Source of the DNA: an uncultured Nitrososphaerota archaeon
GTDB taxonomy: Archaea; Thermoproteota; Methanomethylicia; Nezhaarchaeales; WYZ-LMO8
Reading direction: 5' to 3'
Length of the DNA stretch: 64,000 nucleotides
NCBI GenBank assembly: GCA_964562935.1
Contig: CAZLVJ010000002.1
Location: forward strand, 844 to 64,843
Shown here piece by piece: positions 1-64,000 of the stretch. The stretch's first letter is position 1. Each line of letters starts with the position of its first letter. The notes beneath the pieces were generated by a model. The model had not been told where the DNA came from. It ran no database searches and saw only the letters and a program-made list of their open reading frames with translations. A program made the translations under genes and the position numbers.

Positions 1-406
1 TTATCGTGAGAACCACATCCCCGGCCTTTACTCTGGCAGCCGTTCCTATCGGGTCACCAAAGGCGAGGCGCATGCCGTCTTGGAGCCTATCAGCCCCGGC
101 AAATGCCATCATCTTGTTTTCTCTGAGGACGTGATGGGGATAGGGGTGGATTTTGAGGAAGTAGTTGTTCTCGCCAAGCCTCGAGGATAGGTATTTGCTA
201 CACGCAACTCTCATAGCCTCCAAGGCGTTGTGCCTTATCTGCGCTGGCTCTTTAGCCACCAATTGAATCACTAGGGGGAAGTCAGCTTTCGTGTTCCCCA
301 TCGTGAACTTAGTGATCTTCGGTGGCGGAACTCCACGTACATACTCCTTTCTAGTATAAGCCGGTCCCTTAACGAGCCTATAGCAACGAGCTGGTCTCAA
401 GGGCAT
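1..406 (-). CDS. rpl10e: 50S ribosomal protein L10e (uL16), 5' part; C-terminus runs off window
   Basis: Own translation of minus strand from ATG at 404-406: [34 protein letters not shown]..., classic L10e N-terminus; GGAGGTG SD 8 nt upstream. Confidence 0.85.
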
Positions 407-443
407 ATCCTGTGCACCTCCTCTCTAAGGGGCCGGGATCTTT

Positions 444-1154
444 TTAGCTTTTCCTCGCAGCATAGGAGCTGAGCTTTAAATGCACTTTATGCAAGAAGGC
501 CAACATAATCTGCATTTCTTTTTGAGACGTGAAGGACTTGCCCAATATTCTCTTAAAAGCCAGTTGAGCCTTTGGCCTCTTTTCTTTTGGGAAGTCAATG
601 AGGGTTAATATCTCCGCGAAGTATTTGAGGGCTACCTCTCTTAACTTCGCATTGGCCAGCTTCGCCTTGGGCCTTATGTAGACTTTGGATAGCTCGTAGA
701 GTATTACCGCCATAGCGTGGGTGACGTTCATTACGGGGTATTCCTCGCTCGTGGGTATGTTCACGAGGACGTCACACATCGAGAGCTCCTCGTTGGTCAA
801 TCCTATGTCTTCACGGCCAAAGATCAATGCCACTCTTCCCTCATAACTCATCAGCTCATGTAGGTGCCAAGGAGGGACGACGCTTCTCAAGACATTCCGA
901 GAACTGGCTAATTTACCCGTCGTGCCTACCTTTAAATCGAAGCCTTTTAAGGCCTCTTCTAGGCTATCGACTACGATTGCGGATTCGAGGACGTCGCGGG
1001 CTTTTGCAGCAAACATTCTCGAAACCTCCGTGATGGGGGTTCGGGGCCTCACGAGGCACAAATTCTTAAAGCCGAAGTTCTTCATGATCCTACAGGCAAA
1101 GCCTATGTTAATTTCGTACAGCGGTTCCACGAGGACTATCCTGAATTGGGGCAC
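444..1154 (-). CDS. SPOUT/TrmH-family RNA 2'-O-methyltransferase (aTrmJ-like)
   Basis: 236 aa; IVLVEPLYEINIGFACRIMKNFG... and C-terminal NIPTSEEYPVMNVTHAMAVILYEL resemble SpoU/TrmH motifs. Confidence 0.55.
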   Translation of the reverse strand: MPQFRIVLVEPLYEINIGFACRIMKNFGFKNLCLVRPRTPITEVSRMFAAKARDVLESAIVVDSLEEALKGFDLKVGTTGKLASSRNVLRSVVPPWHLHELMSYEGRVALIFGREDIGLTNEELSMCDVLVNIPTSEEYPVMNVTHAMAVILYELSKVYIRPKAKLANAKLREVALKYFAEILTLIDFPKEKRPKAQLAFKRILGKSFTSQKEMQIMLAFLHKVHLKLSSYAARKS

Positions 1155-1741
1155 CTTTTCACCTCTACTAGGAAGAGTTCTTCAAACCACAGTTTCCTCT
1201 TAGCTAATATCGCCGAGTTAAAGCTGACAGCTTTAAGCCTAGACATGATTTTCGCGATGTCCGAAAGAGATGAGAAGACGAAGTATAGCTTGCCATTCTT
1301 GCTCAACAACCTATCTAGGTCATCGATTATTTTCGCAATTAAAGAAGTACCGTCGGAACCGCCGTTCCACGACAATTCATCTATACGCGGATCTCCAGTC
1401 GATGGCAAGTAAGGAGGGTTCATCACTATGACGTCGAAGTCGCACTTGTCCCTCAAGGCCGTCGTCGCATCGCCACACACAAAGCAAGTCAAATGATCGA
1501 CGTCGTTTATTCTGGCGTTGAACTTTGCGTTACGGATGGCTTTTCTGCTAATATCTATGCCTACTACATAGCAACCTTTTAGCGCGCACTTTATTGCTAG
1601 AATCCCTGTTCCAGTCCCTACGTCGAGCACTAACTCCTCACCGCTCAAGTTCAAGTTGTCTAGTAGCAGAAATGTATCGTCGGACGGCGGATAGACTCCT
1701 TCCCACACATGGATGACCATGCCGTCGAAAACGAGCTTCAA
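1136..1741 (-). CDS. HemK/Mtq2-like class I methyltransferase (NPPY motif)
   Basis: 201 aa; VLDVGTGTGILAI SAM motif, VMNPPYLP motif IV. Confidence 0.6.
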   Translation of the reverse strand: MKLVFDGMVIHVWEGVYPPSDDTFLLLDNLNLSGEELVLDVGTGTGILAIKCALKGCYVVGIDISRKAIRNAKFNARINDVDHLTCFVCGDATTALRDKCDFDVIVMNPPYLPSTGDPRIDELSWNGGSDGTSLIAKIIDDLDRLLSKNGKLYFVFSSLSDIAKIMSRLKAVSFNSAILAKRKLWFEELFLVEVKRCPNSG

Positions 1742-2589
1742 GGTTTCTTCCCCTCAGATATTAAGTACTCCTTCAGGACGTTGGATATATAAGCAAAGTC
1801 TGATGGTTTTAAGTCCCTGACCCTTTTGTTCATGTACCCCTCTAATCTCGCATCAGAGTACACCTTGTCATCTAATTTTAGCGATAGAAGTTTTGAAGTG
1901 ACAGTTCGCAGGGCCCTCCTTAGCAACTTGTTACGCTGAGTGAAGAGCCACTTGACAAGCTCCAAGTGCAAGTCCATGTCTATAATCTCATAGGGAGGCT
2001 TTCGTCTTTCAAACGCGACAACGGCCGAGTCGACTTCTGGCTCAGGGTAGAAGTCCGCTTTCCTTACTAACATAAGCAAGCGAGAAGAGAAAAAGGCGTC
2101 TAGAGAGACTGTTAGCCTTCCGTAGTCTCTAGTGCCAGGCTTCGAAGTTATGCGAAGAGCTAGCTCTTTTTGTAATGTCAGAACAGCCCTACTGAAAAAG
2201 CACTTCTGCGCTAATTTGAAGAGCAAGGGTGTGGCGATGTTGTAGGGGACGTTGGATATTACGACGTCGACCGAAGGCGGCGTAAACTTCAAGAAATCGG
2301 CTTCTATTAACACGACGTTGTCATAGCCCTTTAGCACCTCCTCTCGAAGGACCTTGCATAGAAGAGGATCGACCTCGATCGCGTAGACGAGCTTAGCTCT
2401 TGAGGCTAATGGCTCGGTTAAGGCCCCCAGCCCTGCTCCTACTTCTAAAACTACAAGATCGTCTACCTCTGAAAGCTCTACTATTCGCCGCGCGACTCTT
2501 TCATTAACTAAAAAAGATTGACCTAGCTCCTTCCTCGGTACTATGGAGTATTTCTTAATAAGTACCAAAGTACGTTCTCGCAAATTCAT
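1738..2589 (-). CDS. rsmA: 16S rRNA dimethyladenosine transferase KsgA/Dim1
   Basis: 283 aa; VLEVGAGLGALTEPLA and ISNVPYNI motifs; stop/start overlap with neighbours (operon). Confidence 0.85.
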   Translation of the reverse strand: MNLRERTLVLIKKYSIVPRKELGQSFLVNERVARRIVELSEVDDLVVLEVGAGLGALTEPLASRAKLVYAIEVDPLLCKVLREEVLKGYDNVVLIEADFLKFTPPSVDVVISNVPYNIATPLLFKLAQKCFFSRAVLTLQKELALRITSKPGTRDYGRLTVSLDAFFSSRLLMLVRKADFYPEPEVDSAVVAFERRKPPYEIIDMDLHLELVKWLFTQRNKLLRRALRTVTSKLLSLKLDDKVYSDARLEGYMNKRVRDLKPSDFAYISNVLKEYLISEGKKP

Positions 2590-3191
2590 GGCCCTGTTGC
2601 CTTTTCCTTAGAGACAGGTGGCACGGTAAACAGGTAGTACCTTTCGTTGCCCTTCAACTCTGTTAAAATCCTCTCAATCATTATGCCAACTATGTTGTTG
2701 ACTCCCGTCCTCTTCTCAAAATCCTCATAGCTAGCGAAAGGAGCCTTCTCCCTTTCCTTTATTATAATCCACATGGTCTTCTTTCCTATCCTAGGTAAGA
2801 GCTCGAGGGAGTGCATCTTAGTGGTCAAGGGTGGAGCGCTGTTCAAGAACTGTACGAACTTGTCCTCGCGCTCCCTCACTATCTTCTCTATCGCTCGGGG
2901 TAGCTCGTCTTTAGCGAAGGCCGTCAATTCTTCAAAGCTTAACCTCCTTATTATCCTATCTATCTTCTCTCTAAAACCCCTTCCTATGAAGACTCTTTCT
3001 CCGGGGGATAGGGGTACGTTCGGCTTTGGGACTAGCTCCAACAACATAAAGAAGTCCTCTCCGACCGCTTGTGCTATTGGTTTGCCCATGAAATGAGGGC
3101 GGCTCTCTCTGAGGTAACCTCTAGGGAGAAAATCTAGTATGTAGGCATATTCTTCAAATTTCTTCTTATCCCTAGTCCACAAATTTAACAC
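2586..3191 (-). CDS. DUF655/COG1491-like predicted nucleic-acid-binding protein (HhH)
   Basis: 201 aa; position between ksgA and rpoF matches conserved archaeal L21e-RpoF-COG1491-KsgA cluster. Confidence 0.35.
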   Translation of the reverse strand: MLNLWTRDKKKFEEYAYILDFLPRGYLRESRPHFMGKPIAQAVGEDFFMLLELVPKPNVPLSPGERVFIGRGFREKIDRIIRRLSFEELTAFAKDELPRAIEKIVREREDKFVQFLNSAPPLTTKMHSLELLPRIGKKTMWIIIKEREKAPFASYEDFEKRTGVNNIVGIMIERILTELKGNERYYLFTVPPVSKEKATGP

Positions 3192-3218
3192 CTTCTAATC
3201 AAGAAGGTGGCGAAAAGC

Positions 3219-3548
3219 TTACCCAAGATACATGCGAATTAATTCTAGGATCTTCTCAAGGTCCTCGCTCAGGAAGACCTTGCTTTCTTTAATGAGCAAA
3301 GTCCTAAGTTCCTCTATCGATGTGGGCAAAACATTTGCTATTTGCACAGCAACAATCCTAGAGACCTGGAATTTGCTCATAAGTTCCTCGACGAGCTTCT
3401 CGGCTTTATCAGGAGGAATTTTTGAAAATTTAGAGGCATGAGAAAGGGCGACCATTTGATACGGCTCCAGGGGGCCTCGTTTTTGCCTTAATTCGAGTAA
3501 ATCGCGCACTTTTGGTAAGGGAATCTCCTCGACCTTCAATATCTTCAT
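3219..3548 (-). CDS. rpoF: RNA polymerase subunit Rpo4 (RpoF)
   Basis: 109 aa, helical HRDC-like; conserved neighbourhood with L21e. Confidence 0.55.
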   Translation of the reverse strand: MKILKVEEIPLPKVRDLLELRQKRGPLEPYQMVALSHASKFSKIPPDKAEKLVEELMSKFQVSRIVAVQIANVLPTSIEELRTLLIKESKVFLSEDLEKILELIRMYLG

Positions 3549-3600
3549 CTCTAAGCCCTCACAGCTGTGAGAAGCTAACTGTGAAGTATCTCTCGCGAGG

Positions 3601-3615
3601 AATAAATATATTTAT
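3601..3615. promoter_or_regulatory. Palindromic TATA-like element (aataaatatatttat) in divergent rpoF/rpl21e intergenic region
   Basis: Perfect AT palindrome 53 nt from the rpoF start and 63 nt from the rpl21e start. Confidence 0.3.
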
Positions 3616-3677
3616 AGCTTGGAGGCCCGCTACTCAACCTAAGCTCTCTGAAGGCATTTGAATGCAAGGCGATTAAG

Positions 3678-3977
3678 ATGAAGCGCTCTAAGGGTCTGAG
3701 GAGCAGAGGTAGGAGCCTATTATCAAAGCATCCACGCGAGAGCGGCATGAGAGGGCTAAGCTATTTATTAATAGAGTACAAAATAGGCGATAGAGTCTGC
3801 TTCGACATAGACCCTTCAAAGATTAGAACAGCCCCTCACAGAAGATACCATGGGCTTACGGGAGTGATAATAGGCAAGAGGGGCAGGGCATATGTAATTG
3901 AGACCAAGCTCGGCGATAAGCGCAAGGTAGTGATAACGACACCAGATCACATAAAGCCTCTCAGCACTACAACTTAG
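3678..3977 (+). CDS. rpl21e: 50S ribosomal protein L21e
   Basis: 99 aa; MKRSKGLRSRGRSLLSKHPRE...YKIGDRV typical L21e. Confidence 0.85.
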   Translation: MKRSKGLRSRGRSLLSKHPRESGMRGLSYLLIEYKIGDRVCFDIDPSKIRTAPHRRYHGLTGVIIGKRGRAYVIETKLGDKRKVVITTPDHIKPLSTTT

Positions 3978-5311
3978 TCTTCAACCTCTAAAACATCCAG
4001 CTCTAGAACCCTAAGCTTCGTGCCAAGAATTTCTTGAAAGCTCGGTGAAGTCCTACCCTCATCTCCATGAATGAGCTCCTTAACGTAGAGGCCACCTTGG
4101 CACTTTATCCAAACCTCGAAGGTATTATCTTTGACATCCATCACCTTTACTTCGTACACTTTCTTCATCCGTAGCTTGTCAGCTCGACGATGTAAAACTC
4201 TTCGAGGGGTCCACTGCCTTATTGTAGCCCCTTGAAAGTACTTACTGAGAGTCTCTAGTGTCCCTCTCTCTAAAGGCTCCTCAGTCATCACCAGCGCTCT
4301 GTAGGTCTTCGCCTTCACTTTGGCCGAGAGCTTAAGCTTTCCTATTGTGGACCTGTCCGTGTACGATAGGCCTAAGACCTCTACAATTCCTTGGGACCTC
4401 TCGTTGATCTCGCGCTGTAGCTCTTCGAGATTGATAAACCTCTTCTTGGGCTCCAGGACCTCTACGACAAAAGGCCTTCCTGAGCCCAAAACCCTTACGT
4501 CTATGTCCTCTCTTCCAGCCCCATGGAATCGGGCTCGGTGAGCTTCAAACTTCTCAATTATGGGCTTGGTTATAAGCTCCTCGACTGAGAGTTCGTAACG
4601 TTTTCCGGTCCAATTACACTCAGGACACCCTGTCCCCCTGCACTTAGAGCAGAACCATCTAGATTGAGGTACTCCACGAATCAGCTTCCTATAACGCCCG
4701 TATATGAAAACTGGGCTTGGCTTAATCTCTGCGACCATCTTATGAAAGTCTAGCACTATGAGAACGTCGGGCTTTTGAAACTCAGGCTTTTTCCCGGTCT
4801 TAGACATTATAATCAAGCTAGCCTCTCTATTTATCTCCCTCTTTATAGACTCCCCCCAATCTACCTCAAGGTAAGACCTTATGTCGTCCTCCTTCTCCAC
4901 TATGTTGCCAGGTACTTTGCACCCAACCAAGTACGTGTTGAAATCGTATTCGAGCAAACTGACGATGACTTTTTCTGCAAGCTGTCGCAAGGGTTCGTAA
5001 AGCAATCCCCCACATACCTCACACGGAGATGTCTCAGGTACATCAAAGCCGTTTTTGGCCAAAAGTTCTCTCGCGGCCTTGAAGCCCGTCTTTGCGATGT
5101 TTTGCAAGATGCTGATAGCTTCTTGGTCTTCCTTGCCCAGAAGACTTGAAGCTATCATGCAAATAACGGTCTTCAAGCTCGAGCCCCTAGTCTCATTATC
5201 CAAAGCGAAGCCCAAGTTCGCGAAGAACCTGCCAAAGCACTTGTCACAAAGCACAGCCCTCTTCGCTAGTTTAAGGGCTTTTTCGATGACCAAAGATGTG
5301 GCGCTCAGCAT
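3974..5311 (-). CDS. pus10: tRNA pseudouridine(54/55) synthase Pus10
   Basis: 445 aa; N-terminal Cys pairs, GAGREDIDVRVLG catalytic-Asp motif, C-terminal ELIHGDEGRTSPS. Confidence 0.75.
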   Translation of the reverse strand: MLSATSLVIEKALKLAKRAVLCDKCFGRFFANLGFALDNETRGSSLKTVICMIASSLLGKEDQEAISILQNIAKTGFKAARELLAKNGFDVPETSPCEVCGGLLYEPLRQLAEKVIVSLLEYDFNTYLVGCKVPGNIVEKEDDIRSYLEVDWGESIKREINREASLIIMSKTGKKPEFQKPDVLIVLDFHKMVAEIKPSPVFIYGRYRKLIRGVPQSRWFCSKCRGTGCPECNWTGKRYELSVEELITKPIIEKFEAHRARFHGAGREDIDVRVLGSGRPFVVEVLEPKKRFINLEELQREINERSQGIVEVLGLSYTDRSTIGKLKLSAKVKAKTYRALVMTEEPLERGTLETLSKYFQGATIRQWTPRRVLHRRADKLRMKKVYEVKVMDVKDNTFEVWIKCQGGLYVKELIHGDEGRTSPSFQEILGTKLRVLELDVLEVED

Positions 5312-5343
5312 GTTACAATACCTCTAATGCTCAAACAGGCCCT

Positions 5344-6675
5344 TCAGATCTTAAAAGGCAAGGGCAAGCGTCCTTTCCTTTGTCTTCTTAGTACTGTCTT
5401 CATCATTCGTTTCATTGCTTCGTAGGTGTCTAGGAGCTCCCTAACCTCTTTAACCTTTACACCGCTACCTCGAGCTATCCTCCTCATCCTAGACCTGTTT
5501 ATGATCTCCGGATGTCCCAGTTCCTCAGCGGTCATCGATTTTACTATAACAGTCCACTTTTCGAGCTTTTCCTGTGCTATATCTGCAATTTCGTCAGGTA
5601 AGCTTAGGCCAAAGCCTGGTATCATCTCAAGAACCTTTCGCAACGGACCTAACTTTTTGAGCCCTTCGAGCTGATTAATCATGTCTTCCAGCGTGAACTT
5701 CCCACTAATTAAGCCCTTCATCTGCTCTTCTTTAAGCGAAGCCTCCTTCACCCTCTCTGCTAGCGACTTAAGGTCTCCCATGCCTAAGAGGCGGCCCACG
5801 AAGCTCGATGGCTCAAAAACCTCAAGCTCCTCTATTTTCTCCCCCACTCCCACGAACTTTATTCGCGCGCCCGTGGCGACAACGGCCGAGAGAGCGCCAC
5901 CTCCTCTAGCAGCTCCGTCCAGCTTAGTCACTATTATTGACCCCACTTTGGTTGCACTGTTGAACGCTTCTGCTTGAGGCTTGGCTTGTTGGCCTATCGT
6001 AGCATCAATCACGAGCATGACCTCATCCGGCCTTATAGCTTCTGACAATTGCTTCATCTCCTCCATCAAAGTGACCTCGCTTTTGTGTCGCCCGGCCGTG
6101 TCAATGATTATAACGTTGCAACCCATGCTCTTGAGGGATTCGACACCTCTAAGGGCTATTTCCACGGGATCTCCAGTCTTCTCGCCGTAAAATGGGACGC
6201 CAACCCTCATAACCAGTTGCTTTAATTGGTCGTAGGCCCCTGGCCTGAACGTGTCTGCGCAGACTACGCCTGGGCGATACCCCTTCCTCTTGTAGAACCA
6301 TGCCAGTTTAGCAGCAGTGGTGGTCTTGCCAGATCCCTGCACTCCTACTAACATAAGCACAATCGGTTTATTCGTGGGGTATAGTACGTCGGGCTGTCTC
6401 TCCCCTCCTAAGAGTTCTACGAGGGATTCGTAGAGGGCCTTTAACGTCACCTCTCTTCGAGTAAAGCCTGAGGGCACGGGCTCTTTGAAGGCTCTCTCCT
6501 CAATCTTTTGAGTTATCTTGAGGACTAGTTCGACGTTGACGTCTGCCAGTAAGAGGGCCCTCTGCACATCCCTTATCAGTTCCTTGACTGCGAGCTCATC
6601 TGCTACAGGCCTTCCCAAGAACTTCTTTATGGCCTCTCGGAGCGATGCACCTAACTTGCTTAACATCAATCTCAA
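5344..6675 (-). CDS. srp54: Signal recognition particle protein SRP54
   Basis: 443 aa; N+G domains with GVQGSGKTTTAAKLA P-loop, M domain Met-rich C-terminus. Confidence 0.9.
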   Translation of the reverse strand: MRLMLSKLGASLREAIKKFLGRPVADELAVKELIRDVQRALLLADVNVELVLKITQKIEERAFKEPVPSGFTRREVTLKALYESLVELLGGERQPDVLYPTNKPIVLMLVGVQGSGKTTTAAKLAWFYKRKGYRPGVVCADTFRPGAYDQLKQLVMRVGVPFYGEKTGDPVEIALRGVESLKSMGCNVIIIDTAGRHKSEVTLMEEMKQLSEAIRPDEVMLVIDATIGQQAKPQAEAFNSATKVGSIIVTKLDGAARGGGALSAVVATGARIKFVGVGEKIEELEVFEPSSFVGRLLGMGDLKSLAERVKEASLKEEQMKGLISGKFTLEDMINQLEGLKKLGPLRKVLEMIPGFGLSLPDEIADIAQEKLEKWTVIVKSMTAEELGHPEIINRSRMRRIARGSGVKVKEVRELLDTYEAMKRMMKTVLRRQRKGRLPLPFKI

Positions 6676-6729
6676 ATCCCTTGTTAGCGAATATGCTTAA
6701 ATCTATAGCGCTACCTTTCAGATTTTGCT

Positions 6730-7809
6730 TTGGACATGTACGACTTGAAGATTAACGAGGTCTTGGGCTTCGCACGCAAAAGAGGCGTAAAGAGGTTGCT
6801 CTTACAGTTCGCCGACGGATTGAAGCAGCATTCATGCTCTGTTATAGAAGAGTTTAGCAGGGAGCTACCAAACGTTGAGGTCATAGTCTCAGGCTCAAGC
6901 TGCTACGGTGCTTGCGACGTGGCGTTTGAGGAGGCGCTAAAGGTTAATGCTGATGGAATTGTTCACTATGGACACACCCCCTTTCCAGAGACCTTCGCTC
7001 ACGCCGATGAACTCGGTATCGACACGTTCTTCGTAGAAGCTTTTTCGAGGGCAGAGCTACTCTCTGAAGCAGTCGATAGAGCTCTTGACGTCTTATGTTC
7101 TATGAAGGGCGTCGTTGACGTGGGCGTCACAGCATCTCTTCAAGAGGTGCCTTGCATAGCGTTACTCAGGCAACGCCTCGAAGAAGAGGGCTATCGGGTC
7201 CACGTAGGCGTTGGCTCTGACAGGGTGAAGTACGCTGGCCAGGTCTTAGGTTGCGACTACACCTCAGCTCTATCCATTAAGGATAAGGTTGAGGTCTTTA
7301 TACACCTGGGCGGAGGTCTTTTTCACGCCCTAGGTTTAGGGTTGGCAACTCAAATGCCGGTAGTGCTATGCGATCCCTATCGAGGTGAGGCGAGGGAGAT
7401 AGGGCACGAAGTGAAAAAGGTGAAGTCGACGAGGCTCTACTACGTGGTCAGAGCCATGGAAGAGGCAAGGCAGTATTGCATAGTCGTAGGATGTAAATGG
7501 CGGCAGAGACATCTCTACTCTGCAATGAGAGTAAAGAGATTACTCGAGGAGAGGGGAAAGAAGGTCTGTCTTTTAACTCTATACGAAGTGTCGCCGCAAG
7601 CCTTAGAGAATTTTCCAGAGCCTGATGCTTTTGTTATAACGGCCTGCCCCAGGATTCCAATCGATGACTACATGAACTATAGGAGGCCCTTGCTGACGGT
7701 TCTTGAAGCATTAATAGTAGCTGGGGAATTAAAGCTCGAGGAGTGGTCTTTGTGTGATTGGAAATTTAACGAAAAAGCAACTCGCAATATTGCTCTCGAA
7801 AGTAGATGA
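6730..7809 (+). CDS. dph2: Diphthamide synthesis radical-SAM enzyme Dph2
   Basis: 359 aa; LLLQFADGLKQ and SCYGACDV motifs. Confidence 0.75.
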   Translation: MDMYDLKINEVLGFARKRGVKRLLLQFADGLKQHSCSVIEEFSRELPNVEVIVSGSSCYGACDVAFEEALKVNADGIVHYGHTPFPETFAHADELGIDTFFVEAFSRAELLSEAVDRALDVLCSMKGVVDVGVTASLQEVPCIALLRQRLEEEGYRVHVGVGSDRVKYAGQVLGCDYTSALSIKDKVEVFIHLGGGLFHALGLGLATQMPVVLCDPYRGEAREIGHEVKKVKSTRLYYVVRAMEEARQYCIVVGCKWRQRHLYSAMRVKRLLEERGKKVCLLTLYEVSPQALENFPEPDAFVITACPRIPIDDYMNYRRPLLTVLEALIVAGELKLEEWSLCDWKFNEKATRNIALESR

Positions 7810-8392
7810 GCATCCGGAGCCCAAGGTCTTGCTAGAGCAGTACACATTGGCGAGCGAAGAGGTGAGCGATATACTGTGGACCATAGAAACGGCATTTGGC
7901 GACATAAGCGGGAAGGTGCTTGTGGACTTAGGTTGCGGGACTGGGAGGTTGGCCATAGGTTCGGCACTGCTTGGCGCGAGCTACGTCGTCGGCGTCGATG
8001 TGGACGAAGTCGCGTTGAGGGTGGCTGCCAAATCTGCCAAGAAGCTGGGGGTCGAAGATAGGACCTCGTGGGTTTTAGCTTCAGTCCAAAACCTCGACAT
8101 GAGAGCCGACGTCGTAGTTCAAAACCCTCCCTACGGAGTGAAAAGAGAAGGAGCTGATAGGCCCTTCCTAGAGGCCGCCCTAAAAATAGCTCCTATAGTC
8201 TATAGCCTTCACAAATCGGGCTGGAAGAATAGGCAGTTTCTGAAAAGGTTTATCAAGAGCTTGGGTGGAATAGTTGACAGAGTCATACCCCTTGAAATAA
8301 CTATAAGACCGACCTTCGAGTTCCACGCCAAGAAGAGCTACAAGGTTAAGGTGGACCTTTATAGGATAATGAGGAAGAGTGAAGGTTCATGA
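7754..8392 (+). CDS. METTL5-like RNA methyltransferase (COG2263)
   Basis: 212 aa; VDLGCGTGRLAIG SAM motif; VVQNPPYG; conserved Dph2-MTase-Csl4-RpoL cluster. Confidence 0.6.
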   Translation: MIGNLTKKQLAILLSKVDEHPEPKVLLEQYTLASEEVSDILWTIETAFGDISGKVLVDLGCGTGRLAIGSALLGASYVVGVDVDEVALRVAAKSAKKLGVEDRTSWVLASVQNLDMRADVVVQNPPYGVKREGADRPFLEAALKIAPIVYSLHKSGWKNRQFLKRFIKSLGGIVDRVIPLEITIRPTFEFHAKKSYKVKVDLYRIMRKSEGS

Positions 8393-8967
8393 ACGAAAAG
8401 GTGTTGAAAGACGTCGTAGTCCCAGGAGAGGAAATAGGCGTTATAGAGGAGTTTCTGCCAGGAGAGGGCACCTATGTAGATGGCGGCTCCGTAAGGTCAA
8501 TGATTTTGGGCACGGCTATCTTGAAGGTCAACGAAAGAAGGGTAGAGGTTCATCCATTGATCAAAAGGGGGCCTCTTGTTATAGAGAGAGGCGACGTAGT
8601 GCTAGGAGAGGTCGTCGGGATGAAGAAGGACGTCGCGGTGGTGCTGATAAGGAAGGTCGAGGACAAAAACTTGGTCTTAAGCGAGCCACTTCACGGGATG
8701 CTTCACATAAGTCAGGTCAGCGACAAGTTCGTGGAGTTTTTATCCGATATGGTGAGGGTGACTGACATTTTGAGGGCTAAGGTGATAAACCCGAGGCCGC
8801 CGTATCAATTGTCGATAAAGGAAAGAGGGTTGGGCGTGGTAACGGCCTTCTGCACTAACTGCCAAACTCCCATGACTATTAAGAATAGAAAACTTTATTG
8901 TCCGAAATGTAGAGTGCAGGAGGAAAGGAAGCTCTCTGCGAAGTACTCGACAAACCTTAAGCTATAG
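8389..8967 (+). CDS. csl4: Exosome cap subunit Csl4 (S1 + zinc ribbon)
   Basis: 192 aa; S1-like N-domain, C-terminal CTNCQTPM...CPKC zinc ribbon. Confidence 0.75.
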   Translation: MNEKVLKDVVVPGEEIGVIEEFLPGEGTYVDGGSVRSMILGTAILKVNERRVEVHPLIKRGPLVIERGDVVLGEVVGMKKDVAVVLIRKVEDKNLVLSEPLHGMLHISQVSDKFVEFLSDMVRVTDILRAKVINPRPPYQLSIKERGLGVVTAFCTNCQTPMTIKNRKLYCPKCRVQEERKLSAKYSTNLKL

Positions 8968-9275
8968 TGGTTGATAAGATGAGGATAAGGATATTGGAGA
9001 GGGGCGAGAGGGGCCTGAAGATAGAGATAATAGGAGAGGGGCACACCTTCTGCAATTTGCTGAGAGACTTCTTGCTGAGGAACCCTAACGTCGAATTCGC
9101 GGCTTATAGAATTGACCATCCGCTTGTCTCCAACCCGGTATTTTACGTGAGGACCAAAGACGGGAAGCCCGAAGAGGCGTTAAAGAAAGCGGCAGAAGAC
9201 ATAGTCGCTGCTCTTGAGAATTTTAAGAATATCTTTAGCTCTGCTTTAAGCAAAGAAAGGGCCTCTTCATCATGA
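8967..9275 (+). CDS. rpoL: RNA polymerase subunit Rpo11 (RpoL)
   Basis: 102 aa; GEGHTFCNLLRDFLLRNPNVEFAAYRIDHPL matches RpoL signature. Confidence 0.8.
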   Translation: MVDKMRIRILERGERGLKIEIIGEGHTFCNLLRDFLLRNPNVEFAAYRIDHPLVSNPVFYVRTKDGKPEEALKKAAEDIVAALENFKNIFSSALSKERASSS

Positions 9276-9679
9276 AGAGAGAGCAAAGAGTTCTGGCCAT
9301 AACTGGAGACAGGCAAGTCGTAGTCTGCGTTCTGTTCAGAGGGAAGCTCTGGTTTGAGAGCTTAGAAGTAAGGGTTTTGGACGGGAAGGAGAAAGGCGAT
9401 GAGTTTTTCAAATCAAGGTATCTGGACCAAGCGAGGACAGTCCTCGTTGACGAGGGGCTTTTGAAGAGCTTTGAAGTCGACGTCGAAAAGACTTTTTTAG
9501 ACGTCTCGAAAAAGAGGAGGGTCGAAATAATATTAGTTAAGGAGAAGAAGGGGGACGACATCCTTATTTCTCATGAAAAAATTAAGAGATTGTGCGTCCA
9601 AGGCGATGTTCCAGAAGCTTTAAGAGTTGCAAGGAGGATTTTTTACGAAATACGCAATATAATCAGCAGAACGGTTTGA
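9272..9679 (+). CDS. Hypothetical protein (possibly DUF99/UPF0215-like)
   Basis: 135 aa; ATGA overlap with rpoL suggests co-transcription. Confidence 0.3.
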   Translation: MKREQRVLAITGDRQVVVCVLFRGKLWFESLEVRVLDGKEKGDEFFKSRYLDQARTVLVDEGLLKSFEVDVEKTFLDVSKKRRVEIILVKEKKGDDILISHEKIKRLCVQGDVPEALRVARRIFYEIRNIISRTV

Positions 9680-9680
9680 G

Positions 9681-10019
9681 GTGAGCACCCTGCTGCCTCT
9701 GTGTCCGAGATGTGGCACCCTTATGACGTTAAAAAGGGAGAACGAGAGGTCTTTCTGGGCCTGTAGGCGTTGCGGTTACTCCGAAGAGAGGGGACAGCTT
9801 GTAAAAAGAGAGCAGATAACTCACACGCAGAAGGAGAAGGTGATAGTCGTCGAAGAGGGAAGCTCCTATAAGGCCATGCCGAAGACAGCGGCTTCTTGTC
9901 CAGAGTGCGGGCACAATGAAGCCTTTTACTGGATGGTTCAGACGCGCAGGGGCGATGAGGGTATGACGAGGTTCTATAGATGCGTAAAATGCGGAAGGAC
10001 GTGGAGGGAATACCATTAA
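9681..10019 (+). CDS. tfs: Transcription factor S (TFS/RpoM-like), GTG start
   Basis: 112 aa; N-terminal CPRCG...CRRCG ribbon and C-terminal TFIIS-type ribbon CPECGHNEAFYWMVQTRRGDEG...CVKCG. Confidence 0.7.
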   Translation: MSTLLPLCPRCGTLMTLKRENERSFWACRRCGYSEERGQLVKREQITHTQKEKVIVVEEGSSYKAMPKTAASCPECGHNEAFYWMVQTRRGDEGMTRFYRCVKCGRTWREYH

Positions 10020-10084
10020 CTAAGACGAGCGTTGATTAGAGTTAAATATTGAAGTGCACACAACTCTAGCTAGGAGGGCGACTT

Positions 10085-10834
10085 ATGTTTAAAGCTGTAT
10101 TTAGAGACGCGCGGTTGTGGTATAGGATAATCGACGCGCTGTCTTCGCTTATCAGCGAAGGTACCATCAAGATAAGCGAGGACGGGCTTAGGCTGAGGGC
10201 TATGGATCCATCGAAGATAGCGATGGTAGATTTTGAGATGCCCCGGGATGCTTTTGATGAGTATCAGTGCGACGGAGAGCTCGTCATAGGCCTCAACTTC
10301 GATGAGTTGAAGAATATAGTTAAGAGGGGAAGCGCAAAAGAAAAGGTCCAGCTCGAAGTGCCGCCTAGCGGTGGGAGGCTAAAAGTCGTATTGAAGGGCA
10401 AGGCCTCAAGGAGCTTTGCTCTGCCTTTGATAGACGTAGAATACGAAGAGTTGCCCACGCCCTCGCTCTCGTTCAACGTTAAAGCCACTGTGATGGCCGA
10501 CATATTCGAAGACGCTTTGAAGGACGTGGAGCTAGTGAGCGACTACGTCAAGCTGGAGGGCCGGAGCAACGCGATCATAGTGAGGGGCCAGAGCGATAAG
10601 GGTGAGGTTGAAGCGACGCTGACCTCCGAAACGGGGGCCCTCTTAGAGCTAGAGGTCAAGGAGGAGTCCGTTGCCTCTTACAGCTTGGAGTACTTAATGG
10701 ACATGGTTAAAGCGAACAAGGCCGCTGAAGTGGCCACTCTCGAGTTTTCAACCGGGATGCCCCTAAGCCTAACGTTTCCAATTCCAGGTGGAGGGACCAT
10801 AAGGTACTACCTAGCCCCTAGACTTGAGGAGTAA
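10085..10834 (+). CDS. pcn: DNA polymerase sliding clamp PCNA
   Basis: 249 aa; two-domain PCNA pattern, MFKAVFRDARLWYRIIDALSSLI N-terminus. Confidence 0.85.
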   Translation: MFKAVFRDARLWYRIIDALSSLISEGTIKISEDGLRLRAMDPSKIAMVDFEMPRDAFDEYQCDGELVIGLNFDELKNIVKRGSAKEKVQLEVPPSGGRLKVVLKGKASRSFALPLIDVEYEELPTPSLSFNVKATVMADIFEDALKDVELVSDYVKLEGRSNAIIVRGQSDKGEVEATLTSETGALLELEVKEESVASYSLEYLMDMVKANKAAEVATLEFSTGMPLSLTFPIPGGGTIRYYLAPRLEE

Positions 10835-10846
10835 AGAAGAAGGACC

Positions 10847-11890
10847 ATGATTTTTTCCAAATTAGATGCCGCGACATATCCGTTTATAAGTTTAGCTTCG
10901 AAATTAGTTAAAGAGCTCGAAGAGAGTTTAGGAATAAACGCCATATTATCCCCTGAGTCGGAAGTGCTTCGAAGAAGCGTTGAGAGGATAAGAGAGGCTG
11001 CATACTCCCGTGTGACTTCGGTCTACAAGAGGGATCTAGACGTAGAGATTTTGTCACATCCCGTTGCGCTATTGCTCATAAAACACATAAACAATGCAAG
11101 GCTGGTCAACGTGTATGCCGAGGCCGAGAAGAACAGGGTCCTAGTGAGCCTTCTTAAGGAAGATTATGAGAAGTTAATGTCTCTAGCTGTCGATGGCTTC
11201 AATTGGCATGTCAAGAGAGAAGAGGACCGCTTCTTGGTTAGGTTCGACGACTACCTCAAAACATCTGTTAACATGTTAGACGCCTATTGGAAGCTCGTGA
11301 ATAGAAAGCTAGTGAATGGTTATGTCGAGCTACCTCGAAAGGACTTCTCCAGACTCTTGGCCGAGGCCTACAGAATAAGGATTTCAGAGAGGGCCAATCA
11401 AGCAGAGGAAGTCCAAATACATAGCGTCCTCAAACCAATAATTGAAGAACTCGACAAAGAGTTCCAAGGCATCCTCCCAAAGGTCGATGTGTACACAATG
11501 TACGTCGACAAGTACGAACCTTCAGCTTTCCCGCCCTGTATTTCAAGGTTACTTGAAGAGGCCGAGCAGGGTAAGAACCTTCCTCACATGGCCCGCTTCA
11601 CGCTTGCCACGTTCTTGATATCTGTAGGGAAGAGGCCTGAAGAGTTACTCGACATATTTCGCAAAATGCCTGACTTCGATGAAAATAAGACGCTCTATCA
11701 CTTAAAACATATAGCGGGCGAGGTAGGATCTAGGACGAGGTACTCCCCACCTAGCTGTGTGACCTTGAGGACGTTTGGCCTTTGCTCAGCAGATGATGCC
11801 CTTTGCCAAAGAGTCAAGCACCCTCTGACTTACTACAGCAAGAAGCTCAAGTTGCTGAAGAGGGGAGAGCTTGAGAAAAGAGCTCGATAA
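10847..11890 (+). CDS. priL: DNA primase large subunit PriL
   Basis: 347 aa; C-terminal four-Cys Fe-S domain; adjacent to priS. Confidence 0.75.
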   Translation: MIFSKLDAATYPFISLASKLVKELEESLGINAILSPESEVLRRSVERIREAAYSRVTSVYKRDLDVEILSHPVALLLIKHINNARLVNVYAEAEKNRVLVSLLKEDYEKLMSLAVDGFNWHVKREEDRFLVRFDDYLKTSVNMLDAYWKLVNRKLVNGYVELPRKDFSRLLAEAYRIRISERANQAEEVQIHSVLKPIIEELDKEFQGILPKVDVYTMYVDKYEPSAFPPCISRLLEEAEQGKNLPHMARFTLATFLISVGKRPEELLDIFRKMPDFDENKTLYHLKHIAGEVGSRTRYSPPSCVTLRTFGLCSADDALCQRVKHPLTYYSKKLKLLKRGELEKRAR

Positions 11891-13097
11891 TGAGGGCTTC
11901 ATAAAGAAGGTGTTTAGAGAGTATTATGTCGAGTGGAGGGGGGAACCGCCTAAGGACTTCAGGAGAAGGGAGTTTGCCTTCATGATTTCGAGAAAGGGCG
12001 AGATGATAAGACATAAAGCCTTTGAGGAGTGGAGTGAAGTCAAAGAGTTTCTTCGCAGAAACTCTCCGCTCCACGTCTATTACTCGTCGGCTTATTATGC
12101 GCAACCATCCGTCCCAGATATGGACGCTAAAGAGTGGATGGGTGCTGACCTAATCTTCGACATAGACGTCGATCACATGTACACTCCATGCAAAGAGCAA
12201 CACGACAAATGGACGTGCTTAGATTGTAGCACTGCTGGTAACGGCATGCCCCCCGAGGCGTGCCCTAAGTGCTCAAGCAAGAGAGTAGAGGCGAAGACTT
12301 GGTTCTGCGAGAAGTGCCTCGAAGTGGCCAAAGAAGAGACCATAAAGCTCGTCGAAGACTTCTTAATCCAAGACTTTGGCTTTTCGCCTCAAGAAATCTC
12401 CATCGTATTCTCGGGACGGAGAGGATTCCACATACACGTAGAAAGCGATGTCGTGAGGGGGTTAGACCAGAGGGCTAGGAGGGAGATAGTCGACTATGTG
12501 AAAGGCACGGGGCTCGTGATGCAGGACAAGAAGAGGAAGGTCCTTGCACCTCCCTTGAATGCTGGAGGGTGGCCTGGGAGGATCGCTAAGGGAGTCTATG
12601 AGCTCCTCAATTCCAATAATGTGGAGGAACCCCTGAACCTTAAAGGAGGACCTAAGATAGAGGAAGCAATAAAAGCAATAATCAAGGGGCTTGAAGAGGC
12701 CCAAGACTATTGGCCTTTAGAGGGCATCGCGCGCAGGGTTTGGCTCAAAGCCGTCGAGAAAGTTATAACGTATAAGCGTTGCGAAGTCGATGAGAGGGTA
12801 ACGACAGACATAAAGAGGTTGATAAGATTGCCCGGGACGTTGCACGGAGGTACGGGGCTCATAGCAACCAAAGTCCCCTTAAGAGACATGGAGTCCTTTG
12901 ACCCCTACCTACACGCTGTAGCCTTTGTAAAGGGCGAGGCCAAGGTAAAGATCTTAAACATGCCAAGGATAACCTTCCTCGACCAAACGTGGGGCCCCTA
13001 TAACAACGAGGTCGCGGAGGTACCTCTAGGACTAGCCGTGTACCTGATATGCTCAGAAAACGCTGTTGTAGTTGGCGAGGAGGTTGAGGATGCTTAA
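11871..13097 (+). CDS. priS: DNA primase small catalytic subunit PriS (TTG start)
   Basis: 408 aa; REFAF...RH N-motif, LIFDIDVDH catalytic acidic motif, zinc knuckle CLDC...CPKC. Confidence 0.75.
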   Translation: MRKELDNEGFIKKVFREYYVEWRGEPPKDFRRREFAFMISRKGEMIRHKAFEEWSEVKEFLRRNSPLHVYYSSAYYAQPSVPDMDAKEWMGADLIFDIDVDHMYTPCKEQHDKWTCLDCSTAGNGMPPEACPKCSSKRVEAKTWFCEKCLEVAKEETIKLVEDFLIQDFGFSPQEISIVFSGRRGFHIHVESDVVRGLDQRARREIVDYVKGTGLVMQDKKRKVLAPPLNAGGWPGRIAKGVYELLNSNNVEEPLNLKGGPKIEEAIKAIIKGLEEAQDYWPLEGIARRVWLKAVEKVITYKRCEVDERVTTDIKRLIRLPGTLHGGTGLIATKVPLRDMESFDPYLHAVAFVKGEAKVKILNMPRITFLDQTWGPYNNEVAEVPLGLAVYLICSENAVVVGEEVEDA

Positions 13098-13614
13098 AGA
13101 GTTACTCAACGTCCTCCTTCGAGAAATAAGTAGTGAGAAGCTCGTGTCACTACCTCAAAACTTCTACGATGCGGCTCTAAGCTATGTTCACTCCTTAAGG
13201 TTAAGGAAGAACAACGAGGTCAGCGAAGTACAACGCAAAATATGGGAAGAGGAGGTCGCGCTTTTAGAAAAAATCCTCTCGATCATTAAGAGTGTCAGAG
13301 CTAGAAAAATAATGCTTGAGGCAATGGATGGTAAGTCGATAGAGAAATTGCCTCCAGAGGAGGATATCTATTACGCCAACCTTCGAAAAGCCCTTGAACT
13401 TGCCAAGGCAGACCTTAACATCGAGGGAGCTGAACCTCAAGAGGAGGGCAAAGTCTTGCTATTATTGAAGAAGAACTTGGACGAAGCCCTCGCTGAAAAG
13501 CTTGGCCTGCCCAAGCTCGAGCCAGAAGATGTAATCTTTATAAATAAGCGACCTGGTAAAGTGCTCATCGATCTGGGAATCGCAGACGAGATAAGCGTAA
13601 GGTGGGTGCAATGA
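13072..13614 (+). CDS. GINS subunit (Gins15/Gins51-like)
   Basis: 180 aa helical; [12 protein letters not shown]-type N-terminus; adjacent to priS as in Sulfolobus. Confidence 0.45.
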
Positions 13615-13901
13615 AGGTGCCGAGGGAGATAAATACTTACTGCCCTAAATGTAAGGCTCACACACCCCATAGCGTGACATTGTACAAGGCGGGGAAAAGA
13701 AGGTCTTTGGCCCAAGGAGAAAGGAGGTACGCGAGGAAGAAGAAAGGATATGGCAGTAAGAGGAAGCCCGAGCAAAAGAGGTTCGCCAAAGTCACTAAGA
13801 AGCAGGTCCTAAAGCTTACATGCAAGAAGTGCGGTTACATATTACATAGAAAGGGCATAAGGTTGAAGAAGCTGGAGATAGTGGAAGTCGCGAAAGGGTG
13901 A
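13611..13901 (+). CDS. rpl44e: 50S ribosomal protein L44e
   Basis: [20 protein letters not shown]...CKKCG zinc ribbon. Confidence 0.85.
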
Positions 13902-13907
13902 TGGTGC

Positions 13908-14108
13908 ATGGTCAAGAAAAGAAAAGAGCTCGTGCCCATGCCCAAATCGAAGTTCTACAACGTGAGGTGTCCAGACTGTGGCAATACGCAGGTCATCTTC
14001 AGCCATGCTTCAACTTACGTGCACTGCTTCGTCTGCGGCAAACTGTTGGCAACGCCGACTGGCGGCAAAGCGAGGATGGAGGGGAAGAAGATTAGTGAGT
14101 TCGGATGA
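13908..14108 (+). CDS. rps27e: 30S ribosomal protein S27e
   Basis: 66 aa; [28 protein letters not shown]4 ribbon. Confidence 0.85.
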
Positions 14109-14129
14109 CGAACAAAAAGGTGGAGGCAA

Positions 14130-14930
14130 TTGGTAAAAAAGAGGAGAGAGTGGCCACAGCAAGGAGAGATAGTGATAGGGACTGTGACGCAAGTATTTGA
14201 TAAAGGAGCTTACATAACTCTCGATGAATATAGAGGGAAGAGGGCCTATTTACCACTAAATGAAGTATCTTCGTCTTGGTTTCACAATATTAGGGATGTC
14301 ATACGTGAGGGCCAGAAGACGGCTTTTAAAGTAATTAGAGTGGATCCTCTGAAGGGGCACATAGACCTCTCGCTGAAGAGAGTGGCCGACGTAGAAAGAG
14401 ATAGAAAAATGCTTGAGTGGAAGAGGGCTAAGAAGGCCGAAGTCTTATTAGACTTTGCAGCAAAGAGGTTAGGAAAAAAGCTCGATGAGGCCTACGAGGA
14501 GGCAGGATGGAAGCTCGAAGACCATTATGGCGAGATATACGCCGGGCTTGAAGAGGCCGCCCGGAGAGGCATAGAGGCTTTGCTCGTAGCTGGGATCAGT
14601 AGAGAATGGGCCGAGGTATTAGCCGAACTGGTCAAAGAGCACATAGAAATACCCCAGGTAAAGATGTCGGCGGTCCTTGAACTGAGGTGCCACGGTCCTC
14701 GAGGCATCGAGGTAATAAAGAAGGCTCTGATCGAGGCCCTAAACTATGCAAAGAGCAAGGGCTATCAAGTCAAGATCTACGCTGATGGAGCGCCAAAGTA
14801 CAGGGTTGACGCGACGGCAGAGGACTACAAAATACTCAAGAGCATATTGAAAGAAGTAACCAATGCGGCTTTAAGTGTGATATCAAGAGAGGGAGGACAG
14901 GGGAGGGTTCTCGAAGAGCCGAAGAAGTAG
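14130..14930 (+). CDS. eif2a: Translation initiation factor 2 alpha subunit
   Basis: 266 aa; N-terminal S1 domain GEIVIGTVTQVFDKGAYITLDEYRGKRAYLPLNEV. Confidence 0.85.
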   Translation: MVKKRREWPQQGEIVIGTVTQVFDKGAYITLDEYRGKRAYLPLNEVSSSWFHNIRDVIREGQKTAFKVIRVDPLKGHIDLSLKRVADVERDRKMLEWKRAKKAEVLLDFAAKRLGKKLDEAYEEAGWKLEDHYGEIYAGLEEAARRGIEALLVAGISREWAEVLAELVKEHIEIPQVKMSAVLELRCHGPRGIEVIKKALIEALNYAKSKGYQVKIYADGAPKYRVDATAEDYKILKSILKEVTNAALSVISREGGQGRVLEEPKK

Positions 14931-14956
14931 GGGGTCGAGACTTGAAGGGCCTGCTA

Positions 14957-15106
14957 ATGAAGTGTAAGGAGTGCGGAAAATATACTTTGCAGCGTAATAA
15001 GTGCCCTTATTGCGGAGGGCCTTTAAAGGTTCCGCATCCACCCAAGTACTCACCACACGATAAGTATGCAACATATAGGCTTAAGACTAGGCTCGTAAAC
15101 GAATGA
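14957..15106 (+). CDS. nop10: H/ACA RNP subunit Nop10 (small ORF missing from the ORF track)
   Basis: Own translation: MKCKECGKYTLQRNKCPYCGGPLKVPHPPKYSPHDKYATYRLK... Confidence 0.6.
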   Translation: MKCKECGKYTLQRNKCPYCGGPLKVPHPPKYSPHDKYATYRLKTRLVNE

Positions 15107-15194
15107 CCTTGCCACCAAAGAACATCACAATGCATGGTATTGTAAGTTGAGTGTTAGGGCTCTCGGCTAAGGATCACGCAAACTTGGTACAAGG

Positions 15195-17135
15195 TCACCA
15201 TTTTATACGATAAATCGCTATGTATTGTGAATCGCAATAAACTTTTTCGAAGCGAGTTAAGTCAGTTGCATAGTCGGGCCGTATTCCCAAGACGAACTTC
15301 GTTAAGAGAGCGTCAAAATTGCTTATGCCCCACCATCCTTGTGGAGTCAGCTGAAATGAAGGCATTGGAGAGCCAGCTATCTTTGCAATGGCGTGGCTTT
15401 TAGGGATCTCTTCGAGCGAGATCAACACGTACACGTCCTTGCCTCCCAAGCCGAAGCTCTGATTTAAAATTCTCAGAGATTCTTCTTCGGCACTCGACAT
15501 GAAAAACTTCGCTACCTCAACGTTCCTCCATTCGTACACGTTCCCAGGATCCACGATAGTCGTCCTGTTGGCGTAGTACTGTATTAAGTAACCGTAGTCC
15601 CACCAAGAGATTATTATCGCATCTTGGTTTGTGTTTTCTCTTAGCCACAAAAGTGCTCCCAACCAATAATTGTGATTACTCATGCCTATGTTTCTATACA
15701 CTTCCGCGTGGCTGACGAGCGGGCCATACCAAGTATACGTGGGGATGGCGAATATCGATAGTATGGCCAGCGTTGTCAATGCTGTCGAGAGGCTGAGGCC
15801 CATTGTTGCTTCTCGGTTAAGCCTTAGGCCTTTTCTCCATTTGATGAAGAGCCTAGAGCCGTAATGATCTATGAGCCTCGAAAGCACGTCTCCAGCCATT
15901 ATCGCCACAGTTATCGATAAGAACATCAACAATCTGATCTCAGAGACGGCGAGGGCGGCAGACACGCCAAAGAGCGACAACATGAATAGGTAATTGATCC
16001 TGCCCTGCGGGTCCTTCAGATTTCTCGGTACTAGCGCGAAGACCGCAAATATGAGGGGTAAACCTACTTGGTTCCATAGTTCTTGAGGGGAATCGAACAG
16101 ACTTTGAGACTCCGCAACCGTCGAGCGGACTAGCCCCTTATTACCTAAAAGCCAACTCACCAGACTGCGGACGTAATCGCGCTCTATAAACAGAAGGACT
16201 GCCGCTAAGATGACGATTAGTACCAAGACGTATCTCCTCTTGACCTTTTTCAGAGCCATTAAGGGGATGGCAACGCCCAAGGGGATGAGAAACGTTATCG
16301 AGCTGAAGAAACTTAAACCGCCGTACCTAATCGTGAAGGAGGTAGCAAGTACGCTTGATACTACTAGCACTAGCAAATATGGTATAGAGATTAAGCTGAG
16401 GCTTTCACCGTTCTTGCCAAAGAGAGTCACTAGCAAGATATGGGTTGCTAGGACGAGGTACGTGAAGAGGAAGCCTCTCCAGCCAATGGCCGCGAGGCCT
16501 ATGAGGGTGCCAGACGCTATGGCGAGGGCTACTGATGTCACCATACTACGCATGTGCCTCTGAGCGGTCGTGACTACGTTAAATGACAAGAGGGCAAGGG
16601 CTAGCCCTGCAAACATCAGAGGCGTTGAAAAGGCCTCCTTGTCACAAAAACCCTCAAAAGATCTTAGGATGAAGGCCGGGGCAGCGGCCGACAGGAAAGC
16701 GGCTACGATGCCCGCAGTAGTGGACCCTATAAGTGTTTTAGCGATGAAAAAAGTCGGTATTACAATTAGGGAGGCGAAGAATGCTGGTAACAATATGGCT
16801 ATGTCAATTGGCTGTAAACCCGTCAGCCAGGCGAACCCAGCTATGAACCATGAGACTAGGGGCAGCTCGTACCTAGTATTGAAGCCTTGAGGGTAGTACC
16901 TCAAGGTATCGTTGGGGGGTATCGAGTCATTCTTCAAGAGAGCCTCAGCGTACCTGAGGTGCACGTAGGGGTCATCACCTGTCAAGACGCGCTGTTCTGA
17001 GAACTGTGGCAGGGACCTCAGCCAAAAGCCTAAGACGTAAGCCAAGACGAGTAAGGCAACGACTAGGAGAGGCCTAAATTTGTGCAATTTCCCGTAAATT
17101 GCTCTCCACGTCTCTAATTTGCTCAACGTAATCAC
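15195..17135 (-). CDS. aglB: Oligosaccharyltransferase AglB (STT3 family)
   Basis: 646 aa polytopic membrane protein with WWDYGY catalytic motif. Confidence 0.85.
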   Translation of the reverse strand: MITLSKLETWRAIYGKLHKFRPLLVVALLVLAYVLGFWLRSLPQFSEQRVLTGDDPYVHLRYAEALLKNDSIPPNDTLRYYPQGFNTRYELPLVSWFIAGFAWLTGLQPIDIAILLPAFFASLIVIPTFFIAKTLIGSTTAGIVAAFLSAAAPAFILRSFEGFCDKEAFSTPLMFAGLALALLSFNVVTTAQRHMRSMVTSVALAIASGTLIGLAAIGWRGFLFTYLVLATHILLVTLFGKNGESLSLISIPYLLVLVVSSVLATSFTIRYGGLSFFSSITFLIPLGVAIPLMALKKVKRRYVLVLIVILAAVLLFIERDYVRSLVSWLLGNKGLVRSTVAESQSLFDSPQELWNQVGLPLIFAVFALVPRNLKDPQGRINYLFMLSLFGVSAALAVSEIRLLMFLSITVAIMAGDVLSRLIDHYGSRLFIKWRKGLRLNREATMGLSLSTALTTLAILSIFAIPTYTWYGPLVSHAEVYRNIGMSNHNYWLGALLWLRENTNQDAIIISWWDYGYLIQYYANRTTIVDPGNVYEWRNVEVAKFFMSSAEEESLRILNQSFGLGGKDVYVLISLEEIPKSHAIAKIAGSPMPSFQLTPQGWWGISNFDALLTKFVLGIRPDYATDLTRFEKVYCDSQYIAIYRIKW

Positions 17136-17377
17136 CGCTTCAGGGTCATGACATTAATTATATCATCTCCATTGCATTCCTCGGCGCAAGAGGCACTTAA
17201 ATTCGTTGTCGTCGCCTTCCTATTAAAGCAACGCGCGTAAAGAGCATGAAGGGTCCACCTAGCCGACAATCCTAAACTGCTCTTTAAAGTTTAAAACTTT
17301 TTGACGGCTCTAGCATTGAGAGGTCTATCATTAATGCCGAGAAAATAGGAACGTGAGGGATCCTTAACAAGCTAGGA

Positions 17378-20300
17378 GTGATGTACATGGAGATGAGAAG
17401 TTACGAGCCATTAAAAATCGAGCAGTACGTGAGGGCTTTCTGGTATGAGAATAACATAGCAAATAAGTGCTTTGAGGCGCGAAGGGGAGGAAAGCTCTTC
17501 AGCTTCTTGGAGGGCCCGCCCACAACAAACGGCTTCATGCACGTGGGTCATGCAAGAGGGAGGACTTTAAAGGACATAGTCATTAGGTTTAAGCTCATGC
17601 AGGGCTTCGACGTGTGGCGCCGCGCTGGCTGGGATACTCAAGGCCTGCCAGTCGAGCTCGAGGCCGAGAAGAACTTGGGCCTAAGGTCTAAGAAGGACAT
17701 AGAGGCCGTGGGTTACGAGAAGTTTGTAGAGGAGTGCAATAGGCTCGTCGATTATTACCTAGACCATTGGAGGAAGACCTCAGAGCTATTAGGCCTATGG
17801 CTTGACTACGATAATGCATACCAGACGAGACGGAGAGAGTACATAGAGTTCATATGGTGGGCCTTGAGGCAAGCGTACGAGAGGGGGTTGCTGGTTGAAG
17901 ACCTTAAGGTGATAGCGTTCTGTCCTCGTTGCGAGACCCCTCTCTCGGACCAAGAAGTCGCTCTGGGTTACGCAAGCATAGAGGATCCCTCCATCTATGT
18001 GAAGATCCCGTTGCTCGATAGAGAGTCCACGTACGTGGTCGTTTGGACCACGACCCCCTGGACCTTGCCAGCGAATGAGGCAGTTTGTTTGCACCCCGAT
18101 GAGTATTACGTCGAGGTCGAGGTACAAGGTGAGAAGTGGATCTTAGCCGAGAAGCTCTTGGAGAGGGTCATGGCCGAAGTTGAAGTAAAGGAGTACAAAG
18201 TACTTAGGAGGTTCCTCGGATCGGAGCTCGAGGGCACAAAATACCTGCACCCGCTCTTAGACGAGGTGCCCGAGCACAAGAGCCACGAAAACGCCCACAT
18301 AATAACGTGCGATCAAGGAGTTAGCATGGAGGAGGGTAGCGGATGCGTGCACATAGCCCCGGCTCATGGTCCTGAGGACTTCGAAATAGGCAAGAGATAT
18401 TCACTGCCCGCATTCTGCCCTGTGGAAGTTAACGGCTTCTACACGGATAAAGCTGGTAAATACAAAGGCATGTACGTAAGAGAGGCTAATAAAGTGATAA
18501 TCGAGGATTTGAAGAAGAAGGGATTGTTGGCCTATGAGAGTACGATACTTCACGAGTATCCTCATTGTTGGAGATGCGACACTCCCTTGGTCTATAGAGC
18601 TGATAGGCAGTGGTTCTTGCGCATAGAGCCCATAAAGAGCTTGATCTTGGAGGAGAACAAGAAGGTGAAGTGGACCCCGCCGTGGGCTGGCGAAGCCAGA
18701 TTTCACAACTGGATAGCCAATGCTAGGGACTGGTGCATTTCGCGCTCAAGAGTGTGGGGCTCGCCCCTAAACATCTGGACCTGCACTAAGTGTGGGCACA
18801 GGGTCTGCGTAGGTTCCATCGAAGAGCTCAAGAGCTTGGCCCTGACTCCTCTCGAAGATATAGAGGTGCACAGGCCGTGGATCGACAACGTTAGGCTAAT
18901 ATGTCCTAAGTGCAGGGGCGAAATGAAGAGAGAACCGCATGTGCTCGATTGCTGGTTGGACTCTGGAGTGGCGCACGCCGCGAGCGTTGACTACTTGAAG
19001 GACAAGACGCTGTTTGAGAGGCTGTTCCCCTACGACTTCATAACCGAGGCAGTTGACCAGACGAGAGGATGGTTCTTCTCGCTGATATTCACAAGCGTAA
19101 TGTTGTTCGGCAAAGCCCCATACAAAAGCGTGTTATGCCAAGGTCACGTGCTTGATAAACTGGGCCAGAAGATGTCGAAGAGTAGGGGGAACGTCGTCTG
19201 GGCTCGCGACGTTATGGAGGCCGAGGGCGCTGATCCCCTACGCCTTTACTTGGTCATGAAGGCGGCCCCTTGGGAGTCACTGAACTTCGACGTCGAAGAA
19301 TTGAAATCCGTCAAACGTACATTAAATATAATCTTCAATGTATTCAAATTTGCTAGTACATATATGGAGCTCGATAAGTTCGATTATAAAAAATATCCAA
19401 TAGATATGTTCATCGACAGGCTTGGACCAGAGGACCTGTGGATTCTCTCGAGAATTCAAACCACAATAGAAGTAGTGACCTCAAACATCGAAGCATACAA
19501 CATACACGAAGCAGCGAAGGCTGTAGTCAACTTCTTTGTTGATGATTTGAGCCATGGTTATATAAGGTTCATTAGGAGAAGGGTTTGGTTAGAAGAAGAG
19601 AATGTCGAGAAGCTCATGACTTACAGCGTGCTGTACTACGTGCTCGATAAAGCCCTTCGGCTCATGGCTCCTTTCACCCCGCACTTAGCTGAATGGTTGT
19701 ACCAAGCGTTCTTGAAGAAGTTCGGCAACTTAGAAGAAGAGAGCTTGTTCATGCTTGACTGGCCCTCTATAGAGCCCAAGTTCCTCAAGAAAGAGCTCGA
19801 AGAAGGTGCCTCATTGCTCATGGAGGCGCTAACGCTCGTGGCCAGCGCGAGGCAGAGGGCTAAGCTTAAGGGTAGGTGGCCAGTCTCCGACGTTGTCGTA
19901 GTGGTATTTGACGAGGAGTTGGTTACCAAGCTGAATGCATTTTACAGGGCGCTACGCGAACAAGCCAACGCTCGGAATGTCCTTATTACGACCGCCATAC
20001 CAAGTGACATGAAGCTAAAGGTAAAGGTTCAAGAGAGTAGGGTCAAAAAGATTGTGGGGCCCAAGGCGGCAAAGCTTGTTGAGCTGTTAAATAAGGTTGA
20101 GGCCAAGGAGGTGGTGCAAGGGCTTTGCACCCGTGGCAAGGTAAGCGTAAGCATAGAGGGCGAAGAGGTGTCACTGACCAGCGAGGGCATAGAGGTTATC
20201 GGAATTGGAGGGTACGAGAAGTGGGCTTTTGCTTTGGGCAAGCGCATGTTAGTATGCCTAAATACGACACGAGATAGAGAGCTTGAGGCTGAGGCCTTGA

Positions 20301-20572
20301 CAAGGGAGCTTGTCCGCAGAATACAGTACATGCGCAAGGAGCTTGACCTGAAGATAGAAGACTACGTAGACTTAGTGATTGAGGCGGAAGAGGGCGCTTT
20401 AAGCGTCTTGAGCGCGAAGAACGTGGACTACTTGATGGGCGAAGTAAGGGCTAAAGAGTTGAGGATGGGCGGTAAAGTGGGCTTGGTCGGAGAAGGTTGG
20501 TACGCAAAAGAGTGGGACATAGATGGGCTGAGGGTCAAAATATACATGCGAAAGAGTGGAGAAAGAAAATAA
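17378..20572 (+). CDS. ileS: Isoleucyl-tRNA synthetase
   Basis: 1064 aa; HVGHARG (HIGH) and KMSKS motifs, CP1 editing domain, zinc knuckles. Confidence 0.9.
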   Translation: MMYMEMRSYEPLKIEQYVRAFWYENNIANKCFEARRGGKLFSFLEGPPTTNGFMHVGHARGRTLKDIVIRFKLMQGFDVWRRAGWDTQGLPVELEAEKNLGLRSKKDIEAVGYEKFVEECNRLVDYYLDHWRKTSELLGLWLDYDNAYQTRRREYIEFIWWALRQAYERGLLVEDLKVIAFCPRCETPLSDQEVALGYASIEDPSIYVKIPLLDRESTYVVVWTTTPWTLPANEAVCLHPDEYYVEVEVQGEKWILAEKLLERVMAEVEVKEYKVLRRFLGSELEGTKYLHPLLDEVPEHKSHENAHIITCDQGVSMEEGSGCVHIAPAHGPEDFEIGKRYSLPAFCPVEVNGFYTDKAGKYKGMYVREANKVIIEDLKKKGLLAYESTILHEYPHCWRCDTPLVYRADRQWFLRIEPIKSLILEENKKVKWTPPWAGEARFHNWIANARDWCISRSRVWGSPLNIWTCTKCGHRVCVGSIEELKSLALTPLEDIEVHRPWIDNVRLICPKCRGEMKREPHVLDCWLDSGVAHAASVDYLKDKTLFERLFPYDFITEAVDQTRGWFFSLIFTSVMLFGKAPYKSVLCQGHVLDKLGQKMSKSRGNVVWARDVMEAEGADPLRLYLVMKAAPWESLNFDVEELKSVKRTLNIIFNVFKFASTYMELDKFDYKKYPIDMFIDRLGPEDLWILSRIQTTIEVVTSNIEAYNIHEAAKAVVNFFVDDLSHGYIRFIRRRVWLEEENVEKLMTYSVLYYVLDKALRLMAPFTPHLAEWLYQAFLKKFGNLEEESLFMLDWPSIEPKFLKKELEEGASLLMEALTLVASARQRAKLKGRWPVSDVVVVVFDEELVTKLNAFYRALREQANARNVLITTAIPSDMKLKVKVQESRVKKIVGPKAAKLVELLNKVEAKEVVQGLCTRGKVSVSIEGEEVSLTSEGIEVIGIGGYEKWAFALGKRMLVCLNTTRDRELEAEALTRELVRRIQYMRKELDLKIEDYVDLVIEAEEGALSVLSAKNVDYLMGEVRAKELRMGGKVGLVGEGWYAKEWDIDGLRVKIYMRKSGERK

Positions 20573-20608
20573 AAGTTTTTAGTCGAGCGAAGAGCCGAGT
20601 AATTTTGG

Positions 20609-20693
20609 GCCGGGATGGCCGAGCGGACCAAGGCGCCAGCCTTGAGAGCTGGTGCCCCATTGGGGCGCGCGGGTTCGAATCCCGCTCCCGGCG
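20609..20693 (+). tRNA. tRNA-Ser (anticodon TGA), no encoded CCA, no intron
   Basis: Manual cloverleaf: acceptor GCCGGGA/TCCCGGC, anticodon stem CCAGC/GCTGG with loop CTTGAGA, long variable arm, T-arm GCGGG-TTCGAAT-CCCGC, discriminator G. Confidence 0.8.
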
Positions 20694-20726
20694 CTACTAC
20701 AAAAGCTTCTCCACGAGGAGGTCTAC

Positions 20727-21152
20727 ATGAGTGTAAGGTTCTTAGACCATCCATCCGACGTGTACGTCGAGGTTAGAGCTAAGAGCTTGGAAGAGGCCTT
20801 CGCTCTCAGTGGAATGGCAGTTTACGAGGTCATGACCGATGTGAGACGCGTTAAAAAAGAAGAGACGGTAGAGGTCACCGTTGAAGGATTCGACCTTTAC
20901 TCCTTGCTCTATAATTGGCTCGAGGAACTGATATACCTCTTTGACTCGAGGAGCTTCTTAGGCTCAGAAGTGAAGGTTGAAGAATTGGCCGAAGACAGCA
21001 ACGGCTTTAGACTCAAAGCAGTGATATTTGGCGAAAGGTACGACGCTGATCGGCACGAGTCAAAGACGGCCATAAAAGCCGCGACATACCACTTAATGGA
21101 GATAAAGAAGGAGAACGACGAATACATCATCAGGTTCGTCTTAGATATTTGA
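20727..21152 (+). CDS. Archease (tRNA ligase RtcB cofactor)
   Basis: MSVRFLDHPSDVYVEVRAKSLEEAF... and C-terminal KAATYHLMEIKKENDEYIIRFVLDI; start reset to the internal Met to clear the tRNA. Confidence 0.7.
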   Translation: MSVRFLDHPSDVYVEVRAKSLEEAFALSGMAVYEVMTDVRRVKKEETVEVTVEGFDLYSLLYNWLEELIYLFDSRSFLGSEVKVEELAEDSNGFRLKAVIFGERYDADRHESKTAIKAATYHLMEIKKENDEYIIRFVLDI

Positions 21153-21166
21153 CTTAATTGACCTTT

Positions 21167-21886
21167 TTAATTTGACTTGAGGTACTCTTCTCTTTTTCTC
21201 AAGAAAACGTCCATCTCGCCAAAAGGCTTGGCAGGGCTTCCTTTTACGGCGACGCCCTCAGGGACGTCCTTCGTCACTAGACTGCCGGCCGCGACGAATG
21301 AGTTGGGCCCTACCTTTACTCCCGCAATAATTATGGCGTTAGCAGCGATAATTGCTCCCTTACATATTCTCGTCGTGACGATTTTGCCACTAGGAGGGTA
21401 CTTGTCGTTCGTTATGACTACGCCAGGGCCTAAGAAGACGTCGTCCTCTATCACTGTGCGTCTGGGTATGAAGACGTTCGACTGGATGTTTACCCGAGAG
21501 CCTATACGAGTTTCACCTTCTATTATGGTGTAAGAGCCGATGCTTGAGTCGTCGCCTATCTCCGTTTCTTCACGAACAAGCACGTTGTGTCCAAGCTGAA
21601 CTCCATTACCTATCTTGACTCGCTCGTAAATGATGCAACCGCTACGTATGATGCAACCCTCTCCAATGATGCAACCCCCGCTCACTTCGTCGAAGGCATG
21701 GTCGAGGTCTTGGGGTCGTGCACCCTCCTCTAGGATTTTGACCAAGCTTCTGCGAGTAGGGTAGCCTAGTATCACCGTGTTATCGATTATAGTACCGCTA
21801 CCTATCACGGTCTTACCATAAATTCTAATTAAAGAGCCCAAAAAGGGCGTATTTATCAAAGCTTTGCGAGAAATGAAGCGCCACAA
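21167..21886 (-). CDS. Hexapeptide-repeat (left-handed beta-helix) acyl/acetyltransferase
   Basis: 239 aa with repeated [LIV]G-x4 hexapeptides. Confidence 0.6.
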   Translation of the reverse strand: MWRFISRKALINTPFLGSLIRIYGKTVIGSGTIIDNTVILGYPTRRSLVKILEEGARPQDLDHAFDEVSGGCIIGEGCIIRSGCIIYERVKIGNGVQLGHNVLVREETEIGDDSSIGSYTIIEGETRIGSRVNIQSNVFIPRRTVIEDDVFLGPGVVITNDKYPPSGKIVTTRICKGAIIAANAIIIAGVKVGPNSFVAAGSLVTKDVPEGVAVKGSPAKPFGEMDVFLRKREEYLKSN

Positions 21887-22018
21887 CGTTAATCACCTAA
21901 TCAAGGCCTCAGATCATGAATGGCCTTTCATTCCCCTCTTCAACACTCGGCAAGCTCTTCATCGGCCAGTTAAACTTGTGAGGGGGGACCTATAAATTCT
22001 TTGGAGGGGCGACTATGA

Positions 22019-22897
22019 TTGAAGATCGCAGTCGCGCTACCATCGACAACACTAGCTGAGGCAAATTCTCTACTTGAAAAGACGGTCAAGGTCGGATTCA
22101 TAGCCAGGGCCTTAGCTATATTTAAAGTTGAGCGATTGATCATATATCGCGACGAGACCGAAAGCATCGACGAAAGAGCCCTCTTGGGAAAGCTCTTCAG
22201 CTACTTAGCCTGCCCGCAGTACCTTAGAAGGAAGGTCTTTCCCCTCGACCCGGACTTAAGATACGTGGGCTTGCTACCACCTCTAAATACACCCAATCAT
22301 CCAACAGAAAAGAGCGTAAAAGACTTGCCTGAAGTCTGTTATCGAGAAGGACTTGTGATAGGCAAGAGAGGAGAAAGGTATTTGGCTGACGTGGGGATCG
22401 AGATTCCTTTAGCCTTTCAAAGCCCGAAAAAGCTGAAGAGAGGAGATAGGGTAATCTTGAGGATAGTCAAGAGGGGCTACCGAATCGCCGAGGTAAGGGA
22501 AATCGAGAGGTGTGAAGTGCCTCATTACTTCGGGTTCGTGGTCGATGTGACCGATCTAAATCTCAAAGGACTGATATCTTCATTTAAGAGAGATGCCTTA
22601 GTCATAGCGACTTCTAGGTACGGCAGAGAAGTTCACAAAGAATTACAAAATCTCTTAAAGCTAATGAGAGAGCACAGCAGTTTGCTCTTGATACTTGGCT
22701 CGCCCTTTAGGGGGCTTTACGAAATAGCAGAGAAGGAGGGATTTAATTTGGACGACGAAGTTCATGTGACTTTGAACTTCATACCGGGACAGGGGAGTAA
22801 GACCGTGAGGGTCGAAGAAGCATTGTATTCGACCCTCGCAATAATTAACTTCCTCTGCCACGAGATCGAAGAACATGATCCGTCTTTAAGGAAATAA
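22019..22897 (+). CDS. SPOUT-class methyltransferase, DUF171/COG2106-like (TTG start)
   Basis: 292 aa; IAVALPSTTL...VGFIARALAIFKVERLIIY resembles SPOUT1/DUF171 N-terminus. Confidence 0.45.
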   Translation: MKIAVALPSTTLAEANSLLEKTVKVGFIARALAIFKVERLIIYRDETESIDERALLGKLFSYLACPQYLRRKVFPLDPDLRYVGLLPPLNTPNHPTEKSVKDLPEVCYREGLVIGKRGERYLADVGIEIPLAFQSPKKLKRGDRVILRIVKRGYRIAEVREIERCEVPHYFGFVVDVTDLNLKGLISSFKRDALVIATSRYGREVHKELQNLLKLMREHSSLLLILGSPFRGLYEIAEKEGFNLDDEVHVTLNFIPGQGSKTVRVEEALYSTLAIINFLCHEIEEHDPSLRK

Positions 22898-22968
22898 AGA
22901 TTAAATAGGGGGCTGAGGGATTTTACTCTCCAACACCGTTGGGCTGTAAGGCTTAGAGGGATTAGGAA

Positions 22969-23982
22969 TTGGGGAGAAGCGTCCACCAGCCTCGCCGCGG
23001 ATCTCTAGGCTTCTATCCGCGAGTGAGAGCTCGAAGGATCGTCGCTAGGATAAGGAGTTGGCCGCACGTTGAAGTCGAGAAACCGCAATTACTGGGCTTT
23101 GCTGCGTACAAGGCGGGCATGACTCACGCTGTTATAATAGAAGACAAACCCACAAGCCCATTCTACGGTAGGGAGGTCGTGAGGGCCGTCACCATACTCG
23201 ATGCCCCACCTCTCTTTGTGTACGGAATCAGGCTTTATTCCTCAACGTCCTATGGGCTCAAGAGCATTTTTGAGATCCTATCCGATAACCTCCCAAAAGA
23301 CCTTGAAAGGAGGACCTCTCTCCCCAAGAATTACAATAAAGAAGAGAGAATAGCAAGAGCCCAGCAGTTGCTAAACAAGACGACAGAGATCAGGGTCCTT
23401 GCGTGTACTCAACCAAGGTTATCCGGGCTGAGGAAGAAGACCCCTGAACTCGTGGAGATAAAGGTCGCGGCTAAGAGCGTTGAAGAGGCATGGAAATACG
23501 CACTTTCAATACTCGGGAAAAAAGTGAAGGCCTCGGACGTATTTAAAGAAGGACAGTACGTGGACGTCATCAGCGTGACCAAGGGCAAGGGCTTTCAGGG
23601 CGTAGTGAAGAGGTATGGAGTGAAGATTATGCCTCGATGGCACAAGCACCGCAAAGGACATAGAAGGACTGGTACGGCAAGCCCCCAGAAGCCCGACATG
23701 ATGTATAGCATACCAAGGCCTGGACAACTAGGATTCCACCAACGAACGGAGTACAACAAGCGCATAATAAAGATGGGAGAAGATGGATTGAGCGTGACGG
23801 TCAAGGGGGGTTTTGTCGGCTACGGCATCGTCAGAGGACCTTACATAGTATTGCTGGGCTCAGTGCCAGGACCTAAAGGCAGGCTTGTGAGGTTGAGGTT
23901 TCCCATAAGGCCCCCCAAGAGTGCGCCCACCACGCCTCCAAAGATAGTTAGCATAAACATCGATTCTAAGCAAGGTGGTTAG
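22969..23982 (+). CDS. rpl3: 50S ribosomal protein L3
   Basis: 337 aa; FAAYKAGMTH typical uL3. Confidence 0.9.
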   Translation: MGRSVHQPRRGSLGFYPRVRARRIVARIRSWPHVEVEKPQLLGFAAYKAGMTHAVIIEDKPTSPFYGREVVRAVTILDAPPLFVYGIRLYSSTSYGLKSIFEILSDNLPKDLERRTSLPKNYNKEERIARAQQLLNKTTEIRVLACTQPRLSGLRKKTPELVEIKVAAKSVEEAWKYALSILGKKVKASDVFKEGQYVDVISVTKGKGFQGVVKRYGVKIMPRWHKHRKGHRRTGTASPQKPDMMYSIPRPGQLGFHQRTEYNKRIIKMGEDGLSVTVKGGFVGYGIVRGPYIVLLGSVPGPKGRLVRLRFPIRPPKSAPTTPPKIVSINIDSKQGG

Positions 23983-23984
23983 CA

Positions 23985-24785
23985 GTGCAAGGCTCAGTCA
24001 AAGTAGCTACAGTTTACGACCTTGAAGGAAGGGAAGCAGGGAAGATAGAGCTACCTGAGGTCTTTAGCTACGAGGTCAGGGAAGACGTGATAAAACGAGC
24101 TTACTTAGCAGCACTTACGGCAAGAATACAGCCCCAAGGCAGGGACCCCATGGCTGGTAAGAGGACTACTGCTGAAAGTTGGGGAGTGGGTTACGGCATT
24201 GCTAGGGTTCCAAGGGTCAAGGGGGAAAGGCATCCGCGCGCAACGAGCGCCGCCTTCGTGACCATGGCCGTTGGAGGTAGGAGGGCTCACACACCAACAG
24301 TCGAAAAGAGGATACGTGAGAGGATAAACAAGAAGGAGAGGCGACTTGCTATCAAATCTGCCATAGCTGCAACAGCTATCAAAGAGTTGGTGGAAAGAAG
24401 GGGTCATGTACTTCCGCCAAAAATTTCCCTACCAGTAATAGTAAAGGCGGAGATCGAGGAGATCGAGACGACGAAGCAAGCCAAAGAGTTCTTAGCGAAA
24501 ATGGGGCTGTGGAGCGACGTGGAGAGAGTTCGCAAAAAGATCAAGATAAGAGCGGGCAAGGGTAAGATGAGAGGGAGGAGGTACAAGGAGGGCAAAAGCT
24601 TACTCATAGTCTTCTCCGGAAAATGTAAAGCTGTGAAGGCCTTCAGAAACCTTCCAGGAGTCACGGTCGCTTACGTCAAAAACCTGTCGGTCCTGCACTT
24701 AGCCCCAGGAGGGGTTCCGGGGCGCTTGACTTTGTGGAGCGAAATTGCCATAAAAATGCTGGCTGAAAGAGGGTGTGGAAAGTGA
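23985..24785 (+). CDS. rpl4: 50S ribosomal protein L4
   Basis: 266 aa; conserved order after L3. Confidence 0.85.
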
Positions 24786-25072
24786 GTGATGAAAGAGGCG
24801 GCAGGAAGACTTTAGAGTACTACGACGTCATCTTGAGGCCTGTTGTCTCAGAAAAGGCCTTGTCGTTGATTGAAAAGAACAACACTCTGACGTTCATCGT
24901 TGGCCTGGGGGTCAACAAGCTCCGCATAAAGGAGGCCGTCGAAAAGCTTTTTGACGTTAAGGTCGAAAAAGTCAACACTCTTATAACCCCAAAAGGAGAG
25001 AAGAAGGCTTTCGTTAAGTTAAAACCAGGGCACAAAGCCTCAGACGTGGCGGTTAAGTTAGGTATTTTGTGA
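24773..25072 (+). CDS. rpl23: 50S ribosomal protein L23
   Basis: 99 aa; [13 protein letters not shown] uL23 motif. Confidence 0.85.
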
Positions 25073-25082
25073 GGTAGTTACT

Positions 25083-25802
25083 ATGGGCAAGCGAATATTG
25101 GCTCAACGCAAAGGTCGCGGGGGCTCCGTCTTCAGATCTCCAAGGTGGTTGCACAAAGGGCCAGCTAAGTATCCTAACCTAAGCAAGAGGGAGTGCGAGG
25201 GCGTTATCGAAGGGAAAGTAGAGGCGATAATTCATGACCCGGGCAGAGGAGCCCCGCTAGCATTAATCAGACTGCCAGACGGAACGAGGTTCTTTAACGT
25301 CGCCGCTGAGGGGATTAGAGTAGGACAGAAGATACAGATAGGAGATAAGGCAGAGGTGGCCCCAGGCAACATCCTGCCTCTGAGGAGCATACCCGATGGA
25401 ACCAAGGTCTTTAACGTAGAGCTCACGTATGGTGATGGTGGGCGCTTAGTTAGAGGATCGGGGTGTTACGCCATAGTGTTGAGCCATTCGGCTGAGGGCG
25501 TATACATTAGCTTGCCCTCAGGAAAGGCCAAGTTAGTTAGCGGCTTAGCAAGAGCGACTATAGGCGTCGTAGCTGGCGGGGGTAGAATAGAGAAGCCCTT
25601 CGTGAAAGCTGGCGCCAAGTACCACTTGTCAAAAGTTAAGGCGTGGAAATATCCTGAAGTTCGCGGTAAGGCGATGGGCGCTTATGCTCATCCACACGGT
25701 GGAGGGGCGCATCCAAAGGGCAGTCCACCAGTAAGTCATGGAACGCCTCCAGGAGCAAAAGTGGGGCACATATCAAGCAAGAGGACCGGTAAGAGAGAGT
25801 GA
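25083..25802 (+). CDS. rpl2: 50S ribosomal protein L2
   Basis: 239 aa; GKRILAQRKGRGG N-terminus, C-terminal HPHGGG. Confidence 0.9.
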   Translation: MGKRILAQRKGRGGSVFRSPRWLHKGPAKYPNLSKRECEGVIEGKVEAIIHDPGRGAPLALIRLPDGTRFFNVAAEGIRVGQKIQIGDKAEVAPGNILPLRSIPDGTKVFNVELTYGDGGRLVRGSGCYAIVLSHSAEGVYISLPSGKAKLVSGLARATIGVVAGGGRIEKPFVKAGAKYHLSKVKAWKYPEVRGKAMGAYAHPHGGGAHPKGSPPVSHGTPPGAKVGHISSKRTGKRE

Positions 25803-25863
25803 AGGGGTCGAGAGAGTCTCATTGCCTTCCGGCCTTTAGGCACTAGACGCAACCACGCCTCCC

Positions 25864-26256
25864 TTATTTCAGAGGTACGTACATCGAGCTTCGTGTCGCT
25901 CTTAGACCGGGCTCTCCGTGCTCTACTTTCTTGCACGTAGGGGCGAATTCGCCTAAATAGTGCCCTACCATCTCCTCAGTTATCGTGACAGGGATGAACT
26001 CTTTACCGTTATAAACGTGAACAGTTGCGCCAACCATTTCTGGCAGTATTATCATATCCCTAATGTGCGTCCTGACGATTGACCTCTTGTTGTTTTTGAG
26101 CTCTCTTATCTTCTCAAGAAGTTTCCTCTTCTCCTCGCTCAGACCTCTTAAAAGGGACCTCCTTTGCCTCGCTGGGAGCAACTTTATGAACTCGTCCATG
26201 GGCATTTCTAACAACTGGTCCAAGGTGTAACCCCTATACGTAAACCTACTCGACAT
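25864..26256 (-). CDS. rps19: 30S ribosomal protein S19 (uS19), inverted relative to flanking r-protein genes
   Basis: Minus-strand translation [10 protein letters not shown]...[26 protein letters not shown]...[11 protein letters not shown]; stop codon confirmed by direct read of the DNA. Confidence 0.85.
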
Positions 26257-26371
26257 GTGAGCTCTCGCTCCTTCTTGGATCTCCCTAGTTATAAGAATTA
26301 CCTCTAGCGGAAACCTAATAGGCAAGAGCTCTCACTTTCCCAGCGCTAACAGTGCTAAGGAAGGTAACCCT

Positions 26372-26833
26372 ATGCCAGAATTCGGTTACTCTCTTCAGAA
26401 CTACGAGCCTGAAAAAATGGCTATAGCTAGTGGAAGAGATCTAAGGATAAGTTGGAAAAAGGCTGTAGAGGTTTGTCGGTTCATAAAGGGCAGAAAACTC
26501 AGCGAGGCCAGAGAGCTACTGGAGAAAGTTTTGAAGAGAGAAGTTATGGTCCCCTTTACTACCTTTAATAGGAAGCGCGCACACCACGGTAGCGTAAATA
26601 AGTATCCGAGCGGCGGTTATCCCGTGAGGGTTGTGAAAGAAATGTTGAAGATCCTGAAGAACGTAGAGGCCAATGCCGAGAACAAAGGCCTTGACGTCGA
26701 GAAGCTAGTCATAGTACATGCCGCCGCCCACAAAGGGCCCGTGGTTAGGAAGTATATACGGAGGGCATTCGGCAGAGCTACCCCATTCTTTCAGCAGTTA
26801 GTTCATGTAGAAGTAGCTGTCAAAGAGGTTTAG
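26372..26833 (+). CDS. rpl22: 50S ribosomal protein L22
   Basis: 153 aa; conserved position and sequence. Confidence 0.85.
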   Translation: MPEFGYSLQNYEPEKMAIASGRDLRISWKKAVEVCRFIKGRKLSEARELLEKVLKREVMVPFTTFNRKRAHHGSVNKYPSGGYPVRVVKEMLKILKNVEANAENKGLDVEKLVIVHAAAHKGPVVRKYIRRAFGRATPFFQQLVHVEVAVKEV

Positions 26834-26859
26834 AAAATCGTGTAGCGGAGGGGGACCCC

Positions 26860-27504
26860 ATGCCGGATATCGAAAAAAGCTTCGTTGTTAAGGCGTTGAA
26901 GAGGCTCGATGTGGACTCTTTTTTAGAGCGTGAATTGGAGAGGGCCGGTTACGTTAAAGTGGACTTACAGAAGACCCCTCTCGGCACAAACGTGACCATT
27001 TACGCTGAGAGGCCAGGAATGGTCATAGGAAGGCACGGCTCTACGGTTCACGAATTGACACAAAAGCTCGAGAAAGTGTTTGGAGTCGAAAGACCTCAAA
27101 TAGCAGTGGCACCAGTTGAAGTCCCAGAACTCAACGCCAAGATAATGGCTCAAAGAATTAAGAACGCTCTTGAAAGGGGTATACACTTCCGAAGAGCGGC
27201 CTACATAGCTTTAAATCAGATAATGGAGGCAGGTGCCCTCGGCGCTGAGATAAGGATCAAGGGGAAGCTCAGGACTGAGCGGGCTAGGTACGAGAAGCTT
27301 CAGTCCGGAATAGTCTTGAAGGCTGGCCAGCTATCACAAGAGCACGTGGACGTAGCTGTCGAGCATGCGCTTTTAAAGCAGGGCAAGATAGGCATAAAGG
27401 TTAAGATAGTCCTACCTTCGGCTGTTAAAGCCATGGAGGAACTAGACAAGGGTAAAGTCTTCGTGAAGGAGGAGGGAGAAAGCGGTGGCGATACTCAAAG
27501 TTAA
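26860..27504 (+). CDS. rps3: 30S ribosomal protein S3
   Basis: 214 aa; KH domain, GIKVKIVLP. Confidence 0.85.
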   Translation: MPDIEKSFVVKALKRLDVDSFLERELERAGYVKVDLQKTPLGTNVTIYAERPGMVIGRHGSTVHELTQKLEKVFGVERPQIAVAPVEVPELNAKIMAQRIKNALERGIHFRRAAYIALNQIMEAGALGAEIRIKGKLRTERARYEKLQSGIVLKAGQLSQEHVDVAVEHALLKQGKIGIKVKIVLPSAVKAMEELDKGKVFVKEEGESGGDTQS

Positions 27505-27700
27505 GGATATAAGGAATATGTCGAGTGAGGAGAGGCTCGCCAAGCTTAGAGAGCTAAAAGCAGAGCTCATGAGGCTCAGAGCTCAGCAAGCCTCAGGGGC
27601 TCCGCTCGAAAACCCTGGCAAAATAAGGGTTATAAAAAAGACCATAGCTAGGATATTGACGGTCATCAATGAAGAGAGGAAAAGAACTAAACGTGCTTAA
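27485..27700 (+). CDS. rpl29: 50S ribosomal protein L29
   Basis: 71 aa; LRELKAELMRLRAQ coiled coil. Confidence 0.8.
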   Translation: MAILKVKDIRNMSSEERLAKLRELKAELMRLRAQQASGAPLENPGKIRVIKKTIARILTVINEERKRTKRA

Positions 27701-28805
27701 ACCTATCCTTGAGCTTCTCCAATATCTTCGGCAACGTAGTGTACTCTAGTTCTTCGGGTCCGACTCTTGCCGGCATGAATTCTCCCATCCTCCTCATGTA
27801 GTCGGCTATCTGCATCGCAATAGTCCTTGCCACGTCGAAGGCTGGGTCATCGAATAGGTCGGCAGGCTCAGAGCCCGTTAGGCCTATTAGTTCACCGTTT
27901 GCCAGTTGGAAGCCGAGAGCTACAACTCGAGGCGGGCCGTCGAAGAACGTACAACGTGCATGCTCCAGGCTCACTGGCATCAACGGGCCGTAGTGCGAAC
28001 CCCTCATCCAGCCTGCCACTAAGTGAGGGTACGCAAACGGTGCCAGTATCTCTCCGACGGCTGGGAAGCCGTGCTGAGCCCTGACTATTAAGGCCGGATC
28101 GTCCTTGCCCACGTATTTGCCAGCTATCAAGCTGAGCCTCGTCGTGGTAGCCACGGCGGCGACCTCCCTATCCACCTTCCTTAAAACCCTCTCGACTACG
28201 TACCTCCCGGTCGTGCCTAAAAGCGCCACTAAGCTGTAGAGCTCTTCGGGACAGCTGAGGTCAACGACCTTTCCCTCTACGACGTCCATGACCCTGAATA
28301 TGAAACCCTCGTGCATGCTAGGGTCTATCACTAGGCCAGCGGTATTGTCGGGCGATGCGAAGATCTTATAGAGGGGGTAGTTCCACGCTCCGGGCTCGGT
28401 CTTATCGGCTGCGAACACTACTATCGGCTCGCTGGGCCTCTCGGTTATCTCCATTTCGGCGACCCCAGGCCCCATTCCCTTCACGTTGCCTGAGAAAGTG
28501 TCTGAGAGAAGATCCTGTCCAGCCGCGTAGAGCTTTAAAGGCTTTGAGACTTTCTCGGTAACCTCCTTAAAGGTATTCCAAGCCAAGCCGTGGATCTCCG
28601 AATTACCCTCTCCTTTAGTGTGGGTCATTAGCAATTCTAGGTCGTCGCCACAATTGAAGACATAGTAGTCTATGATGAGTCCGTTTTTCTTAGCCTCTTC
28701 AAGTCGTTTGCGAGCCACTTCAAGTTGCTTGGGATGAACGACGTGGTGACCACAAAGGGAGCCCACGTCGGCTTTTATCAAGCTAATAGTGACTTTTTGC
28801 GGCAT
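27687..28805 (-). CDS. fbp: Fructose-1,6-bisphosphate aldolase/phosphatase (class V FBPase)
   Basis: 372 aa; KVTISLIKADVGSLCGHH N-terminus diagnostic of archaeal FBP aldolase/phosphatase. Confidence 0.85.
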   Translation of the reverse strand: MPQKVTISLIKADVGSLCGHHVVHPKQLEVARKRLEEAKKNGLIIDYYVFNCGDDLELLMTHTKGEGNSEIHGLAWNTFKEVTEKVSKPLKLYAAGQDLLSDTFSGNVKGMGPGVAEMEITERPSEPIVVFAADKTEPGAWNYPLYKIFASPDNTAGLVIDPSMHEGFIFRVMDVVEGKVVDLSCPEELYSLVALLGTTGRYVVERVLRKVDREVAAVATTTRLSLIAGKYVGKDDPALIVRAQHGFPAVGEILAPFAYPHLVAGWMRGSHYGPLMPVSLEHARCTFFDGPPRVVALGFQLANGELIGLTGSEPADLFDDPAFDVARTIAMQIADYMRRMGEFMPARVGPEELEYTTLPKILEKLKDRFKHV

Positions 28806-28872
28806 GAATGGTCACCCAGCATAAAAGCTGTGAAATGACGATATAAACCTTAGCCCACGATGGTTTGCTTCG

Positions 28873-30678
28873 TCACTCCTCTCTTTCTTCTACCTCCTCC
28901 CTTTCAGGTATGTAATAGTACTCCCCCATGCCCTTCTGCTTTCTGTGAAGGTAAGAGTCCGGCTTGTTTATTCTAACCCTCCCGCTGTGAAGGTCCCTCC
29001 TAAAGGTGACGTCGACTTCCTTTAAGAAGGCGTTAAAGCCGCTTCTCAAGTCCATGGGGCTTGACGCGATGCCATAGACCCCAGGCTTACCGCTAAAGAC
29101 CATTATCGAGTCGGCGACGGCATCCATTACGACGACGTCGTGCTCAACGACGAAGGCTGCAGCCTTTCTCTCATCAACTATTTTTCTAACGAGCTTCGCC
29201 ATTATTAGTCGTTGCTCGACGTCTAAGTAAGCCGAAGGCTCGTCTAACAGGTAAATGTCGGCTTCCCTGGCCAGCGCACATGCTATGCTAACTCGCTGAA
29301 GCTCTCCACCGCTAAGAGATGAAAGTTTGCGATCAAAAAGGCGCTCGAGCATAAACGGTTGACATATCTCACTCTTGAACCATGAAGAAGATAGCACGCT
29401 TCCTACGTTTCTTAACAAGTAATCATAAACTGTTTCGTCGCTTTCAGGTGTAAGGTATTGCGGTTTGTAGCTTAGCTTCATATCGCTCTTTCCATCTTTT
29501 GATGCGCGCTCTATGAGGGACTTCACGAACGTGGTCTTACCAATTCCGTTAGGGCCCAATATGCCGATTACCTCTCCTTCATGTATAAGTCCTTGGTTCA
29601 CGGTGAGCTCGAATACCCCTCCTACCTTAACCTTGAAAGAGGGCCATGAGAAAAGCTCGTTAACGGCTAGAGACTCCCGGGGCCTAGGTCTTAGCCTAAA
29701 CCTTATCGGCTCACTCCTGAACCTCACGTTCTCGCCGGGTATGTAGCCGTCGAGGTATATGTTTATGCCCACTCGAACCCCGTACGGTTGTGAGGCGATG
29801 CCATATGCCCCTGGCTTACCGTACATGATGCACACCTTGTCCGATACGTAGTCGAGGATGGCGAGGTCGTGCTCAGCGACTATAACGGCCTTTCCCTCTC
29901 GCGAGAGCGACCTTATGACCTTGGAGGCCTTGAGCCTCTGCATCACGTCGAGGTAGCTTGCTGGCTCGTCAAATATGTACACGTCGGCTTCTCGACTGCA
30001 AGCGACTGCTATGGCCAGCCTCTGCAACTCCCCGCCACATAAAGCTGAGATTTCCCTGTTAGTTATGTCAATTAAGTCGAGCTCCCTCGCTAAATCCCTC
30101 CACAGGCCTCTCTCGTCGACTTTGATAAGGAGGTCTTTGACGGTGCCTTTAACATACTTGGGTATTAAGTCAACATACTGTATTTTATGAACAGCGCGTA
30201 ATCTCCCAGAGTACAGGTCTCGAAAGTAGGGCTGAAGCTCTGTGCCAGCGAAAAAGCGCACGACGTCGTCTTTTGTCGGTCGGAGCTCTACGTTTCCGAG
30301 GTTTGGTATGAGGTCGCCAGCTAAAATGCGAAGTATCGTGGTTTTTCCTGTGCCATTGGGGCCTATTAAGCCCAATACCTGGCCCCTTCTAGGCGGAGGG
30401 AGCCTGTAAAGCCTAAAGCCATTAGCTCCGTATTGATGGACGCATTCGCGCTCTATCTCCTCTGGCAGGTTAACTATGGTTATAGCCGAGAAGGGGCACT
30501 TCTTGACGCAAATGCCGCAGCCCACACAAAGGTTCTCCTTTATCATCGGCCTCTGAAGCTCTTCGTTGATCTCAATTACCATTACCTTATTTCTGACGAG
30601 CGGGCAAAAGCGGAGGCACTCCCTATAACACTCCTTCGGCTTACAGAGGTCTCTATCTATAACAGCTATCCGGGGCAT
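28873..30678 (-). CDS. abcE1: Ribosome recycling ATPase ABCE1 (RLI)
   Basis: 601 aa; N-terminal 2x[4Fe-4S] (CVGCGICVKKCP), twin ABC cassettes with Walker A GPNGTGKTT / GPNGIGKTT and LSGGELQR signatures. Confidence 0.9.
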   Translation of the reverse strand: MPRIAVIDRDLCKPKECYRECLRFCPLVRNKVMVIEINEELQRPMIKENLCVGCGICVKKCPFSAITIVNLPEEIERECVHQYGANGFRLYRLPPPRRGQVLGLIGPNGTGKTTILRILAGDLIPNLGNVELRPTKDDVVRFFAGTELQPYFRDLYSGRLRAVHKIQYVDLIPKYVKGTVKDLLIKVDERGLWRDLARELDLIDITNREISALCGGELQRLAIAVACSREADVYIFDEPASYLDVMQRLKASKVIRSLSREGKAVIVAEHDLAILDYVSDKVCIMYGKPGAYGIASQPYGVRVGINIYLDGYIPGENVRFRSEPIRFRLRPRPRESLAVNELFSWPSFKVKVGGVFELTVNQGLIHEGEVIGILGPNGIGKTTFVKSLIERASKDGKSDMKLSYKPQYLTPESDETVYDYLLRNVGSVLSSSWFKSEICQPFMLERLFDRKLSSLSGGELQRVSIACALAREADIYLLDEPSAYLDVEQRLIMAKLVRKIVDERKAAAFVVEHDVVVMDAVADSIMVFSGKPGVYGIASSPMDLRSGFNAFLKEVDVTFRRDLHSGRVRINKPDSYLHRKQKGMGEYYYIPEREEVEEREE

Positions 30679-30896
30679 GAGGTCTCCACCTTGGGGCTAG
30701 ACCCATTTAGTAAGATCGAGCTACGCAATGCCTTGACGCATCAGCGTTCACTCACTTCGTCGTTAGCTTACAATACACTGCGTTCTATAAGCCTTTTATC
30801 CCACATAATTAATGATGGCATTTCTTAATAGCTGGGCAGGTCAAAAGTCGTAGTCATCGGGCCTTGGAACTTAAATCAAAAATGAATTGAGGGTCA

Positions 30897-30968
30897 TCAC
30901 CATTCCTCTTCCCATTCCTCCTCTTCCCATTCCTCCTCCTCTTCCCATTCCTCCCATTCTTCCTCCAT
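30897..30968 (-). CDS. Candidate micro-ORF encoding a Glu/Trp repeat peptide MEEEWEEWEEEEEWEEEEWEEEW (23 aa)
   Basis: Own reverse-complement translation: ATG and TGA exactly bracket a GAA/GAG-TGG tandem repeat; TATA-like ctttaaataaag 38 nt upstream. Confidence 0.2.
   Translation of the reverse strand: MEEEWEEWEEEEEWEEEEWEEEW
30901..30960. repeat. Short tandem repeat (cattcctc / ttccca units)
   Basis: Visible periodic repeat of ttcc-ca/tcctc units over about 65 nt. Confidence 0.7.
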
Positions 30969-31005
30969 TTTCGCGCCCCCAGAGCGCTTTCTGAGGAGAT
31001 TATGG

Positions 31006-31017
31006 CTTTATTTAAAG
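31006..31017. promoter_or_regulatory. Palindromic TATA-like element ctttatttaaag between divergent micro-ORF and THUMP gene
   Basis: AT-rich palindrome 38 nt upstream of the micro-ORF ATG and 63 nt upstream of the 31080 start. Confidence 0.3.
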
Positions 31018-31079
31018 TTACCGATCCAAATTCTTGGGGAAGCTTTTAAAGGTCCTCTTTCTCTAAATCACACACGAAG

Positions 31080-31610
31080 GTGTCGTCGGTGGAGTTTAAC
31101 TTATTGGTATCGACGTATCGAAACAGAGAGGACGACTGCATCAGCGAGTTGTGGTATCTCTTTCGAGAGTTAGGTGACGACCAACTGGAGGTGCGTAGAG
31201 CCCTCGTCCCCGGCCTATTATTGGTGAAGACTAGGCTGAATCCCTATGAGGCCTCTAAGAAGATAGGAGAGATAGCTAGGGAGAGGCCGTGGGACGTTAG
31301 GTATACGCTTAAGCTCACTCCAATAGACGCTGTTACGAGCGATGAAGTTGAAGAGATAAAAAGGGTTGCCGTATCGCTTGCCAACGAGAAGATAGGCGAG
31401 GGCGAGACGTATCGGATAACTGTGAATAAGAGAGCCTCCAACATAAGTAGCCGGAGGCTTATAGAAGAGATAGCTAAAGAGGTCAATAGAAAGGTCAGTT
31501 TGAAGAACCCTGATAAGATTTTGCAGATAGAAATTATTGGCAAAGATGTAGGAGTATCCATATTGAGGCCGGAGGACGTGGTCTCCATAGTGAAGATAAC
31601 TACTTCCTAG
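31080..31610 (+). CDS. THUMP-domain RNA-binding protein (COG1818-like)
   Basis: 176 aa; NLLVSTYRNRED...ELGD N-terminal ferredoxin-like fold followed by THUMP-like core. Confidence 0.5.
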   Translation: MSSVEFNLLVSTYRNREDDCISELWYLFRELGDDQLEVRRALVPGLLLVKTRLNPYEASKKIGEIARERPWDVRYTLKLTPIDAVTSDEVEEIKRVAVSLANEKIGEGETYRITVNKRASNISSRRLIEEIAKEVNRKVSLKNPDKILQIEIIGKDVGVSILRPEDVVSIVKITTS

Positions 31611-32490
31611 TGTTCAATAGGGACATCCTTGTCAAAACGCCCTTCAGCTCAGGGCTCAAGGCCGAGGACTTATAGGTGGTCGCGCGTAGCTCTTCGTCGC
31701 TTATACGAAGGATTCTAAGCAATGATGTTGCTTCACACGGTCGAGAAAGGTCAAGATGTTCCACTTTCTCTACGGGAAGAGGGGACAGAGCCTGGAGCCT
31801 CTCTTGAGAGGTCTCTCTACTTGGTGACATGACGTAAAGGTAGAACTCTCTAGCTCTATCGCCAATTCCCGCGACTTCTAATGCGCGAGCTATTTGATCC
31901 TCGCAAACGAGGCGCAATAGGAACTCTATGTTGAACTTGTTGCTTATGTTCTTCCCCATAACGAAGGCCTTGATCGTATGATAGAAGACGAAAAGCACGT
32001 GGAGCAGGGATAGAGCTAGCCCAGGTCGCGACGTCGCCCACACGACGTCGGTACCCTTAAAAATGTCCTCAAGTAGTTGAATAATTTCTTGTGATGGCAA
32101 TTCCTTTCTCAGCTTTATGTGCAATACCCTTAAATCCACTTCATCTTTTCCATCCGTCAGAAGGTCTAGCAACTTTTTCGCCCTGTCTATTGCGGCCGAG
32201 GTTGTTAGTCCCCCGTGGACTGAGGGTATTAGCGTTATCTCGTTTATGTTGTCCGCCGAAGAGCCTAAACCGCCTATTAGATTTACGTCAACGCCGTCAA
32301 CTAAGATTATTATATCGCTTCGAATCCTCTCTCCATTGGGGTCGAAGACCCTTTTGAAGAGGGCTTCGTTGTCTTTGCACGCCAAATAGATTACGTCTCT
32401 TATGCTTAGCCCTTGCCGAACCTCAACCTCGACAAAGTTCGTCCCCGCTAGACTTCTAAGAACAGCTAAAAAGCTTACTTTAACTTTCAC
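31600..32490 (-). CDS. MoaD/ThiS-like beta-grasp domain (ending in internal GG) fused to an uncharacterised ~200-aa helical domain
   Basis: 296 aa; N-terminal 94 aa MKVKVSFLAVLRSLAGTNFVEVEV...ILVDGVDVNLIGGL...DNINEITLIPSVHGG matches the MoaD/ThiS/SAMP consensus, including a Gly-Gly end. Confidence 0.5.
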   Translation of the reverse strand: MKVKVSFLAVLRSLAGTNFVEVEVRQGLSIRDVIYLACKDNEALFKRVFDPNGERIRSDIIILVDGVDVNLIGGLGSSADNINEITLIPSVHGGLTTSAAIDRAKKLLDLLTDGKDEVDLRVLHIKLRKELPSQEIIQLLEDIFKGTDVVWATSRPGLALSLLHVLFVFYHTIKAFVMGKNISNKFNIEFLLRLVCEDQIARALEVAGIGDRAREFYLYVMSPSRETSQERLQALSPLPVEKVEHLDLSRPCEATSLLRILRISDEELRATTYKSSALSPELKGVLTRMSLLNTRK

Positions 32491-32628
32491 GTCAATGAGC
32501 CCCCTAATTGAGGTCAGTTGAGGTACATTTCTTCATTCTTCAGAGCAGGTCAGCCTCGTCATCCCTCACCTCTTAAGAGGGACGGTAAATGTATTTAAAG
32601 GTTAAAGTAAGGCTATGCGTAGGAGGTT

Positions 32629-33816
32629 ATGATAACGCTCACCAACAACCCTGTGCAGTTGAAGAGGGAGTTGCTTAAGGTAGTCCAAAAGGAATTAAAA
32701 GATGAGGAGCTTAAGGTGGCGAAGAGCGATTGGCACTCTAGGCGAAAGCCAATAGGCTGTGGCTTGACGATACATCCAGGCATTGGTTGTCCCATGCAAT
32801 GTAGCTACTGCTATATTTACGACATGGGCTTTAGCGGACGCGCTACTCCTTACTCGCTTAGCGGACTTCAGCTCGTAGCCGCCCTCCTCTTCAACAAGTA
32901 CTTTTACCCAACGAGGTGGGGTACCTACCTCGCCTTCGGTAGCGTAACGGAGCCCTTTCTCCCAAACATATTGCCGAAGACCCTTGAGTACTTGAAGGCC
33001 ATAGTTGAGTACTTGGGAAATCCTTGTCAAGTCTCAACTAAGATGGTCATAAACGATGAAAACGTCGACGAACTTGCAAGAGTCGGCGGCTCTAAGCTCT
33101 CGATCTTAGTTACAGTGACGAGCCTGAGCCAGTACGTGTACTTAGAAAGGAGGGCTCCTCATCCCCTAAAGAGATTAGAGCTCGTGAGCAAGCTCAGAAG
33201 AAAAGGGTTCAAGCCATTCATTTTCATAAGACCCCTGCTACCGGGCTTAAGAGCTGAAGAAGTAGACGAGATCGTAGAGCAAGCGAAAGCTTCAGGGGCT
33301 TATGGCATCGTCGTCGGCAATTTAAGGTTGTCACCAAATATAGTGAAGAGATTAATAAGTGAGGGTATTGATGTCACCAAGTACTTAAGGGTTGATCTTG
33401 GCAAACTAAAGAGTGGGTTTGTCGATGTGAGAGTTGACGGCGATACGCAAACCCTAATCAGAGAGAGGGCTTTGAGCAAGGGACTCATATTCTTAAGAAG
33501 GGCGTGTTGCGCCAACACTGTTTCGCAGTTACTTAGCGGATACAATGACGTCGCGTGCCCTTCTCTATGCTTCTTAAATGAAAAGGTTTGCGAAAAGTCC
33601 TGTCCTTCTCAATGTAAGGTAAAGGCTGGGGGCGAGCCTAAGCAATTCAACTTCCACGAAGTAATAAGAGAAGTCCTAGGATTTGACGAATATGAGGTGG
33701 AGGTGGAGGGCCACACGATGTACATCAAGCTAAAGAAGCCTTTAAGGGATGAGAAGTCAGCGAGTTTTGCATTGTCATACTTATTCCGCAGAAGAATTCG
33801 CTTTATATATGAATAA
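32629..33816 (+). CDS. Radical SAM protein, SplB/DNA-photolyase-like (COG1533-like) with extra C-terminal Cys cluster
   Basis: 395 aa; GIGCPMQCSYCYIY CxxxCxxC motif; C-terminal CCANT...CPSLC...CEKSCPSQC. Confidence 0.5.
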   Translation: MITLTNNPVQLKRELLKVVQKELKDEELKVAKSDWHSRRKPIGCGLTIHPGIGCPMQCSYCYIYDMGFSGRATPYSLSGLQLVAALLFNKYFYPTRWGTYLAFGSVTEPFLPNILPKTLEYLKAIVEYLGNPCQVSTKMVINDENVDELARVGGSKLSILVTVTSLSQYVYLERRAPHPLKRLELVSKLRRKGFKPFIFIRPLLPGLRAEEVDEIVEQAKASGAYGIVVGNLRLSPNIVKRLISEGIDVTKYLRVDLGKLKSGFVDVRVDGDTQTLIRERALSKGLIFLRRACCANTVSQLLSGYNDVACPSLCFLNEKVCEKSCPSQCKVKAGGEPKQFNFHEVIREVLGFDEYEVEVEGHTMYIKLKKPLRDEKSASFALSYLFRRRIRFIYE

Positions 33817-33822
33817 TGTTTT

Positions 33823-34041
33823 TTAAGTCTTAGCTTGTGCAACTGCTTCAGGGGCTTTGTACCGCTTAGCGAGTCTAGTCAAATATCCGCTCACCCTGTT
33901 TAGCAAGTGCTTGGCCCTGATCGTGGACACTTCCAAAACCAGCTTTTTGTTCTGTGCGTAATCTAGGCTCACCTTGTCGTAGTATTGTTGGAATATTTGA
34001 TAAGCTAACCTCTTAACGGATGCAGGCCTAACCTTGCCCAT
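33823..34041 (-). CDS. rps17e: 30S ribosomal protein S17e
   Basis: 72 aa; MGKVRPASVKRLAYQIF... typical S17e. Confidence 0.85.
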   Translation of the reverse strand: MGKVRPASVKRLAYQIFQQYYDKVSLDYAQNKKLVLEVSTIRAKHLLNRVSGYLTRLAKRYKAPEAVAQAKT

Positions 34042-34175
34042 GTCTTTTCAGCCTGCCTTCTTCTGCTTTAAAGCGTATTTATTTTTAAATTTTCTCAATC
34101 GAAAGCTTCCACTAGAAGGTGCTAGTAGCTTAAAACCTCAGGTTGAGGTAGTAGTATTTAGGTGGTGGGCGGAGT

Positions 34176-34412
34176 ATGGCGGAGTTGCCTCTGGCTCCCA
34201 TAGACAGGATAATTAGGAGGGCTGGCGCTGAGCGCGTCGGAGACGATGCCGTCAAAGCTTTGTGCAAAATCCTTGAAGATGTCGCCCTCGACATCGCGCG
34301 AGAAGCTGTAGAACTGGCCCGCCATGCGGGGAGGAAAACCGTCACGGCTGAGGACATAAATTTAGCGGTAAAGCACGTGCTCCGCTGGCTCAGCGCAAGC
34401 TTGTACAAGTGA
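34176..34412 (+). CDS. Archaeal histone (HMf-like histone fold)
   Basis: 78 aa; [27 protein letters not shown]...[17 protein letters not shown], near-canonical archaeal histone. Confidence 0.8.
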
Positions 34413-34511
34413 GGCATAAAACAAAGCTCCGCTCTTCATTAGAAAAGATTATATAGAAGCCCCTTCTCATAACTGTCCGAAGAAGATAGGCTAAGGTTAG
34501 GTGATGGTACT

Positions 34512-36167
34512 ATGGCCGCTGTTAGTGGCATTCCCGTCTTAATATTGAAGGAGGGCGCTACAAGGACTTATGGCAGAGAAGCTCAGAGGGCCAACATAGC
34601 TGCTGCGAAGGCCATAGCCGAGACGCTCAAGACTACCTTGGGGCCACGGGGCATGGACAAAATGCTTGTTGACAGCTTAGGAGACGTCACGATAACGAAC
34701 GACGGCGCGACCATACTCGATGAGATGGACGTCCAGCACCCCGCAGCTAAAATGCTCGTGGAGATAGCTAAAGCTCAAGACGAAGAGGTTGGTGATGGAA
34801 CAACCACGGTCGTGGTCTTGGCAGGCGAGTTATTGAAGAGAGCGGAAGAACTCATGGCTAAGAACATTCACCCGACAGTCATAATAGACGGCTACGGCAA
34901 AGCGCTTGAGTTCTGCCAGAAAGAGCTCGAGAAGCTAAGCTTGCCCGTCAGTCTCCAAGACGAAGAGCTTTTGAAGTTGATAGCCAAGACCTCGATGCAC
35001 GCTAAGGTGGTGAGCGCCGCGAGGGACTACTTAGCAGAGCTGGCCGTCAAAGCTGTTAAGCAAATAGTCGAAGAAAGAAACGGTAAGCTAGTGGCCGACG
35101 TCGACCAAGTACAGTTGATCAAGAAGCAAGGTGGTAGCGTCATGGACACTAAGCTGATCCAAGGAATCATAGTGGACAAGGAGGTCGTTCACACAGGCAT
35201 GCCCAAGCGCATAGAGAACGCGAAAATCGCGCTTCTCGACTGCCCATTGGAAGTAGAGAAAACCGAGATCGACGCGGAAATAAGGATAAGCGACCCTGCT
35301 CAAATGAAGGCCTTCATAGAGGAAGAGGAGAAAATATTAAGAGGGATGGTGGAGAAGATCAAGAACATAGGCGCGAACGTCGTATTCTGCCAGAAGGGTA
35401 TAGACGATGTAGCTCAGCACTACTTGGCTAAGGCTGGGATCCTAGCAGCTCGAAGGGTGAAGAAGTCGGACATGGAGAAGTTAGCTCGAGCCACCGGCGC
35501 TAGGATTGTAACCAACATCGAGGACCTGACGCCCAACGACCTAGGATACGCTGAGCTCGTCGAGGAGAGGAAGATTGCTGACGAGAAGCTGATATTCGTT
35601 GAAAACTGCAAGAACCCGAGGTCCGTGGCCATACTGATAAGGGGAGGGCTGGAGAAGTTCGTAGACGAGGCCGAGAGGGCGCTAAAGGACGCTCTGAGCT
35701 CTGTCGCTAGGGCAATCGAGTGGGGACGCTATGTACCTGGCGGTGGAGCCATCGAAATAGAGCTGGCCAAGAGGTTACGTGAATATGCAGCTAAAGTCGG
35801 AGGAAAGGAGCAGCTGGCAATAGAGGCCTTCGCTAACGCCCTAGAGGCGATACCGAGGACTCTGGCGGAGAATGGAGGGCACGATCCGATAGACGTGATG
35901 ATGGCCCTACGCGCAGAGCACGAGAAGGAGGGCAATTACTACGTGGGCGTAGACGTTTACACAGGGAAGCCCGTTGACATGCTCAAGATGGGCGTTGTAG
36001 AGCCCTTGGCTGTCAAGGCAACTGCCCTAAAGGCCGCTACAGAAGCAGCCGCCATGATATTGCGCATAGACGACGTGATAGCAGCTGCTAGAAGCGAGAC
36101 AGCGAAGGAAAAAGCAGGAACAGGGACTAAAGAGAAGGAGGAAGGCGAAGAGAAAGAGAAAGACTAA
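34512..36167 (+). CDS. ths: Thermosome subunit (group II chaperonin)
   Basis: 551 aa; [34 protein letters not shown] motifs. Confidence 0.9.
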
Positions 36168-36195
36168 AACGTCACTAATCAATTTTTTATGAATA

Positions 36196-36828
36196 ATGAT
36201 GAAAGACGGCTCGAGAGTACTGATAACCGGGACTCCTTCTACGGGCAAAACAACGACAGCAAAAAGGTTAGCTGAAACTCTTAATTACCATTACACTGAC
36301 GTTGCAAAAGTGATAGTCGAAGAAAAGTTGTACAAAAGTCTAGATGAGGAGAGAGGTAGTTTTATCGTAGACATAAAGAGGGCCAGAGAGTTCTTCGCAA
36401 CGTACCTCACAGAACGGCAGGGTGTCGTCTTAGATAGCCATGTCGTTGAGATATTTCCGAGAAAGCTCATAGACAAGGTGCTGGTCTTAAGAGTACACCC
36501 CCTCATCATCCTGAAGAGAGGGGTCGAGAGGAGGTGGCCGCTGAGAAAATGTTTAGAAAATGCGCAAGCAGAGCTCTTGGGCATATGCCTTTCTGACGCC
36601 TTACGATACTACGGTAAGAAAAAAGTCTGGCAAGTCAATTGTACGTGTCGCTCAGCAGAAGACGTAGTCTCGGAAATTCTATGCATACTTCAAGGCAAAG
36701 GAGAGAGGAGAGACGTAGATTGGCTCGTAGAACTTGAGAAAGAAGGAAGACTTGACTTGTTATTGGAGATTGAAAAAGCTCGTGATCTGCCTAAAGATCT
36801 CTTCAAACTTTTGAACAACTGTGGATAA
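36196..36828 (+). CDS. Fap7/AK6-like nucleotide kinase
   Basis: 210 aa; VLITGTPSTGKTTTAKRLA P-loop, size/architecture of archaeal Fap7. Confidence 0.5.
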   Translation: MMKDGSRVLITGTPSTGKTTTAKRLAETLNYHYTDVAKVIVEEKLYKSLDEERGSFIVDIKRAREFFATYLTERQGVVLDSHVVEIFPRKLIDKVLVLRVHPLIILKRGVERRWPLRKCLENAQAELLGICLSDALRYYGKKKVWQVNCTCRSAEDVVSEILCILQGKGERRDVDWLVELEKEGRLDLLLEIEKARDLPKDLFKLLNNCG

Positions 36829-37005
36829 GAAATCTCCAGTAGCTTTGCCAGCATTAGTCAGCGTTGCATTAACCCCTCCTAAAAGCCCTACAACCATAGA
36901 CAAAATTATCGAGAGTAACACTACCGAAATACCTATGAGCATGCCCTCTTCCAAAAGCAATGACCCTCTAACGCTCTTTTTATCGTTCTCGGGCATACGT
37001 TTCAC
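36760..37005 (-). CDS. Flp/type-IV-pilin-like prepilin candidate
   Basis: 81 aa; charged leader MKRMPENDKKSVRG then SLLLEEGMLIGISVVLLSIILSMVVGLL hydrophobic helix; G|xxxxEEG resembles the Flp G|xxxxEYG motif; last gene of pilus-like operon. Confidence 0.35.
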   Translation of the reverse strand: MKRMPENDKKSVRGSLLLEEGMLIGISVVLLSIILSMVVGLLGGVNATLTNAGKATGDFLSTVVQKFEEIFRQITSFFNLQ

Positions 37006-37029
37006 GATTTCTTGTAAGACGAAGGGCTA

Positions 37030-37848
37030 TTAAACCCATCCATAGAGAGGTGGAAATATCAGAGCAGCAAAGATCGTAAAGCAGACGGCCAAGTTTTTGA
37101 GAGACGGGTGATGCAACTGAATTATGTAAGTGAAGAGCGTGAAAATCGTTATGGATAATAGAGCAAATGATGTGAAGACGTAAACACTGGCCGTGAGATT
37201 CGTGGACGTAAACTTCGCAAGTGTAAAGAAGGCCTTTATAATAAAGCCTAGAGCCATGGCCGAGGCAATCTGCAACACCCTGTACTTCAACTTCTCGACA
37301 GCGATGAGATCCCTTAACTTTTTAGCGTTAAGGCAGAGCGAAAAGCTCAGGTCATGCAATGATATCATGAGACTTCTCAAAGAAATTTCATCGATGAAGT
37401 CAAGCTTTTCTAATAATGAGAGGGCGAGCCTCGTTAAGGGCGATGAAGGCCTTGTCCCTCCTGAAGCACGTGCACTCTTGACTTTCAATATTTTCTTGCA
37501 AAGCATAACTTTTACCATTTCCCTCGCTTTGAGTAAAGCCTCTGACCTCTTGTAGGACATTTTATAGGCTTCTTCCAATAAAGAAGGCAAATTCCTCCGA
37601 TTGCTTAAGGACTCAATAAATCTGATGATAAGTAAATGAAGGGCTTCATAATCGGTAAAGCGGTTGTTCAGTTCCGTGACTACTTCGATACAGCTTTTCA
37701 TAACTATGTAAACGGAGAGAGCTATTGCAAGGGAACAAGAGGAGGAGAGGAAGTAGTTTGATGTTATTGAGGAGGAGAAGAGGAAGTAGTTTAAAGCGAA
37801 TATCAGAGACGAGAGGACGGCTTTCTTGATCAAAGTCACGTCGATCAC
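37030..37848 (-). CDS. TadC/FlaJ-like (T2SSF-fold) polytopic membrane platform protein
   Basis: 272 aa; N-terminal TM helices, ~150-aa charged helical cytoplasmic domain, C-terminal TM pair; operonic with secretion ATPase. Confidence 0.4.
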   Translation of the reverse strand: MIDVTLIKKAVLSSLIFALNYFLFSSSITSNYFLSSSCSLAIALSVYIVMKSCIEVVTELNNRFTDYEALHLLIIRFIESLSNRRNLPSLLEEAYKMSYKRSEALLKAREMVKVMLCKKILKVKSARASGGTRPSSPLTRLALSLLEKLDFIDEISLRSLMISLHDLSFSLCLNAKKLRDLIAVEKLKYRVLQIASAMALGFIIKAFFTLAKFTSTNLTASVYVFTSFALLSITIFTLFTYIIQLHHPSLKNLAVCFTIFAALIFPPLYGWV

Positions 37849-38478
37849 CTAAACTAAAATATTTGCATACCGCTTCAAGACTATGATTACTAGTTGCAAG
37901 ACAATACCATAAAACAGTGATGCCACTAATGGTAGCAAGCTAAGCGCTTCTCTTTGGTGGAATAGGGCTAAGAGAGTTACGAGCACGGGAGCTATGGTTA
38001 TGCCAGTCAGCACCAATGTGATGATATTTCTAACGTTAGTTGTGAACAACCTACTCCGCAAGTCTCTTACAACTCCTTGAAATAAAAGAGCGTTGATCCT
38101 CTCTCTATCTTGGGAGAGAGGGTCAGAAAAAATTATGCTGAAGAAGGGAGGGTTAAGCTCTGAGGTCTCTATGTTTCGTCCCAAAGAGAGTTTTTGGGCG
38201 AGCAATTTTATTTGCGGAGTTAATACATCACACGAGTCGTTTAACCTTGTTAAAGCTATAAATGCCGACGGGCTATTGCGATATATGTGATGCATTATTG
38301 ATGCCATTTTCACTAACAAAGGATTTGGTCCAACCACAAAACCCTGCCTCTTGAATTCTTTTATCTGATAACTGAAAATCGCGCTGAAAGTCGCTATCAA
38401 AATTGATGATAAAAGAACCATGTGAGGCTCAGATAGCATACACACCCTCTTTTGTGAGTTTTTTAAGAAAGTCATCAA
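37849..38478 (-). CDS. TadB/FlaJ-like membrane platform protein (true start probably an internal Met near 38421-38439)
   Basis: 209 aa; TM - cytoplasmic domain - TM-TM topology; ORF-track start overlaps ATPase by 50 nt. Confidence 0.4.
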   Translation of the reverse strand: MMTFLKNSQKRVCMLSEPHMVLLSSILIATFSAIFSYQIKEFKRQGFVVGPNPLLVKMASIMHHIYRNSPSAFIALTRLNDSCDVLTPQIKLLAQKLSLGRNIETSELNPPFFSIIFSDPLSQDRERINALLFQGVVRDLRSRLFTTNVRNIITLVLTGITIAPVLVTLLALFHQREALSLLPLVASLFYGIVLQLVIIVLKRYANILV

Positions 38479-40555
38479 AAGCCTTCGTGAAATGCTCGAC
38501 GTCTGATGGGGGGCTTAATGTTAGTGAACTAAACAACGCCTTTAACTCTTCGTATTCCCTTCTCAACGTATTATGACTATTTCCTAGCCCTAAAAGCTTG
38601 AAAATCGAGGGTGATTTAAAAACGTCGTCTAAGATGATTTTGTGTAAATCTCTTTCGGGGCTCCATTTGAATATCAAACTTAGAGGGATGTCGAGGGGGT
38701 CGGTGGAGGTCGATTCTAAGGTACCAATAGCCCACACCTCTGCGACACGCCTTAGAATTTTAGAGCCCCGATAACACTTCACCATGTGGACTATTAAGTC
38801 TATGCCGCTCAAATCCTCCTTCGAGATACCGCAATGCAGTAGCAGGCGCCTTATTAAGCCAGAGGCCGAGGAGGCGTGGCATGTATGTACTCCTCGAAGA
38901 CCCGCTGCCACAGCGTGAAATAAAGCTTTGAAGTGTTCCTTTGACTGCAACTCCCCTAAGCAGACCCAGTCGGGAGTTCTGTGCAAAAGCTTTATTATCT
39001 CCATAGATTTTTTACGAGTCTTCTCTGCCACTTCAAAAGGCTCAACATAAAGTCTAAGTTGATGGCGACCTTGGTCTCTTTGATCTAAGCTCTCAACGAC
39101 GTCCTCTACGTAGACTTTACGCCAGTATTTGGGGGTGCACAAATCAAGAGCGTTCATTAGCGTAGTTTTTCCGGTCCCAGGTTCACCACAAATTATGATG
39201 TTTCTCCTATTTATAACGTGCAAAACTAAGAAGGCTGCCTCTTCTAACGACAATACATTATTGAGGACAAGGTCCACTATTGTGTAGACCCTATGCCTTA
39301 GCTTTCGAAGGTCGAGCGAGGGACCTTCGTGAGAAAGAGGAGGTACATCTATTGATGTCCTGACGATAAAATCGCCTAACCTTAGGTTCCACTTCAGTGA
39401 AGGATTTAAATAACTTAGTGGCAATTTGCTTTCAAGCAACACGTGATTTATAAAGCGTTGCACATCCTTGCTCGTTAGTGTTACATTGGTCACGCATCTC
39501 CCAACTTCTTCATGATCTACGTACACCTTTGTCCCAGGCTTGTCGAGGTAAACCTCATCGACGTGCCCATCCAGTAAAAAAGGCATCAATTTATGAACCC
39601 CCAAGGCTCTATACGCTGAGAAGAGCGCGACCTTCTTAATCAAAGGGTCATCCCCGCGGACTAAGCCCTTGGTCTTCACGATGTCTTCGAACATGTCCTT
39701 TAAAAGGCATATCTTGTACCATAAAGAGTCTTGCCTTATCATTTTGTCTAGGATCCCTCCACCGACGCTATCAATTAACATATCTGAGAGGTACTTTGCT
39801 GCGTAAGGCAAGTTTAACGATACGCGGTATAGGTGTTCAGACGATTGAAAGTCGTATATCTCTATATCGAAGACGTCTACCTCGTAACTTTTAATTGGAA
39901 ATCCTTTGTGGTACTCGTCGATAAAAGCTATTTTCATAACTTTCTGTGGACGAAATATCTCTTTATAAATTTCATTTTCAAACATATAATAACTGTTCTT
40001 AGATAGGAGAACAAATTGCGACTCTTCGATTTCCTTTAGAGAGGATGCTAGGAGAGATTTGAGCTCTTTAGCGCACCTTCTATTCCTACATCGCACTTTA
40101 TTGGCCTCGCAGAAAGCTAGACGTAGGAAGTCATAAAAGGCAAGGGGGTTGGTATAGGCGAGGCCTGTATTGTCAAAAAATGATAGATGATCTTTACAGT
40201 CAGCAACACTCCTATACAGTACGCATGAGTAAGAGCATCGAGGATCGTGGAAGGATTGCTTGGTCCAGAGCTTCATGAAATTTTTCCTAAGTTTAGAGAG
40301 CCTATGAGAGTAATCGCTCAATAATTTTATGGTCGAGGGGCTGTATTTTACGAGAGAGCCTTTCTCTTGGACTAGAAGAAGGGTCTTTTTTGAGCTTCCG
40401 CTTAGCAATGACAACCTTAGGAGGAGCTTGCCCCTGCACGCCTCCTTACCCACTAAATCCGGTTCATCGCCTCGACATCTCACGATGATGACCGTCCTCT
40501 CTTTCTTAAACAGCACTTTAACACAGTCTTCGTTAATACAATGAGACGTCATCAT
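38429..40555 (-). CDS. TadA/CpaF/FlaI-family type IV filament secretion ATPase with long Cys-rich N-terminal extension
   Basis: 708 aa; Walker A IIICGEPGTGKTT, Walker B/His-box PDWVCLGELQSKEHFKALFHAVAAGLRGVHTCHASSA typical of VirB11/TadA/FlaI; about 170 N-terminal residues with at least 10 Cys. Confidence 0.65.
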   Translation of the reverse strand: MMTSHCINEDCVKVLFKKERTVIIVRCRGDEPDLVGKEACRGKLLLRLSLLSGSSKKTLLLVQEKGSLVKYSPSTIKLLSDYSHRLSKLRKNFMKLWTKQSFHDPRCSYSCVLYRSVADCKDHLSFFDNTGLAYTNPLAFYDFLRLAFCEANKVRCRNRRCAKELKSLLASSLKEIEESQFVLLSKNSYYMFENEIYKEIFRPQKVMKIAFIDEYHKGFPIKSYEVDVFDIEIYDFQSSEHLYRVSLNLPYAAKYLSDMLIDSVGGGILDKMIRQDSLWYKICLLKDMFEDIVKTKGLVRGDDPLIKKVALFSAYRALGVHKLMPFLLDGHVDEVYLDKPGTKVYVDHEEVGRCVTNVTLTSKDVQRFINHVLLESKLPLSYLNPSLKWNLRLGDFIVRTSIDVPPLSHEGPSLDLRKLRHRVYTIVDLVLNNVLSLEEAAFLVLHVINRRNIIICGEPGTGKTTLMNALDLCTPKYWRKVYVEDVVESLDQRDQGRHQLRLYVEPFEVAEKTRKKSMEIIKLLHRTPDWVCLGELQSKEHFKALFHAVAAGLRGVHTCHASSASGLIRRLLLHCGISKEDLSGIDLIVHMVKCYRGSKILRRVAEVWAIGTLESTSTDPLDIPLSLIFKWSPERDLHKIILDDVFKSPSIFKLLGLGNSHNTLRREYEELKALFSSLTLSPPSDVEHFTKAFDDFLKKLTKEGVYAI

Positions 40556-40577
40556 CGTACTAGTCTCAACTAAGGCG

Positions 40578-40586
40578 TTTTATAGA
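40578..40586 (-). promoter_or_regulatory. TATA-like box (tctataaaa on minus strand) about 27 nt upstream of ATPase ATG; leaderless-type promoter
   Basis: Position and AT-rich sequence. Confidence 0.3.
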
Positions 40587-40711
40587 CCAACATAGCTGGT
40601 TAGCGAGTCGCCTACTACCGCAGGAGAGATGCGCACATTTGTTTTGCTGAGCCGAAAGGTTTTAGCCTATGCTCGAAGGACTACACTTAAGCCCGACCTT
40701 AGCATTCTAAT

Positions 40712-41449
40712 ATGACTCAAAGGGGGCCGCATTATATGTCAGTGAGCGTCGTGTTGAAGGAGCGCATACCTAGGGACTCGATATTCGTCACAGGATTTCA
40801 AGGGATGGGGATCGCGGGGTATATAGCCGTTAGGCACATGATTCGTGCGTTAAACGCTAAGCCCCTAGGTTTTATTATGCTAAAGAGAATGCCTCCTTAC
40901 GTGTGGATGGAGGGCAACAGGCTCGCAACTCCTATGCAACTCTTTGGATACCAAAACTATGTCTTCATGCTAGTAGAGTTCATGCCCCCAATGCCAGACT
41001 TGTACGTGTTCGTAGATAAGATCTGTGAATGGATTTCTGAAACATTTATTGAGGCATTCCTCATTGGAGGCCTTGACCTAAGGGTCAGAAAAGAGGGAGA
41101 GAGCGAGAGAGCAAAGTTCGCAGCTACTACTAAGGCCATAGACAAGGTGCTTAAGCAAGGGTATAGAGTATTAGATAGTGGCCTGTACATCACAGGCCCT
41201 TTGGCACTGATGCTCATGAAGTTTGAGCAATTAAATTTCCCAGCTTTAGCGGTATTGGCCTATGCTAATGCTTCAAGGCCCGACCCTATGGCCGCAGCAA
41301 TAGCCATTCAGTACTTCAGTGAAATGTACGGAGTTAAAGTGGACGTCGATGAGTTGATAAGAGATGCACAAAGAATAGAAGCCGAAATAGAGGAGAGCCT
41401 AAGGAGAAGGCAGGAAAAAGTCACGGAGATGAGTGCTCTATACATTTAA
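40712..41449 (+). CDS. PAC2-family (proteasome assembly chaperone-like) protein
   Basis: 245 aa; FVTGFQGMGIAGYIAVRHMI resembles the PAC2 GFPGxGxVG motif. Confidence 0.45.
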   Translation: MTQRGPHYMSVSVVLKERIPRDSIFVTGFQGMGIAGYIAVRHMIRALNAKPLGFIMLKRMPPYVWMEGNRLATPMQLFGYQNYVFMLVEFMPPMPDLYVFVDKICEWISETFIEAFLIGGLDLRVRKEGESERAKFAATTKAIDKVLKQGYRVLDSGLYITGPLALMLMKFEQLNFPALAVLAYANASRPDPMAAAIAIQYFSEMYGVKVDVDELIRDAQRIEAEIEESLRRRQEKVTEMSALYI

Positions 41450-41472
41450 AGTGATTAGATCATCGAGTTGTT

Positions 41473-43074
41473 TTAACGACCTTCGATAAGCTCCCTCAAT
41501 AAGAGGAGTAGGTTCTCTAGATCCTCGGTGGTGTAAAGTTTTTTTGAGTGTAGGACTTTAACATTGTTACACGACCCCTTGCATGCAACCTCCAAGTACT
41601 TGCTCCATCGTCTTACATCATTATAAAGGAGTATTGCTTTGGGCTCGAAAATCCTTAGAAGCTTTTTCGCCTTAGAGCTCACGTACATTTTAGATAACGC
41701 ATCAAGCTTGCTAGGTGCCTCATATTGTGACAGGGGGAAAACTCCATTAAGCTCGAGAGGGACTAAGCAAAAAGGGTAATCGTAGAGGAGCACTTTGACG
41801 TTTTTATGATTTTTAAAGCCGTGACTTATTCTCTCAATTAGTTTTTTAACGAAGCCGTCGAATAGCGGATCGTCCTCCTTGGGTATTAGAACCAAGACCT
41901 TTCCATGAAAATGACTCAGACAGTTCTTAAGATTTTTAAAGTGTCTTATGACTTTAGGCCTAAAGACGTCATAATAATCGTAGAAAAACAAACCAGAGAT
42001 GGAGGGTTTGGTCCTAGGGTCAAGACGTTCAAGAAAATGTCTATATCTCTTGAACTTTAAGAAGGCCAGGAAAAGCCTTGGATGAGCTCTTGATCTCAAA
42101 GAGACATACTCCCATAGCGATCCCTCTCTTATCGACTGTTTGATCCTCCGAATCTCGCCTATAATTGTGTAGAGGTTATGCAAGGCTAGCAACTTTACAC
42201 GTAGACTTGATGGCATTTCGGTGAGTTCTTGCGGTGTATGCTTCGAGCATATGGGACATGAGCAAGGGAAGTGTTCCAAATCCCGTAATCTGTAGGTGCC
42301 GTAAGGTGTCACGTATCTGTCCTCCTTGGCATAGAGGATGTAAGAGGCAGAGTCGAAGAGGTCGCAACCTAATGCTACGGCCATCGAAAGCATCATTGGA
42401 TGGCCTGCACCAAACAAATGTATTGGTTTCTCTAGCGACAACACTACCTTGGAAGTATATATGATGTCGACCAATGCTTCGTAGTTGTATGTTTCCATAA
42501 TTGTCGTTGGGCTTCCAATCGCATAGATGTCGAAGTTTAATGTCGAGAGCTGTTTGGCGCAGTACTTTACCAGGTCTATGTAAGGTGCTCCTTGGACGGG
42601 TCCGACCCATAACACAGTCTCATCGCTCTTGATGGAGCGCAAGGCCTTAGCCCTCTTTATGGTTTCATTTACTCTGCGCAGAGCTTCATCATAAGACGTT
42701 GCCCCCGTAGGATAGTCAAGTATCACTGCTATGTCGCTACCGCACTTTTCTTGTAGGACTACAGCTTCCTCAGGAGTTATATCGACGTTTCCATAGACTA
42801 GTAATTGATAAGCCCCCGAATCTGTCATTACGGGCCCGGGAAAGCCTAGTAGGTCGTGTACGTCAACTACCTTGAGCTCTTGAAAAGCTCTTCGTACGTG
42901 TAAGATGTTCGTTATAAAGGCGTTGAATCCAAGCTCCTCGATCTCCTTCACTGTTATCGTAGTGTCAAATGGATTTATCACTGGAAAGAGGTAAGGAGTC
43001 TCTATCGTACCTCTCCTTGTCCTAAGCCTTCCCAATCTCCCCGCCAGGTCTTTGTCTAAAACTTCAAAGCTCAT
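41473..43074 (-). CDS. tgtA: Archaeosine tRNA-guanine transglycosylase (ArcTGT)
   Basis: 533 aa; MSFEVLDKDLAGRLGRLRTRRGTIETPYLFPVINP TGT N-terminus; CSCPICSK zinc site. Confidence 0.85.
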   Translation of the reverse strand: MSFEVLDKDLAGRLGRLRTRRGTIETPYLFPVINPFDTTITVKEIEELGFNAFITNILHVRRAFQELKVVDVHDLLGFPGPVMTDSGAYQLLVYGNVDITPEEAVVLQEKCGSDIAVILDYPTGATSYDEALRRVNETIKRAKALRSIKSDETVLWVGPVQGAPYIDLVKYCAKQLSTLNFDIYAIGSPTTIMETYNYEALVDIIYTSKVVLSLEKPIHLFGAGHPMMLSMAVALGCDLFDSASYILYAKEDRYVTPYGTYRLRDLEHFPCSCPICSKHTPQELTEMPSSLRVKLLALHNLYTIIGEIRRIKQSIREGSLWEYVSLRSRAHPRLFLAFLKFKRYRHFLERLDPRTKPSISGLFFYDYYDVFRPKVIRHFKNLKNCLSHFHGKVLVLIPKEDDPLFDGFVKKLIERISHGFKNHKNVKVLLYDYPFCLVPLELNGVFPLSQYEAPSKLDALSKMYVSSKAKKLLRIFEPKAILLYNDVRRWSKYLEVACKGSCNNVKVLHSKKLYTTEDLENLLLLLRELIEGR

Positions 43075-43075
43075 A

Positions 43076-43576
43076 TCACGTCTTGCTTTGAGATTGCTTC
43101 GAAGCTATGAACTCCTCAAATATCTTCTTAACTCTTTCAGCTACTGGTCCTGAGCCCTCAATAACTCCTGACTCCGTCACTCTAACTCTATCCATTACCG
43201 TTATGACGCCGACATCTTCGTGTAGGACAACCATGTTCGGAAAGGCTTTTTCAAGGGCTTCTGCTAGACCCTTAAGGTCGAAGGGCTCTTCCAGTCTTAA
43301 GATCTGAGCTACGTAATGGCCGTTAATGAGTACCCTTGCATACGCATTCCCTTTCTCGTCTTTAGCGCTCGCTAATATGAGCGTCAGAGTGCTCTGGTCG
43401 TAAGCTATGAGCTTGCCCTCATACGATGAACCGCTTGCTGTAATAACCCTTACTTTTTTGTCTAATAAGGAAGACAACTCTGTCGAGAACCTCCGCACGG
43501 CCAGGGGTTGAAAACTACTCACTTCATACAACACCTCACAGCTTTTTGCCGAGCCTAGAGTTTGTAGGGGACGCAA
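43076..43576 (-). CDS. Sm-like archaeal protein, SmAP3-type (Sm domain + C-terminal domain)
   Basis: 166 aa; Sm1-like LLDKKVRVITASGSSYEGKLIAYDQSTLTLILASAKD and Sm2-like ARVLINGHYVAQI. Confidence 0.5.
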   Translation of the reverse strand: MRPLQTLGSAKSCEVLYEVSSFQPLAVRRFSTELSSLLDKKVRVITASGSSYEGKLIAYDQSTLTLILASAKDEKGNAYARVLINGHYVAQILRLEEPFDLKGLAEALEKAFPNMVVLHEDVGVITVMDRVRVTESGVIEGSGPVAERVKKIFEEFIASKQSQSKT

Positions 43577-43624
43577 ATTAATTTATATCCTCAATGAGGT
43601 ATTTCTCTTTGCGAGGTGCGCTAA

Positions 43625-44002
43625 ATGGCAAACGGCATTTTGATGGACGTCGAAGCCGAGGTTAGTAAGGTAGAAAAAAGCGGATCAAAGGACTTAAGCG
43701 TAGTCAAATTGATTACATTGGATGGCACGAATATCAGCTTAGAGGTCCCTCACCCTCTTCTACAATTAAAGGGGGGAGAAAAAATACGCCTAGTCATAAG
43801 CACAGATCCTAACATCGAGCACGACGTGAATGGCCTGCTCCTATGCACGATATACAGCATTGAAAAGATCAAGAGCGGAAAAGAGGAGAGGACCTTTGTT
43901 TATGGATCCATCGGGGGGCTTCAAGCCAGAATGGAGGGCAAAGGACTCCACAAAAAGTTTAAAATGGGGGACAAAGTTTACTTGGGTATTAAATTGCTGT
44001 AA
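43625..44002 (+). CDS. rpoG: RNA polymerase subunit Rpo8 (RpoG)
   Basis: 125 aa; KLITLDGTNISLEVPH...EKIRLVIS pattern resembles crenarchaeal Rpo8 OB fold. Confidence 0.45.
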   Translation: MANGILMDVEAEVSKVEKSGSKDLSVVKLITLDGTNISLEVPHPLLQLKGGEKIRLVISTDPNIEHDVNGLLLCTIYSIEKIKSGKEERTFVYGSIGGLQARMEGKGLHKKFKMGDKVYLGIKLL

Positions 44003-44156
44003 AATATACTTTCACTGACCTCTCTCTGCCTATAGTTTTAAAATATCATCAACATGCGCCTACCCTTTTCCGGAAGCTTTATTGTTAATGCTCGTTTAGT
44101 GAGTACAACACAAACTTTAATTTTTAATTTTAAGTTGCGGGCCTTAGTGATGAAAA

Positions 44157-45122
44157 TTGCTTAGAGCAACTTGTGAGGAGTGCGGTGGGACTTTAATCCT
44201 CTCAGAAAGCGGAGAGTATGTCTGTGAGGCCTGCGGGCTCGTCTATGAGGAAACTAAGACGTTCCCACCTCGTAGTTTGACGGCCTGTGGTAAGAGGGGT
44301 GCACAACACTTTGAAGTGCTCAACAAAACACCTTTTAAAGTTCCGATATTTTGGCGTAATGCGTTTAGCAATGACAATATCGAAAAGATTAAGGCGATGG
44401 AGCGTTTTAGCAAGTTAGACTTCGTCCAGCGATATTGCATAGACAAGCTCTCTTTAAGGGCAATCCGAAGAGCTTACGCCGTTTTGCTATCCCTATGCTC
44501 GCTCCTTCCGGTTCAATTATCATCAACTATCAAGAGAAGGTCTCTAGAGGTGTACTACAACGCTGTCTTAAGATTGAGGAGCACGAGGAAAAATCACGTA
44601 GCGCTAATGACGGCCAGCTTTTATGTAGCTGTGAGGGAAAGGTATAGAAATTTTGACCTAACTCTAAAGCAAATAATACTTCACTTAAGGAAGATGGGCG
44701 TAAGCATTTCTATCAGCGACATATTCAGAGCAATCTTCTTGTTAAGAAAGGTCCTAGGCGTCGTTTTAAAGCCTAGAAACCCAGAGGAGTTGTTATCCAT
44801 CGCTATAAGAAAGATTATGAGAGATGAGAGGGTCAAGGAAAAGTTGTTGAGAAATAACATAGATTCTCACCTATACTCAAAAGAGCTCTACAGTGAGGCT
44901 TCTCTATTGCTTAAAAAAGTTAAATGTAGCAAAAGTCCTTTATCGCTTGTAGCCACAGCTGTATATACTGCTGACAAAATCTTGGTTTTAAAACATCAAT
45001 GGAAAGACGTGCTGACACAAAAATCTTTAAGCTCCATATTAAACGTTAGCCCCTTCACCATTAGAGAGCTATATTACAAAATATTTAGAAAGTACATCTT
45101 TGGTGATCGGAGTGAGGAGTAA
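44157..45122 (+). CDS. tfb: Transcription factor B paralog (TTG start; Zn ribbon + two cyclin-like repeats)
   Basis: 321 aa; N-terminal TCEECGGTLILSESGEYVCEACGLVYEE ribbon; cyclin-fold-like ALMTASFYVAVRE and SLVATAVYTADKI...FTIRELYYKI. Confidence 0.65.
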   Translation: MLRATCEECGGTLILSESGEYVCEACGLVYEETKTFPPRSLTACGKRGAQHFEVLNKTPFKVPIFWRNAFSNDNIEKIKAMERFSKLDFVQRYCIDKLSLRAIRRAYAVLLSLCSLLPVQLSSTIKRRSLEVYYNAVLRLRSTRKNHVALMTASFYVAVRERYRNFDLTLKQIILHLRKMGVSISISDIFRAIFLLRKVLGVVLKPRNPEELLSIAIRKIMRDERVKEKLLRNNIDSHLYSKELYSEASLLLKKVKCSKSPLSLVATAVYTADKILVLKHQWKDVLTQKSLSSILNVSPFTIRELYYKIFRKYIFGDRSEE

Positions 45123-45441
45123 GGTGGTAAAATTGACTTTAGAGAACTTACTAGAGGTGTTGTTAAGCCACGGCATCCAACTACAAAAGATCGAGGAAAT
45201 GATGGCGGAGTTGGGCATCCCTCGAAGTTACATCGAAAGAGCGTTAGCGAACATAATAACGATATTCCCCCAAAAGGGGGTAAAAGAAGGAAAGGAACTG
45301 GGCAACTTAAGCGAGAGAAGGAGAAATTTTGACGAGCAAGCAGAGCTGACAGCACAAATAAGAGAAGTGAAAGAGCTAATCGAAAAAGTCTATAACAAGT
45401 TGTTCTTGACTCGTGATAGTGATGGGCCGGCCCGGACTTGA
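45100..45441 (+). CDS. Hypothetical small protein
   Basis: 113-aa ORF; 3' end overlaps antisense tRNA-Val; no recognisable motif. Confidence 0.2.
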   Translation: MVIGVRSKVVKLTLENLLEVLLSHGIQLQKIEEMMAELGIPRSYIERALANIITIFPQKGVKEGKELGNLSERRRNFDEQAELTAQIREVKELIEKVYNKLFLTRDSDGPART

Positions 45442-45496
45442 ACCGGGGACCTCCCGCGTGTGAGGCGGGCGTTCTAACCAGCTGAACTACCGGCCC
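45424..45496 (-). tRNA. tRNA-Val (anticodon CAC), no intron, CCA not encoded
   Basis: Reverse complement GGGCCGGTAGTTCAGCTGGTTAGAACGCCCGCCTCACACGCGGGAGGTCCCCGGTTCAAGTCCGGGCCGGCCC folds as cloverleaf with anticodon loop CTCACAC. Confidence 0.8.
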
Positions 45497-45527
45497 TCCA
45501 AGAGAGGGGAGGCCGCAGAGCTTAAAG

Positions 45528-45689
45528 TTACTTCTGTACTGAGCGCTTCTTCCATCTTAAGTCATAGGAGCGGCACTTCCGACATCTCTCAGCTGTAGGA
45601 GCGTTTCGAGCGCCACACCTTCGACAGATTTTCACCATCAGCAACTTCTTTTGGGCTATCTGCAACTTAAGCGGATCAGCTATCGGCAT
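45528..45689 (-). CDS. rpl40e: 50S ribosomal protein L40e (small ORF missing from ORF track)
   Basis: Own translation MPIADPLKLQIAQKKLLMVKICRRCGARNAPTAERCRKCRSYDLRWKKRSVQK; C4 pattern typical of L40e. Confidence 0.7.
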   Translation of the reverse strand: MPIADPLKLQIAQKKLLMVKICRRCGARNAPTAERCRKCRSYDLRWKKRSVQK

Positions 45690-45806
45690 GGGAGAGACCT
45701 CCCGAGCTCTTCTTTAGGGTCTACCAGATAAATTTATCCTTGACTTTACGTGGGATGAGTTTAAGAAGCATTATAACCCCAGACTCTAATGTAAGATAGC
45801 GAAAAA

Positions 45807-46091
45807 TTGGGAGAGGGTATGAAAGAGAACGTCGTGATAGTTGGACAGAAACCCACTATGAATTACGTCCTCGCGTGCCTCACACTATTTCACCAAGGGT
45901 TCGGCGAAGTGACTATAAGGGCCAGAGGGAGGGCGATATCGAAGGCCGTTGACGTCGCAAATATCGTAAAGGAAAAATTTATTCCTACTGCTAAGGTTAA
46001 GAGTCTAGAGCTTGGTAACGAGAGGATCGTGACAGAGAGGGGGGACGTCGTTAGCTTAAGCACCATAGTGATAACATTATCGAAAGAGTGA
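45807..46091 (+). CDS. albA: Chromatin protein Alba
   Basis: 94 aa; NVVIVGQKPTMNYVLACLTLFHQGFGEVTIRARGRAISKAVDVANIV canonical Alba. Confidence 0.85.
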   Translation: MGEGMKENVVIVGQKPTMNYVLACLTLFHQGFGEVTIRARGRAISKAVDVANIVKEKFIPTAKVKSLELGNERIVTERGDVVSLSTIVITLSKE

Positions 46092-46101
46092 GGGGTACGA
46101 G

Positions 46102-46602
46102 TTGCAATTCCCAATATGCTACTTTTGCTTGAAGACAGGACTCTTATGCAAGACTTGCGATGAAAAGTTGAGAAAGGGCGAGATAACGAGGCTTGATATA
46201 GAGGTTGCTAAGTGGTTTCTGAATAACGAAGGAAAATATCCACAACTTAAGGACTGTACGTTCCATAAAGCTGTCCAGAAGAACGGCCTATTGGTCGTGC
46301 TTATTGGGTGTAAAAATAGGGGGCTCGCCACCCTTTGGAGAAAGATAGGTAAGGCGCTAAGCGACGAAAAAGGGGTTAATGTTAGAGTAGTTGAGAAAAC
46401 TACCTCTCTAAGAAGCCTCTTGAGCCAGCTATTGTTTCCAGCCAAAGTAATCTCACTAAACACCATTTGGTTACCGGACGGCTCGTGTGAAAGTACCGTC
46501 AAGATCGCGCCAGAGGACTTAAAGAGGTTGCCCGCGGATGCAAAGGTGCTGGAAGAAGTGATACGTGAGTTGGTAGGAGAAATCGTTTATATTGCTACTT
46601 GA
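46102..46602 (+). CDS. Zn-ribbon + KH-like (NusA-like) RNA-binding protein
   Basis: 166 aa; N-terminal CYFCLKTGLLCKTCDEK; C-terminal ...LLFPAKVISLN...DGSCESTVKIAPEDL resembles the archaeal NusA KH region. Confidence 0.35.
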   Translation: MQFPICYFCLKTGLLCKTCDEKLRKGEITRLDIEVAKWFLNNEGKYPQLKDCTFHKAVQKNGLLVVLIGCKNRGLATLWRKIGKALSDEKGVNVRVVEKTTSLRSLLSQLLFPAKVISLNTIWLPDGSCESTVKIAPEDLKRLPADAKVLEEVIRELVGEIVYIAT

Positions 46603-46621
46603 TAAATAGCGCTTCTGACGG

Positions 46622-47947
46622 GTGATGCCTGCCATAGACCTCATGGAGTCATGGAGGAAGACTCATAGAAACTCTGAAGTTGCGTTGCTACCAGACGGGT
46701 CTGAAGTAGTGTTAATGGGTTGGCTTCATGACGTAAGGGATCTAGGTAGCATCAAGTTCTTATTGGTACGGGACTCATCTGGCATCGTCCAGATAACGAT
46801 CAAGAAGGAACTTGTTGATCAAAACTTGTTGGAAAAGGCCTCTCAAATAACTCGTGAAAGCGTCATAGCAGTAAAGGGCATCGTAAAAAGAAGTGGGAGG
46901 AGTAAGCTCGGAGTCGAGGTACTACCACGTGAGATTAAGGTGCTTAGTCCATCTAAAGCGCCTTTACCTCTAGAAGTTACAGGCAAAGTTCCAGCGGACT
47001 TCGAGACGCGTATGAGCTCTAGGTTCATGGACTTGAGGAGGCCTAGTGAGGCCTTCATCTTTAAGTTACAACATGAAGTTTTAAAGGCCTTAAGAAAGTT
47101 CTTAGACGAAAAAGGGTTCATCGAAGTCATAACGCCAAAGATACTCGTCTCAGCAACCGAGGGTGGCGCAGAGCTATTCAGAGTACAATACTTTGAAAGA
47201 ACGGCCTACCTTGCTCAAAGCCCTCAGCTTTACAAGGAGATTCTGACAAGCTGTTTTGAGAGGGTATACGAGATAGGGGTCTATTTTAGAGCTGAAGAAT
47301 CCAACACTCCTTATCATCTCAATGAGTTCGTGTCGGTCGACATAGAGGCTGCGTTTATGGACTATAGGGATGTCATGAAGATTTTAGAAGAATGCATAGT
47401 CTATGTGTATCGACACCTTAGAAGGGAGTACTACGAGGAGTTGAAGAAAATTCATGGTGATTTTAAGGAGCCCGATACTCCCTTCCCAGTAATTACGTAC
47501 TCTGAAGCTATAGAGCTTCTGCAAAGGGAAGGAGTAAACATAAAATGGGGCGATGACTTAACAGCTCCAGCTCTAAGAGAGCTAAGTAAGGAGTACGGTG
47601 GTTACTACTTTATAACTGACTGGCCAAGCGAAGCAAAACCCTTCTACATAAAGCCTCATCGGGATAACGAGAAAATGTGCGAGAGCTTCGACCTTATGTG
47701 GCGTCACATAGAGCTTGCAAGCGGCGGAAGCAGGATATACCTTCGAGAAGAGCTCGAAGAAAGCATTAAACGCAAGGGGCTCAAGGTCGAGAGCTTTAAA
47801 GAGCACTTGAGGGTCTTTGACTACGGAATGCCGCCTCATGCTGGCTGGGGGTTAGGGCTTTCAAGGTTCCTCATGGTGCTGACTGGTAGGCAAAACATAA
47901 GAGAGGTAGTTCTCTTCCCGCGCGACAGGACAAGGCTAACCCCTTGA
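46622..47947 (+). CDS. aspS: Aspartyl-tRNA synthetase (archaeal class IIb; AsnRS not excluded)
   Basis: 441 aa; N-terminal OB anticodon-binding domain, class II motifs (FRAEESNTPYHLNEF; GLGLSRFLM). Confidence 0.75.
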   Translation: MMPAIDLMESWRKTHRNSEVALLPDGSEVVLMGWLHDVRDLGSIKFLLVRDSSGIVQITIKKELVDQNLLEKASQITRESVIAVKGIVKRSGRSKLGVEVLPREIKVLSPSKAPLPLEVTGKVPADFETRMSSRFMDLRRPSEAFIFKLQHEVLKALRKFLDEKGFIEVITPKILVSATEGGAELFRVQYFERTAYLAQSPQLYKEILTSCFERVYEIGVYFRAEESNTPYHLNEFVSVDIEAAFMDYRDVMKILEECIVYVYRHLRREYYEELKKIHGDFKEPDTPFPVITYSEAIELLQREGVNIKWGDDLTAPALRELSKEYGGYYFITDWPSEAKPFYIKPHRDNEKMCESFDLMWRHIELASGGSRIYLREELEESIKRKGLKVESFKEHLRVFDYGMPPHAGWGLGLSRFLMVLTGRQNIREVVLFPRDRTRLTP

Positions 47948-47966
47948 AATAACAAGGTCGTTAAGA

Positions 47967-49835
47967 ATGGCAAGCAGTAACCTCTATTGGTGCATGAAGT
48001 GCAACGTCCCTCTGCTCTCAAAGAGATGTGATTTGTGCAACGACAGGAAAGTGATTAAGGAGGTGAAGGTAACCCCGCCAAGTAACGTAAAGCCGATGTT
48101 CGCTGAAGAAAGAAATAGGCTTTGGCGGACAGTGAATGAGCAATACGGCGAAGGTGTAGCACCTCTCATAGCTCCGGACGACAAGATATCATTGCTCAAT
48201 AAGGTACCTCACATAGACGCGGCCTACGAGGTAATAGTCGACGGTCATGTATTAGGCCTTTGGGAATACGATGTAAGAGGAGGGGCGTTTTGCTTCATTC
48301 CCTACATGGAAGGAGCGAGGAGGATGGCCAAGCAAAGAGCGAAAAAGTGGATCTTAGTCGATAGAGGTGCTGAAGAGGCAATAGTAGTGCAAGGAAGGAA
48401 CCTATTGGCGCCAGGCGTTAAAGACTATGATGAGGACATACGTGAGGGGGACTTCGTATACGTGGTAAACGAGGAGTGGAAGGCAATAGCAGTGGGCAAG
48501 ATTGCTAGAGGCTTCAAGCAAAAATTAAGTGAGAGAAGGGGTATGATTGCCAAGATTAGGCGTTTTGCTGAGGCCAAAGACGCGGAGGTATTAGCAAAGA
48601 AGGCCTCGTGGGGCGACGCAGTAGATGCTAATAGAAGTTTTCTCGAAATGATGGAGAGGAAGGCCATAACCTTTATACGAGAGGTCTGCAGAAAGAGCGA
48701 CGACCCCGTGCTTGTGTCTTTTTCTGGAGGTAAAGATAGCTTAGCCACGCTGTTACTCGTCAAAAAAGCCTTAGAAAGCTTGGGTAAAGAGTTTTACGTG
48801 TTGTTCACTGATACTGGAATAGAATATCCTGAGACAATAAACTACATAAAGAGAATCTTAAGGCAATTAAGGCTTGAAGACAAGACGATAAGTGTAAGCT
48901 CGTTCGTAGATTTTTTCAAGGCACTCGATCTCTTCGGCCCTCCAGCCCGAGACTTTAGATGGTGTTGCAAGACCTGCAAGTTAGCGCCTATCGCATATAC
49001 TATAAAGAGCTTGGGAGGCAGGTGCTTAACGTTCATCGGCTTACGTGAGATGGAATCAGCGAAGAGAAGGAGACAGGGCGCTGTGTGGGAAGGCATATGG
49101 GTTAAGGGACAGGTGGGCATCTCCCCGATATACGATTGGAGCACGCTCAACGTGTGGTTATATCTATTTAAAGAGGGGGTCGAGCTAAACCCCTTGTATT
49201 ACAAAGGGCTTGAGCGAATAGGTTGTTGGGTCTGCCCTAGCATGGACTTAGCTGAAATGAGAATAGTCGAAGAAATCATAGGCCCTTCATGGCATGAGTA
49301 TTTAAAGAAAATATCCGAGTCCCTCTCCTTGAGCGAACAGGAAGTGAAGCTAGGCCTGTGGAGGTGGCGCTTTAAGCCCCCTAGGTGGTTGAGGTCGGGA
49401 GAGAAGAAGATGCACAGGAGGCAGGCCAGGTACTTGTACGAGAAAAAGGAGGTTCGAATCGAAAAAGAAGACGATTTTAAGAGATTGCTTAGCATATTAA
49501 AGACCATGTACGAAGTACACGATGAAGGCGGACAAGTGACATTACTGGACAAAGAGAGAAGTATTGCAATTTTAATGAGAGAGAAAGAGAAGATAATTAT
49601 AGAGGCAGAGAGTAGGCATTGGCTTAAAATTTTTAGAGGTACAGCTCGTGCTTTGGCCTGCGTTAAGTGCATGTTGTGTTTTGCTACGTGTCCCAACAAG
49701 GCCATAGAATTAAGGCAAGAGGGTATCGAAGTTTCAACAGAGAAGTGTACAGCTTGCGGTGAATGTAACTACACGTGCCCCGTATGGGCTTACAGCCTAA
49801 AGGCCCCTCATATTGCGAAAAGGTTATTAGAGTAA
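47967..49835 (+). CDS. PP-loop ATP pyrophosphatase (PAPS-reductase/TtuA-like) with N-terminal Zn ribbon/PUA-like domain and C-terminal 2x[4Fe-4S] ferredoxin domain
   Basis: 622 aa; CMKCN...CDLC ribbon; VLVSFSGGKDSLATLLL PP-loop; CVKCMLCFATCP and CTACGECNYTCP ferredoxin motifs. Confidence 0.6.
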   Translation: MASSNLYWCMKCNVPLLSKRCDLCNDRKVIKEVKVTPPSNVKPMFAEERNRLWRTVNEQYGEGVAPLIAPDDKISLLNKVPHIDAAYEVIVDGHVLGLWEYDVRGGAFCFIPYMEGARRMAKQRAKKWILVDRGAEEAIVVQGRNLLAPGVKDYDEDIREGDFVYVVNEEWKAIAVGKIARGFKQKLSERRGMIAKIRRFAEAKDAEVLAKKASWGDAVDANRSFLEMMERKAITFIREVCRKSDDPVLVSFSGGKDSLATLLLVKKALESLGKEFYVLFTDTGIEYPETINYIKRILRQLRLEDKTISVSSFVDFFKALDLFGPPARDFRWCCKTCKLAPIAYTIKSLGGRCLTFIGLREMESAKRRRQGAVWEGIWVKGQVGISPIYDWSTLNVWLYLFKEGVELNPLYYKGLERIGCWVCPSMDLAEMRIVEEIIGPSWHEYLKKISESLSLSEQEVKLGLWRWRFKPPRWLRSGEKKMHRRQARYLYEKKEVRIEKEDDFKRLLSILKTMYEVHDEGGQVTLLDKERSIAILMREKEKIIIEAESRHWLKIFRGTARALACVKCMLCFATCPNKAIELRQEGIEVSTEKCTACGECNYTCPVWAYSLKAPHIAKRLLE

Positions 49836-49886
49836 ATAAGTTATCTTAGGCTGAGCCATTCCCAACGCCATGGAGGGGCTGCTAAC

Positions 49887-50618
49887 ATGTTCACGCCACC
49901 AGGGCTGGGGTACGACAGGGCAATAACTGTCTTCTCGCCAGAGGGAAGGTTGTATCAAGTCGAATACGCGCTCGAGGCAGTTAAAAGAGGGTGGACGACT
50001 TTAGGCATAAGATGCAGAGATGGCGTAGTGGTCGCCGTAGAGAAGAAGAGAATATCGCCGCTCGTCGATCCTGAAACTATGGAGAAGATATGGAAAGTGG
50101 ACGATCATGTGGGAATAGCCTATGCCGGATTGGCCTCCGATGGACGTGTCTTGATCGATAGGGCTAGGATAGAGGCACAAATATACAGGCTGATATACGA
50201 TGAGCCCATAGACGTAGAGGTCCTAACACGTCGGATAAGCGACCTCAAGCAACTATACACTCAACACGCAGGAGTTAGACCTTTCGGTGTGTCATTTATA
50301 ATAGCTGGCGTCGATAGAACTGGGCCCAGGCTTTACATGACGGAGCCTAGTGGTGCATACGCAGGCTACTACGCCGTAGTCATAGGTGCTGGCTCACAAA
50401 CGGCCACGGAGATCCTCGAAAAACATTACAGCCAAGGGCTAAGCGTAGAAGACGGTATAATGTTGGCGTTAAAATGCATGGAGGCCGTAGTCGAAGGAGG
50501 GTTAAGCGTAGAGAAAATCGAAATAGCAATAGCCGAAGTCAAGACTGGGCGATTCGATAAGCTAAAGGTCCAGGATGTCAAAGAGTTAATAGAGAAGTTT
50601 AGGGAACGGATGAAATAG
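49887..50618 (+). CDS. psmA: Proteasome alpha subunit
   Basis: 243 aa; YDRAITVFSPEGRLYQVEYALEAV signature. Confidence 0.9.
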   Translation: MFTPPGLGYDRAITVFSPEGRLYQVEYALEAVKRGWTTLGIRCRDGVVVAVEKKRISPLVDPETMEKIWKVDDHVGIAYAGLASDGRVLIDRARIEAQIYRLIYDEPIDVEVLTRRISDLKQLYTQHAGVRPFGVSFIIAGVDRTGPRLYMTEPSGAYAGYYAVVIGAGSQTATEILEKHYSQGLSVEDGIMLALKCMEAVVEGGLSVEKIEIAIAEVKTGRFDKLKVQDVKELIEKFRERMK

Positions 50619-50620
50619 TT

Positions 50621-51319
50621 ATGAGTGAGAGCGAACACTCCATAGCAAGGCTCGTCCTCGGATCGGAAAGGTTTGAGATACTTATAAACCCTGAAAAAGC
50701 CTGGCAGATAAAACAAGGAGCGAAAGTCGACGTAAGAGAGGCTATGATAAGCGACGTGATATACAAAGATGCCAAGAAGGGGTTGAGGGCTTCGCGAGAG
50801 GCGCTTCAGAAGACCTTTAAGACCCTCGATCCCTACGAAATAGGCAAGGTCATAATCCAACGAGGAGAGATACAGCTAACAGCTAAGCAAAGAAAAGAGC
50901 TCATAGAAAGCAAGCGTAAGCAAATAATAGCCTATATATCGAGGAACTGCGTCGACTCGAAGACCGGGCTACCATTGCCTCCGACCAGAGTAGAGCTGTT
51001 ATTGGATGAGGTTAAGGTCTCTATAGACCCATTCAAAGATGCTAAAGAACAAGCACTAGAGATAATCAAGGTTCTGAGAACCAAGACCCCCATAAAGATC
51101 TCGAAGACGTTGCTAGAGATAAGGGCTTCTCCACAGCACGCCAGCAAGGTCTACTCTATAGTGCCTCGCTACGGTGAGGTGCTAAAAAGTCAATGGCTGG
51201 GAGATGGCTCTTGGAAGGGCGAGGTAGAGGTCCCCGCCGGATTGCAGTTAGAACTTATTGATAAGCTCAATAAAATGACACAAGGAGACATTGAAATCAA
51301 GGTTGTAAGCAAGAGTTGA
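50621..51319 (+). CDS. SBDS (Shwachman-Bodian-Diamond) homolog
   Basis: 232 aa; ARLVLGSERFEILINP N-terminus; position in exosome superoperon. Confidence 0.75.
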   Translation: MSESEHSIARLVLGSERFEILINPEKAWQIKQGAKVDVREAMISDVIYKDAKKGLRASREALQKTFKTLDPYEIGKVIIQRGEIQLTAKQRKELIESKRKQIIAYISRNCVDSKTGLPLPPTRVELLLDEVKVSIDPFKDAKEQALEIIKVLRTKTPIKISKTLLEIRASPQHASKVYSIVPRYGEVLKSQWLGDGSWKGEVEVPAGLQLELIDKLNKMTQGDIEIKVVSKS

Positions 51320-52014
51320 GGTTCATGCCCATTTACGTTAAGGATTGGGACGTCGTAGTCCCAGGAGAGCTCTTGGCGGAGGGAGACTACACAGCTGGCC
51401 CCTATGTGTACAAGGAGGGCAACAAGCTGTTCGCCACCACTATTGGGATCGTGGAGAGCAAGAGGGGGGTCATAAGGGTGGTACCATTGCAGGGACCTTA
51501 CATACCTAAGGTAGGCGACGTAGTCATAGGGATCGTCGTGGATTATTTGCCCACGGCCTACGTGCTCGACATAAACTCTTCATACAAGGCCATACTACAA
51601 GCTGCAGAGGTATTACCTCCTCAGAAAAACGCGTTAACCGAAGATCTATCTAAGTATTTGGATGTAGGGGATGCCGTCGTGTGCAAAGTCGTGAGATTTG
51701 ATAGGTACTCAGATGCCATAGTTTCTTGCAAGGGTAGGGAGTTGGGTAAGGTAACTGATGGGAGGCTCATCAGAGTTAGCCCCGCTAAAATACCAAGGCT
51801 TATAGGCAGGAAGGGCTCTATGATAAATCTGGTTAAAAAAGAGACGGGATGTAAAATAGTGACAGGACAAAACGGCTTCATATGGATAAAGGGCAAAGAC
51901 CCGACATCGGAACTCTTGGCGGAAAGAGTCATAAGGAAAATCGATGAGGAGGCCCACATAAGTGGGCTTACACAACGCATTCAGCTCATGTTACAATTGG
52001 AAAGGAGGGGTTGA
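51316..52014 (+). CDS. rrp4: Exosome cap subunit Rrp4 (S1 + KH)
   Basis: 232 aa; S1 then KH (GRKGSMINLVKKETGCKI). Confidence 0.8.
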   Translation: MRFMPIYVKDWDVVVPGELLAEGDYTAGPYVYKEGNKLFATTIGIVESKRGVIRVVPLQGPYIPKVGDVVIGIVVDYLPTAYVLDINSSYKAILQAAEVLPPQKNALTEDLSKYLDVGDAVVCKVVRFDRYSDAIVSCKGRELGKVTDGRLIRVSPAKIPRLIGRKGSMINLVKKETGCKIVTGQNGFIWIKGKDPTSELLAERVIRKIDEEAHISGLTQRIQLMLQLERRG

Positions 52015-52020
52015 CGTCTG

Positions 52021-52776
52021 TTGAGTATGGGGGGCAAGGAGCTCGTACTAATAACCCCTGATGGGAGGAGGCTTGACGGAAGAAGGCCAGACGAAATAAG
52101 GGAGATCAAAATAAAGGTCGGGATACTGGAGAATGCCGATGGCTCCGCTTACGTTGAACAGGGCCATACTAAAGTTTATGCAGCTGTTTACGGACCGCGC
52201 GAGGTACATCCTAGACATTTGGCCCTGCCCAATAGAGCTGTCATAAGATGTAGATACCACATGACCCCTTTTTCGGTTGAAGAGAGGAAGTCGCCCGCGC
52301 CCACGAGAAGAGAGATAGAACTATCAAAGGTGATAAGAGAGGCATTGACTCCGGCAATCATTGTGGAACAATTTCCATCCTCGGCAATTGATGTCTTTAT
52401 AGAGGTGATCAACGCGGATGGTAGTACTCGTTGCGCAAGTATAATTGCAGCATCTGTCGCATTAGCATCGGCGGGCATACCTATGAGGGATCTAGTGGCG
52501 GCATGCTCTATTGGCAAGATAAATGGTGTGCTCGTCCTCGACGTTACTGACATCGAGGACAAGTATGGAGAAGTGGACATGCCCTTTGCTATGATGCCTA
52601 ATCGAAACGAGATAACTCTATTCCAATTGGATGGAGTACTAACTCTCGAGGAAATCGAGAAGGCAATTTCCATGACCACCAAAGCTTGCAAGGAGATATA
52701 TGAGAGACAGAAGAGCGCTCTGAAGGAGAAGTACATCGAGTTACGAAAAGCAATCGAGGAGGGCGGTAAGGCGTGA
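52021..52776 (+). CDS. rrp41: Exosome catalytic subunit Rrp41 (RNase PH fold)
   Basis: 251 aa; [21 protein letters not shown]-terminus. Confidence 0.85.
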
Positions 52777-53579
52777 TGCCAAAACTGAAGAAGCAGCAAA
52801 TAATGGATCTCCTTTCGTCTGGAAGGAGGATTGACGGAAGAGGGCTAGAGGACCTAAGGCCTGTAGAAATTAGATGTCGAAGTGTAAAGAACGCCGAGGG
52901 CTCGGCCGAGGTTAGACTTGGCAAGACTTTGGCAATAGCAGGAGTGAAGACGAGCGTAGGGACGCCCTTCGCCGATGCCCCAGACATGGGGGTGATGATA
53001 GTTAACGCTGAGTTCCTCCCAATAGCATCGCCAACATTTGAGCCGGGTCCTCCTGACGAAAATGCTATAGAATTGGCAAGGGTCATAGACAGAGGCCTGA
53101 GAAGAGCTGAGATGATAGACTTAAAACAACTTTGCATAGTCCCTGGCAAGGCTGTCTGGGAGGTATGGATCGACATTCATGCTCTGAACCACGATGGCAA
53201 CCTCATGGACGCTTCGGCCCTAGCAGCTGTAACAGCCATTTTAACAGCAGAGATACCCAAAGCCGTAGTGAGCGAAAAGGGCGAGGTGACGATTAACAAG
53301 AGCGAAAGACAAAAGTTGCCCATAAAGAGCATACCTATCACGGTCACGGTCGCTAAAATAGGTGATAAGCTGGTTGTCGATCCAAGCTTGGACGAAGAAG
53401 AGGTCTCAGACTCATTTTTGACAGCAACTTTCGTGGGTGACAATGTCTACGCCGTCCAAAAGAGGGGGGAGAAAGGTTTAACTGTAGAGGAGACTATGAG
53501 GGCTCTTCAAATAGCAAGGCAAAAGGCTCGTGAGCTCCTCAAGATAGTTAAGGAGGTCGTAGGCAGTGGGCAGGACTAA
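52773..53579 (+). CDS. rrp42: Exosome subunit Rrp42
   Basis: 268 aa; [16 protein letters not shown]-terminus; GTGA overlap with rrp41. Confidence 0.85.
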
Positions 53580-53793
53580 GAAGGTCAAAACTGCTGGCAG
53601 ATTTGGAGCAAGATATGGAGCAACAATAAGGAAGAAGGTGGCAGAGATAGAGGCAATGATGAGGGGCCCTCACAAGTGTCCTTACTGCTATTCGGTGGGC
53701 AAGGTAAAGCGTAAGGCCGTGGGCATATGGTATTGCAGGAAGTGCAAGGCAATCTTCAGCGGAGGGGCCTATGTGCCGAGAACTGGGCTATGA
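53566..53793 (+). CDS. rpl37ae: 50S ribosomal protein L37ae
   Basis: 75 aa; GRFGARYGATIRK and CPYC...CRKC ribbon. Confidence 0.85.
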   Translation: MGRTKKVKTAGRFGARYGATIRKKVAEIEAMMRGPHKCPYCYSVGKVKRKAVGIWYCRKCKAIFSGGAYVPRTGL

Positions 53794-54353
53794 GAGAGCC
53801 TCCGCTCAGCGTTAAGTACGTGATATCAACATGTCTTAGGCCTTCGAGGAGACTGCGCACTTTTGGACGAGATTTATCGCATGCGCTAATTAATGGCTAT
53901 TATATAACTCGAGGGAAGAGGAGATTGCTAGATCTAAAGGGATTGGCTTTAAGCTTCAAAGCCTCAAGATTAGTCATAATTCAAGCGAAGAGGGGTAACC
54001 CCAGCAAGTTGGATTTTTACGATGCGACTCTTGAAGGAGTGCCACTACTAGGTTCACTGCTCGTATCGGGCGTAAAACTTGTTAGAGAGCAGAAACACGC
54101 TACACGAGCCCCTCGACAAGCAAGGCTTGTCGTCCATTACGATCTCGAGGTCATACCTCCTGAGGTGAGGCGAGAAGTTATGCTGATTCCCACGTTATTT
54201 GATTTGGGGGTCAGTACAACAGAGGACGATAGGTGGGTCTTGAGAATTTCGTGGACTGAGAGAGGCCTTGAGATCTCATTTATCGACAGAGACCGAGCTT
54301 TGTCGTTTGGCCCAGTTATAAGGGTGAGGCGAGTTGTCTTATCAACAACATAG
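53790..54353 (+). CDS. Brix-domain (Imp4-like) ribosome biogenesis protein
   Basis: Start reset to ATGA-coupled Met (MREPPLSVKYVISTC...); Brix-like core; superoperon position. Confidence 0.55.
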   Translation: MREPPLSVKYVISTCLRPSRRLRTFGRDLSHALINGYYITRGKRRLLDLKGLALSFKASRLVIIQAKRGNPSKLDFYDATLEGVPLLGSLLVSGVKLVREQKHATRAPRQARLVVHYDLEVIPPEVRREVMLIPTLFDLGVSTTEDDRWVLRISWTERGLEISFIDRDRALSFGPVIRVRRVVLSTT

Positions 54354-54618
54354 CGCAAAGATAGTCATTAGAGGTGAGGAGTGCGGGCTCAACATATTGT
54401 TCTCAGCTCTCAAACCCGAGTGCGAAGAGAAGGGTAGAGGTTTTTCTGCCGAGATGGTCATCGACGGGGAAAAGTTAATAATAAAATTGAGCGCTAAGAG
54501 CTTGAGTAGGTTAAGAGCGGTAACGAACTCGTACTTGAGGTGGATAAAGTCAATATTTGAAATCGTTGAGAGTGGTGAGGTATATGCAAACGCAGATCCC
54601 ACCCGAAGTACAGCATAA
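54334..54618 (+). CDS. pcc1: KEOPS subunit Pcc1
   Basis: 94 aa; ...SLSRLRAVTNSYLRWIKSI resembles the Pcc1 C-terminal helix; superoperon position. Confidence 0.5.
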   Translation: MSYQQHSAKIVIRGEECGLNILFSALKPECEEKGRGFSAEMVIDGEKLIIKLSAKSLSRLRAVTNSYLRWIKSIFEIVESGEVYANADPTRSTA

Positions 54619-54937
54619 GATAATGCAGTTGCAGGAATTGCAGGAGAGAATTAGGGCACTGGTCTTGCGAAGACAACAGCTCGAAGTAGAGCTAAGAGAC
54701 GTCGAGAACGCGCTAGACGAACTTAAAAATGTCAGTGAGGACGTGTCCATTTTTAAGTTCGCCGGGAGGATATTGATGCGTGTGAGCAAGGACGCCATAG
54801 TCAAGGAGCTGACAGAGAAGAAAGAGACACTAGAGTTGCACATAAAGACCTTGGAAAGACAAGAAGCTCACGCTAAGAAGAGGTTAGAAGAGCTCAGGCA
54901 AGACTTGAGCCAGAAGCTGAGGGGCATATCAATGTAG
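54584..54937 (+). CDS. pfdB: Prefoldin beta subunit
   Basis: Coiled-coil; MQTQIPPEVQHKIMQLQELQ N-terminus typical of PfdB. Confidence 0.65.
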   Translation: MQTQIPPEVQHKIMQLQELQERIRALVLRRQQLEVELRDVENALDELKNVSEDVSIFKFAGRILMRVSKDAIVKELTEKKETLELHIKTLERQEAHAKKRLEELRQDLSQKLRGISM

Positions 54938-54959
54938 ATGGGCTTATACGAGATAAAAA

Positions 54960-55259
54960 ATGTCTAGCGTTGAGGAGGTGCTCAGAAGAGTTCATGAGGC
55001 AGCTATAAAACATTTGATGAGTCTCCTGCGACCTGAGGAGCTTATAGACGCAAATGTCTCGCTATCCTTTGAGAGCGGCGTCCTGAACGTCGAGGTCGAA
55101 GTGCATTTACATGAGGCAAGTCTGAAGAGGCCTAACGAGATAGCCAGGCAAGTCACACAATACGTAATTGATCTATTCGATAGCATGTGGAGGGAGGCTC
55201 TTGAAAGAGGTACTCCTAATAAAGATGATAAGAGGGGTTGGCAAGATAGTCATAACTAG
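54960..55259 (+). CDS. Hypothetical protein
   Basis: 99-aa ORF between pfdB and DHH gene; no recognised motif. Confidence 0.25.
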   Translation: MSSVEEVLRRVHEAAIKHLMSLLRPEELIDANVSLSFESGVLNVEVEVHLHEASLKRPNEIARQVTQYVIDLFDSMWREALERGTPNKDDKRGWQDSHN

Positions 55260-56196
55260 TCACCAGAATAGTGATGTCGATGCCGTGCTAAGTTGCTATG
55301 TCGCTAAGAAGATCATCGACAAACTCAACCCACGGGCTACAGTCGATATAATAACGCCTGGGATGAACCTTCAAGCAAGAAGAGTTGCTGAAAGCCTGGG
55401 GATCGCGGCCCAAATACTAGAAAAGGACTCTCTTCCCGAATACGAGCTATGCCTAATGATAGACGTCAACAATTTAACACATATAGGCGTCCTGAGGAAT
55501 TATATAACACGAGATAAACCAGTGGCAATAATAGACCACCACAGGCCTTCGATCAACATACCCCCTAACGCTTTGTCGATAATAGACGAGAAGGCCGTAG
55601 CAACAGCAGAAGTCCTATGTGACGTCTTGATCGGCCTAGATTTAAAGCCGACGAGAGAAGAGGCGCAATGCCTGTTGATCGGCATACTATCAGATTCTAG
55701 GAGGTTGCTCATAGGGACCGAGAAGACGTTACGAGACGTCGCTTTTCTTTTGTCCCACGGGGCTTCGTTGCCCGAGGCCATAGCCACTCTCAGCATACCA
55801 ATGAGCTACTCTGAGAGAATAGCGAGACTGAAAGCTTCGCAAAGAGCGACTCTGTACTCCCTAGGTCAGTGGATAATAGCCGTTTCAAATGTGGGTTCGT
55901 ACGAGGCTTCAGCGGCGAGAGCGCTAATCGATTTAGGTGCTGACTTGGCCGCCGTCTGCAATGAGCTCGATAGCGAGGTTAGGCTGTGTGCCAGAGCTAA
56001 CGAAGAGTTCGTTAGGGGTACCAACATGCACCTTGGAGAGGAGCTGGAAAGGCTAGGTTCGCTGATGTCTGGTTCGGGTGGGGGCCACGCCAGCGCTGCT
56101 TGTGTTACCGCCCCAAGGCAATGTAGTGAAGTCATAAATGAATTTCTCGCGCTCGTGAGCAATAAGTTAAGGTTGCCCCTCAAGAAAATAGACTAA
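55225..56196 (+). CDS. DHH/DHHA1 phosphoesterase, NrnA-like
   Basis: IVITSHQNSDVDAVLS (DHH motif I), IIDHH, C-terminal GGGHASAA DHHA1 motif. Confidence 0.6.
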   Translation: MIRGVGKIVITSHQNSDVDAVLSCYVAKKIIDKLNPRATVDIITPGMNLQARRVAESLGIAAQILEKDSLPEYELCLMIDVNNLTHIGVLRNYITRDKPVAIIDHHRPSINIPPNALSIIDEKAVATAEVLCDVLIGLDLKPTREEAQCLLIGILSDSRRLLIGTEKTLRDVAFLLSHGASLPEAIATLSIPMSYSERIARLKASQRATLYSLGQWIIAVSNVGSYEASAARALIDLGADLAAVCNELDSEVRLCARANEEFVRGTNMHLGEELERLGSLMSGSGGGHASAACVTAPRQCSEVINEFLALVSNKLRLPLKKID

Positions 56197-56236
56197 GAAT
56201 AGAGCAATAGAGCTAAATGGCAAGGTAAGTAAAAGA

Positions 56237-57874
56237 TCATGAATCTGGAGAGCTACGATCTTCAAGCGACTTCATTGCTTCCTCAAAGCTTCTCGCTACA
56301 ACCTTTTTGTCATAGCCCACGTCAATTACATCCCACGGAGCCTTCTCCCCTGGCTTTAAGAAAACCTCTGGCATGAGTCTTGTCATAGCGGCCCACGACC
56401 TTAACCTTAGCTCCGCTAGCCTCACCAAGCAGGAGGCCAACTTCTCATCCCCAAGAGATAGGACAGCTTGGAAAGCAGCTCTATGAGGGTTTAGGACCTC
56501 AAGCCTGACCCTAGGGCCTTTAAAAAGTTTGAAATATCGTCTGTAGCTCTCCTTTACCTTGTTTGGCTTGGGCGGAGGAAGCCATTGAAAGGGGATGTGC
56601 GCCTTAGGTATCAGAGGGTTCATAGATATGTGGAGCGTGGCCCTACCCTTGGTTACGATTTTAAGAATTTTCTTAAATAGCTGAGAACTACTCTCCATAT
56701 CTTCCTTGGGTAGGCACGTGATCAGGTAAAACTTTATCTCTGTAAAGCCTTTGTCCACTGCCATCTCCACGACATTTTCCAACACTTCATCGTCGTAAGC
56801 CTTGCCCAAAAAAGCTCTATCCGCTTTAGACAGAGACTCCACTCCAAGAGTTATGGTCTTCTGGCCTCCTCTCTTAATGAGTTCGAGGAGCTCATCATCG
56901 ATGACGTCAGGTCTAAGAGATGGTATGGATAGACCGAGGTTTCTCGATAATACTTCTGCACATACGTCCTTAAACCAAGGAACATCAAATATGCCTGTAC
57001 CTATGAGGGCCACGCGATTGGCCTTACTCCTTGAGAGACCTTCGTCTAGCAAGTCCTTTATCTTGCTTAAGCTCCTATACCTGAGGGGGCCATTAGTCCA
57101 AGACACGAGGCAAAACCGACATCTCCTATTACATGATCGAGAAACCTCCAAGCAGAATGCGTTGGCGAAGAGGGGGTCGATGAGCGCATCAGCGCCCGCT
57201 GTGGTGAGTTGAGCTAATATGTGGGGCGCTTGGTCGAGGTTTGGGGCTAGGCACCTTTCCACTCTCTCCTTGCCGTAGCAGTAAACGGACTTTAAATTGC
57301 TCATCTCCTCCAACTTCCTCCTTTTACTCATCTTCGACTTCAAGATCTCTAGCAAGTCGCTGAGGCAAGGCTCTAATTCACCTACGAAGACGCAATCGAC
57401 GATCTTTGACACAGGTAACGGGTTAGCCGACACGGCTTGGCCACCAGCGATTATCACAGGATCCGCTTGACTGCGCTTCTCTGCCATGGGATTTATGCCA
57501 GCATTTAAGAGCATTTTCACCATGTTCACGTAGTCCTCTTCGTATTGAAGGGTAAAGGCGATAACGTCGAAGTCCCTCAGCTCTGCCCCGCTCTCAATGG
57601 TTCTAAGAGGTTCGGCGAGGAAACATCGCTCGCATAATACTTCGTCATCGAGATTGAAGAGGTAGTAGAGCTGTTGAACTGTTAGCCCAGTCATCCCTGC
57701 TTTGTAGACGTTTGGATAACAAAGAACTATCTTCAGTTTGCTCCTCTGCCAATTCTTCCTTATCACGTTGTACTCAAGAAAATCCACTTTCTTCACTGAG
57801 TACATTCTCGAGGCTCTCCCTACTCGAACTGAAGCCGTGTTGACATTTAAATACAGAGTATGTCGCCAGGACAC
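56237..57874 (-). CDS. B12-binding-domain/radical SAM protein, function unknown
   Basis: 545 aa; N-terminal KIVLCYPNVY...flavodoxin/B12-like fold; CNRRCRFC CxxxCxxC. Confidence 0.55.
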   Translation of the reverse strand: MSWRHTLYLNVNTASVRVGRASRMYSVKKVDFLEYNVIRKNWQRSKLKIVLCYPNVYKAGMTGLTVQQLYYLFNLDDEVLCERCFLAEPLRTIESGAELRDFDVIAFTLQYEEDYVNMVKMLLNAGINPMAEKRSQADPVIIAGGQAVSANPLPVSKIVDCVFVGELEPCLSDLLEILKSKMSKRRKLEEMSNLKSVYCYGKERVERCLAPNLDQAPHILAQLTTAGADALIDPLFANAFCLEVSRSCNRRCRFCLVSWTNGPLRYRSLSKIKDLLDEGLSRSKANRVALIGTGIFDVPWFKDVCAEVLSRNLGLSIPSLRPDVIDDELLELIKRGGQKTITLGVESLSKADRAFLGKAYDDEVLENVVEMAVDKGFTEIKFYLITCLPKEDMESSSQLFKKILKIVTKGRATLHISMNPLIPKAHIPFQWLPPPKPNKVKESYRRYFKLFKGPRVRLEVLNPHRAAFQAVLSLGDEKLASCLVRLAELRLRSWAAMTRLMPEVFLKPGEKAPWDVIDVGYDKKVVARSFEEAMKSLEDRSSPDS

Positions 57875-57894
57875 AAAGGTTGGAAATCGAAAGC

Positions 57895-58512
57895 CTAAGC
57901 CAATTGTTGAAGGACGCTTGCCTCTTCGCTTTCAGGCGGCACTTGGAGGAGCTTACTCTTCAATGCTTCGACTTTTCTTAGCGGGTATATCTTCTTAGCT
58001 TTATTGTAGGCGTCGGACGAAATCTTCCCTAGAACTAGTTCTTGAACGAAGTCCTCGAAGCTTAATTGCGACGCCCTCTCCTCCACCACCTGCTTCATTA
58101 TTGCTCTTATAGCGGACTTCTGAGAGGTCTTGGCTCTCTTCACCGTCACGGCTAACATGAACACCCTCAATCGATATCCGTCCTTGGTCTCGATGTCGAA
58201 GATGGCGTCCACTCTCGAGGAGCCTCTTCTAATTAAGCTCCTCACGTAGTCCCTAGCGAGTTCATGTCCTTTGAAGATGGTGTACGCTTTATCACCTTCG
58301 ACCTTAATTATCTGGAAGCGCAACTTCATGTGTTGATGTGAAAAGTCGTTTGTAATGCTGTAGAGAGTGGTCCAAAGGGTCCTCCTAATGACTTTTGTAG
58401 GCGAAGACGTCATAGTCTTGCCTAGTTCGACGAACCCGAAGTACTTGGGCGCTAGTATGGTTATCCATGCCTTAGGTTGCGTCTTTATTGCTTTTACCTT
58501 CTTTGAGGACAC
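57895..58512 (-). CDS. rps3ae: 30S ribosomal protein S3Ae (S1e)
   Basis: 205 aa; KAWITILAPKYFG typical. Confidence 0.8.
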   Translation of the reverse strand: MSSKKVKAIKTQPKAWITILAPKYFGFVELGKTMTSSPTKVIRRTLWTTLYSITNDFSHQHMKLRFQIIKVEGDKAYTIFKGHELARDYVRSLIRRGSSRVDAIFDIETKDGYRLRVFMLAVTVKRAKTSQKSAIRAIMKQVVEERASQLSFEDFVQELVLGKISSDAYNKAKKIYPLRKVEALKSKLLQVPPESEEASVLQQLA

Positions 58513-58605
58513 TCATAGCCACCTCTTACGTGCATTTGCTAAGCGCTTTTCACGATGTCGCTTAAAGCATAGAGACGACAATTTAAACCTTTTCATTAAC
58601 AGCCG

Positions 58606-58866
58606 CTAAGAAATACCGCCCTTGCTTAATAGTTTGAGAAGGGGTTGCAGACAGGCGAATACGTCGTTCATAGTGTTTATGACCGTCCCGATGTCTTCAG
58701 CCTCGACAACCATGCTTAAATGATTTTCATCGACCTTATTGACCTCTAACTTTAAGCCTTCTGGAGAAGTCGCGTTATCGGGGTTCAAAGCTCTTATCAC
58801 AACGTCGACAAGACCTGGAAGCAGTACAAGAAGCTCCAGCGTTATTCGTTTTCTGCCTTTCTTCAA
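58606..58866 (-). CDS. Small Pcc1-like paralog (possible Pcc2) / hypothetical
   Basis: 86 aa; ...MVVEAEDIGTVINTMNDVFACL resembles the Pcc1 fold pattern. Confidence 0.3.
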   Translation of the reverse strand: MKKGRKRITLELLVLLPGLVDVVIRALNPDNATSPEGLKLEVNKVDENHLSMVVEAEDIGTVINTMNDVFACLQPLLKLLSKGGIS

Positions 58867-60314
58867 AATCGCGCCCCCGTTTTCAAAGCCCTGCCAATTA
58901 ATAGATCCACCGTCTTGACGAAGTCGTCGAGGGATTCCAAGGGAATTATGGCCCCAGCGGCACTTTCGTGGCCACCTCCACTACCACCCACTTGTTCGGC
59001 GGCCTTCTTGATTATGGCACCCAGGTTTATCCCCCGCTTCGATAAGGTCTCGTGCATGCGAGCCGATACCTTAACTTTACCTTTGGTCGAATAGGTCACC
59101 GATATCAGGGGCTTGGACAAGTCGCACATGTAGGACGAGATGGCTATGGAAGCGATGGCCCCCAATACCCTCTCATCGACCACGTTCCTCATGTCCATCA
59201 CTTGTACGTTACTTAGCGTACGCACGTAGGATGGATCGCTACGCAGTAGAGACAGGTATTGAGCTAGCCTCCTCCTATATTCCAGAGATATAGCCTCCGC
59301 TTGGCTCAAGATCTTCCCTCTATCCCCTAAGCCTATAGCTAGACCAATACCGTGCTTCCTCAGCCTGCCGCACGCATTCAGCATCTGCGCGAACTCGTGA
59401 GCATACCTCAGCGACGAATCTTCGGGTTCGTAGAGGAACTCGTAGATGAGGCCGAAGAGGGCATTTGCTGACTGAGGGCTAAACCCCTTCATTAGCAGGT
59501 GCTTTATAAGCGCCGTAGCTAACTTAGACACCTCATCGGCGCTCAAATCCTTATACGTCGTTAAAGAGCCGTCAGACCTCTTTAACGCTATGCCTATGCT
59601 TTCGAGGAAATGTTGAGAGGCCATTTCGTCGTAGGTCAAGCCGGGCAGTAAGGGGTCCACAGTATACATAAGCGACTTCACTAGAGGTTGGCGAGGTACG
59701 CCATAGAGCCTTAACCCTGTAAACCTTCTGACCCAACCTCTCTCTATCGCCTCTTGAACTATTAACTTGTTCAGCCCCACGAAGCCTTGTGCGCTTTCCT
59801 GTCTATCACCTATGGCGCCAGCCATGGCAAGGTATGCCGCCTCGCGGTCTACGGTATTCATGCTCTTAGACACGAGGTACGCCAGCCCCGAGGCGCTGAC
59901 GTCCTTTCCACCATTGAGCCCGAAGAAGTGCGGGTTTAACTCTCTAAGCTTCTCGTTAACGACCTCCGAGCTCCTCAGAGGCTCGTGGTGGTCAATTACA
60001 CTGGCCGGAAGGAGGCCTTTGTCTGCTATGGCCTCCACCGCCGAGCTACCCAAGTCGACGAAGATGTAGTAATCGCCCTTTGGGAGAGAGGCTAAAGTCT
60101 CTTCATCGAGCTGATCCACGACTCTTATTGCGAAAGGCCTTTCAATTTTCATGAGCGACCTTGCTATTATTGATGCAGCTGCCAATCCATCAGCGTCGTA
60201 ATGGGTTACTACTACGTAGAGGTCGGCCGAAGAGCTTTCCATGCTCTCAACTATTTGGAGGGCCGCATCGCTTAGCGCAGACAGCCCTTCAAGCCGCTCA
60301 TCGCCTGAGGCCAT
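58863..60314 (-). CDS. RecJ/Cdc45-like DHH-family protein (GAN/RecJdbh-type)
   Basis: 483 aa; VVTHYDADGLAAASII DHH motif, VIDHHEP, C-terminal GGGHESAAGA DHHA1. Confidence 0.7.
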   Translation of the reverse strand: MASGDERLEGLSALSDAALQIVESMESSSADLYVVVTHYDADGLAAASIIARSLMKIERPFAIRVVDQLDEETLASLPKGDYYIFVDLGSSAVEAIADKGLLPASVIDHHEPLRSSEVVNEKLRELNPHFFGLNGGKDVSASGLAYLVSKSMNTVDREAAYLAMAGAIGDRQESAQGFVGLNKLIVQEAIERGWVRRFTGLRLYGVPRQPLVKSLMYTVDPLLPGLTYDEMASQHFLESIGIALKRSDGSLTTYKDLSADEVSKLATALIKHLLMKGFSPQSANALFGLIYEFLYEPEDSSLRYAHEFAQMLNACGRLRKHGIGLAIGLGDRGKILSQAEAISLEYRRRLAQYLSLLRSDPSYVRTLSNVQVMDMRNVVDERVLGAIASIAISSYMCDLSKPLISVTYSTKGKVKVSARMHETLSKRGINLGAIIKKAAEQVGGSGGGHESAAGAIIPLESLDDFVKTVDLLIGRALKTGARF

Positions 60315-60326
60315 GGTTTATTCAGC

Positions 60327-60773
60327 TTATGCTATTACACTTATCTTCCCAGGCTCATACTTCCAATCTGGAGGCAACACCCTTTTTCGCTTGTAGTACT
60401 TCACAAGCCTATGTATCTTAGACTCCGTGAGCTGGAGGCCCCGGAGCGAGAAATAATCCTTTGGGTGCTCCTCTAGGTGGCGTCTTATTCTTATGGCCTT
60501 CTTAATTAAATTAGCAAGATCCTCCGGAATTTGAGGGGCCAACCCCTTTTCAGCGAGTACTTGAGTCAGCTTCTTCCCTATGATGGCCTTGGTCAATGCT
60601 ATCCCGTGCTGGTCCCTGAGCAAGATACCGATCATTGATGGAGGGTAGCCCTTCTTGGCGTAATCGACGATCAGAGAAACGACCTCGTCCTCAGACACCT
60701 TTAGCTTCGCCGCTACATCGCTCGTTATAGGCCTTGTCGAGTGAGACTTCCCCTTCTCCCTGCTCCTCCGCAC
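60327..60773 (-). CDS. rps15: 30S ribosomal protein S15 (S13e)
   Basis: 148 aa; GKSHSTRP N-terminus, RLVKYYKRKRVLPPDWKY C-terminus. Confidence 0.8.
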   Translation of the reverse strand: MRRSREKGKSHSTRPITSDVAAKLKVSEDEVVSLIVDYAKKGYPPSMIGILLRDQHGIALTKAIIGKKLTQVLAEKGLAPQIPEDLANLIKKAIRIRRHLEEHPKDYFSLRGLQLTESKIHRLVKYYKRKRVLPPDWKYEPGKISVIA

Positions 60774-60843
60774 CTTATTGCCACCTTCCAGTTAGACTTT
60801 ATGGGGATACACATAAATATTACGTGCAATGAAGTAGACTTCA

Positions 60844-61428
60844 ATGCTCACGCGGATCGCCTACGTCAGTAATAACCCCCACAAAGCCCGCGAGAGCTCT
60901 TCTATATTGAGAGAGCTGGGCATAGAGGTCGAGGTCGTGCAGGTCGACATACCTGAAATTCAGTCCGACGATGTAGTGGAGATAGCCAAATTTAGGGCAA
61001 GGGAGGCCTACAGACTGCTGAAGAGACCGGTCATAGTAGAGGACGCAGGGCTATTCATTGACGCACTCAACGGTTTTCCGGGGCCATATTCTTCATATGC
61101 CTTCAAAACCATAGGGATTAACGGGATACTCAAATTGATGAGGGGCGAGAAGAGGAGGACGGCCACTTTTAAGTCTGTGGTGGTATTTCACGACGGAAGG
61201 AGGATGCGCGCGTTCCTGGGCCAAGTAAGGGGGAGGATATCCTTTGAACCGAAGGGATCGTCGTGGGGGTTCGACCCGATATTCGAGCCCAAGGGCCTGA
61301 AGGGACTTACTTATGCCCAACTGTCTCCTGAGGTAAAAAACAAGGTGTCCCATAGAAGAAAGGCTCTTGAAAAGCTTGCCCGATATTTAATAAGGAGGGC
61401 CAAACATTTAAAAAGAGAAGAGGGTTAA
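60844..61428 (+). CDS. Non-canonical purine NTP pyrophosphatase (Ham1/ITPase)
   Basis: 194 aa; YVSNNPHKARE, EDAGLFIDALNGFPGPYSSY, SHR motifs. Confidence 0.8.
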   Translation: MLTRIAYVSNNPHKARESSSILRELGIEVEVVQVDIPEIQSDDVVEIAKFRAREAYRLLKRPVIVEDAGLFIDALNGFPGPYSSYAFKTIGINGILKLMRGEKRRTATFKSVVVFHDGRRMRAFLGQVRGRISFEPKGSSWGFDPIFEPKGLKGLTYAQLSPEVKNKVSHRRKALEKLARYLIRRAKHLKREEG

Positions 61429-61459
61429 CGCTCTTTGTTTAAGGAAAGGAGGGTTAGTA

Positions 61460-61858
61460 TTGTCTCGAAAGCCCGTGGAGGCTGGCTCGCTTAAAGAAGG
61501 CTCCTTCGTGGTGATAGACGAGGAGCCGTGCAAGATAGTCGAGGTGGAGAAGTCGAAGCCAGGGAAGCATGGCTCAGCCAAAGTCCGAATAACCGCCATA
61601 GGGATTTTCGACGGAGTCAAGAGGAGCATGGTCGTGCCAGTGGATCAGAAGGTCGACGTCCCTATAGTTGGAAAGAAGGTTGCTCAAGTAATATCGATAA
61701 CGCCAGCGAGCGTCCAATTGATGGACCTCTCGAGCTACGAGGTCTTTGAGGTGTCCAAAGAGGCGATAGAGGTAGACTTGCTTAACAAAATGGCTGTAGG
61801 TACCGAGGTAGAGGTATGGGAGCTCTTGGGCAAGAGGAAGATCATGCGGACGCGATAA
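61460..61858 (+). CDS. eif5a: Translation initiation factor 5A (TTG start, GGAGGG SD)
   Basis: 132 aa; hypusination loop KPGKHGSAKVRI. Confidence 0.85.
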   Translation: MSRKPVEAGSLKEGSFVVIDEEPCKIVEVEKSKPGKHGSAKVRITAIGIFDGVKRSMVVPVDQKVDVPIVGKKVAQVISITPASVQLMDLSSYEVFEVSKEAIEVDLLNKMAVGTEVEVWELLGKRKIMRTR

Positions 61859-61910
61859 ATGCTCAAATGGACCTATTGAACCAAGGTGATGTGCATTAGA
61901 GATCAAGCGC

Positions 61911-62777
61911 GTGGGTATAGTTTCAAAACAAGACCTGAAAGAGTCATTAAAACTCATAGAAGAGGTCTTGCCGTTGCTTAAGGCAAGAGGTCTGGAGGTC
62001 CTCATCGATCGAGATATTGCTAACGCATCGGCAGACCCGGATGTCAGGCGCTCGGCCTCATCCATCCATGATTTAAAGAGCTCTGATATGATCATAGTAT
62101 TCGGAGGAGACGGCACGATACTGCAAGCAGTGCGAAAGCTCAAGCCTCCCCTCAGAATCCTAGGCGTCGACATGGGTTACATGGGCTTTCTCTGCGAGGC
62201 GGAGCCCGAAGAGTTGAGAGAAATCCTGGACAAGATCCTGAGAGAGGAGTATCACTTGCAGAGGGTGAGCTTGTTGTCCGTGAGGGTGAATGGGCTGGAG
62301 AGAGACGTCGCGCTCAACGACGTTCTCGTCCTCACGTCGGAACCCGCCAAGGTCCTGGAGTTCACGGTTAAGGCCGATGGAATTGAGGTATTCAGCGGAA
62401 GAGCCGACGGAGTTTTAGTGTCGTCAACCGTCGGCTCCACGGCTTACGCCCTTTCAGCGGGCGGTCCTCTCATAGACCCCCTCGTAGAGTGCCTAGTGAC
62501 CGTGGTGTTGAACCCCTTGAAGTTAGGGGTCAGACCAGTAGTGCTCCCACCAAGTAGCAGAGTCGAGGTGTCGTTCCTCAAGCAAAGTTCCCGAGCAGCT
62601 TCTATATACTCCGACGGAGCTCTCACCTGTCACGTAGGCGTAGGGGACGTCGTAGAGATATGTAAGTCGAGCCACCAAGTAGAGCTCGTCAGGGTCAAGG
62701 ACTTCAGGAGGGCTTTTTACAAGAAGTTCTATGAGGTACGCATCCGTGGAGGAAAGGAACGCCCACGTAAGGGATAA
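61911..62777 (+). CDS. nadK: NAD kinase
   Basis: 288 aa; IIVFGGDGTILQA and NDVLV motifs. Confidence 0.8.
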   Translation: MGIVSKQDLKESLKLIEEVLPLLKARGLEVLIDRDIANASADPDVRRSASSIHDLKSSDMIIVFGGDGTILQAVRKLKPPLRILGVDMGYMGFLCEAEPEELREILDKILREEYHLQRVSLLSVRVNGLERDVALNDVLVLTSEPAKVLEFTVKADGIEVFSGRADGVLVSSTVGSTAYALSAGGPLIDPLVECLVTVVLNPLKLGVRPVVLPPSSRVEVSFLKQSSRAASIYSDGALTCHVGVGDVVEICKSSHQVELVRVKDFRRAFYKKFYEVRIRGGKERPRKG

Positions 62778-63285
62778 GGGTTGCGCCGTCGTCGATACGA
62801 GTGCGCTCCTCGTGGACAACGCAGTGCAGTACTTGCAGGGCTATCACTGCTTCACCGTGCCTAAGGTCATCGAGGAGGTCAAGACCCTAAGGCATAAGGC
62901 TGGCGTAGAGGTCCTCTTGGACGCTAAAGTGTTAGACGTCGTAGAGGTGGCTAGAGATTGTTTGAGAGAAGTGGTCGAAGTCGCGAGGAAGAGCGGCGAC
63001 ATAACCTCACTGTCTAAGACAGATCTCGAAGTGCTCGCCTTGGCGCTTCAGCTCAAGAGGCAGGGGCGCGACCTGGTCCTGATAACCGACGACTACACGG
63101 TACAAAACCTCGCCTCGCGCCTCAAGATAAGGTGCCACAGTATAAAGGCAAAGGGCATAGAGAAGAGGATAAGGTGGCGTTATCGGTGCACAGCCTGTGG
63201 TAAGGTGTATTACAAGTTCTTGGAGGAGTGTAGCATTTGTGGCCACGAGCTAAAGAGAGAGGTAGCGGGGTATGAAGGTCTTTGA
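62731..63285 (+). CDS. nob1: Nob1-like endonuclease (PIN + zinc ribbon)
   Basis: 184 aa; [13 protein letters not shown] start; C-terminal [22 protein letters not shown]. Confidence 0.65.
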
Positions 63286-64000
63286 TACCGCTGTACCAGC
63301 CCTCAGAGGCGGCCCTGAAGATTATTCGCTCCGTCTACGGAGGGGCGGCGGACCAAGTAATAATGGCGCTCTCGTCCCCTGGCTCGTGGTACACCGTTAG
63401 GGTAAATACCCTCAAGAGCTCCGTCGACAAGGTGGAGGAAGGTCTCCGATCCTTAGGCTTTGAGGTGAGGGCTCTCGCCGATCTCGACGTCGTGCTCATT
63501 AAGGTCCTAGGACCGTTCGACGTGCCCGAGCTCCAGAAGAAGATAGTAGTCGATAAGCTGACAGCGGAGGCGGTCATGGTCGGGGCTAACGTCTACGCAC
63601 CGGGGGTGAAGAACATGGAAGGAATCGAAAGGGGCGATGTCGTGACGATAACGGATCCTAGGGGGAGGGCTGTGGCCGTGGGAAGGGCCGTGATAAGCTC
63701 AAGGGAGCTGAAATTCTTGAAGAAGGGCTTAGTGGCCGAGACCTTGACCTCGGTCTATAAACTACCGCCCATAAGGAGCTTGGAGCTCTACGCGAGGGGC
63801 GAAATATACCCTCAGTCCCTGCCGTCCGTCTTGGCCGTCAGGGCCCTAGATCCTAGAGAGGGGGAGTTAGTGATAGACCTCACGGCCTCTCCGGGCGGAA
63901 AGCTCACCTACGCCAGCCAGCTCATGAAGAACAAGGGGCTGGTGATAGGAATCGACCGCTCGCCGAAGAAAGTAGAGGCGCTAAATGAGAATCTGCACCG
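63282..64000 (+). CDS. NOL1/NOP2/Sun-family RNA cytosine-C5 methyltransferase with PUA domain; partial, start uncertain (TTG 63282 or ATG 63363)
   Basis: Own translation: ...YTVRVNTLK...PUA ([25 protein letters not shown])...[14 protein letters not shown] (Sun motif I); open to window end. Confidence 0.7.

Follow-up and report, generated by a model that had tools for sequence, protein, structure and literature searches.

A four-gene operon of a Nezhaarchaeales genome that probably encodes a minimal Epd/Tad-like type IV filament assembly machine

We have analysed a 64,000-nucleotide stretch of archaeal DNA (the window) and confirmed that four minus-strand ORFs within it (36760–40555) are genuine and form one tightly packed operon of a Nezhaarchaeales genome. 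Our reading, which we hold with a probability of about 0.7, is that this operon encodes a minimal Epd/Tad-like type IV filament (TFF) assembly machine. An earlier note on this DNA had proposed a minimal Flp/Tad-like (Epd-like) operon of four genes in a housekeeping setting, and the core of that proposal is supported by the evidence set out below.

Table 1. Features of the operon and of the linked TFIIB paralogue region (positions in the window)
Feature	Position	Strand	Description
ATPase gene	38429–40555	-	708 aa
ATPase N-terminal extension	39605–40555	-	~317 aa, Cys-bearing
Platform protein 1 gene	37849–38478	-	209-aa ORF; 196 aa from ATG 38439
Platform protein 2 gene	37030–37848	-	272 aa
Flp-like prepilin gene	36760–37005	-	81 aa from GTG 37005; 78 aa from ATG 36996
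Putative operon promoter	40578–40593	-	TATAAAA box; conserved ATGTTG element before TATAAAA at BRE position
Pyrimidine/T-rich tract TCTTCCTTCTTTCTC	36736–36750	-	10–24 nt past small-gene stop; sequence alone
Rpo8/RpbG	43625–44002	+	Pfam RNA_pol_RpbG 9e-8; co-oriented with TFIIB paralogue
Divergent TFIIB/TFB paralogue	44157–45122	+	321 aa; Zn ribbon and cyclin-like repeats
Small coiled-coil protein	45100–45441	+	113 aa, cytoplasmic; small helical N-terminal domain and coiled coil

The four co-oriented ORFs (708, 209, 272 and 81 aa) are present where they had been placed earlier (Table 1). The ORF of platform protein 1 reaches back to TTG 38478, but its most likely start is ATG 38439, which has GAGGGTG just upstream and gives a protein of 196 aa; all homologues in the database are 194–196 aa long. 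Platform protein 2 is 269 aa in the NCBI call, and in public annotations the small gene begins at ATG 36996. With the ATG 38439 start, the end of the ATPase gene and the beginning of the platform protein 1 gene overlap by 11 nt, the stop of the latter abuts the start of the platform protein 2 gene (TAG-GTG) and a gap of 24–33 nt precedes the small gene, an arrangement that supports the single transcript suggested earlier. The TATA-like box that had been noticed is TATAAAA at 40578–40584, 23–29 nt upstream of the ATPase ATG. The block that contains it, ATGTnGnnnTATAAA, does not vary ahead of the ATPase gene across five Nezhaarchaeales-type loci, has one exact match in the 64-kb window and, upstream of the ATPase gene among 81 loci, has exact matches in Nezha-type loci only; we infer that it is the promoter. 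The tract TCTTCCTTCTTTCTC, within the 3′ end of the convergent kinase gene, is a possible archaeal terminator. The GC content of the operon is lower than that of its flanks. Loci L001 and L075–L077 have, like the window, intact copies of the four ORFs, and they also keep the overlaps and the promoter. In one close relative, L002, the ATPase gene and a platform gene are both disrupted.

The product of the first gene is, as judged from its sequence, a secretion/assembly ATPase of the T2SSE type, within the GspE/FlaI/CpaF superfamily. It passed Pfam T2SSE (E 2.3e-15, residues 390–593) and its residues 318–639 matched the structures of AfGspE (2oap, 1e-19), FlaI (4e-17) and CpaF (3e-12), so that the family assigned earlier stands; the match to the VirB11 structure was much weaker (2e-7 against 1e-19 for AfGspE). 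Its best NCBIfam matches were FlaI (3e-25), VirB11 (7e-21) and TadA (3e-19), all scoring far under the equivalog cut-offs, and it also matched TrbB (1e-17) and, weakly, ComGA (1.5e-9). The Walker A motif GEPGTGKTT, E484/D485, D529, E535 and H560 are invariant across 19 relatives, and the 28 full-length relatives found at E <= 1e-80 indicate that this is not a chance ORF. The N-terminal extension of the ATPase contains conserved cysteines, of which C27 and C40 are nearly invariant, and has no match in Pfam or the PDB. Its profile retrieved only 43 proteins from 1.84 billion representative sequences, nearly always as the N-terminal domain of ATPases of 650–770 aa, and the named carriers are Nezha-, Odin-, Loki-, Hel- and Promethearchaeota and Thermoprotei.

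The two membrane proteins have the order TM, cytoplasmic domain, TM-TM that is seen in single-domain T2SSF (TadB/TadC-like) proteins. In platform protein 1, TM 8–26 is followed by a K/R-rich loop of 115 aa and by TM 142–160 and TM 169–187; in platform protein 2, two N-terminal TM helices, a K/R-rich loop of 132 aa and three C-terminal TM helices follow one another. The T2SSF assignment was borne out for the orthologue families but not directly for the proteins of the window, neither of which matched Pfam or NCBIfam. When compared with hhalign, the Nezha family of platform protein 1 aligned with the family at position +1 elsewhere (81% probability, E 1.3e-5, 154 columns); of the latter family, five of 16 members match Pfam T2SSF (best 1.8e-5), and it also matches a bacterial TadC (E 1.2e-6). 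Platform protein 2 aligned with the position +2 family (95–96% probability, E 1e-9 to 2e-8), whose iterated HMM also picks up the protein of the window and whose own similarity to T2SSF is weak (two of 14 members, best 0.007); in the Helarchaeota locus L040 the two positions are fused in one protein. These profile–profile links and the topologies support, transitively, the assignment of the two proteins as a putative T2SSF-like (TadB/TadC-like) platform in split form. The view that such a split is unusual in archaea must be given up, as two separate platform proteins are known to characterize the Epd-like/Tad clade (Denise et al., 2019; PMC6668835) and also occur in several archaeal clades (Makarova et al., 2016; PMC4858521).

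The fourth gene encodes a small protein with a basic N-terminus, the sequence R-G/S-L-L-L-E-E (the slash marking the predicted cleavage site), a hydrophobic helix of 19–22 residues and an amphipathic C-terminal helix. Cleavage after R13-G14 (81-aa numbering) would leave a mature protein of 67 aa beginning SLLLEEGMLIG. The family shares a class-III/Flp-type motif, [KR]-[GA]/xxxxE-E-G-L-L, with Glu+5 invariant in 28 orthologues, and this N-terminal motif was present in 43 of 5,449 ORFs of related loci, every one of them the orthologous small gene. With amino-acid identities of 67–81%, pN of 0.11–0.22 against pS of ~0.7, and dN/dS of ~0.05–0.1, it is the best conserved of the four genes; this purifying selection and the confinement of the motif argue that the ORF is not fortuitous. 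A plain phmmer search recognizes it in archaea ranging from TACK to Asgard; it is always downstream and co-oriented, and its Asgard orthologues are named ‘Flp pilus assembly pilin Flp’ in IMG. The Flp-like prepilin proposed earlier is supported by motif, helix and naming, but the small protein matched neither Flp_Fap nor Pilin_N in Pfam and had no direct NCBIfam match. Archaeal pilins usually lack Glu+5 and tend to evolve rapidly, so that the small protein is atypical as an archaeal surface pilin.

With the bacterial Tad/Flp (type IVc) pilus the locus shares a CpaF/TadA-superfamily ATPase followed by two single-domain platform proteins (TadB/TadC), the TadC match of the position +1 family, and a very short all-helical pilin in which G/xxxxE is followed by G-L-[IL] (here LVEEGLL). 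The Tad pilins of Caulobacter and Aggregatibacter read AIEYGLI, whereas the pilin described here has Glu-Glu in place of Glu-Tyr and does not match Flp_Fap. Further differences are an ATPase nearer to AfGspE and FlaI than to CpaF, its 317-aa extension, the archaeal promoter, the linkage to a TFIIB paralogue and, as noted earlier for secretin and accessory genes, a locus without RcpA, TadZ/CpaE, TadD, TadE/F/G or TadV. The Methanococcus maripaludis Epd pilus and the Epd-like clade (Makarova clade 1) are held to represent the archaeal type from which Tad arose (Denise et al., 2019; PMC6668835); in them, too, the platform is encoded by two genes with one T2SSF domain each, and the major pilins are short. 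However, Epd loci are euryarchaeal (methanogens) and complex, with many pilins, large accessory proteins and a dedicated EppA peptidase on which they depend, whereas here we find a four-gene core in TACK and Asgard archaea, accompanied by a TFIIB paralogue and frequently by a CedD-like ATPase, and a pilin in which Glu+5 is invariant and position +1 is Ser or Gly.

The VirB11 and TrbB model matches of the ATPase, along with a CedD-like (VirD4/HerA-like) ATPase in sister loci, would also fit a conjugation-like T4SS or Ced/Ted-like apparatus comprising VirB11, a VirB2-type pilin and VirB6/CedA-like membrane proteins. We consider this very improbable, since AfGspE and FlaI are the structures that the ATPase matches best, the membrane protein families match T2SSF and TadC rather than VirB6, the small protein has one helix and the G/xxxxE class-III motif whereas VirB2, CedA1 and TedC are two-helix hairpins, and a VirB4/CedB gene was absent from the related loci. 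We give hardly any credence to a decaying, non-functional locus made up of rapidly changing remnants and a small ORF that arose by chance: platform identities are only 19–46% among Nezha-type relatives, genes are broken in L002 and the GC content is low, but the reading frames, overlaps and promoter are preserved in the window and four relatives, the catalytic residues of the ATPase are conserved and the small gene is under strong purifying selection.

The housekeeping surroundings described in the earlier note were confirmed, with genes for a Fap7-like AAA_18 kinase, thermosome, histone, PAC2, TGT, LSm and Rpo8 among the flanks. This context persists in loci whose ATPase identity is as low as 45%, which shows that the module has been inherited vertically. 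The window contains, as had been claimed, no candidate for an A24 prepilin peptidase (polytopic, at least five TM), its sole other multi-TM protein being an STT3/AglB-type oligosaccharyltransferase; it also contains no minor pilins and no CedD-like gene, so that prepilin processing and a DNA-uptake role draw no support from this genome fragment. Two neighbouring genes (44157–45441), and the CedD-like linkage in sister lineages, had escaped the earlier note. The first, 3.6 kb from the ATPase gene and next to Rpo8, encodes a TFIIB paralogue (Pfam Zn_Ribbon_TF 6e-6, TFIIB repeat 0.011) so divergent that it scores 33.7 bits over a full-length alignment to NCBIfam TFIIB PRK00423, against a cut-off of 384, its orthologues all reaching just 33–68 bits. 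Its adjacency to Rpo8 recurs in L075–L077, L079 and L081. It is followed by a coiled-coil ORF with no informative Pfam match, which is picked up by an iterated HMM built from the L078, L081, L005 and L030 proteins; in those four loci, and in L003 and L079, the gene for this protein directly precedes the ATPase gene.

The TFIIB and Rpo8 linkage mirrors subclade 4D of Pyrobaculum/Thermoproteus (arCOG05558/05557/05559). As described, that subclade likewise combines an ATPase whose N-terminal region is rich in Cys with a TadC-like membrane protein that has diverged strongly, next to RPB8 and a TFIIB homologue of its own (Makarova et al., 2016; PMC4858521), and both Makarova et al. (2016) and Sivabalasarma & Albers (2026, preprint) have read it as repurposed. 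The operon could by the same token be a TFF remnant without a filament, acting in transcription or signalling with the TFIIB paralogue and Rpo8, and the unusual Cys-bearing domain and very divergent platform proteins would suit this. We nevertheless think it unlikely, given the intact catalytic motifs, the constrained prepilin-type gene with its invariant Glu+5 and fixed position, and the common regulation of bona fide T4P loci by TFIIB homologues (PMC4858521). Moreover, 4D ATPases are 335–343 aa long and lack the C-terminal domain, so that they and the 708-aa protein perhaps do not belong to the same system; 4D also has one membrane protein rather than two, a TFIIB with a single cyclin domain and no reported pilin.

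The gene set recurs in related loci of other archaea, 63 in all, which belong to Thermoproteota, Nitrososphaerota and most of the Asgard lineages; contrary to what had been supposed, the module is not peculiar to one lineage. The TFIIB paralogue lies within ~4 kb of the ATPase gene in ~55 of the 63 loci, in varying arrangements. In 26 of them a CedD-like DNA translocase gene comes after the pilin gene, directly in Thermoprotei, Nitrososphaerota and Geothermarchaeota and ~2.5 kb downstream in Thorarchaeota; it is absent from the Nezhaarchaeales and several Asgard loci. These proteins match NCBIfam CedD at E 3e-73 to 1e-23 but fall under its equivalog cut-off (247 versus 600 bits). Sister operons also recurrently contain an XPD-like helicase, and sister loci encode, in the divergent direction, small proteins whose N-terminus has a hydrophobic helix and which may be minor pilins.

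Our current working hypothesis for the assembly machine is that a hexameric GspE/FlaI-type ATPase docks on the TadB/TadC-type pair of single-domain T2SSF-like membrane proteins, its lineage-restricted extension probably touching the platform or the small coiled-coil protein. The 78/81-aa prepilin would enter the membrane, a class-III signal peptidase whose gene lies in another part of the genome would cut after Arg-Gly, and the all-helical mature subunit would be lifted out and polymerized into a thin Flp-like filament or short pseudopilus. From the conserved TATA box one essentially leaderless mRNA would serve the four genes, the unusual upstream ATGTTG element probably being read by the dedicated TFIIB paralogue.

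As to function, we prefer a conserved pseudopilus or pilus that serves cell–cell contact and the uptake of DNA to a variable adhesin, although this is the weakest step of the argument; it rests on the pilin being the slowest-evolving component and on the CedD-like translocase of many sister operons. The Gram-positive competence pseudopilus ComGA/ComGB/ComGC is a minimal TFF (ATPase, platform, short pilin) coupled to a DNA translocase in the cytoplasm. The DNA-uptake reading draws on this analogy, in which the resemblance is one of function only: the competence system has a single two-domain platform protein, an ATPase of another clade and no TFIIB-type regulator. A further functional analogy is offered by the Sulfolobales, which have a type IV pilus (Ups), the HerA/FtsK-type ATPase CedD, required by experiment for DNA import (PMC11823120, PMC11868833), and, as an activator, the TFB paralogue TFB3, which controls the Ups pilus and Ced system (PMC11823120, PMC11868833, PMC6101591). 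There, however, ups, ced and tfb3 are scattered over the genome, the pilins of Ups contain globular domains and Ced has VirB2/VirB6/VirB4-like parts absent here; the CedD likeness itself is confined to sister loci. An ordinary adhesive surface pilus, with long Flp-like fibres for attachment or biofilm and no link to DNA transfer, is the less likely but still plausible alternative: its gene set would be identical, characterized Epd and Tad systems serve surface attachment (PMC6668835), an Ig-like (Big_3_5) surface protein adjoins the pilin gene in Thorarchaeota and the Nezhaarchaeales and several Asgard loci have no CedD-like gene. Adhesion would, however, leave the translocase and helicase of sister operons unexplained, and the most conserved component here is the pilin, unlike exposed adhesive pilins, which diversify fast (PMC4858521). 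Of the surface-filament or adhesion system proposed earlier, the filament module thus stands, with adhesion as one option only. In published surveys, loci linked to TFIIB are said to have no pilin and those of Asgard archaea to consist of the core only; the TFIIB-paired module conserved across TACK and Asgard archaea has a pilin gene where those surveys had no linked pilin.

Four minus-strand genes form an Epd/Tad-like type IV filament (TFF) operon that has a dedicated TFIIB paralogue, a novel N-terminal domain on its ATPase and an unusually conserved Flp-type pilin. It encodes a complete filament machine core except for the prepilin peptidase. The earlier note had read this stretch as a minimal Flp/Tad-like, Epd-like filament operon of four co-oriented genes; all four open reading frames (ORFs) were found, an arrangement far beyond chance, and the ATPase, the platform pair and the prepilin motif show that the core of that interpretation was correct.

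Features of the window discussed in the text, with positions on the 64,000-nt stretch
Feature	Position	Strand	Remarks
STT3/AglB-type oligosaccharyltransferase	15195-17135		
tRNA-Ser(TGA)	20609-20694		
Fap7-like AAA_18 kinase	36196-36828		convergent with the Flp-like gene
Flp-like small gene, 81 aa	36760-37005	-	ORF reading
Platform protein 2 (TM2), 272 aa	37030-37848	-	ORF reading
Platform protein 1 (TM1), 209-aa ORF	37849-38478	-	ORF reading
T2SSE ATPase, 708 aa	38429-40555	-	ORF reading
Rpo8	43625-44002		
TFIIB paralogue	44157-45122		co-oriented with and adjoining Rpo8
113-aa helical/coiled-coil protein	45100-45441		after TFIIB paralogue
tRNA-Val(CAC)	45423-45496	-	overlaps last 19 nt of the 113-aa ORF
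622-aa protein	47967-49835		PUA-like, PAPS-reductase-like and ferredoxin-like regions; NCBIfam PRK13795-type 'hypothetical protein', 480 bits

Some of the ORFs may be read slightly too long. Because every TM1 homologue in the databases has 194-196 aa, and an ATG at 38439 is preceded by GAGGGTG, the true length of TM1 is most likely 196 aa, with an 11-nt overlap with the ATPase stop; in public gene calls the small gene starts at ATG 36996, giving 78 aa, and a 147-kb NCBI contig carries the identical TM2 as a protein of 269 aa. The TM1 stop and TM2 start abut (TAG-GTG) and 24-33 nt lie between TM2 and the small gene, so that the overlapping, abutting or closely spaced junctions leave no room for internal promoters. 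The four genes are organised as one operon behind a conserved promoter, ATGTTGnnCTATAAA, where TATAAAA precedes the ATPase ATG by 23-29 nt and an ATGTTG element sits at the BRE position. The block ATGTnGnnnTATAAA, which contains the TATAAAA, is invariant in five Nezhaarchaeales-type loci even though their ATPases share only 45-72% identity; among the fetched loci it stands upstream of the ATPase gene only in those of Nezhaarchaeales type, and it has one exact copy in the window. When the window was searched for a regulon, the promoter motif gave the operon's own copy and two one-mismatch matches, not above chance. The Flp-like gene and the convergent kinase gene share 69 nt at their 3' ends (36760-36828), and a convergent pilin/kinase overlap, of 66 nt, is also found in three related Nezhaarchaeales-like loci (L075-L077).

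The ATPase belongs to the PilB/GspE/FlaI family, with a match to Pfam T2SSE of 56.6 bits (cut-off 24.9) over residues 390-593, and it carries the Walker A and B, Asp and His boxes of a filament motor. NCBIfam returned FlaI, VirB11, TadA and TrbB matches, all of them far under the equivalog cut-offs, and the protein therefore falls into no named orthologous group. The closest solved structures, aligned over residues 318-639, are Archaeoglobus GspE (1e-19), Sulfolobus FlaI (4e-17) and CpaF (3e-12). Nineteen relatives show no change in the Walker A sequence GEPGTGKTT, the acidic box (E484/D485), D529 and E535 of the Walker B region or H560, and the protein is expected to be an active enzyme. Residues 1-317 are an extension in which C27 and C40 hardly vary and more clusters of Cys occur; Pfam and the PDB gave no significant match to it. 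Among 1.84 billion proteins, a profile of this extension found only 43 representatives, nearly all with it at the N-terminus of a 650-770-aa protein. Its named carriers are Nezha, Thermoprotei, Odin, Loki, Hel and Promethearchaeota, and the whole ATPase architecture is thus common to TACK and Asgard archaea.

Neither the 209-aa nor the 272-aa protein matched Pfam or NCBIfam at E <= 1, so the label 'TadB/TadC-like' given to them in the earlier note could be tested only by an indirect route; a PDB profile search with the platform families likewise gave nothing significant, with PilC at E 0.24 only. In TM1, a first predicted transmembrane (TM) helix (8-26) is followed by a K/R-rich loop of 115 aa and two further helices (142-160 and 169-187), and TM2 has two N-terminal helices, a K/R-rich loop of 132 aa and three C-terminal helices. 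This predicted layout of a helix, a cytoplasmic loop of about 115-130 aa and a helix pair fits single-domain T2SSF proteins. The remaining evidence came from the families formed by the first and second genes after the ATPase gene in related loci (position+1 and position+2). With hhalign, the Nezhaarchaeales TM1 family aligned to the position+1 family (81% probability, E 1.3e-5, 154 colinear columns) and had no alignment link to the position+2 family (E 0.04); the TM2 family aligned to the position+2 family (95-96%, E 1e-9 to 2e-8), from which an iterated HMM also picked up the TM2 of the window. Five of the 16 position+1 members match Pfam T2SSF (best 1.8e-5), and already in its first HMM pass that family reached, at E 1.2e-6, the TadC encoded in a Tad locus from Acidimicrobiia; for position+2 the corresponding values are two of 14 (best 0.007) and, with hhalign against TadC, E 1.6e-4 to 1e-3. 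In addition, a single 525-aa protein of a Helarchaeota locus (L040, 7448-9025) matches both families. It unites the split pair in one two-domain, FlaJ/PilC-like protein, which is what two halves of one platform would be expected to give. Through this transitive homology, the topology and the fusion, we accept TM1 and TM2 as probable platform proteins, more firmly for TM1 than for TM2, and the label is borne out although a direct profile match is absent.

The small protein reads MKRMPENDKKSVRG/SLLLEEGMLIGISVVLLSIILSMVVGLLGG... (the slash marks the predicted cleavage site), followed by an amphipathic C-terminal helix. Its predicted cleavage context, KKSVRG/SLLLEEGMLIGISVVLL..., has the basic leader, the G/A at -1 and the hydrophobic helix of a class-III signal peptide, and the gene probably encodes a prepilin cleaved after Arg-Gly. 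Orthologues occupy the same position and strand in 46 related loci and share the motif [KR]-[GA]/[SG]-[PL]-L-[VLI]-E-E-[GS]-[LM]-L; in 28 of them [KR]-[GA] is conserved, Glu+5 is invariant and residue +1 is Ser or Gly. The corresponding regular expression hit 43 of the 5,449 ORFs across all loci, and all 43 were the small gene. Archaeal class-III signal peptides have a basic residue at -2 and G/A at -1, and the bacterial Flp signature, from Caulobacter PilA and Aggregatibacter Flp1, is G/xxxxE-x-G-L-[IL]; we take the motif of the small protein to join the two. It reads G/xxxxEE against the G/xxxxEY of the Flp pilin family, and a Pfam scan of the 28 orthologues gave no match to Flp_Fap (PF04964) and one to Pilin_N at E 0.019. 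Because Flp_Fap is not matched, the Flp assignment draws on motif, context and the IMG name 'Flp pilus assembly pilin Flp' of several Hermod and Odin orthologues, which NCBI names hypothetical. Among Nezhaarchaeales-type relatives the pilin is the best conserved product of the operon, with 67-81% identity, where the ATPase reaches 44-57%, TM1 19-41% and TM2 21-46%. Its pN is 0.11-0.22, and synonymous sites are close to saturated; conservation this strong is unusual for an exposed major pilin. That the operon is a decaying locus is unlikely.

The closest proteins come from Candidatus Nezhaarchaeales MAGs (Thermoproteota), and the earlier note had suggested a system of this lineage. The module proved far more widespread: a degenerate-pattern scan of one genome per species found 56 archaeal loci with ATPase relatives, and seven further loci reached through metagenome proteins brought the total to 63. 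The sources of the 56 are Nezhaarchaeales, Methanomethylicia, Culexmicrobium, Thermoprotei, Thermoproteales, Nitrososphaerota and Geothermarchaeota and, among Asgard lineages, Thor-, Heimdall-, Hermod-, Borr-, Sif-, Hel-, Jord- and Promethearchaeota; the order ATPase, TM1, TM2 is kept in the window and in most of the related loci. In Nezhaarchaeales-type contigs the wider order is PAC2, (beta-CASP RNase), ATPase, TM1, TM2, pilin, Fap7-like kinase, thermosome, histone, S17e and radical-SAM. This housekeeping neighbourhood is kept down to 45% ATPase identity, so the operon has been inherited vertically and, as the note had it, is not part of an island. Despite vertical inheritance, GC is 0.43-0.46 over the operon and its neighbours (36000-46000) compared with about 0.48-0.52 in most of the window. 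An Rfam search of the whole window gave the two tRNAs and nothing else. In the closest GTDB-representative Nezhaarchaeales MAG (L002, 6001-9559), the ATPase lies in two ORFs (6001-6855 and 6906-8156) and the TM2 gene in three fragments, beside an intact pilin gene; these breaks may be either pseudogenisation or assembly errors.

In about 55 of the 63 archaeal loci, some of which are near-duplicates, the ATPase gene has a TFIIB-family gene no more than about 4 kb away. In TACK, Hermod and Thor loci this gene stands directly upstream and shares the strand; in several Heimdall, Borr and Hel loci it is found downstream and on the other strand. The linked proteins are full length, with Zn ribbon and cyclin repeats, and score only 33-68 bits on the TFIIB model (cut-off 384); they are highly diverged paralogues. 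In Thermoprotei-type loci, orthologues of the 113-aa protein that follows the TFIIB paralogue of the window are encoded just upstream of the ATPase gene. In Nezhaarchaeales the block of Rpo8, TFIIB paralogue and 113-aa protein is inverted, with LSm, TGT and PAC2 between it and the operon.

Loci of other lineages carry further genes. A HerA/FtsK-type ATPase gene follows in 26 of the 63; its best model by far is the NCBIfam 'DNA-translocating ATPase CedD' (E 3e-73 to 1e-23), with scores of 83-247 bits against the NF053655 equivalog cut-off of 600 and the ATPase half alone covered. In Thermoprotei, Nitrososphaerota and Geothermarchaeota the gene next downstream of the pilin gene is the CedD-like one, in some cases after a gap of 1 nt, and in Thorarchaeota it lies about 2.5 kb downstream; no CedA or CedB was found in the loci. 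DNA import by Sulfolobus and Saccharolobus depends on CedD (PMC11823120, PMC11868833). The Thorarchaeota-type variant (L022, 4241-12873; also L027-L032, L036-L046 and L055) consists of the TFIIB paralogue, an ATPase of about 560 aa, the Flp-like gene, a 650-700-aa membrane-anchored Ig-like (Big_3_5) surface protein on the opposite strand and then the CedD-like ATPase of 900-1000 aa, and has no platform genes within the fetched 13 kb. Some Thermoproteota loci (L003, 11264-13033; L078, 11288-13057; L081, 12074-13864) encode, after the CedD-like protein and on its strand, a helicase of XPD-like type (DEAD_2/Helicase_C_2). Elsewhere (L079, 2957-5230; L005, 2170-4443; L045, 3779-5861; L004, 5191-5586) there are clusters of divergently transcribed genes for proteins of 110-315 aa that have one hydrophobic helix at the N-terminus and are rich in beta structure towards the C-terminus; these proteins may be minor pilins or pseudopilins of the module. 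The window itself contains no CedD-like, minor-pilin-like or XPD-like gene.

The window also lacks a prepilin peptidase, as the earlier note had stated; the STT3-type transferase is otherwise the only product with at least five TM helices. The same holds for secretin and Tad accessory genes, with TadZ/CpaE, RcpA, TadD, TadE/F/G and TadV all missing from its ORF list. Beside two Nitrososphaera loci (L050, 4566-5147; L047, 4560-5150) lies a gene for a 193-aa protein of about six TM helices, whose YEDIKDREV motif recalls the one that bears the first catalytic Asp in A24 prepilin peptidases; though a promising candidate, it has no Pfam or NCBIfam match, to A24 or otherwise. Both loci carry TFIIB paralogue, ATPase, platform, Flp-like and CedD-like genes. 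The remaining multi-TM neighbours in related loci are CbiQ, CDP-alcohol transferase and VIT1.

Compared with known systems, the operon has exactly the hallmarks of the Epd-like/Tad clade, namely two single-T2SSF platform genes and a short pilin, as defined by Denise et al. 2019 (PMC6668835), who derived bacterial Tad from an archaeal system of this kind. The split platform, which had been called unusual, is therefore diagnostic of this clade and not an oddity. Bacterial Tad/Flp (T4c) loci likewise have separate TadB and TadC genes after the ATPase gene, but the operon adjoins genes for Fap7-like kinase, thermosome, PAC2 and TGT in place of the Tad accessory set. The Epd pilus (Makarova clade 1) has EppA, Gln at +1 and a multi-pilin, multi-accessory locus, whereas here +1 is Ser or Gly and the window holds neither peptidase nor extra pilins. 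TFIIB homologues occur in many T4P loci, among them subclade 4D of Pyrobaculum and Thermoproteus, in which the ATPase has an N-terminal region rich in Cys and is accompanied by a single diverged TadC-like protein, a TFIIB homologue and RPB8; no pilin was reported for it and a repurposed, transcription-related role was proposed (Makarova et al. 2016, PMC4858521), a view repeated in a 2026 preprint (bioRxiv 10.64898/2026.04.22.720090). The operon resembles 4D in its linked TFIIB homologue and RPB8. However, 4D ATPases (arCOG05558) are 335-343 aa long without a C-terminal domain and have a single 4-5-TM partner and no reported pilin, while the operon encodes a prepilin, two membrane proteins and a 708-aa ATPase whose C-terminal region is complete. 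That the operon is a repurposed remnant is unlikely. Since the architecture differs and no Pyrobaculum or Thermoproteus (PAE2119-like) sequence was among the homology-search matches, we do not claim identity with 4D in spite of the common context. The Ced DNA-import system of Sulfolobales is defined by the CedD equivalog with CedA/CedB, and a T4SS-like or Ced-like reading of the operon is unlikely; we rejected it on the T2SSF, GspE and class-III motif evidence. In the literature, searched in an incomplete library, we found no description of the Flp-type pilin family, the ATPase N-terminal domain or the CedD-like linkage.

We propose that an A24 peptidase encoded elsewhere would cut the prepilin after Arg-Gly, that the 67-aa helical subunit would then be extracted and polymerised on a TadB/TadC-like heterodimer at the expense of ATP, and that the TFIIB paralogue would read the promoter through the ATGTTG element. 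As to its role, we prefer a pilus or pseudopilus for cell-cell contact and DNA uptake with a CedD-like pump. A classical adhesion pilus, adhesion being the role of characterised Epd and Tad pili, is ranked below it because of the extreme pilin conservation and the recurrent operonic CedD-like and XPD-like genes. For this genome the case for DNA uptake is a weak one, since no CedD-like gene lies within the 64 kb. A more far-reaching possibility, to which we give roughly one chance in four, is that the cassette is the reduced Nezhaarchaeales form of an ancient module, older than the TACK/Asgard split, comprising the TFIIB paralogue, the ATPase with its unique N-terminal domain, the split platform, the ultra-conserved Flp-type pilin and the CedD-like translocase, and working as a natural-competence or DNA-exchange machine whose pseudopilus hands DNA to a HerA/FtsK-type pump. 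Such a module, if real, would also account for the 'pilin-less, repurposed' 4D loci and the 'core-only' Asgard TFF loci.

Type IV filaments are the main archaeal surface machines, and an Epd/Tad-like TFF is a system of a known kind; new are the TFIIB pairing, the ATPase N-terminal domain and the conserved Flp-type pilin. The findings touch two gaps in the literature: TFIIB-linked T4P-like loci (subclade 4D) are regarded as pilin-less remnants, and in Asgard archaea TFF are reported to be scarce, ordered searches giving core components only (bioRxiv 10.64898/2026.04.22.720090). The window shows the system in a clean and minimal form, complete with a conserved Flp-type prepilin gene that had no name before, and the same module and pilin family extend over Thermoproteota, Nitrososphaerota and most Asgard groups, tied to a divergent TFIIB paralogue and, in many lineages, to a CedD-like translocase. 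The specialised promoter and TFIIB paralogue form a testable candidate pair. The main value of the finding is comparative: TFIIB-linked TFF loci, and those of Asgard archaea described as 'core-only', gain the pilin that was missing. Should the filament be real, the Epd/Tad-like branch, from which the Tad pili of bacteria are proposed to have come, reaches TACK and Asgard archaea, and the prokaryotes most closely related to eukaryotes may have a system for DNA uptake.

Follow-up and report, generated by a model that had tools for sequence, protein, structure and literature searches.

A GspE/FlaI-type secretion ATPase with a cysteine-rich N-terminal domain in a TFIIB- and RpoG-linked archaeal gene cluster

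Introduction

An extra cysteine-rich domain at the N-terminus of archaeal type IV pilus ATPases has been described in two subclades, 4F (MA1299-like) and 4D (PAE2119-like, arCOG05558), and in both the domain was read by Makarova et al. (2016) as disulfide-forming (PMC4858521). The 4D system was reported to be pilin-less and confined to Pyrobaculum and Thermoproteus (PMC4858521; 10.64898/2026.04.22.720090). According to the literature, Asgard archaea are largely without type IV filament loci, and the system linked to TFIIB and Rpb8 is a pilin-less remnant. More generally, subsystem-specific N-terminal domains of filament ATPases were described in a 2026 preprint and proposed as interaction interfaces (10.64898/2026.04.22.720090).

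Here, we analyze a cysteine-rich ATPase encoded in a stretch of 64,000 nt from a Nezhaarchaeales genome (hereafter, the window). A previous sequence-only reading of the window had taken the architecture of this protein to be undescribed, but it had already been reported by Makarova et al. (2016) for subclades 4D and 4F (PMC4858521). What is new is the context of the gene cluster, with a Flp-like prepilin, RpoG, a TFIIB paralog, and a wide taxonomic range, and not the cysteine-rich architecture itself.

Results

The ATPase gene (38429..40555, minus strand; ATG start, stop codon included) was confirmed in the ORF list and encodes 708 aa. Approximately 28 full-length homologs were found (680–720 aa, identity down to 29%), and those with a name were from Nezhaarchaeales and Thermoprotei metagenome-assembled genomes (MAGs). 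Both the frame and the residues of the N-terminus were kept from approximately position 2 on in at least 24 homologs. The N-terminal domain, when compared with that of locus L035, showed a dN/dS of approximately 0.10, indicating purifying selection. A TATA-box-like element (TATAAAA; 40578..40584, minus strand) is located 22 nt upstream of the ATG. At five orthologous loci (the window, L033, L035, L001, and L004), a TCTATAAAA box was present 22–24 nt upstream of the ATG, and these loci shared the promoter-like consensus TCTATAAA(A/T) at the same spacing. By the established geometry of archaeal promoters, this arrangement resembles that of leaderless-type promoters, and the box would serve as one. 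On these comparative data, the ORF is real, its start is sound, and the extension is translated.

Membership in the VirB11/TadA/FlaI superfamily, proposed previously, was supported by domain score, motifs, and fold. The Pfam domain T2SSE (PF00437) matched aa 390–593 with 56.6 bits (gathering cut-off, 24.9). Walker A (GEPGTGKTT, 457–465), the Asp box (EDVVES, 484–489), Walker B (PDWVCLGE, 528–535), and the His box (HTCHA, 557–561) were invariant in 24 homologs, including the catalytic Glu of Walker B. After this Glu, GE[LI]Q replaces GE[IV]R throughout the family, with Q537 also invariant in 24 homologs. The AF2 model of the whole ATPase had a pLDDT of 84. Positions 220–702 of the family profile were aligned with residues 27–498 of the Archaeoglobus fulgidus GspE chain (2OAP; E = 2.4e-37), and the alignment to FlaI (E = 7e-30) began at residue 131. 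Foldseek aligned the model with the 503-residue chain of 2OAP over 517 columns (TMt 0.79, E = 1.2e-25), followed in rank by FlaI, CpaF, VirB11, PilT, and PilB.

Because the profile and Foldseek alignments cover approximately aa 220–702, some 500 residues correspond to the canonical two-domain ATPase (NTD plus CTD), and only 200–215 aa are extra. Residues from approximately 216 to 708 thus make up an entire secretion ATPase of the archaeal GspE/FlaI type: an N-terminal domain of the canonical type (aa 216–440; 39236..39910), a RecA-like ATPase domain bearing the four motif boxes (aa 441–640; 38636..39235), and a C-terminal helical domain (aa 641–708; 38432..38635), all on the minus strand. The helical domain is present as in afGspE, with the alignment extending to residue 498 and helices modeled at 649–702. 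The extension had been estimated previously at approximately 300 aa, a figure that is too long because it takes in the N-terminal domain that belongs to the canonical ATPase body.

Scores against models of more specific families fell short of the cut-offs. The protein scored 89 bits against the equivalog model of the FlaI archaellum motor (NCBIfam NF058587; cut-off, 550) and 69.4 bits against CpaF/TadA (TIGR03819; cut-off, 373). An archaellum operon was discarded as well, given that neither archaellins nor FlaF/G/H/J were found and that the neighbors are two small transmembrane (TM) proteins, an 81-aa Flp-like protein, PAC2, and TGT. The tetracysteine zinc motif of GspE/PilB was also discarded, as the cysteines of the C-terminal part (456, 473, 532, 559, 575, and 594) form no CxxC...CxxC.

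The N-terminal accessory domain (N-domain; aa 1–215; 39911..40555, minus strand) was examined with a profile search and with an AF2 model of the domain alone. It is predicted to fold independently: the structure prediction, suggested previously as a check, returned a confident stand-alone fold (pLDDT 85, pTM 0.85), in which a beta-hairpin/helix/beta-hairpin subdomain (aa 12–71) is followed by a helical bundle (aa 73–200). Residues 1–8, including C6, had a pLDDT below 50 in the AF2 models. The domain is basic (pI 9.35, net charge +14), with net charges between +9 and +19 in the Nezhaarchaeales set and a positive charge in 24 of the 26 domains compared (exceptions, P0043 and P0048). Among 1.84e9 proteins, its profile matched only 19 representatives, nearly all of them fused to ATPases. 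It also reached long, distantly related ATPases that do not belong to the TFIIB-linked group (P0043, P0045, P0047, and P0048; E = 4e-5 to 1e-3), and the domain was present in MAGs labeled Bathyarchaeota, Promethearchaeota (Asgard), and Altiarchaeota. No match was found in Pfam (best, Nab2-zf4, E = 0.21) or among PDB sequences (E ≥ 0.2), and Foldseek found no relative of the fold in PDB (E ≥ 0.44) or BFVD (E ≥ 0.076); assignment to a known zinc-ribbon or zinc-finger family was rejected on these grounds. The domain was not a duplicate of the NTD of the same protein, the comparison between them being negative.

The N-domain contains 10 cysteines within 161 aa (positions 6, 11, 27, 40, 107, 111, 120, 149, 156, and 161). 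This frequency (6.1%) exceeds that in the rest of the protein (1.5%) and in 66 ORFs of the window (1.45%; binomial test, P = 1.3e-4), and the stretch is the densest of its length in the window. A similar density was found in known metalloproteins of the window, which reach 9 cysteines per 161 aa, and in the Fe-S protein at 28873–30678. The earlier description of an N-terminus with at least 10 cysteines arranged in two modules was borne out, as all five cysteine motifs quoted in it were present and two sets of four cysteines were found to co-vary. In approximately 26 diverse family members, these sets were mostly kept or lost as units; the exceptions, with only two or three cysteines of a site, were P0016, P0018, P0022, P0043, and P0048. 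C120 and C149 lie outside both sets and are poorly conserved.

Site 1 (C6, C11, C27, and C40; 40436..40540, minus strand) and site 2 (C107, C111, C156, and C161; 40073..40237, minus strand) are putative zinc sites. In site 1, C27 and C40 were at least 90% conserved and C6 and C11 were present in most members; distant members have a CxxC after C27 in place of C11, and P0024 has lost all four. For site 2, 15 of the 26 aligned members had all four cysteines and P0036, P0027, P0028, and P0044 had none of them, and the second pair is a CxxC in distant members. The spacings (Cx4C, Cx12C, Cx3C, and Cx4C) are not the textbook CxxC. In the AF2 model, the cysteine pairs are found at strand ends or at helix N-termini, so placed that site 1 would tie the N-terminal tail to the first beta-hairpin and the start of helix 38–50, and that site 2 would bridge the N-termini of helices 112–124 and 159–177. 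Conservation and model together suggest that both sites bind zinc in a structural role, within a domain that would act as an adaptor or regulator.

The genes that follow the ATPase make up a candidate operon with it; as judged from their sequences, they encode a pair of membrane proteins that resemble TadB/C and a small prepilin of the Flp-like type. Membrane protein A (37849..38478, minus strand, as listed), a possible half of a TadB/TadC/T2SSF-like platform, overlaps the 3′-end of the ATPase gene, and its translation probably begins at the ATG at 38421. It has approximately three TM segments, and its L033 ortholog has 190 aa. The L003 ortholog matched Pfam T2SSF (E = 1.2e-5; 25.7 bits, cut-off 25.2), and the Bathyarchaeota ortholog did so weakly. 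Membrane protein B (37030..37848, minus strand; approximately five TM segments) may be the second half, with a faint T2SSF match in L031. Families A and B were aligned by hhalign (E = 8.8e-4) and share a cytoplasmic region, LxxGxxPExAL. The order of the ATPase and the two membrane protein genes was conserved across loci. The prepilin candidate (81 aa; 36760..37005, minus strand) has a basic leader ending in KKSVRG, followed by SLLLEEGMLIGISVV, with Glu at +5 and one hydrophobic helix; cleavage would leave a mature protein of approximately 67 aa. Its family, found in 18 loci (the window and 17 others), shows [KR][GA] before and [SGA]xL[LVI]E[EQ][GS][LMI]L after this site. A Peptidase_A24 gene was present only in the Bathyarchaeota locus L031, which has further small one-TM proteins in its cluster; none was seen in the window.

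On the other side of the ATPase, the window contains three plus-strand genes that belong to the same cluster. The gene for RNA polymerase subunit G/Rpb8 (43625..44002; Pfam RNA_pol_RpbG, E = 9e-8) is near the ATPase also in L001–L004, L006, L007, and L020. A divergent TFIIB paralog (44157..45122) has an N-terminal CxxC..CxxC zinc ribbon and degenerate cyclin repeats (Zn_Ribbon_TF, E = 6e-6; TFIIB repeat, E = 0.011; both below the Pfam cut-offs). The 69 members of its family come from Nezhaarchaeales, Asgard archaea, and one MAG labeled Verstraetearchaeota. Its orthologs adjoin the ATPase in both Thermoproteota and Asgard archaea, at approximately 20 loci in total. In L003, the RpbG and TFIIB-like genes are contiguous with the ATPase. 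A small helical/coiled-coil protein (45100..45441) co-occurs with the cluster in Thermoproteota, with HMM matches in L001–L004, L006, and L031, and its gene immediately precedes that of the ATPase in L003, L006, and L031. The neighborhood is informational, with Lsm, archaeosine TGT, an AAA_18 kinase-like gene, and the thermosome.

The cluster recurs, often within the same Lsm-TGT-RpoG neighborhood, in Nezhaarchaeales, Bathyarchaeota, Culexmicrobium, Thermoprotei, and Loki-, Heimdall-, and Borrarchaeum-type Asgard genomes, and the orthologous ATPases of these clusters are 36–48% identical in the core. The N-domain is complete in L005–L008, L012, and L031, reduced to a Cys-rich stub of approximately 85 aa in L019–L021, and absent in L009, L010, L016, L017, and L024. 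The distribution of the extension, another check suggested previously, runs from Nezhaarchaeales to Asgard archaea in full, short, and absent forms. Because the TFIIB paralog is present with or without the N-domain, their co-occurrence gives no handle on the partner of the domain.

Discussion

On balance, we favor a Tad/Flp-like filament ATPase with an accessory docking or regulatory N-domain that holds two Zn(Cys)4 sites. The gene product would be the ATPase that drives assembly in a small type IV filament system of Tad/Flp-like type, together with two putative platform proteins (TadB/C-like) and a Flp-like pilin of approximately 65 aa. Counting towards a pilus-type system are the Flp-like family, the weak T2SSF matches of the membrane proteins, and the Peptidase_A24 and one-TM proteins of L031. 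A basic accessory domain of approximately 200 residues would front the complete GspE/FlaI-type body, and two metal sites with a structural role, in all likelihood Zn(Cys)4, would hold it together. We place this domain outside the catalytic machinery because orthologous ATPases elsewhere work with a shortened version or none. It would most likely act in docking or regulation at the edge of the ATPase hexamer, where it may bind a system-specific partner, by analogy with the N1 domain of bacterial GspE, which binds GspL.

The cysteines could instead form intramolecular disulfides, without metal, that stabilize the N-domain in the cytoplasm of a thermophile, which we consider rather unlikely. Even-numbered, co-varying sets would fit disulfide pairing and Cys4 sites equally well, and the named homologs are from Nezhaarchaeales and Thermoprotei. 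These are hot-spring or thermophilic lineages, and the host of the ATPase is probably a thermophile. However, CxxC-bearing domains are also found in MAGs labeled Bathyarchaeota, Promethearchaeota, and Altiarchaeota, groups that are not known for disulfide-rich cytoplasms; they include non-thermophilic members, in which cytoplasmic disulfides are not expected. The CxxC and Cx2-4C pairs present in the family are typical metal knuckles, their partners being too close for a stable mutual disulfide. Loss of cysteines four at a time, and not two, in the members devoid of site 2 (P0036, P0027, P0028, and P0044) also argues for metal, even though the closest described architectures, subclades 4D and 4F, were given the disulfide reading (PMC4858521).

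A zinc module that binds nucleic acid or a transcription factor, coupling the ATPase to the TFIIB paralog and RpoG, seems to us quite improbable; it would place the system in a transcription- or DNA-related pathway and not merely in pilus building. The basic character of the domain (pI 9.35, net charge +14, positive in 24 of 26 domains) agrees with this, but acidic lipids could equally face such a surface. Linkage of the operon to the TFIIB paralog and RpoG at approximately 20 loci in an informational neighborhood, and the transcription-related role suggested for the analogous 4D system (PMC4858521), point the same way; however, the TFIIB linkage is equal for ATPases that lack the N-domain (L009, L010, L016, and L017). 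Furthermore, no similarity to DNA- or RNA-binding zinc fingers was found in Pfam, PDB sequences, or PDB folds, and the Flp-like pilin, together with the prepilin peptidase of L031, favors an ordinary filament function.

That the cysteines ligate iron, as a rubredoxin-like Fe(Cys)4 center or an Fe-S cluster, and that the N-domain senses redox state is very unlikely. Four-Cys sites can bind iron, the cysteine density resembles that of the Fe-S protein of the window (28873–30678), and an Fe-S domain protein accompanies the Aap pilus system of Sulfolobales (10.64898/2026.04.22.720090). Against this, the N-domain has no cluster motif of the CxxCxxC...CP type and no similarity to rubredoxin or ferredoxin in Pfam or PDB, and whole sites are dispensable in many orthologs, which fits structural and not sensory sites. 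The redox-sensing role put forward in the sequence-only reading was supported by none of the tests run. The condition that it had named as a refutation, an annotation artifact in which an internal Met is the true start and the Cys-rich stretch is untranslated, is a bare possibility with nothing further in its favor and of almost negligible probability, contradicted by conservation from approximately position 2 in at least 24 homologs, by the promoter-like box at a fixed distance from the ATG in five loci, and by purifying selection (dN/dS approximately 0.10) and a confident fold prediction for the domain.

The gains concerning the N-domain are a family that has two four-Cys sites and lacks relatives in Pfam and PDB, a corrected size of the extension, and a start codon backed by a promoter-like box and sequence conservation. 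The cluster context is more valuable than the domain itself: the 4D-like cluster logic, plus a prepilin, is now seen well beyond Pyrobaculum and Thermoproteus, including in Asgard genomes. A speculative extension, to which we give only a small chance, is that of an ancient, vertically inherited machine of Thermoproteota and Asgard archaea, type IV filament-like, embedded among informational genes, and genetically coupled to a dedicated TFIIB paralog and to RpoG, with the basic, two-zinc N-domain as the physical link. If so, the N-domain would tether or sequester the TFIIB paralog, or it would contact nucleic acid at the membrane, the state of filament assembly or DNA uptake would control a transcription program, and the 4D remnant of Pyrobaculum would be a reduced descendant of the same machine. 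Two questions become testable: the role of a pilus-type motor beside a private TFIIB, and whether the archaeal roots of the Tad/Flp pili of bacteria extend into the TACK/Asgard lineage.

Among known systems, afGspE (2OAP) and FlaI (4IHQ/4II7) share the NTD, the RecA-like CTD, and the C-terminal helical region with aa 216–708 of our protein. As proposed previously, alignments were made with GspE, FlaI, CpaF, and PilB; all matched the core, and the 200–215 N-terminal residues had no counterpart in afGspE or FlaI, which also have GE[IV]R where GE[LI]Q is found here. For FlaI, the archaellum gene context is absent around our ATPase. Bacterial GspE and PilB have N-terminal docking domains (N1E, which binds GspL, and MshEN, which binds c-di-GMP), and their C-terminal tetracysteine motif is a structural Zn(Cys)4 site known in the superfamily; the likeness of their N-domains to ours would be one of function only, without similarity in sequence or fold.

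As in bacterial Tad/Flp systems, the ATPase is followed here by two putative platform genes and by a candidate for a very short pilin, in which Glu occupies +5 behind the predicted Gly/Ala cleavage site. CpaF structures were strong matches to the ATPase core (profile and Foldseek), but CpaF has no Cys-rich N-domain; the secretin, TadZ, and pseudopilin set of Tad are all missing here, and the host is archaeal. The 4F ATPases (MA1299-like, arCOG01818) have a Cys-rich N-domain and, as judged by description, the same architecture, whereas their systems include PilA-family pilins and S-layer-like proteins, neither of which was seen in our cluster. The 4D system (arCOG05558/05557/05559, the last being its TFIIB) resembles ours, again by description, in its Cys-rich ATPase, its hard-to-recognize multi-TM partners, and its linkage to a TFIIB paralog and Rpb8/RpoG; a lineage-specific TFIIB paralog and Rpb8/RpoG are linked to the ATPase here as well. 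However, the 4D ATPase (arCOG05558) has 335–343 aa and lacks the C-terminal domain, whereas ours has 708 aa and retains it, and our cluster has a Flp-like prepilin and ranges from Nezhaarchaeales to Asgard archaea.

Extent of the N-terminal extension

The secretion ATPase was encoded on the minus strand by an ORF of 708 aa with an ATG start (38429..40555), exactly where the sequence-only reading had placed it. Pfam assigned T2SSE to aa 390–593 only (56.6 bits, cut-off 24.9), and all matches to the NCBIfam models of FlaI, VirB11, TadA, and TrbB were far under their cut-offs. The ATPase motifs were Walker A (GEPGTGKTT, 457), Asp box (EDVVES, 484), Walker B (PDWVCLGE, 528), and His box (HTCHA, 557). 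The usual form in secretion ATPases after the Walker B glutamate is GE[IV]R(D/G); throughout this family it was GE[LI]Q (aa 535–537), with Q537 invariant in 24 homologues.

A profile built from 24 members of the family (positions 220–702) aligned with chain residues 27–498 of afGspE, the A. fulgidus secretion ATPase (PDB 2OAP), and with FlaI from residue 131 on. The full-length AF2 model (pLDDT 84) was superposed on 2OAP over 517 columns (503-residue chain; Foldseek, E 1.2e-25, TMt 0.79), and the next structural matches were FlaI, CpaF, VirB11, PilT, and PilB. Thus, about 500 residues form a complete canonical secretion ATPase (NTD, CTD, and C-terminal helical part), and the truly extra part is aa 1 to ~215, so the extension of about 300 aa proposed earlier was too long. 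A precomputed PF27713 (UCP018868) match was found for most family members; since a bacterial CpaF was matched too, the region behind this entry is probably the body of the ATPase and not the Cys-rich domain.

Fold and distribution of the N-domain

Predicted alone from a 15-sequence alignment (pLDDT 85, pTM 0.85), the N-domain (aa 1–215) is modeled as folding confidently by itself. The predicted elements were a beta-hairpin (12–17, 20–25), a helix (38–50), a second hairpin (58–64, 67–71), a long helix (73–103), and a helical bundle up to ~200. A Pfam search at E ≤ 10 gave no match (best E 0.21), a PDB profile search with the N-domain sequence family gave no relative, and neither did comparison of the fold with PDB and BFVD (best E 0.44 and 0.076, TM ≤ 0.34). 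Duplication of the NTD as the source of the extension was rejected (hhalign of N-domain alignment A2 with NTD alignment A8, E 0.4).

When 1.84 billion cluster representatives were searched exhaustively with the N-domain profile, no more than 19 proteins were retrieved at E ≤ 1e-3. Almost all were ATPases of 680–776 aa with the domain at the N-terminus, one of these with an intein. The named carriers were Nezhaarchaeales, Bathyarchaeota, Promethearchaeota, Altiarchaeota, and one MAG labeled Thermoplasmata. In a distant family member (P0048, 1273 aa; L032 90–3911), the ATPase domain was split by an intein (Intein_splicing plus LAGLIDADG), and the gene was followed by a single 766-aa protein in place of the two platform genes.

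Orthologous ATPases differed at the N-terminus. The full N-domain (Walker A at ~415–460) was found in Nezhaarchaeales and at loci L005–L008, L012, and L031 of relatives, a Cys-rich stub of ~85 aa (Walker A at ~325–333) at L019–L021, and no N-domain (Walker A at ~240–275) at L009, L010, L016, L017, and L024. The N-domain is thus an accessory part and not a catalytic one.

Operon partners of the ATPase

The ATPase gene was followed on the minus strand by two membrane protein genes and a small ORF, and this four-gene order was kept in close relatives (L001, L002, L033–L035) and in the distant L003. The first membrane protein (37849–38478; ~190–209 aa, about 3 TM) was called from a TTG start, with a 50-nt overlap with the ATPase 3′-end. 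Because its orthologues have 190–195 aa, the probable start is ATG 38421, 8 nt past the ATPase stop. The second (37030–37848) has 272 aa and about 5 TM. Both families were very divergent: 2 of 18 proteins reached Pfam T2SSF (best E 1.2e-5, just over the cut-off), Bathyarchaeota orthologues gave weak or faint T2SSF matches, and PDB profile searches for platform-protein identity gave no match. A cytoplasmic LxxGxxPExAL region was common to both families (hhalign E 8.8e-4). With moderate confidence, the two proteins are interpreted as a split TadB/TadC-type platform.

The fourth ORF (36760–37005, minus strand, 81 aa) is a candidate Flp-like prepilin (KKSVRG/SLLLEEGMLIG..., the slash marking the predicted cleavage), and its 3′ part overlapped the convergent AAA_18 gene (36196–36828) by ~69 nt. 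Members of the family occurred at 18 loci, some of them in Loki- and Heimdall-type Asgard MAGs. They have a basic leader followed by the motif [KR][GA]/[SGA]xL[LVI]E[EQ][GS][LMI]L[LI]G and a single hydrophobic helix, and the mature proteins would have 40–67 aa. This layout is that of class III signal peptides on Flp-type pilins, with a predicted cut behind Gly/Ala and with Glu in the +5 position. The presence of this family in Asgard MAGs bears on the proposal that bacterial Tad/Flp pili arose in archaea.

No prepilin peptidase was found within the window; in Bathyarchaeota, the corresponding cluster (L031) had a Peptidase_A24 gene and four more small one-TM proteins. In several other lineages, the TFIIB paralogue and the ATPase were separated by a divergently oriented block of three to five small pilin-like proteins, each bearing a single hydrophobic helix at its N-terminus (L031 2390–4680, which includes the Peptidase_A24 gene; L005 6939–7586; L006 4170–6443; L024 6755–7618; all on the minus strand). 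The window had no such block.

Linkage to a TFIIB paralogue

About 3 kb upstream of the ATPase, past PAC2, archaeosine TGT, and Lsm, three linked genes were found on the plus strand: RNA polymerase subunit G/Rpb8 (RpoG, 43625–44002), a divergent TFIIB paralogue (44157–45122), and a small helical (coiled-coil) protein (45100–45441). In the TFIIB paralogue (321 aa), a zinc ribbon of the TFIIB type is accompanied by degenerate TFIIB (cyclin) repeats, with every Pfam match below cut-off; its family mostly escapes Pfam. The three genes were contiguous with the ATPase operon in L003 (3545–5958), and linked genes were also found in L005 (5949–6953) and L031 (469–1554).

Scanning GTDB species representatives with conserved peptides of the ATPase family yielded 24 archaeal loci (27 confirmed overall), with core identity of 27–48% outside Nezhaarchaeales. 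The lineages were Promethearchaeota, Heimdallarchaeota, Borrarchaeum, Sifarchaeum, Njordarchaeota, Culexmicrobium, Thermoprotei/Thermoproteota, and Geothermarchaeota. With HMMs built from the window components, the TFIIB paralogue was found adjoining the ATPase in about 20 Thermoproteota and Asgard loci (E 1e-23 to 1e-47); most of these had the Flp-like protein, several had RpoG, and Lsm–TGT and AAA_18 neighbors were frequent. The TFIIB-paralogue profile search returned 69 proteins, only from Nezhaarchaeales, Asgard archaea, and one MAG labeled Verstraetearchaeota. Searching for homologues a third time, now from an alignment of diverse ATPases, gave nothing new. In our view, the finding most worth pursuing is that this TFIIB-linked cluster is conserved in both Thermoproteota and Asgard archaea.

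The coiled-coil protein occurred at Thermoproteota loci only; its co-occurrence with the N-domain is confounded by phylogeny and supports no conclusion. The operon was surrounded by genes for ribosomal proteins, proteasome/exosome subunits, aminoacyl-tRNA synthetases, thermosome, Lsm, archaeosine TGT, and PAC2; such informational and housekeeping surroundings are unusual for pilus loci. PAC2, TGT, Lsm, and the AAA_18 kinase-like gene still adjoined the cluster in Promethearchaeota, and this retained neighborhood suggests ancient vertical inheritance.

Cysteines and putative role of the N-domain

All five Cys motifs quoted in the sequence-only reading were present. The N-domain cysteines (6, 11, 27, 40, 107, 111, 120, 149, 156, and 161) amount to 10 in 161 aa (6.1%), whereas Cys makes up 1.5% of the remaining protein and 1.45% of 66 window ORFs (binomial P 1.3e-4). 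This was the densest such stretch in the window, where known metalloproteins reach 9 Cys.

In an alignment of 26 diverse N-domains, the cysteines sorted into two sets of four. In site 1 (C6, C11, C27, C40), C27 and C40 were at least 90% conserved, and distant members had the second ligand shifted to a CxxC directly after C27. One protein (P0026) regains an N-terminal CxxxC if started at an upstream ATG (L003:5968), and another (P0024) had lost all four. In site 2 (C107, C111, C156, C161), all four were present in 15 of 26 sequences and jointly missing in four, three of which had deleted the whole intervening segment; the second pair was a canonical CxxC in most distant members. Conservation was poor at C120 and C149. 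In the models, C27 comes just after strand 2, C40 opens helix 38–50, and the C107/C111 and C156/C161 pairs precede helices 112–124 and 159–177; residues 1–8 were poorly modeled. A 97% identical homologue (P0001; L033 3001–5142) carried a 5-aa insertion (HDPR-HYDPR) in the low-confidence loop before site 2 (aa 101–106, window 40238–40255 region), either a short tandem duplication or a between-strain indel polymorphism.

The lineages that carry the N-domain include non-thermophilic members. Given this occurrence, the co-varying fours, and the close pairs at helix N-termini, the two sets plausibly represent structural Zn(Cys)4 sites. The earlier proposal of two zinc-binding modules is thus a plausible one that has gained comparative support. 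Stabilization by disulfides with no metal, as Makarova et al. 2016 (PMC4858521) read the Cys-rich N-domains already described in archaeal T4P subclades 4D and 4F, is in our view unlikely here. The N-domain was basic (pI 9.35, net charge +14; +9 to +19 in the Nezhaarchaeales set). That it serves as a zinc module for nucleic-acid binding or TFIIB coupling is rather improbable, and an iron or redox center at its cysteines is very unlikely.

The reading we favor, by a modest degree of belief, is a zinc-stabilized docking domain. A hexameric GspE/FlaI-type motor would power assembly of a short Flp-like filament through the split TadB/C-type platform, and the basic accessory domain at the N-terminus of each subunit would be made rigid by two zinc sites. 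Through this domain, the motor would be docked to a lineage-specific partner or surface and thereby regulated or localized, by analogy with GspE N1E–GspL and with archaeal N-domains, for which a role as interfaces has been proposed (10.64898/2026.04.22.720090).

Start codon and selection

The N-terminus was kept from about residue 2 in 24 homologues, at identities down to 29%. A TCTATAAA(A/T) box precedes the ATG by 22–24 nt, both in the window and at four orthologous loci (L033, L035, L001, L004). Archaeal promoter geometry puts the transcription start of a box at such a distance at or next to the ATG, so the ATPase mRNA is predicted to be leaderless; a bacterial sigma-70/terminator scan was disregarded because the host is archaeal. 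Compared with L035, dN was 0.25 in the N-domain and 0.10 in the ATPase domain, and N-domain dN/dS was about 0.10 (dS near saturation); the N-domain is thus faster evolving yet clearly constrained. In view of the conserved N-terminus and upstream box, together with this constraint, the internal Met start that the sequence-only reading had envisaged is rejected, and the chance that the extension is an annotation artefact is negligible.

Comparison with described systems

The Cys-rich architecture had been taken for undescribed; this was incorrect, since it was outlined for 4D (PAE2119-like, arCOG05558) and 4F (MA1299-like) by Makarova et al. 2016 (PMC4858521) and is thus known in outline. The 4D set comprises an ATPase, 4–5-TM proteins without recognizable family, a private TFIIB paralogue, and RPB8, and a transcription-related role was suspected (PMC4858521). 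A 2026 preprint describes 4D as pilin-less, specific to Pyrobaculum/Thermoproteus, and a possible remnant, and Asgard archaea as largely without TFF loci (10.64898/2026.04.22.720090). In the literature consulted, linkage to TFIIB and RpoG is described only for this Pyrobaculum/Thermoproteus subclade. Pyrobaculum was absent from the results of both the TFIIB-paralogue profile search and the GTDB-representative contig scan.

The logic of the present locus (ATPase, TM proteins, private TFIIB paralogue, and RPB8) is strikingly similar to that of 4D. However, its ATPase has 708 aa and a C-terminal domain, whereas those of 4D have 335–343 aa and lack it, and the present locus has a pilin candidate, whereas 4D is described as pilin-less. 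Because of these two differences, and because 4D and 4F were compared by their descriptions, the system is filed under neither; on those descriptions, it is a related, broader, and apparently undescribed variant. L016, from a MAG labeled Thermoproteales, had the TFIIB paralogue, a 497-aa ATPase, and two membrane proteins with no pilin detected, and by gene content it looks intermediate toward 4D. Subclade 4D may be a reduced form of the present system.
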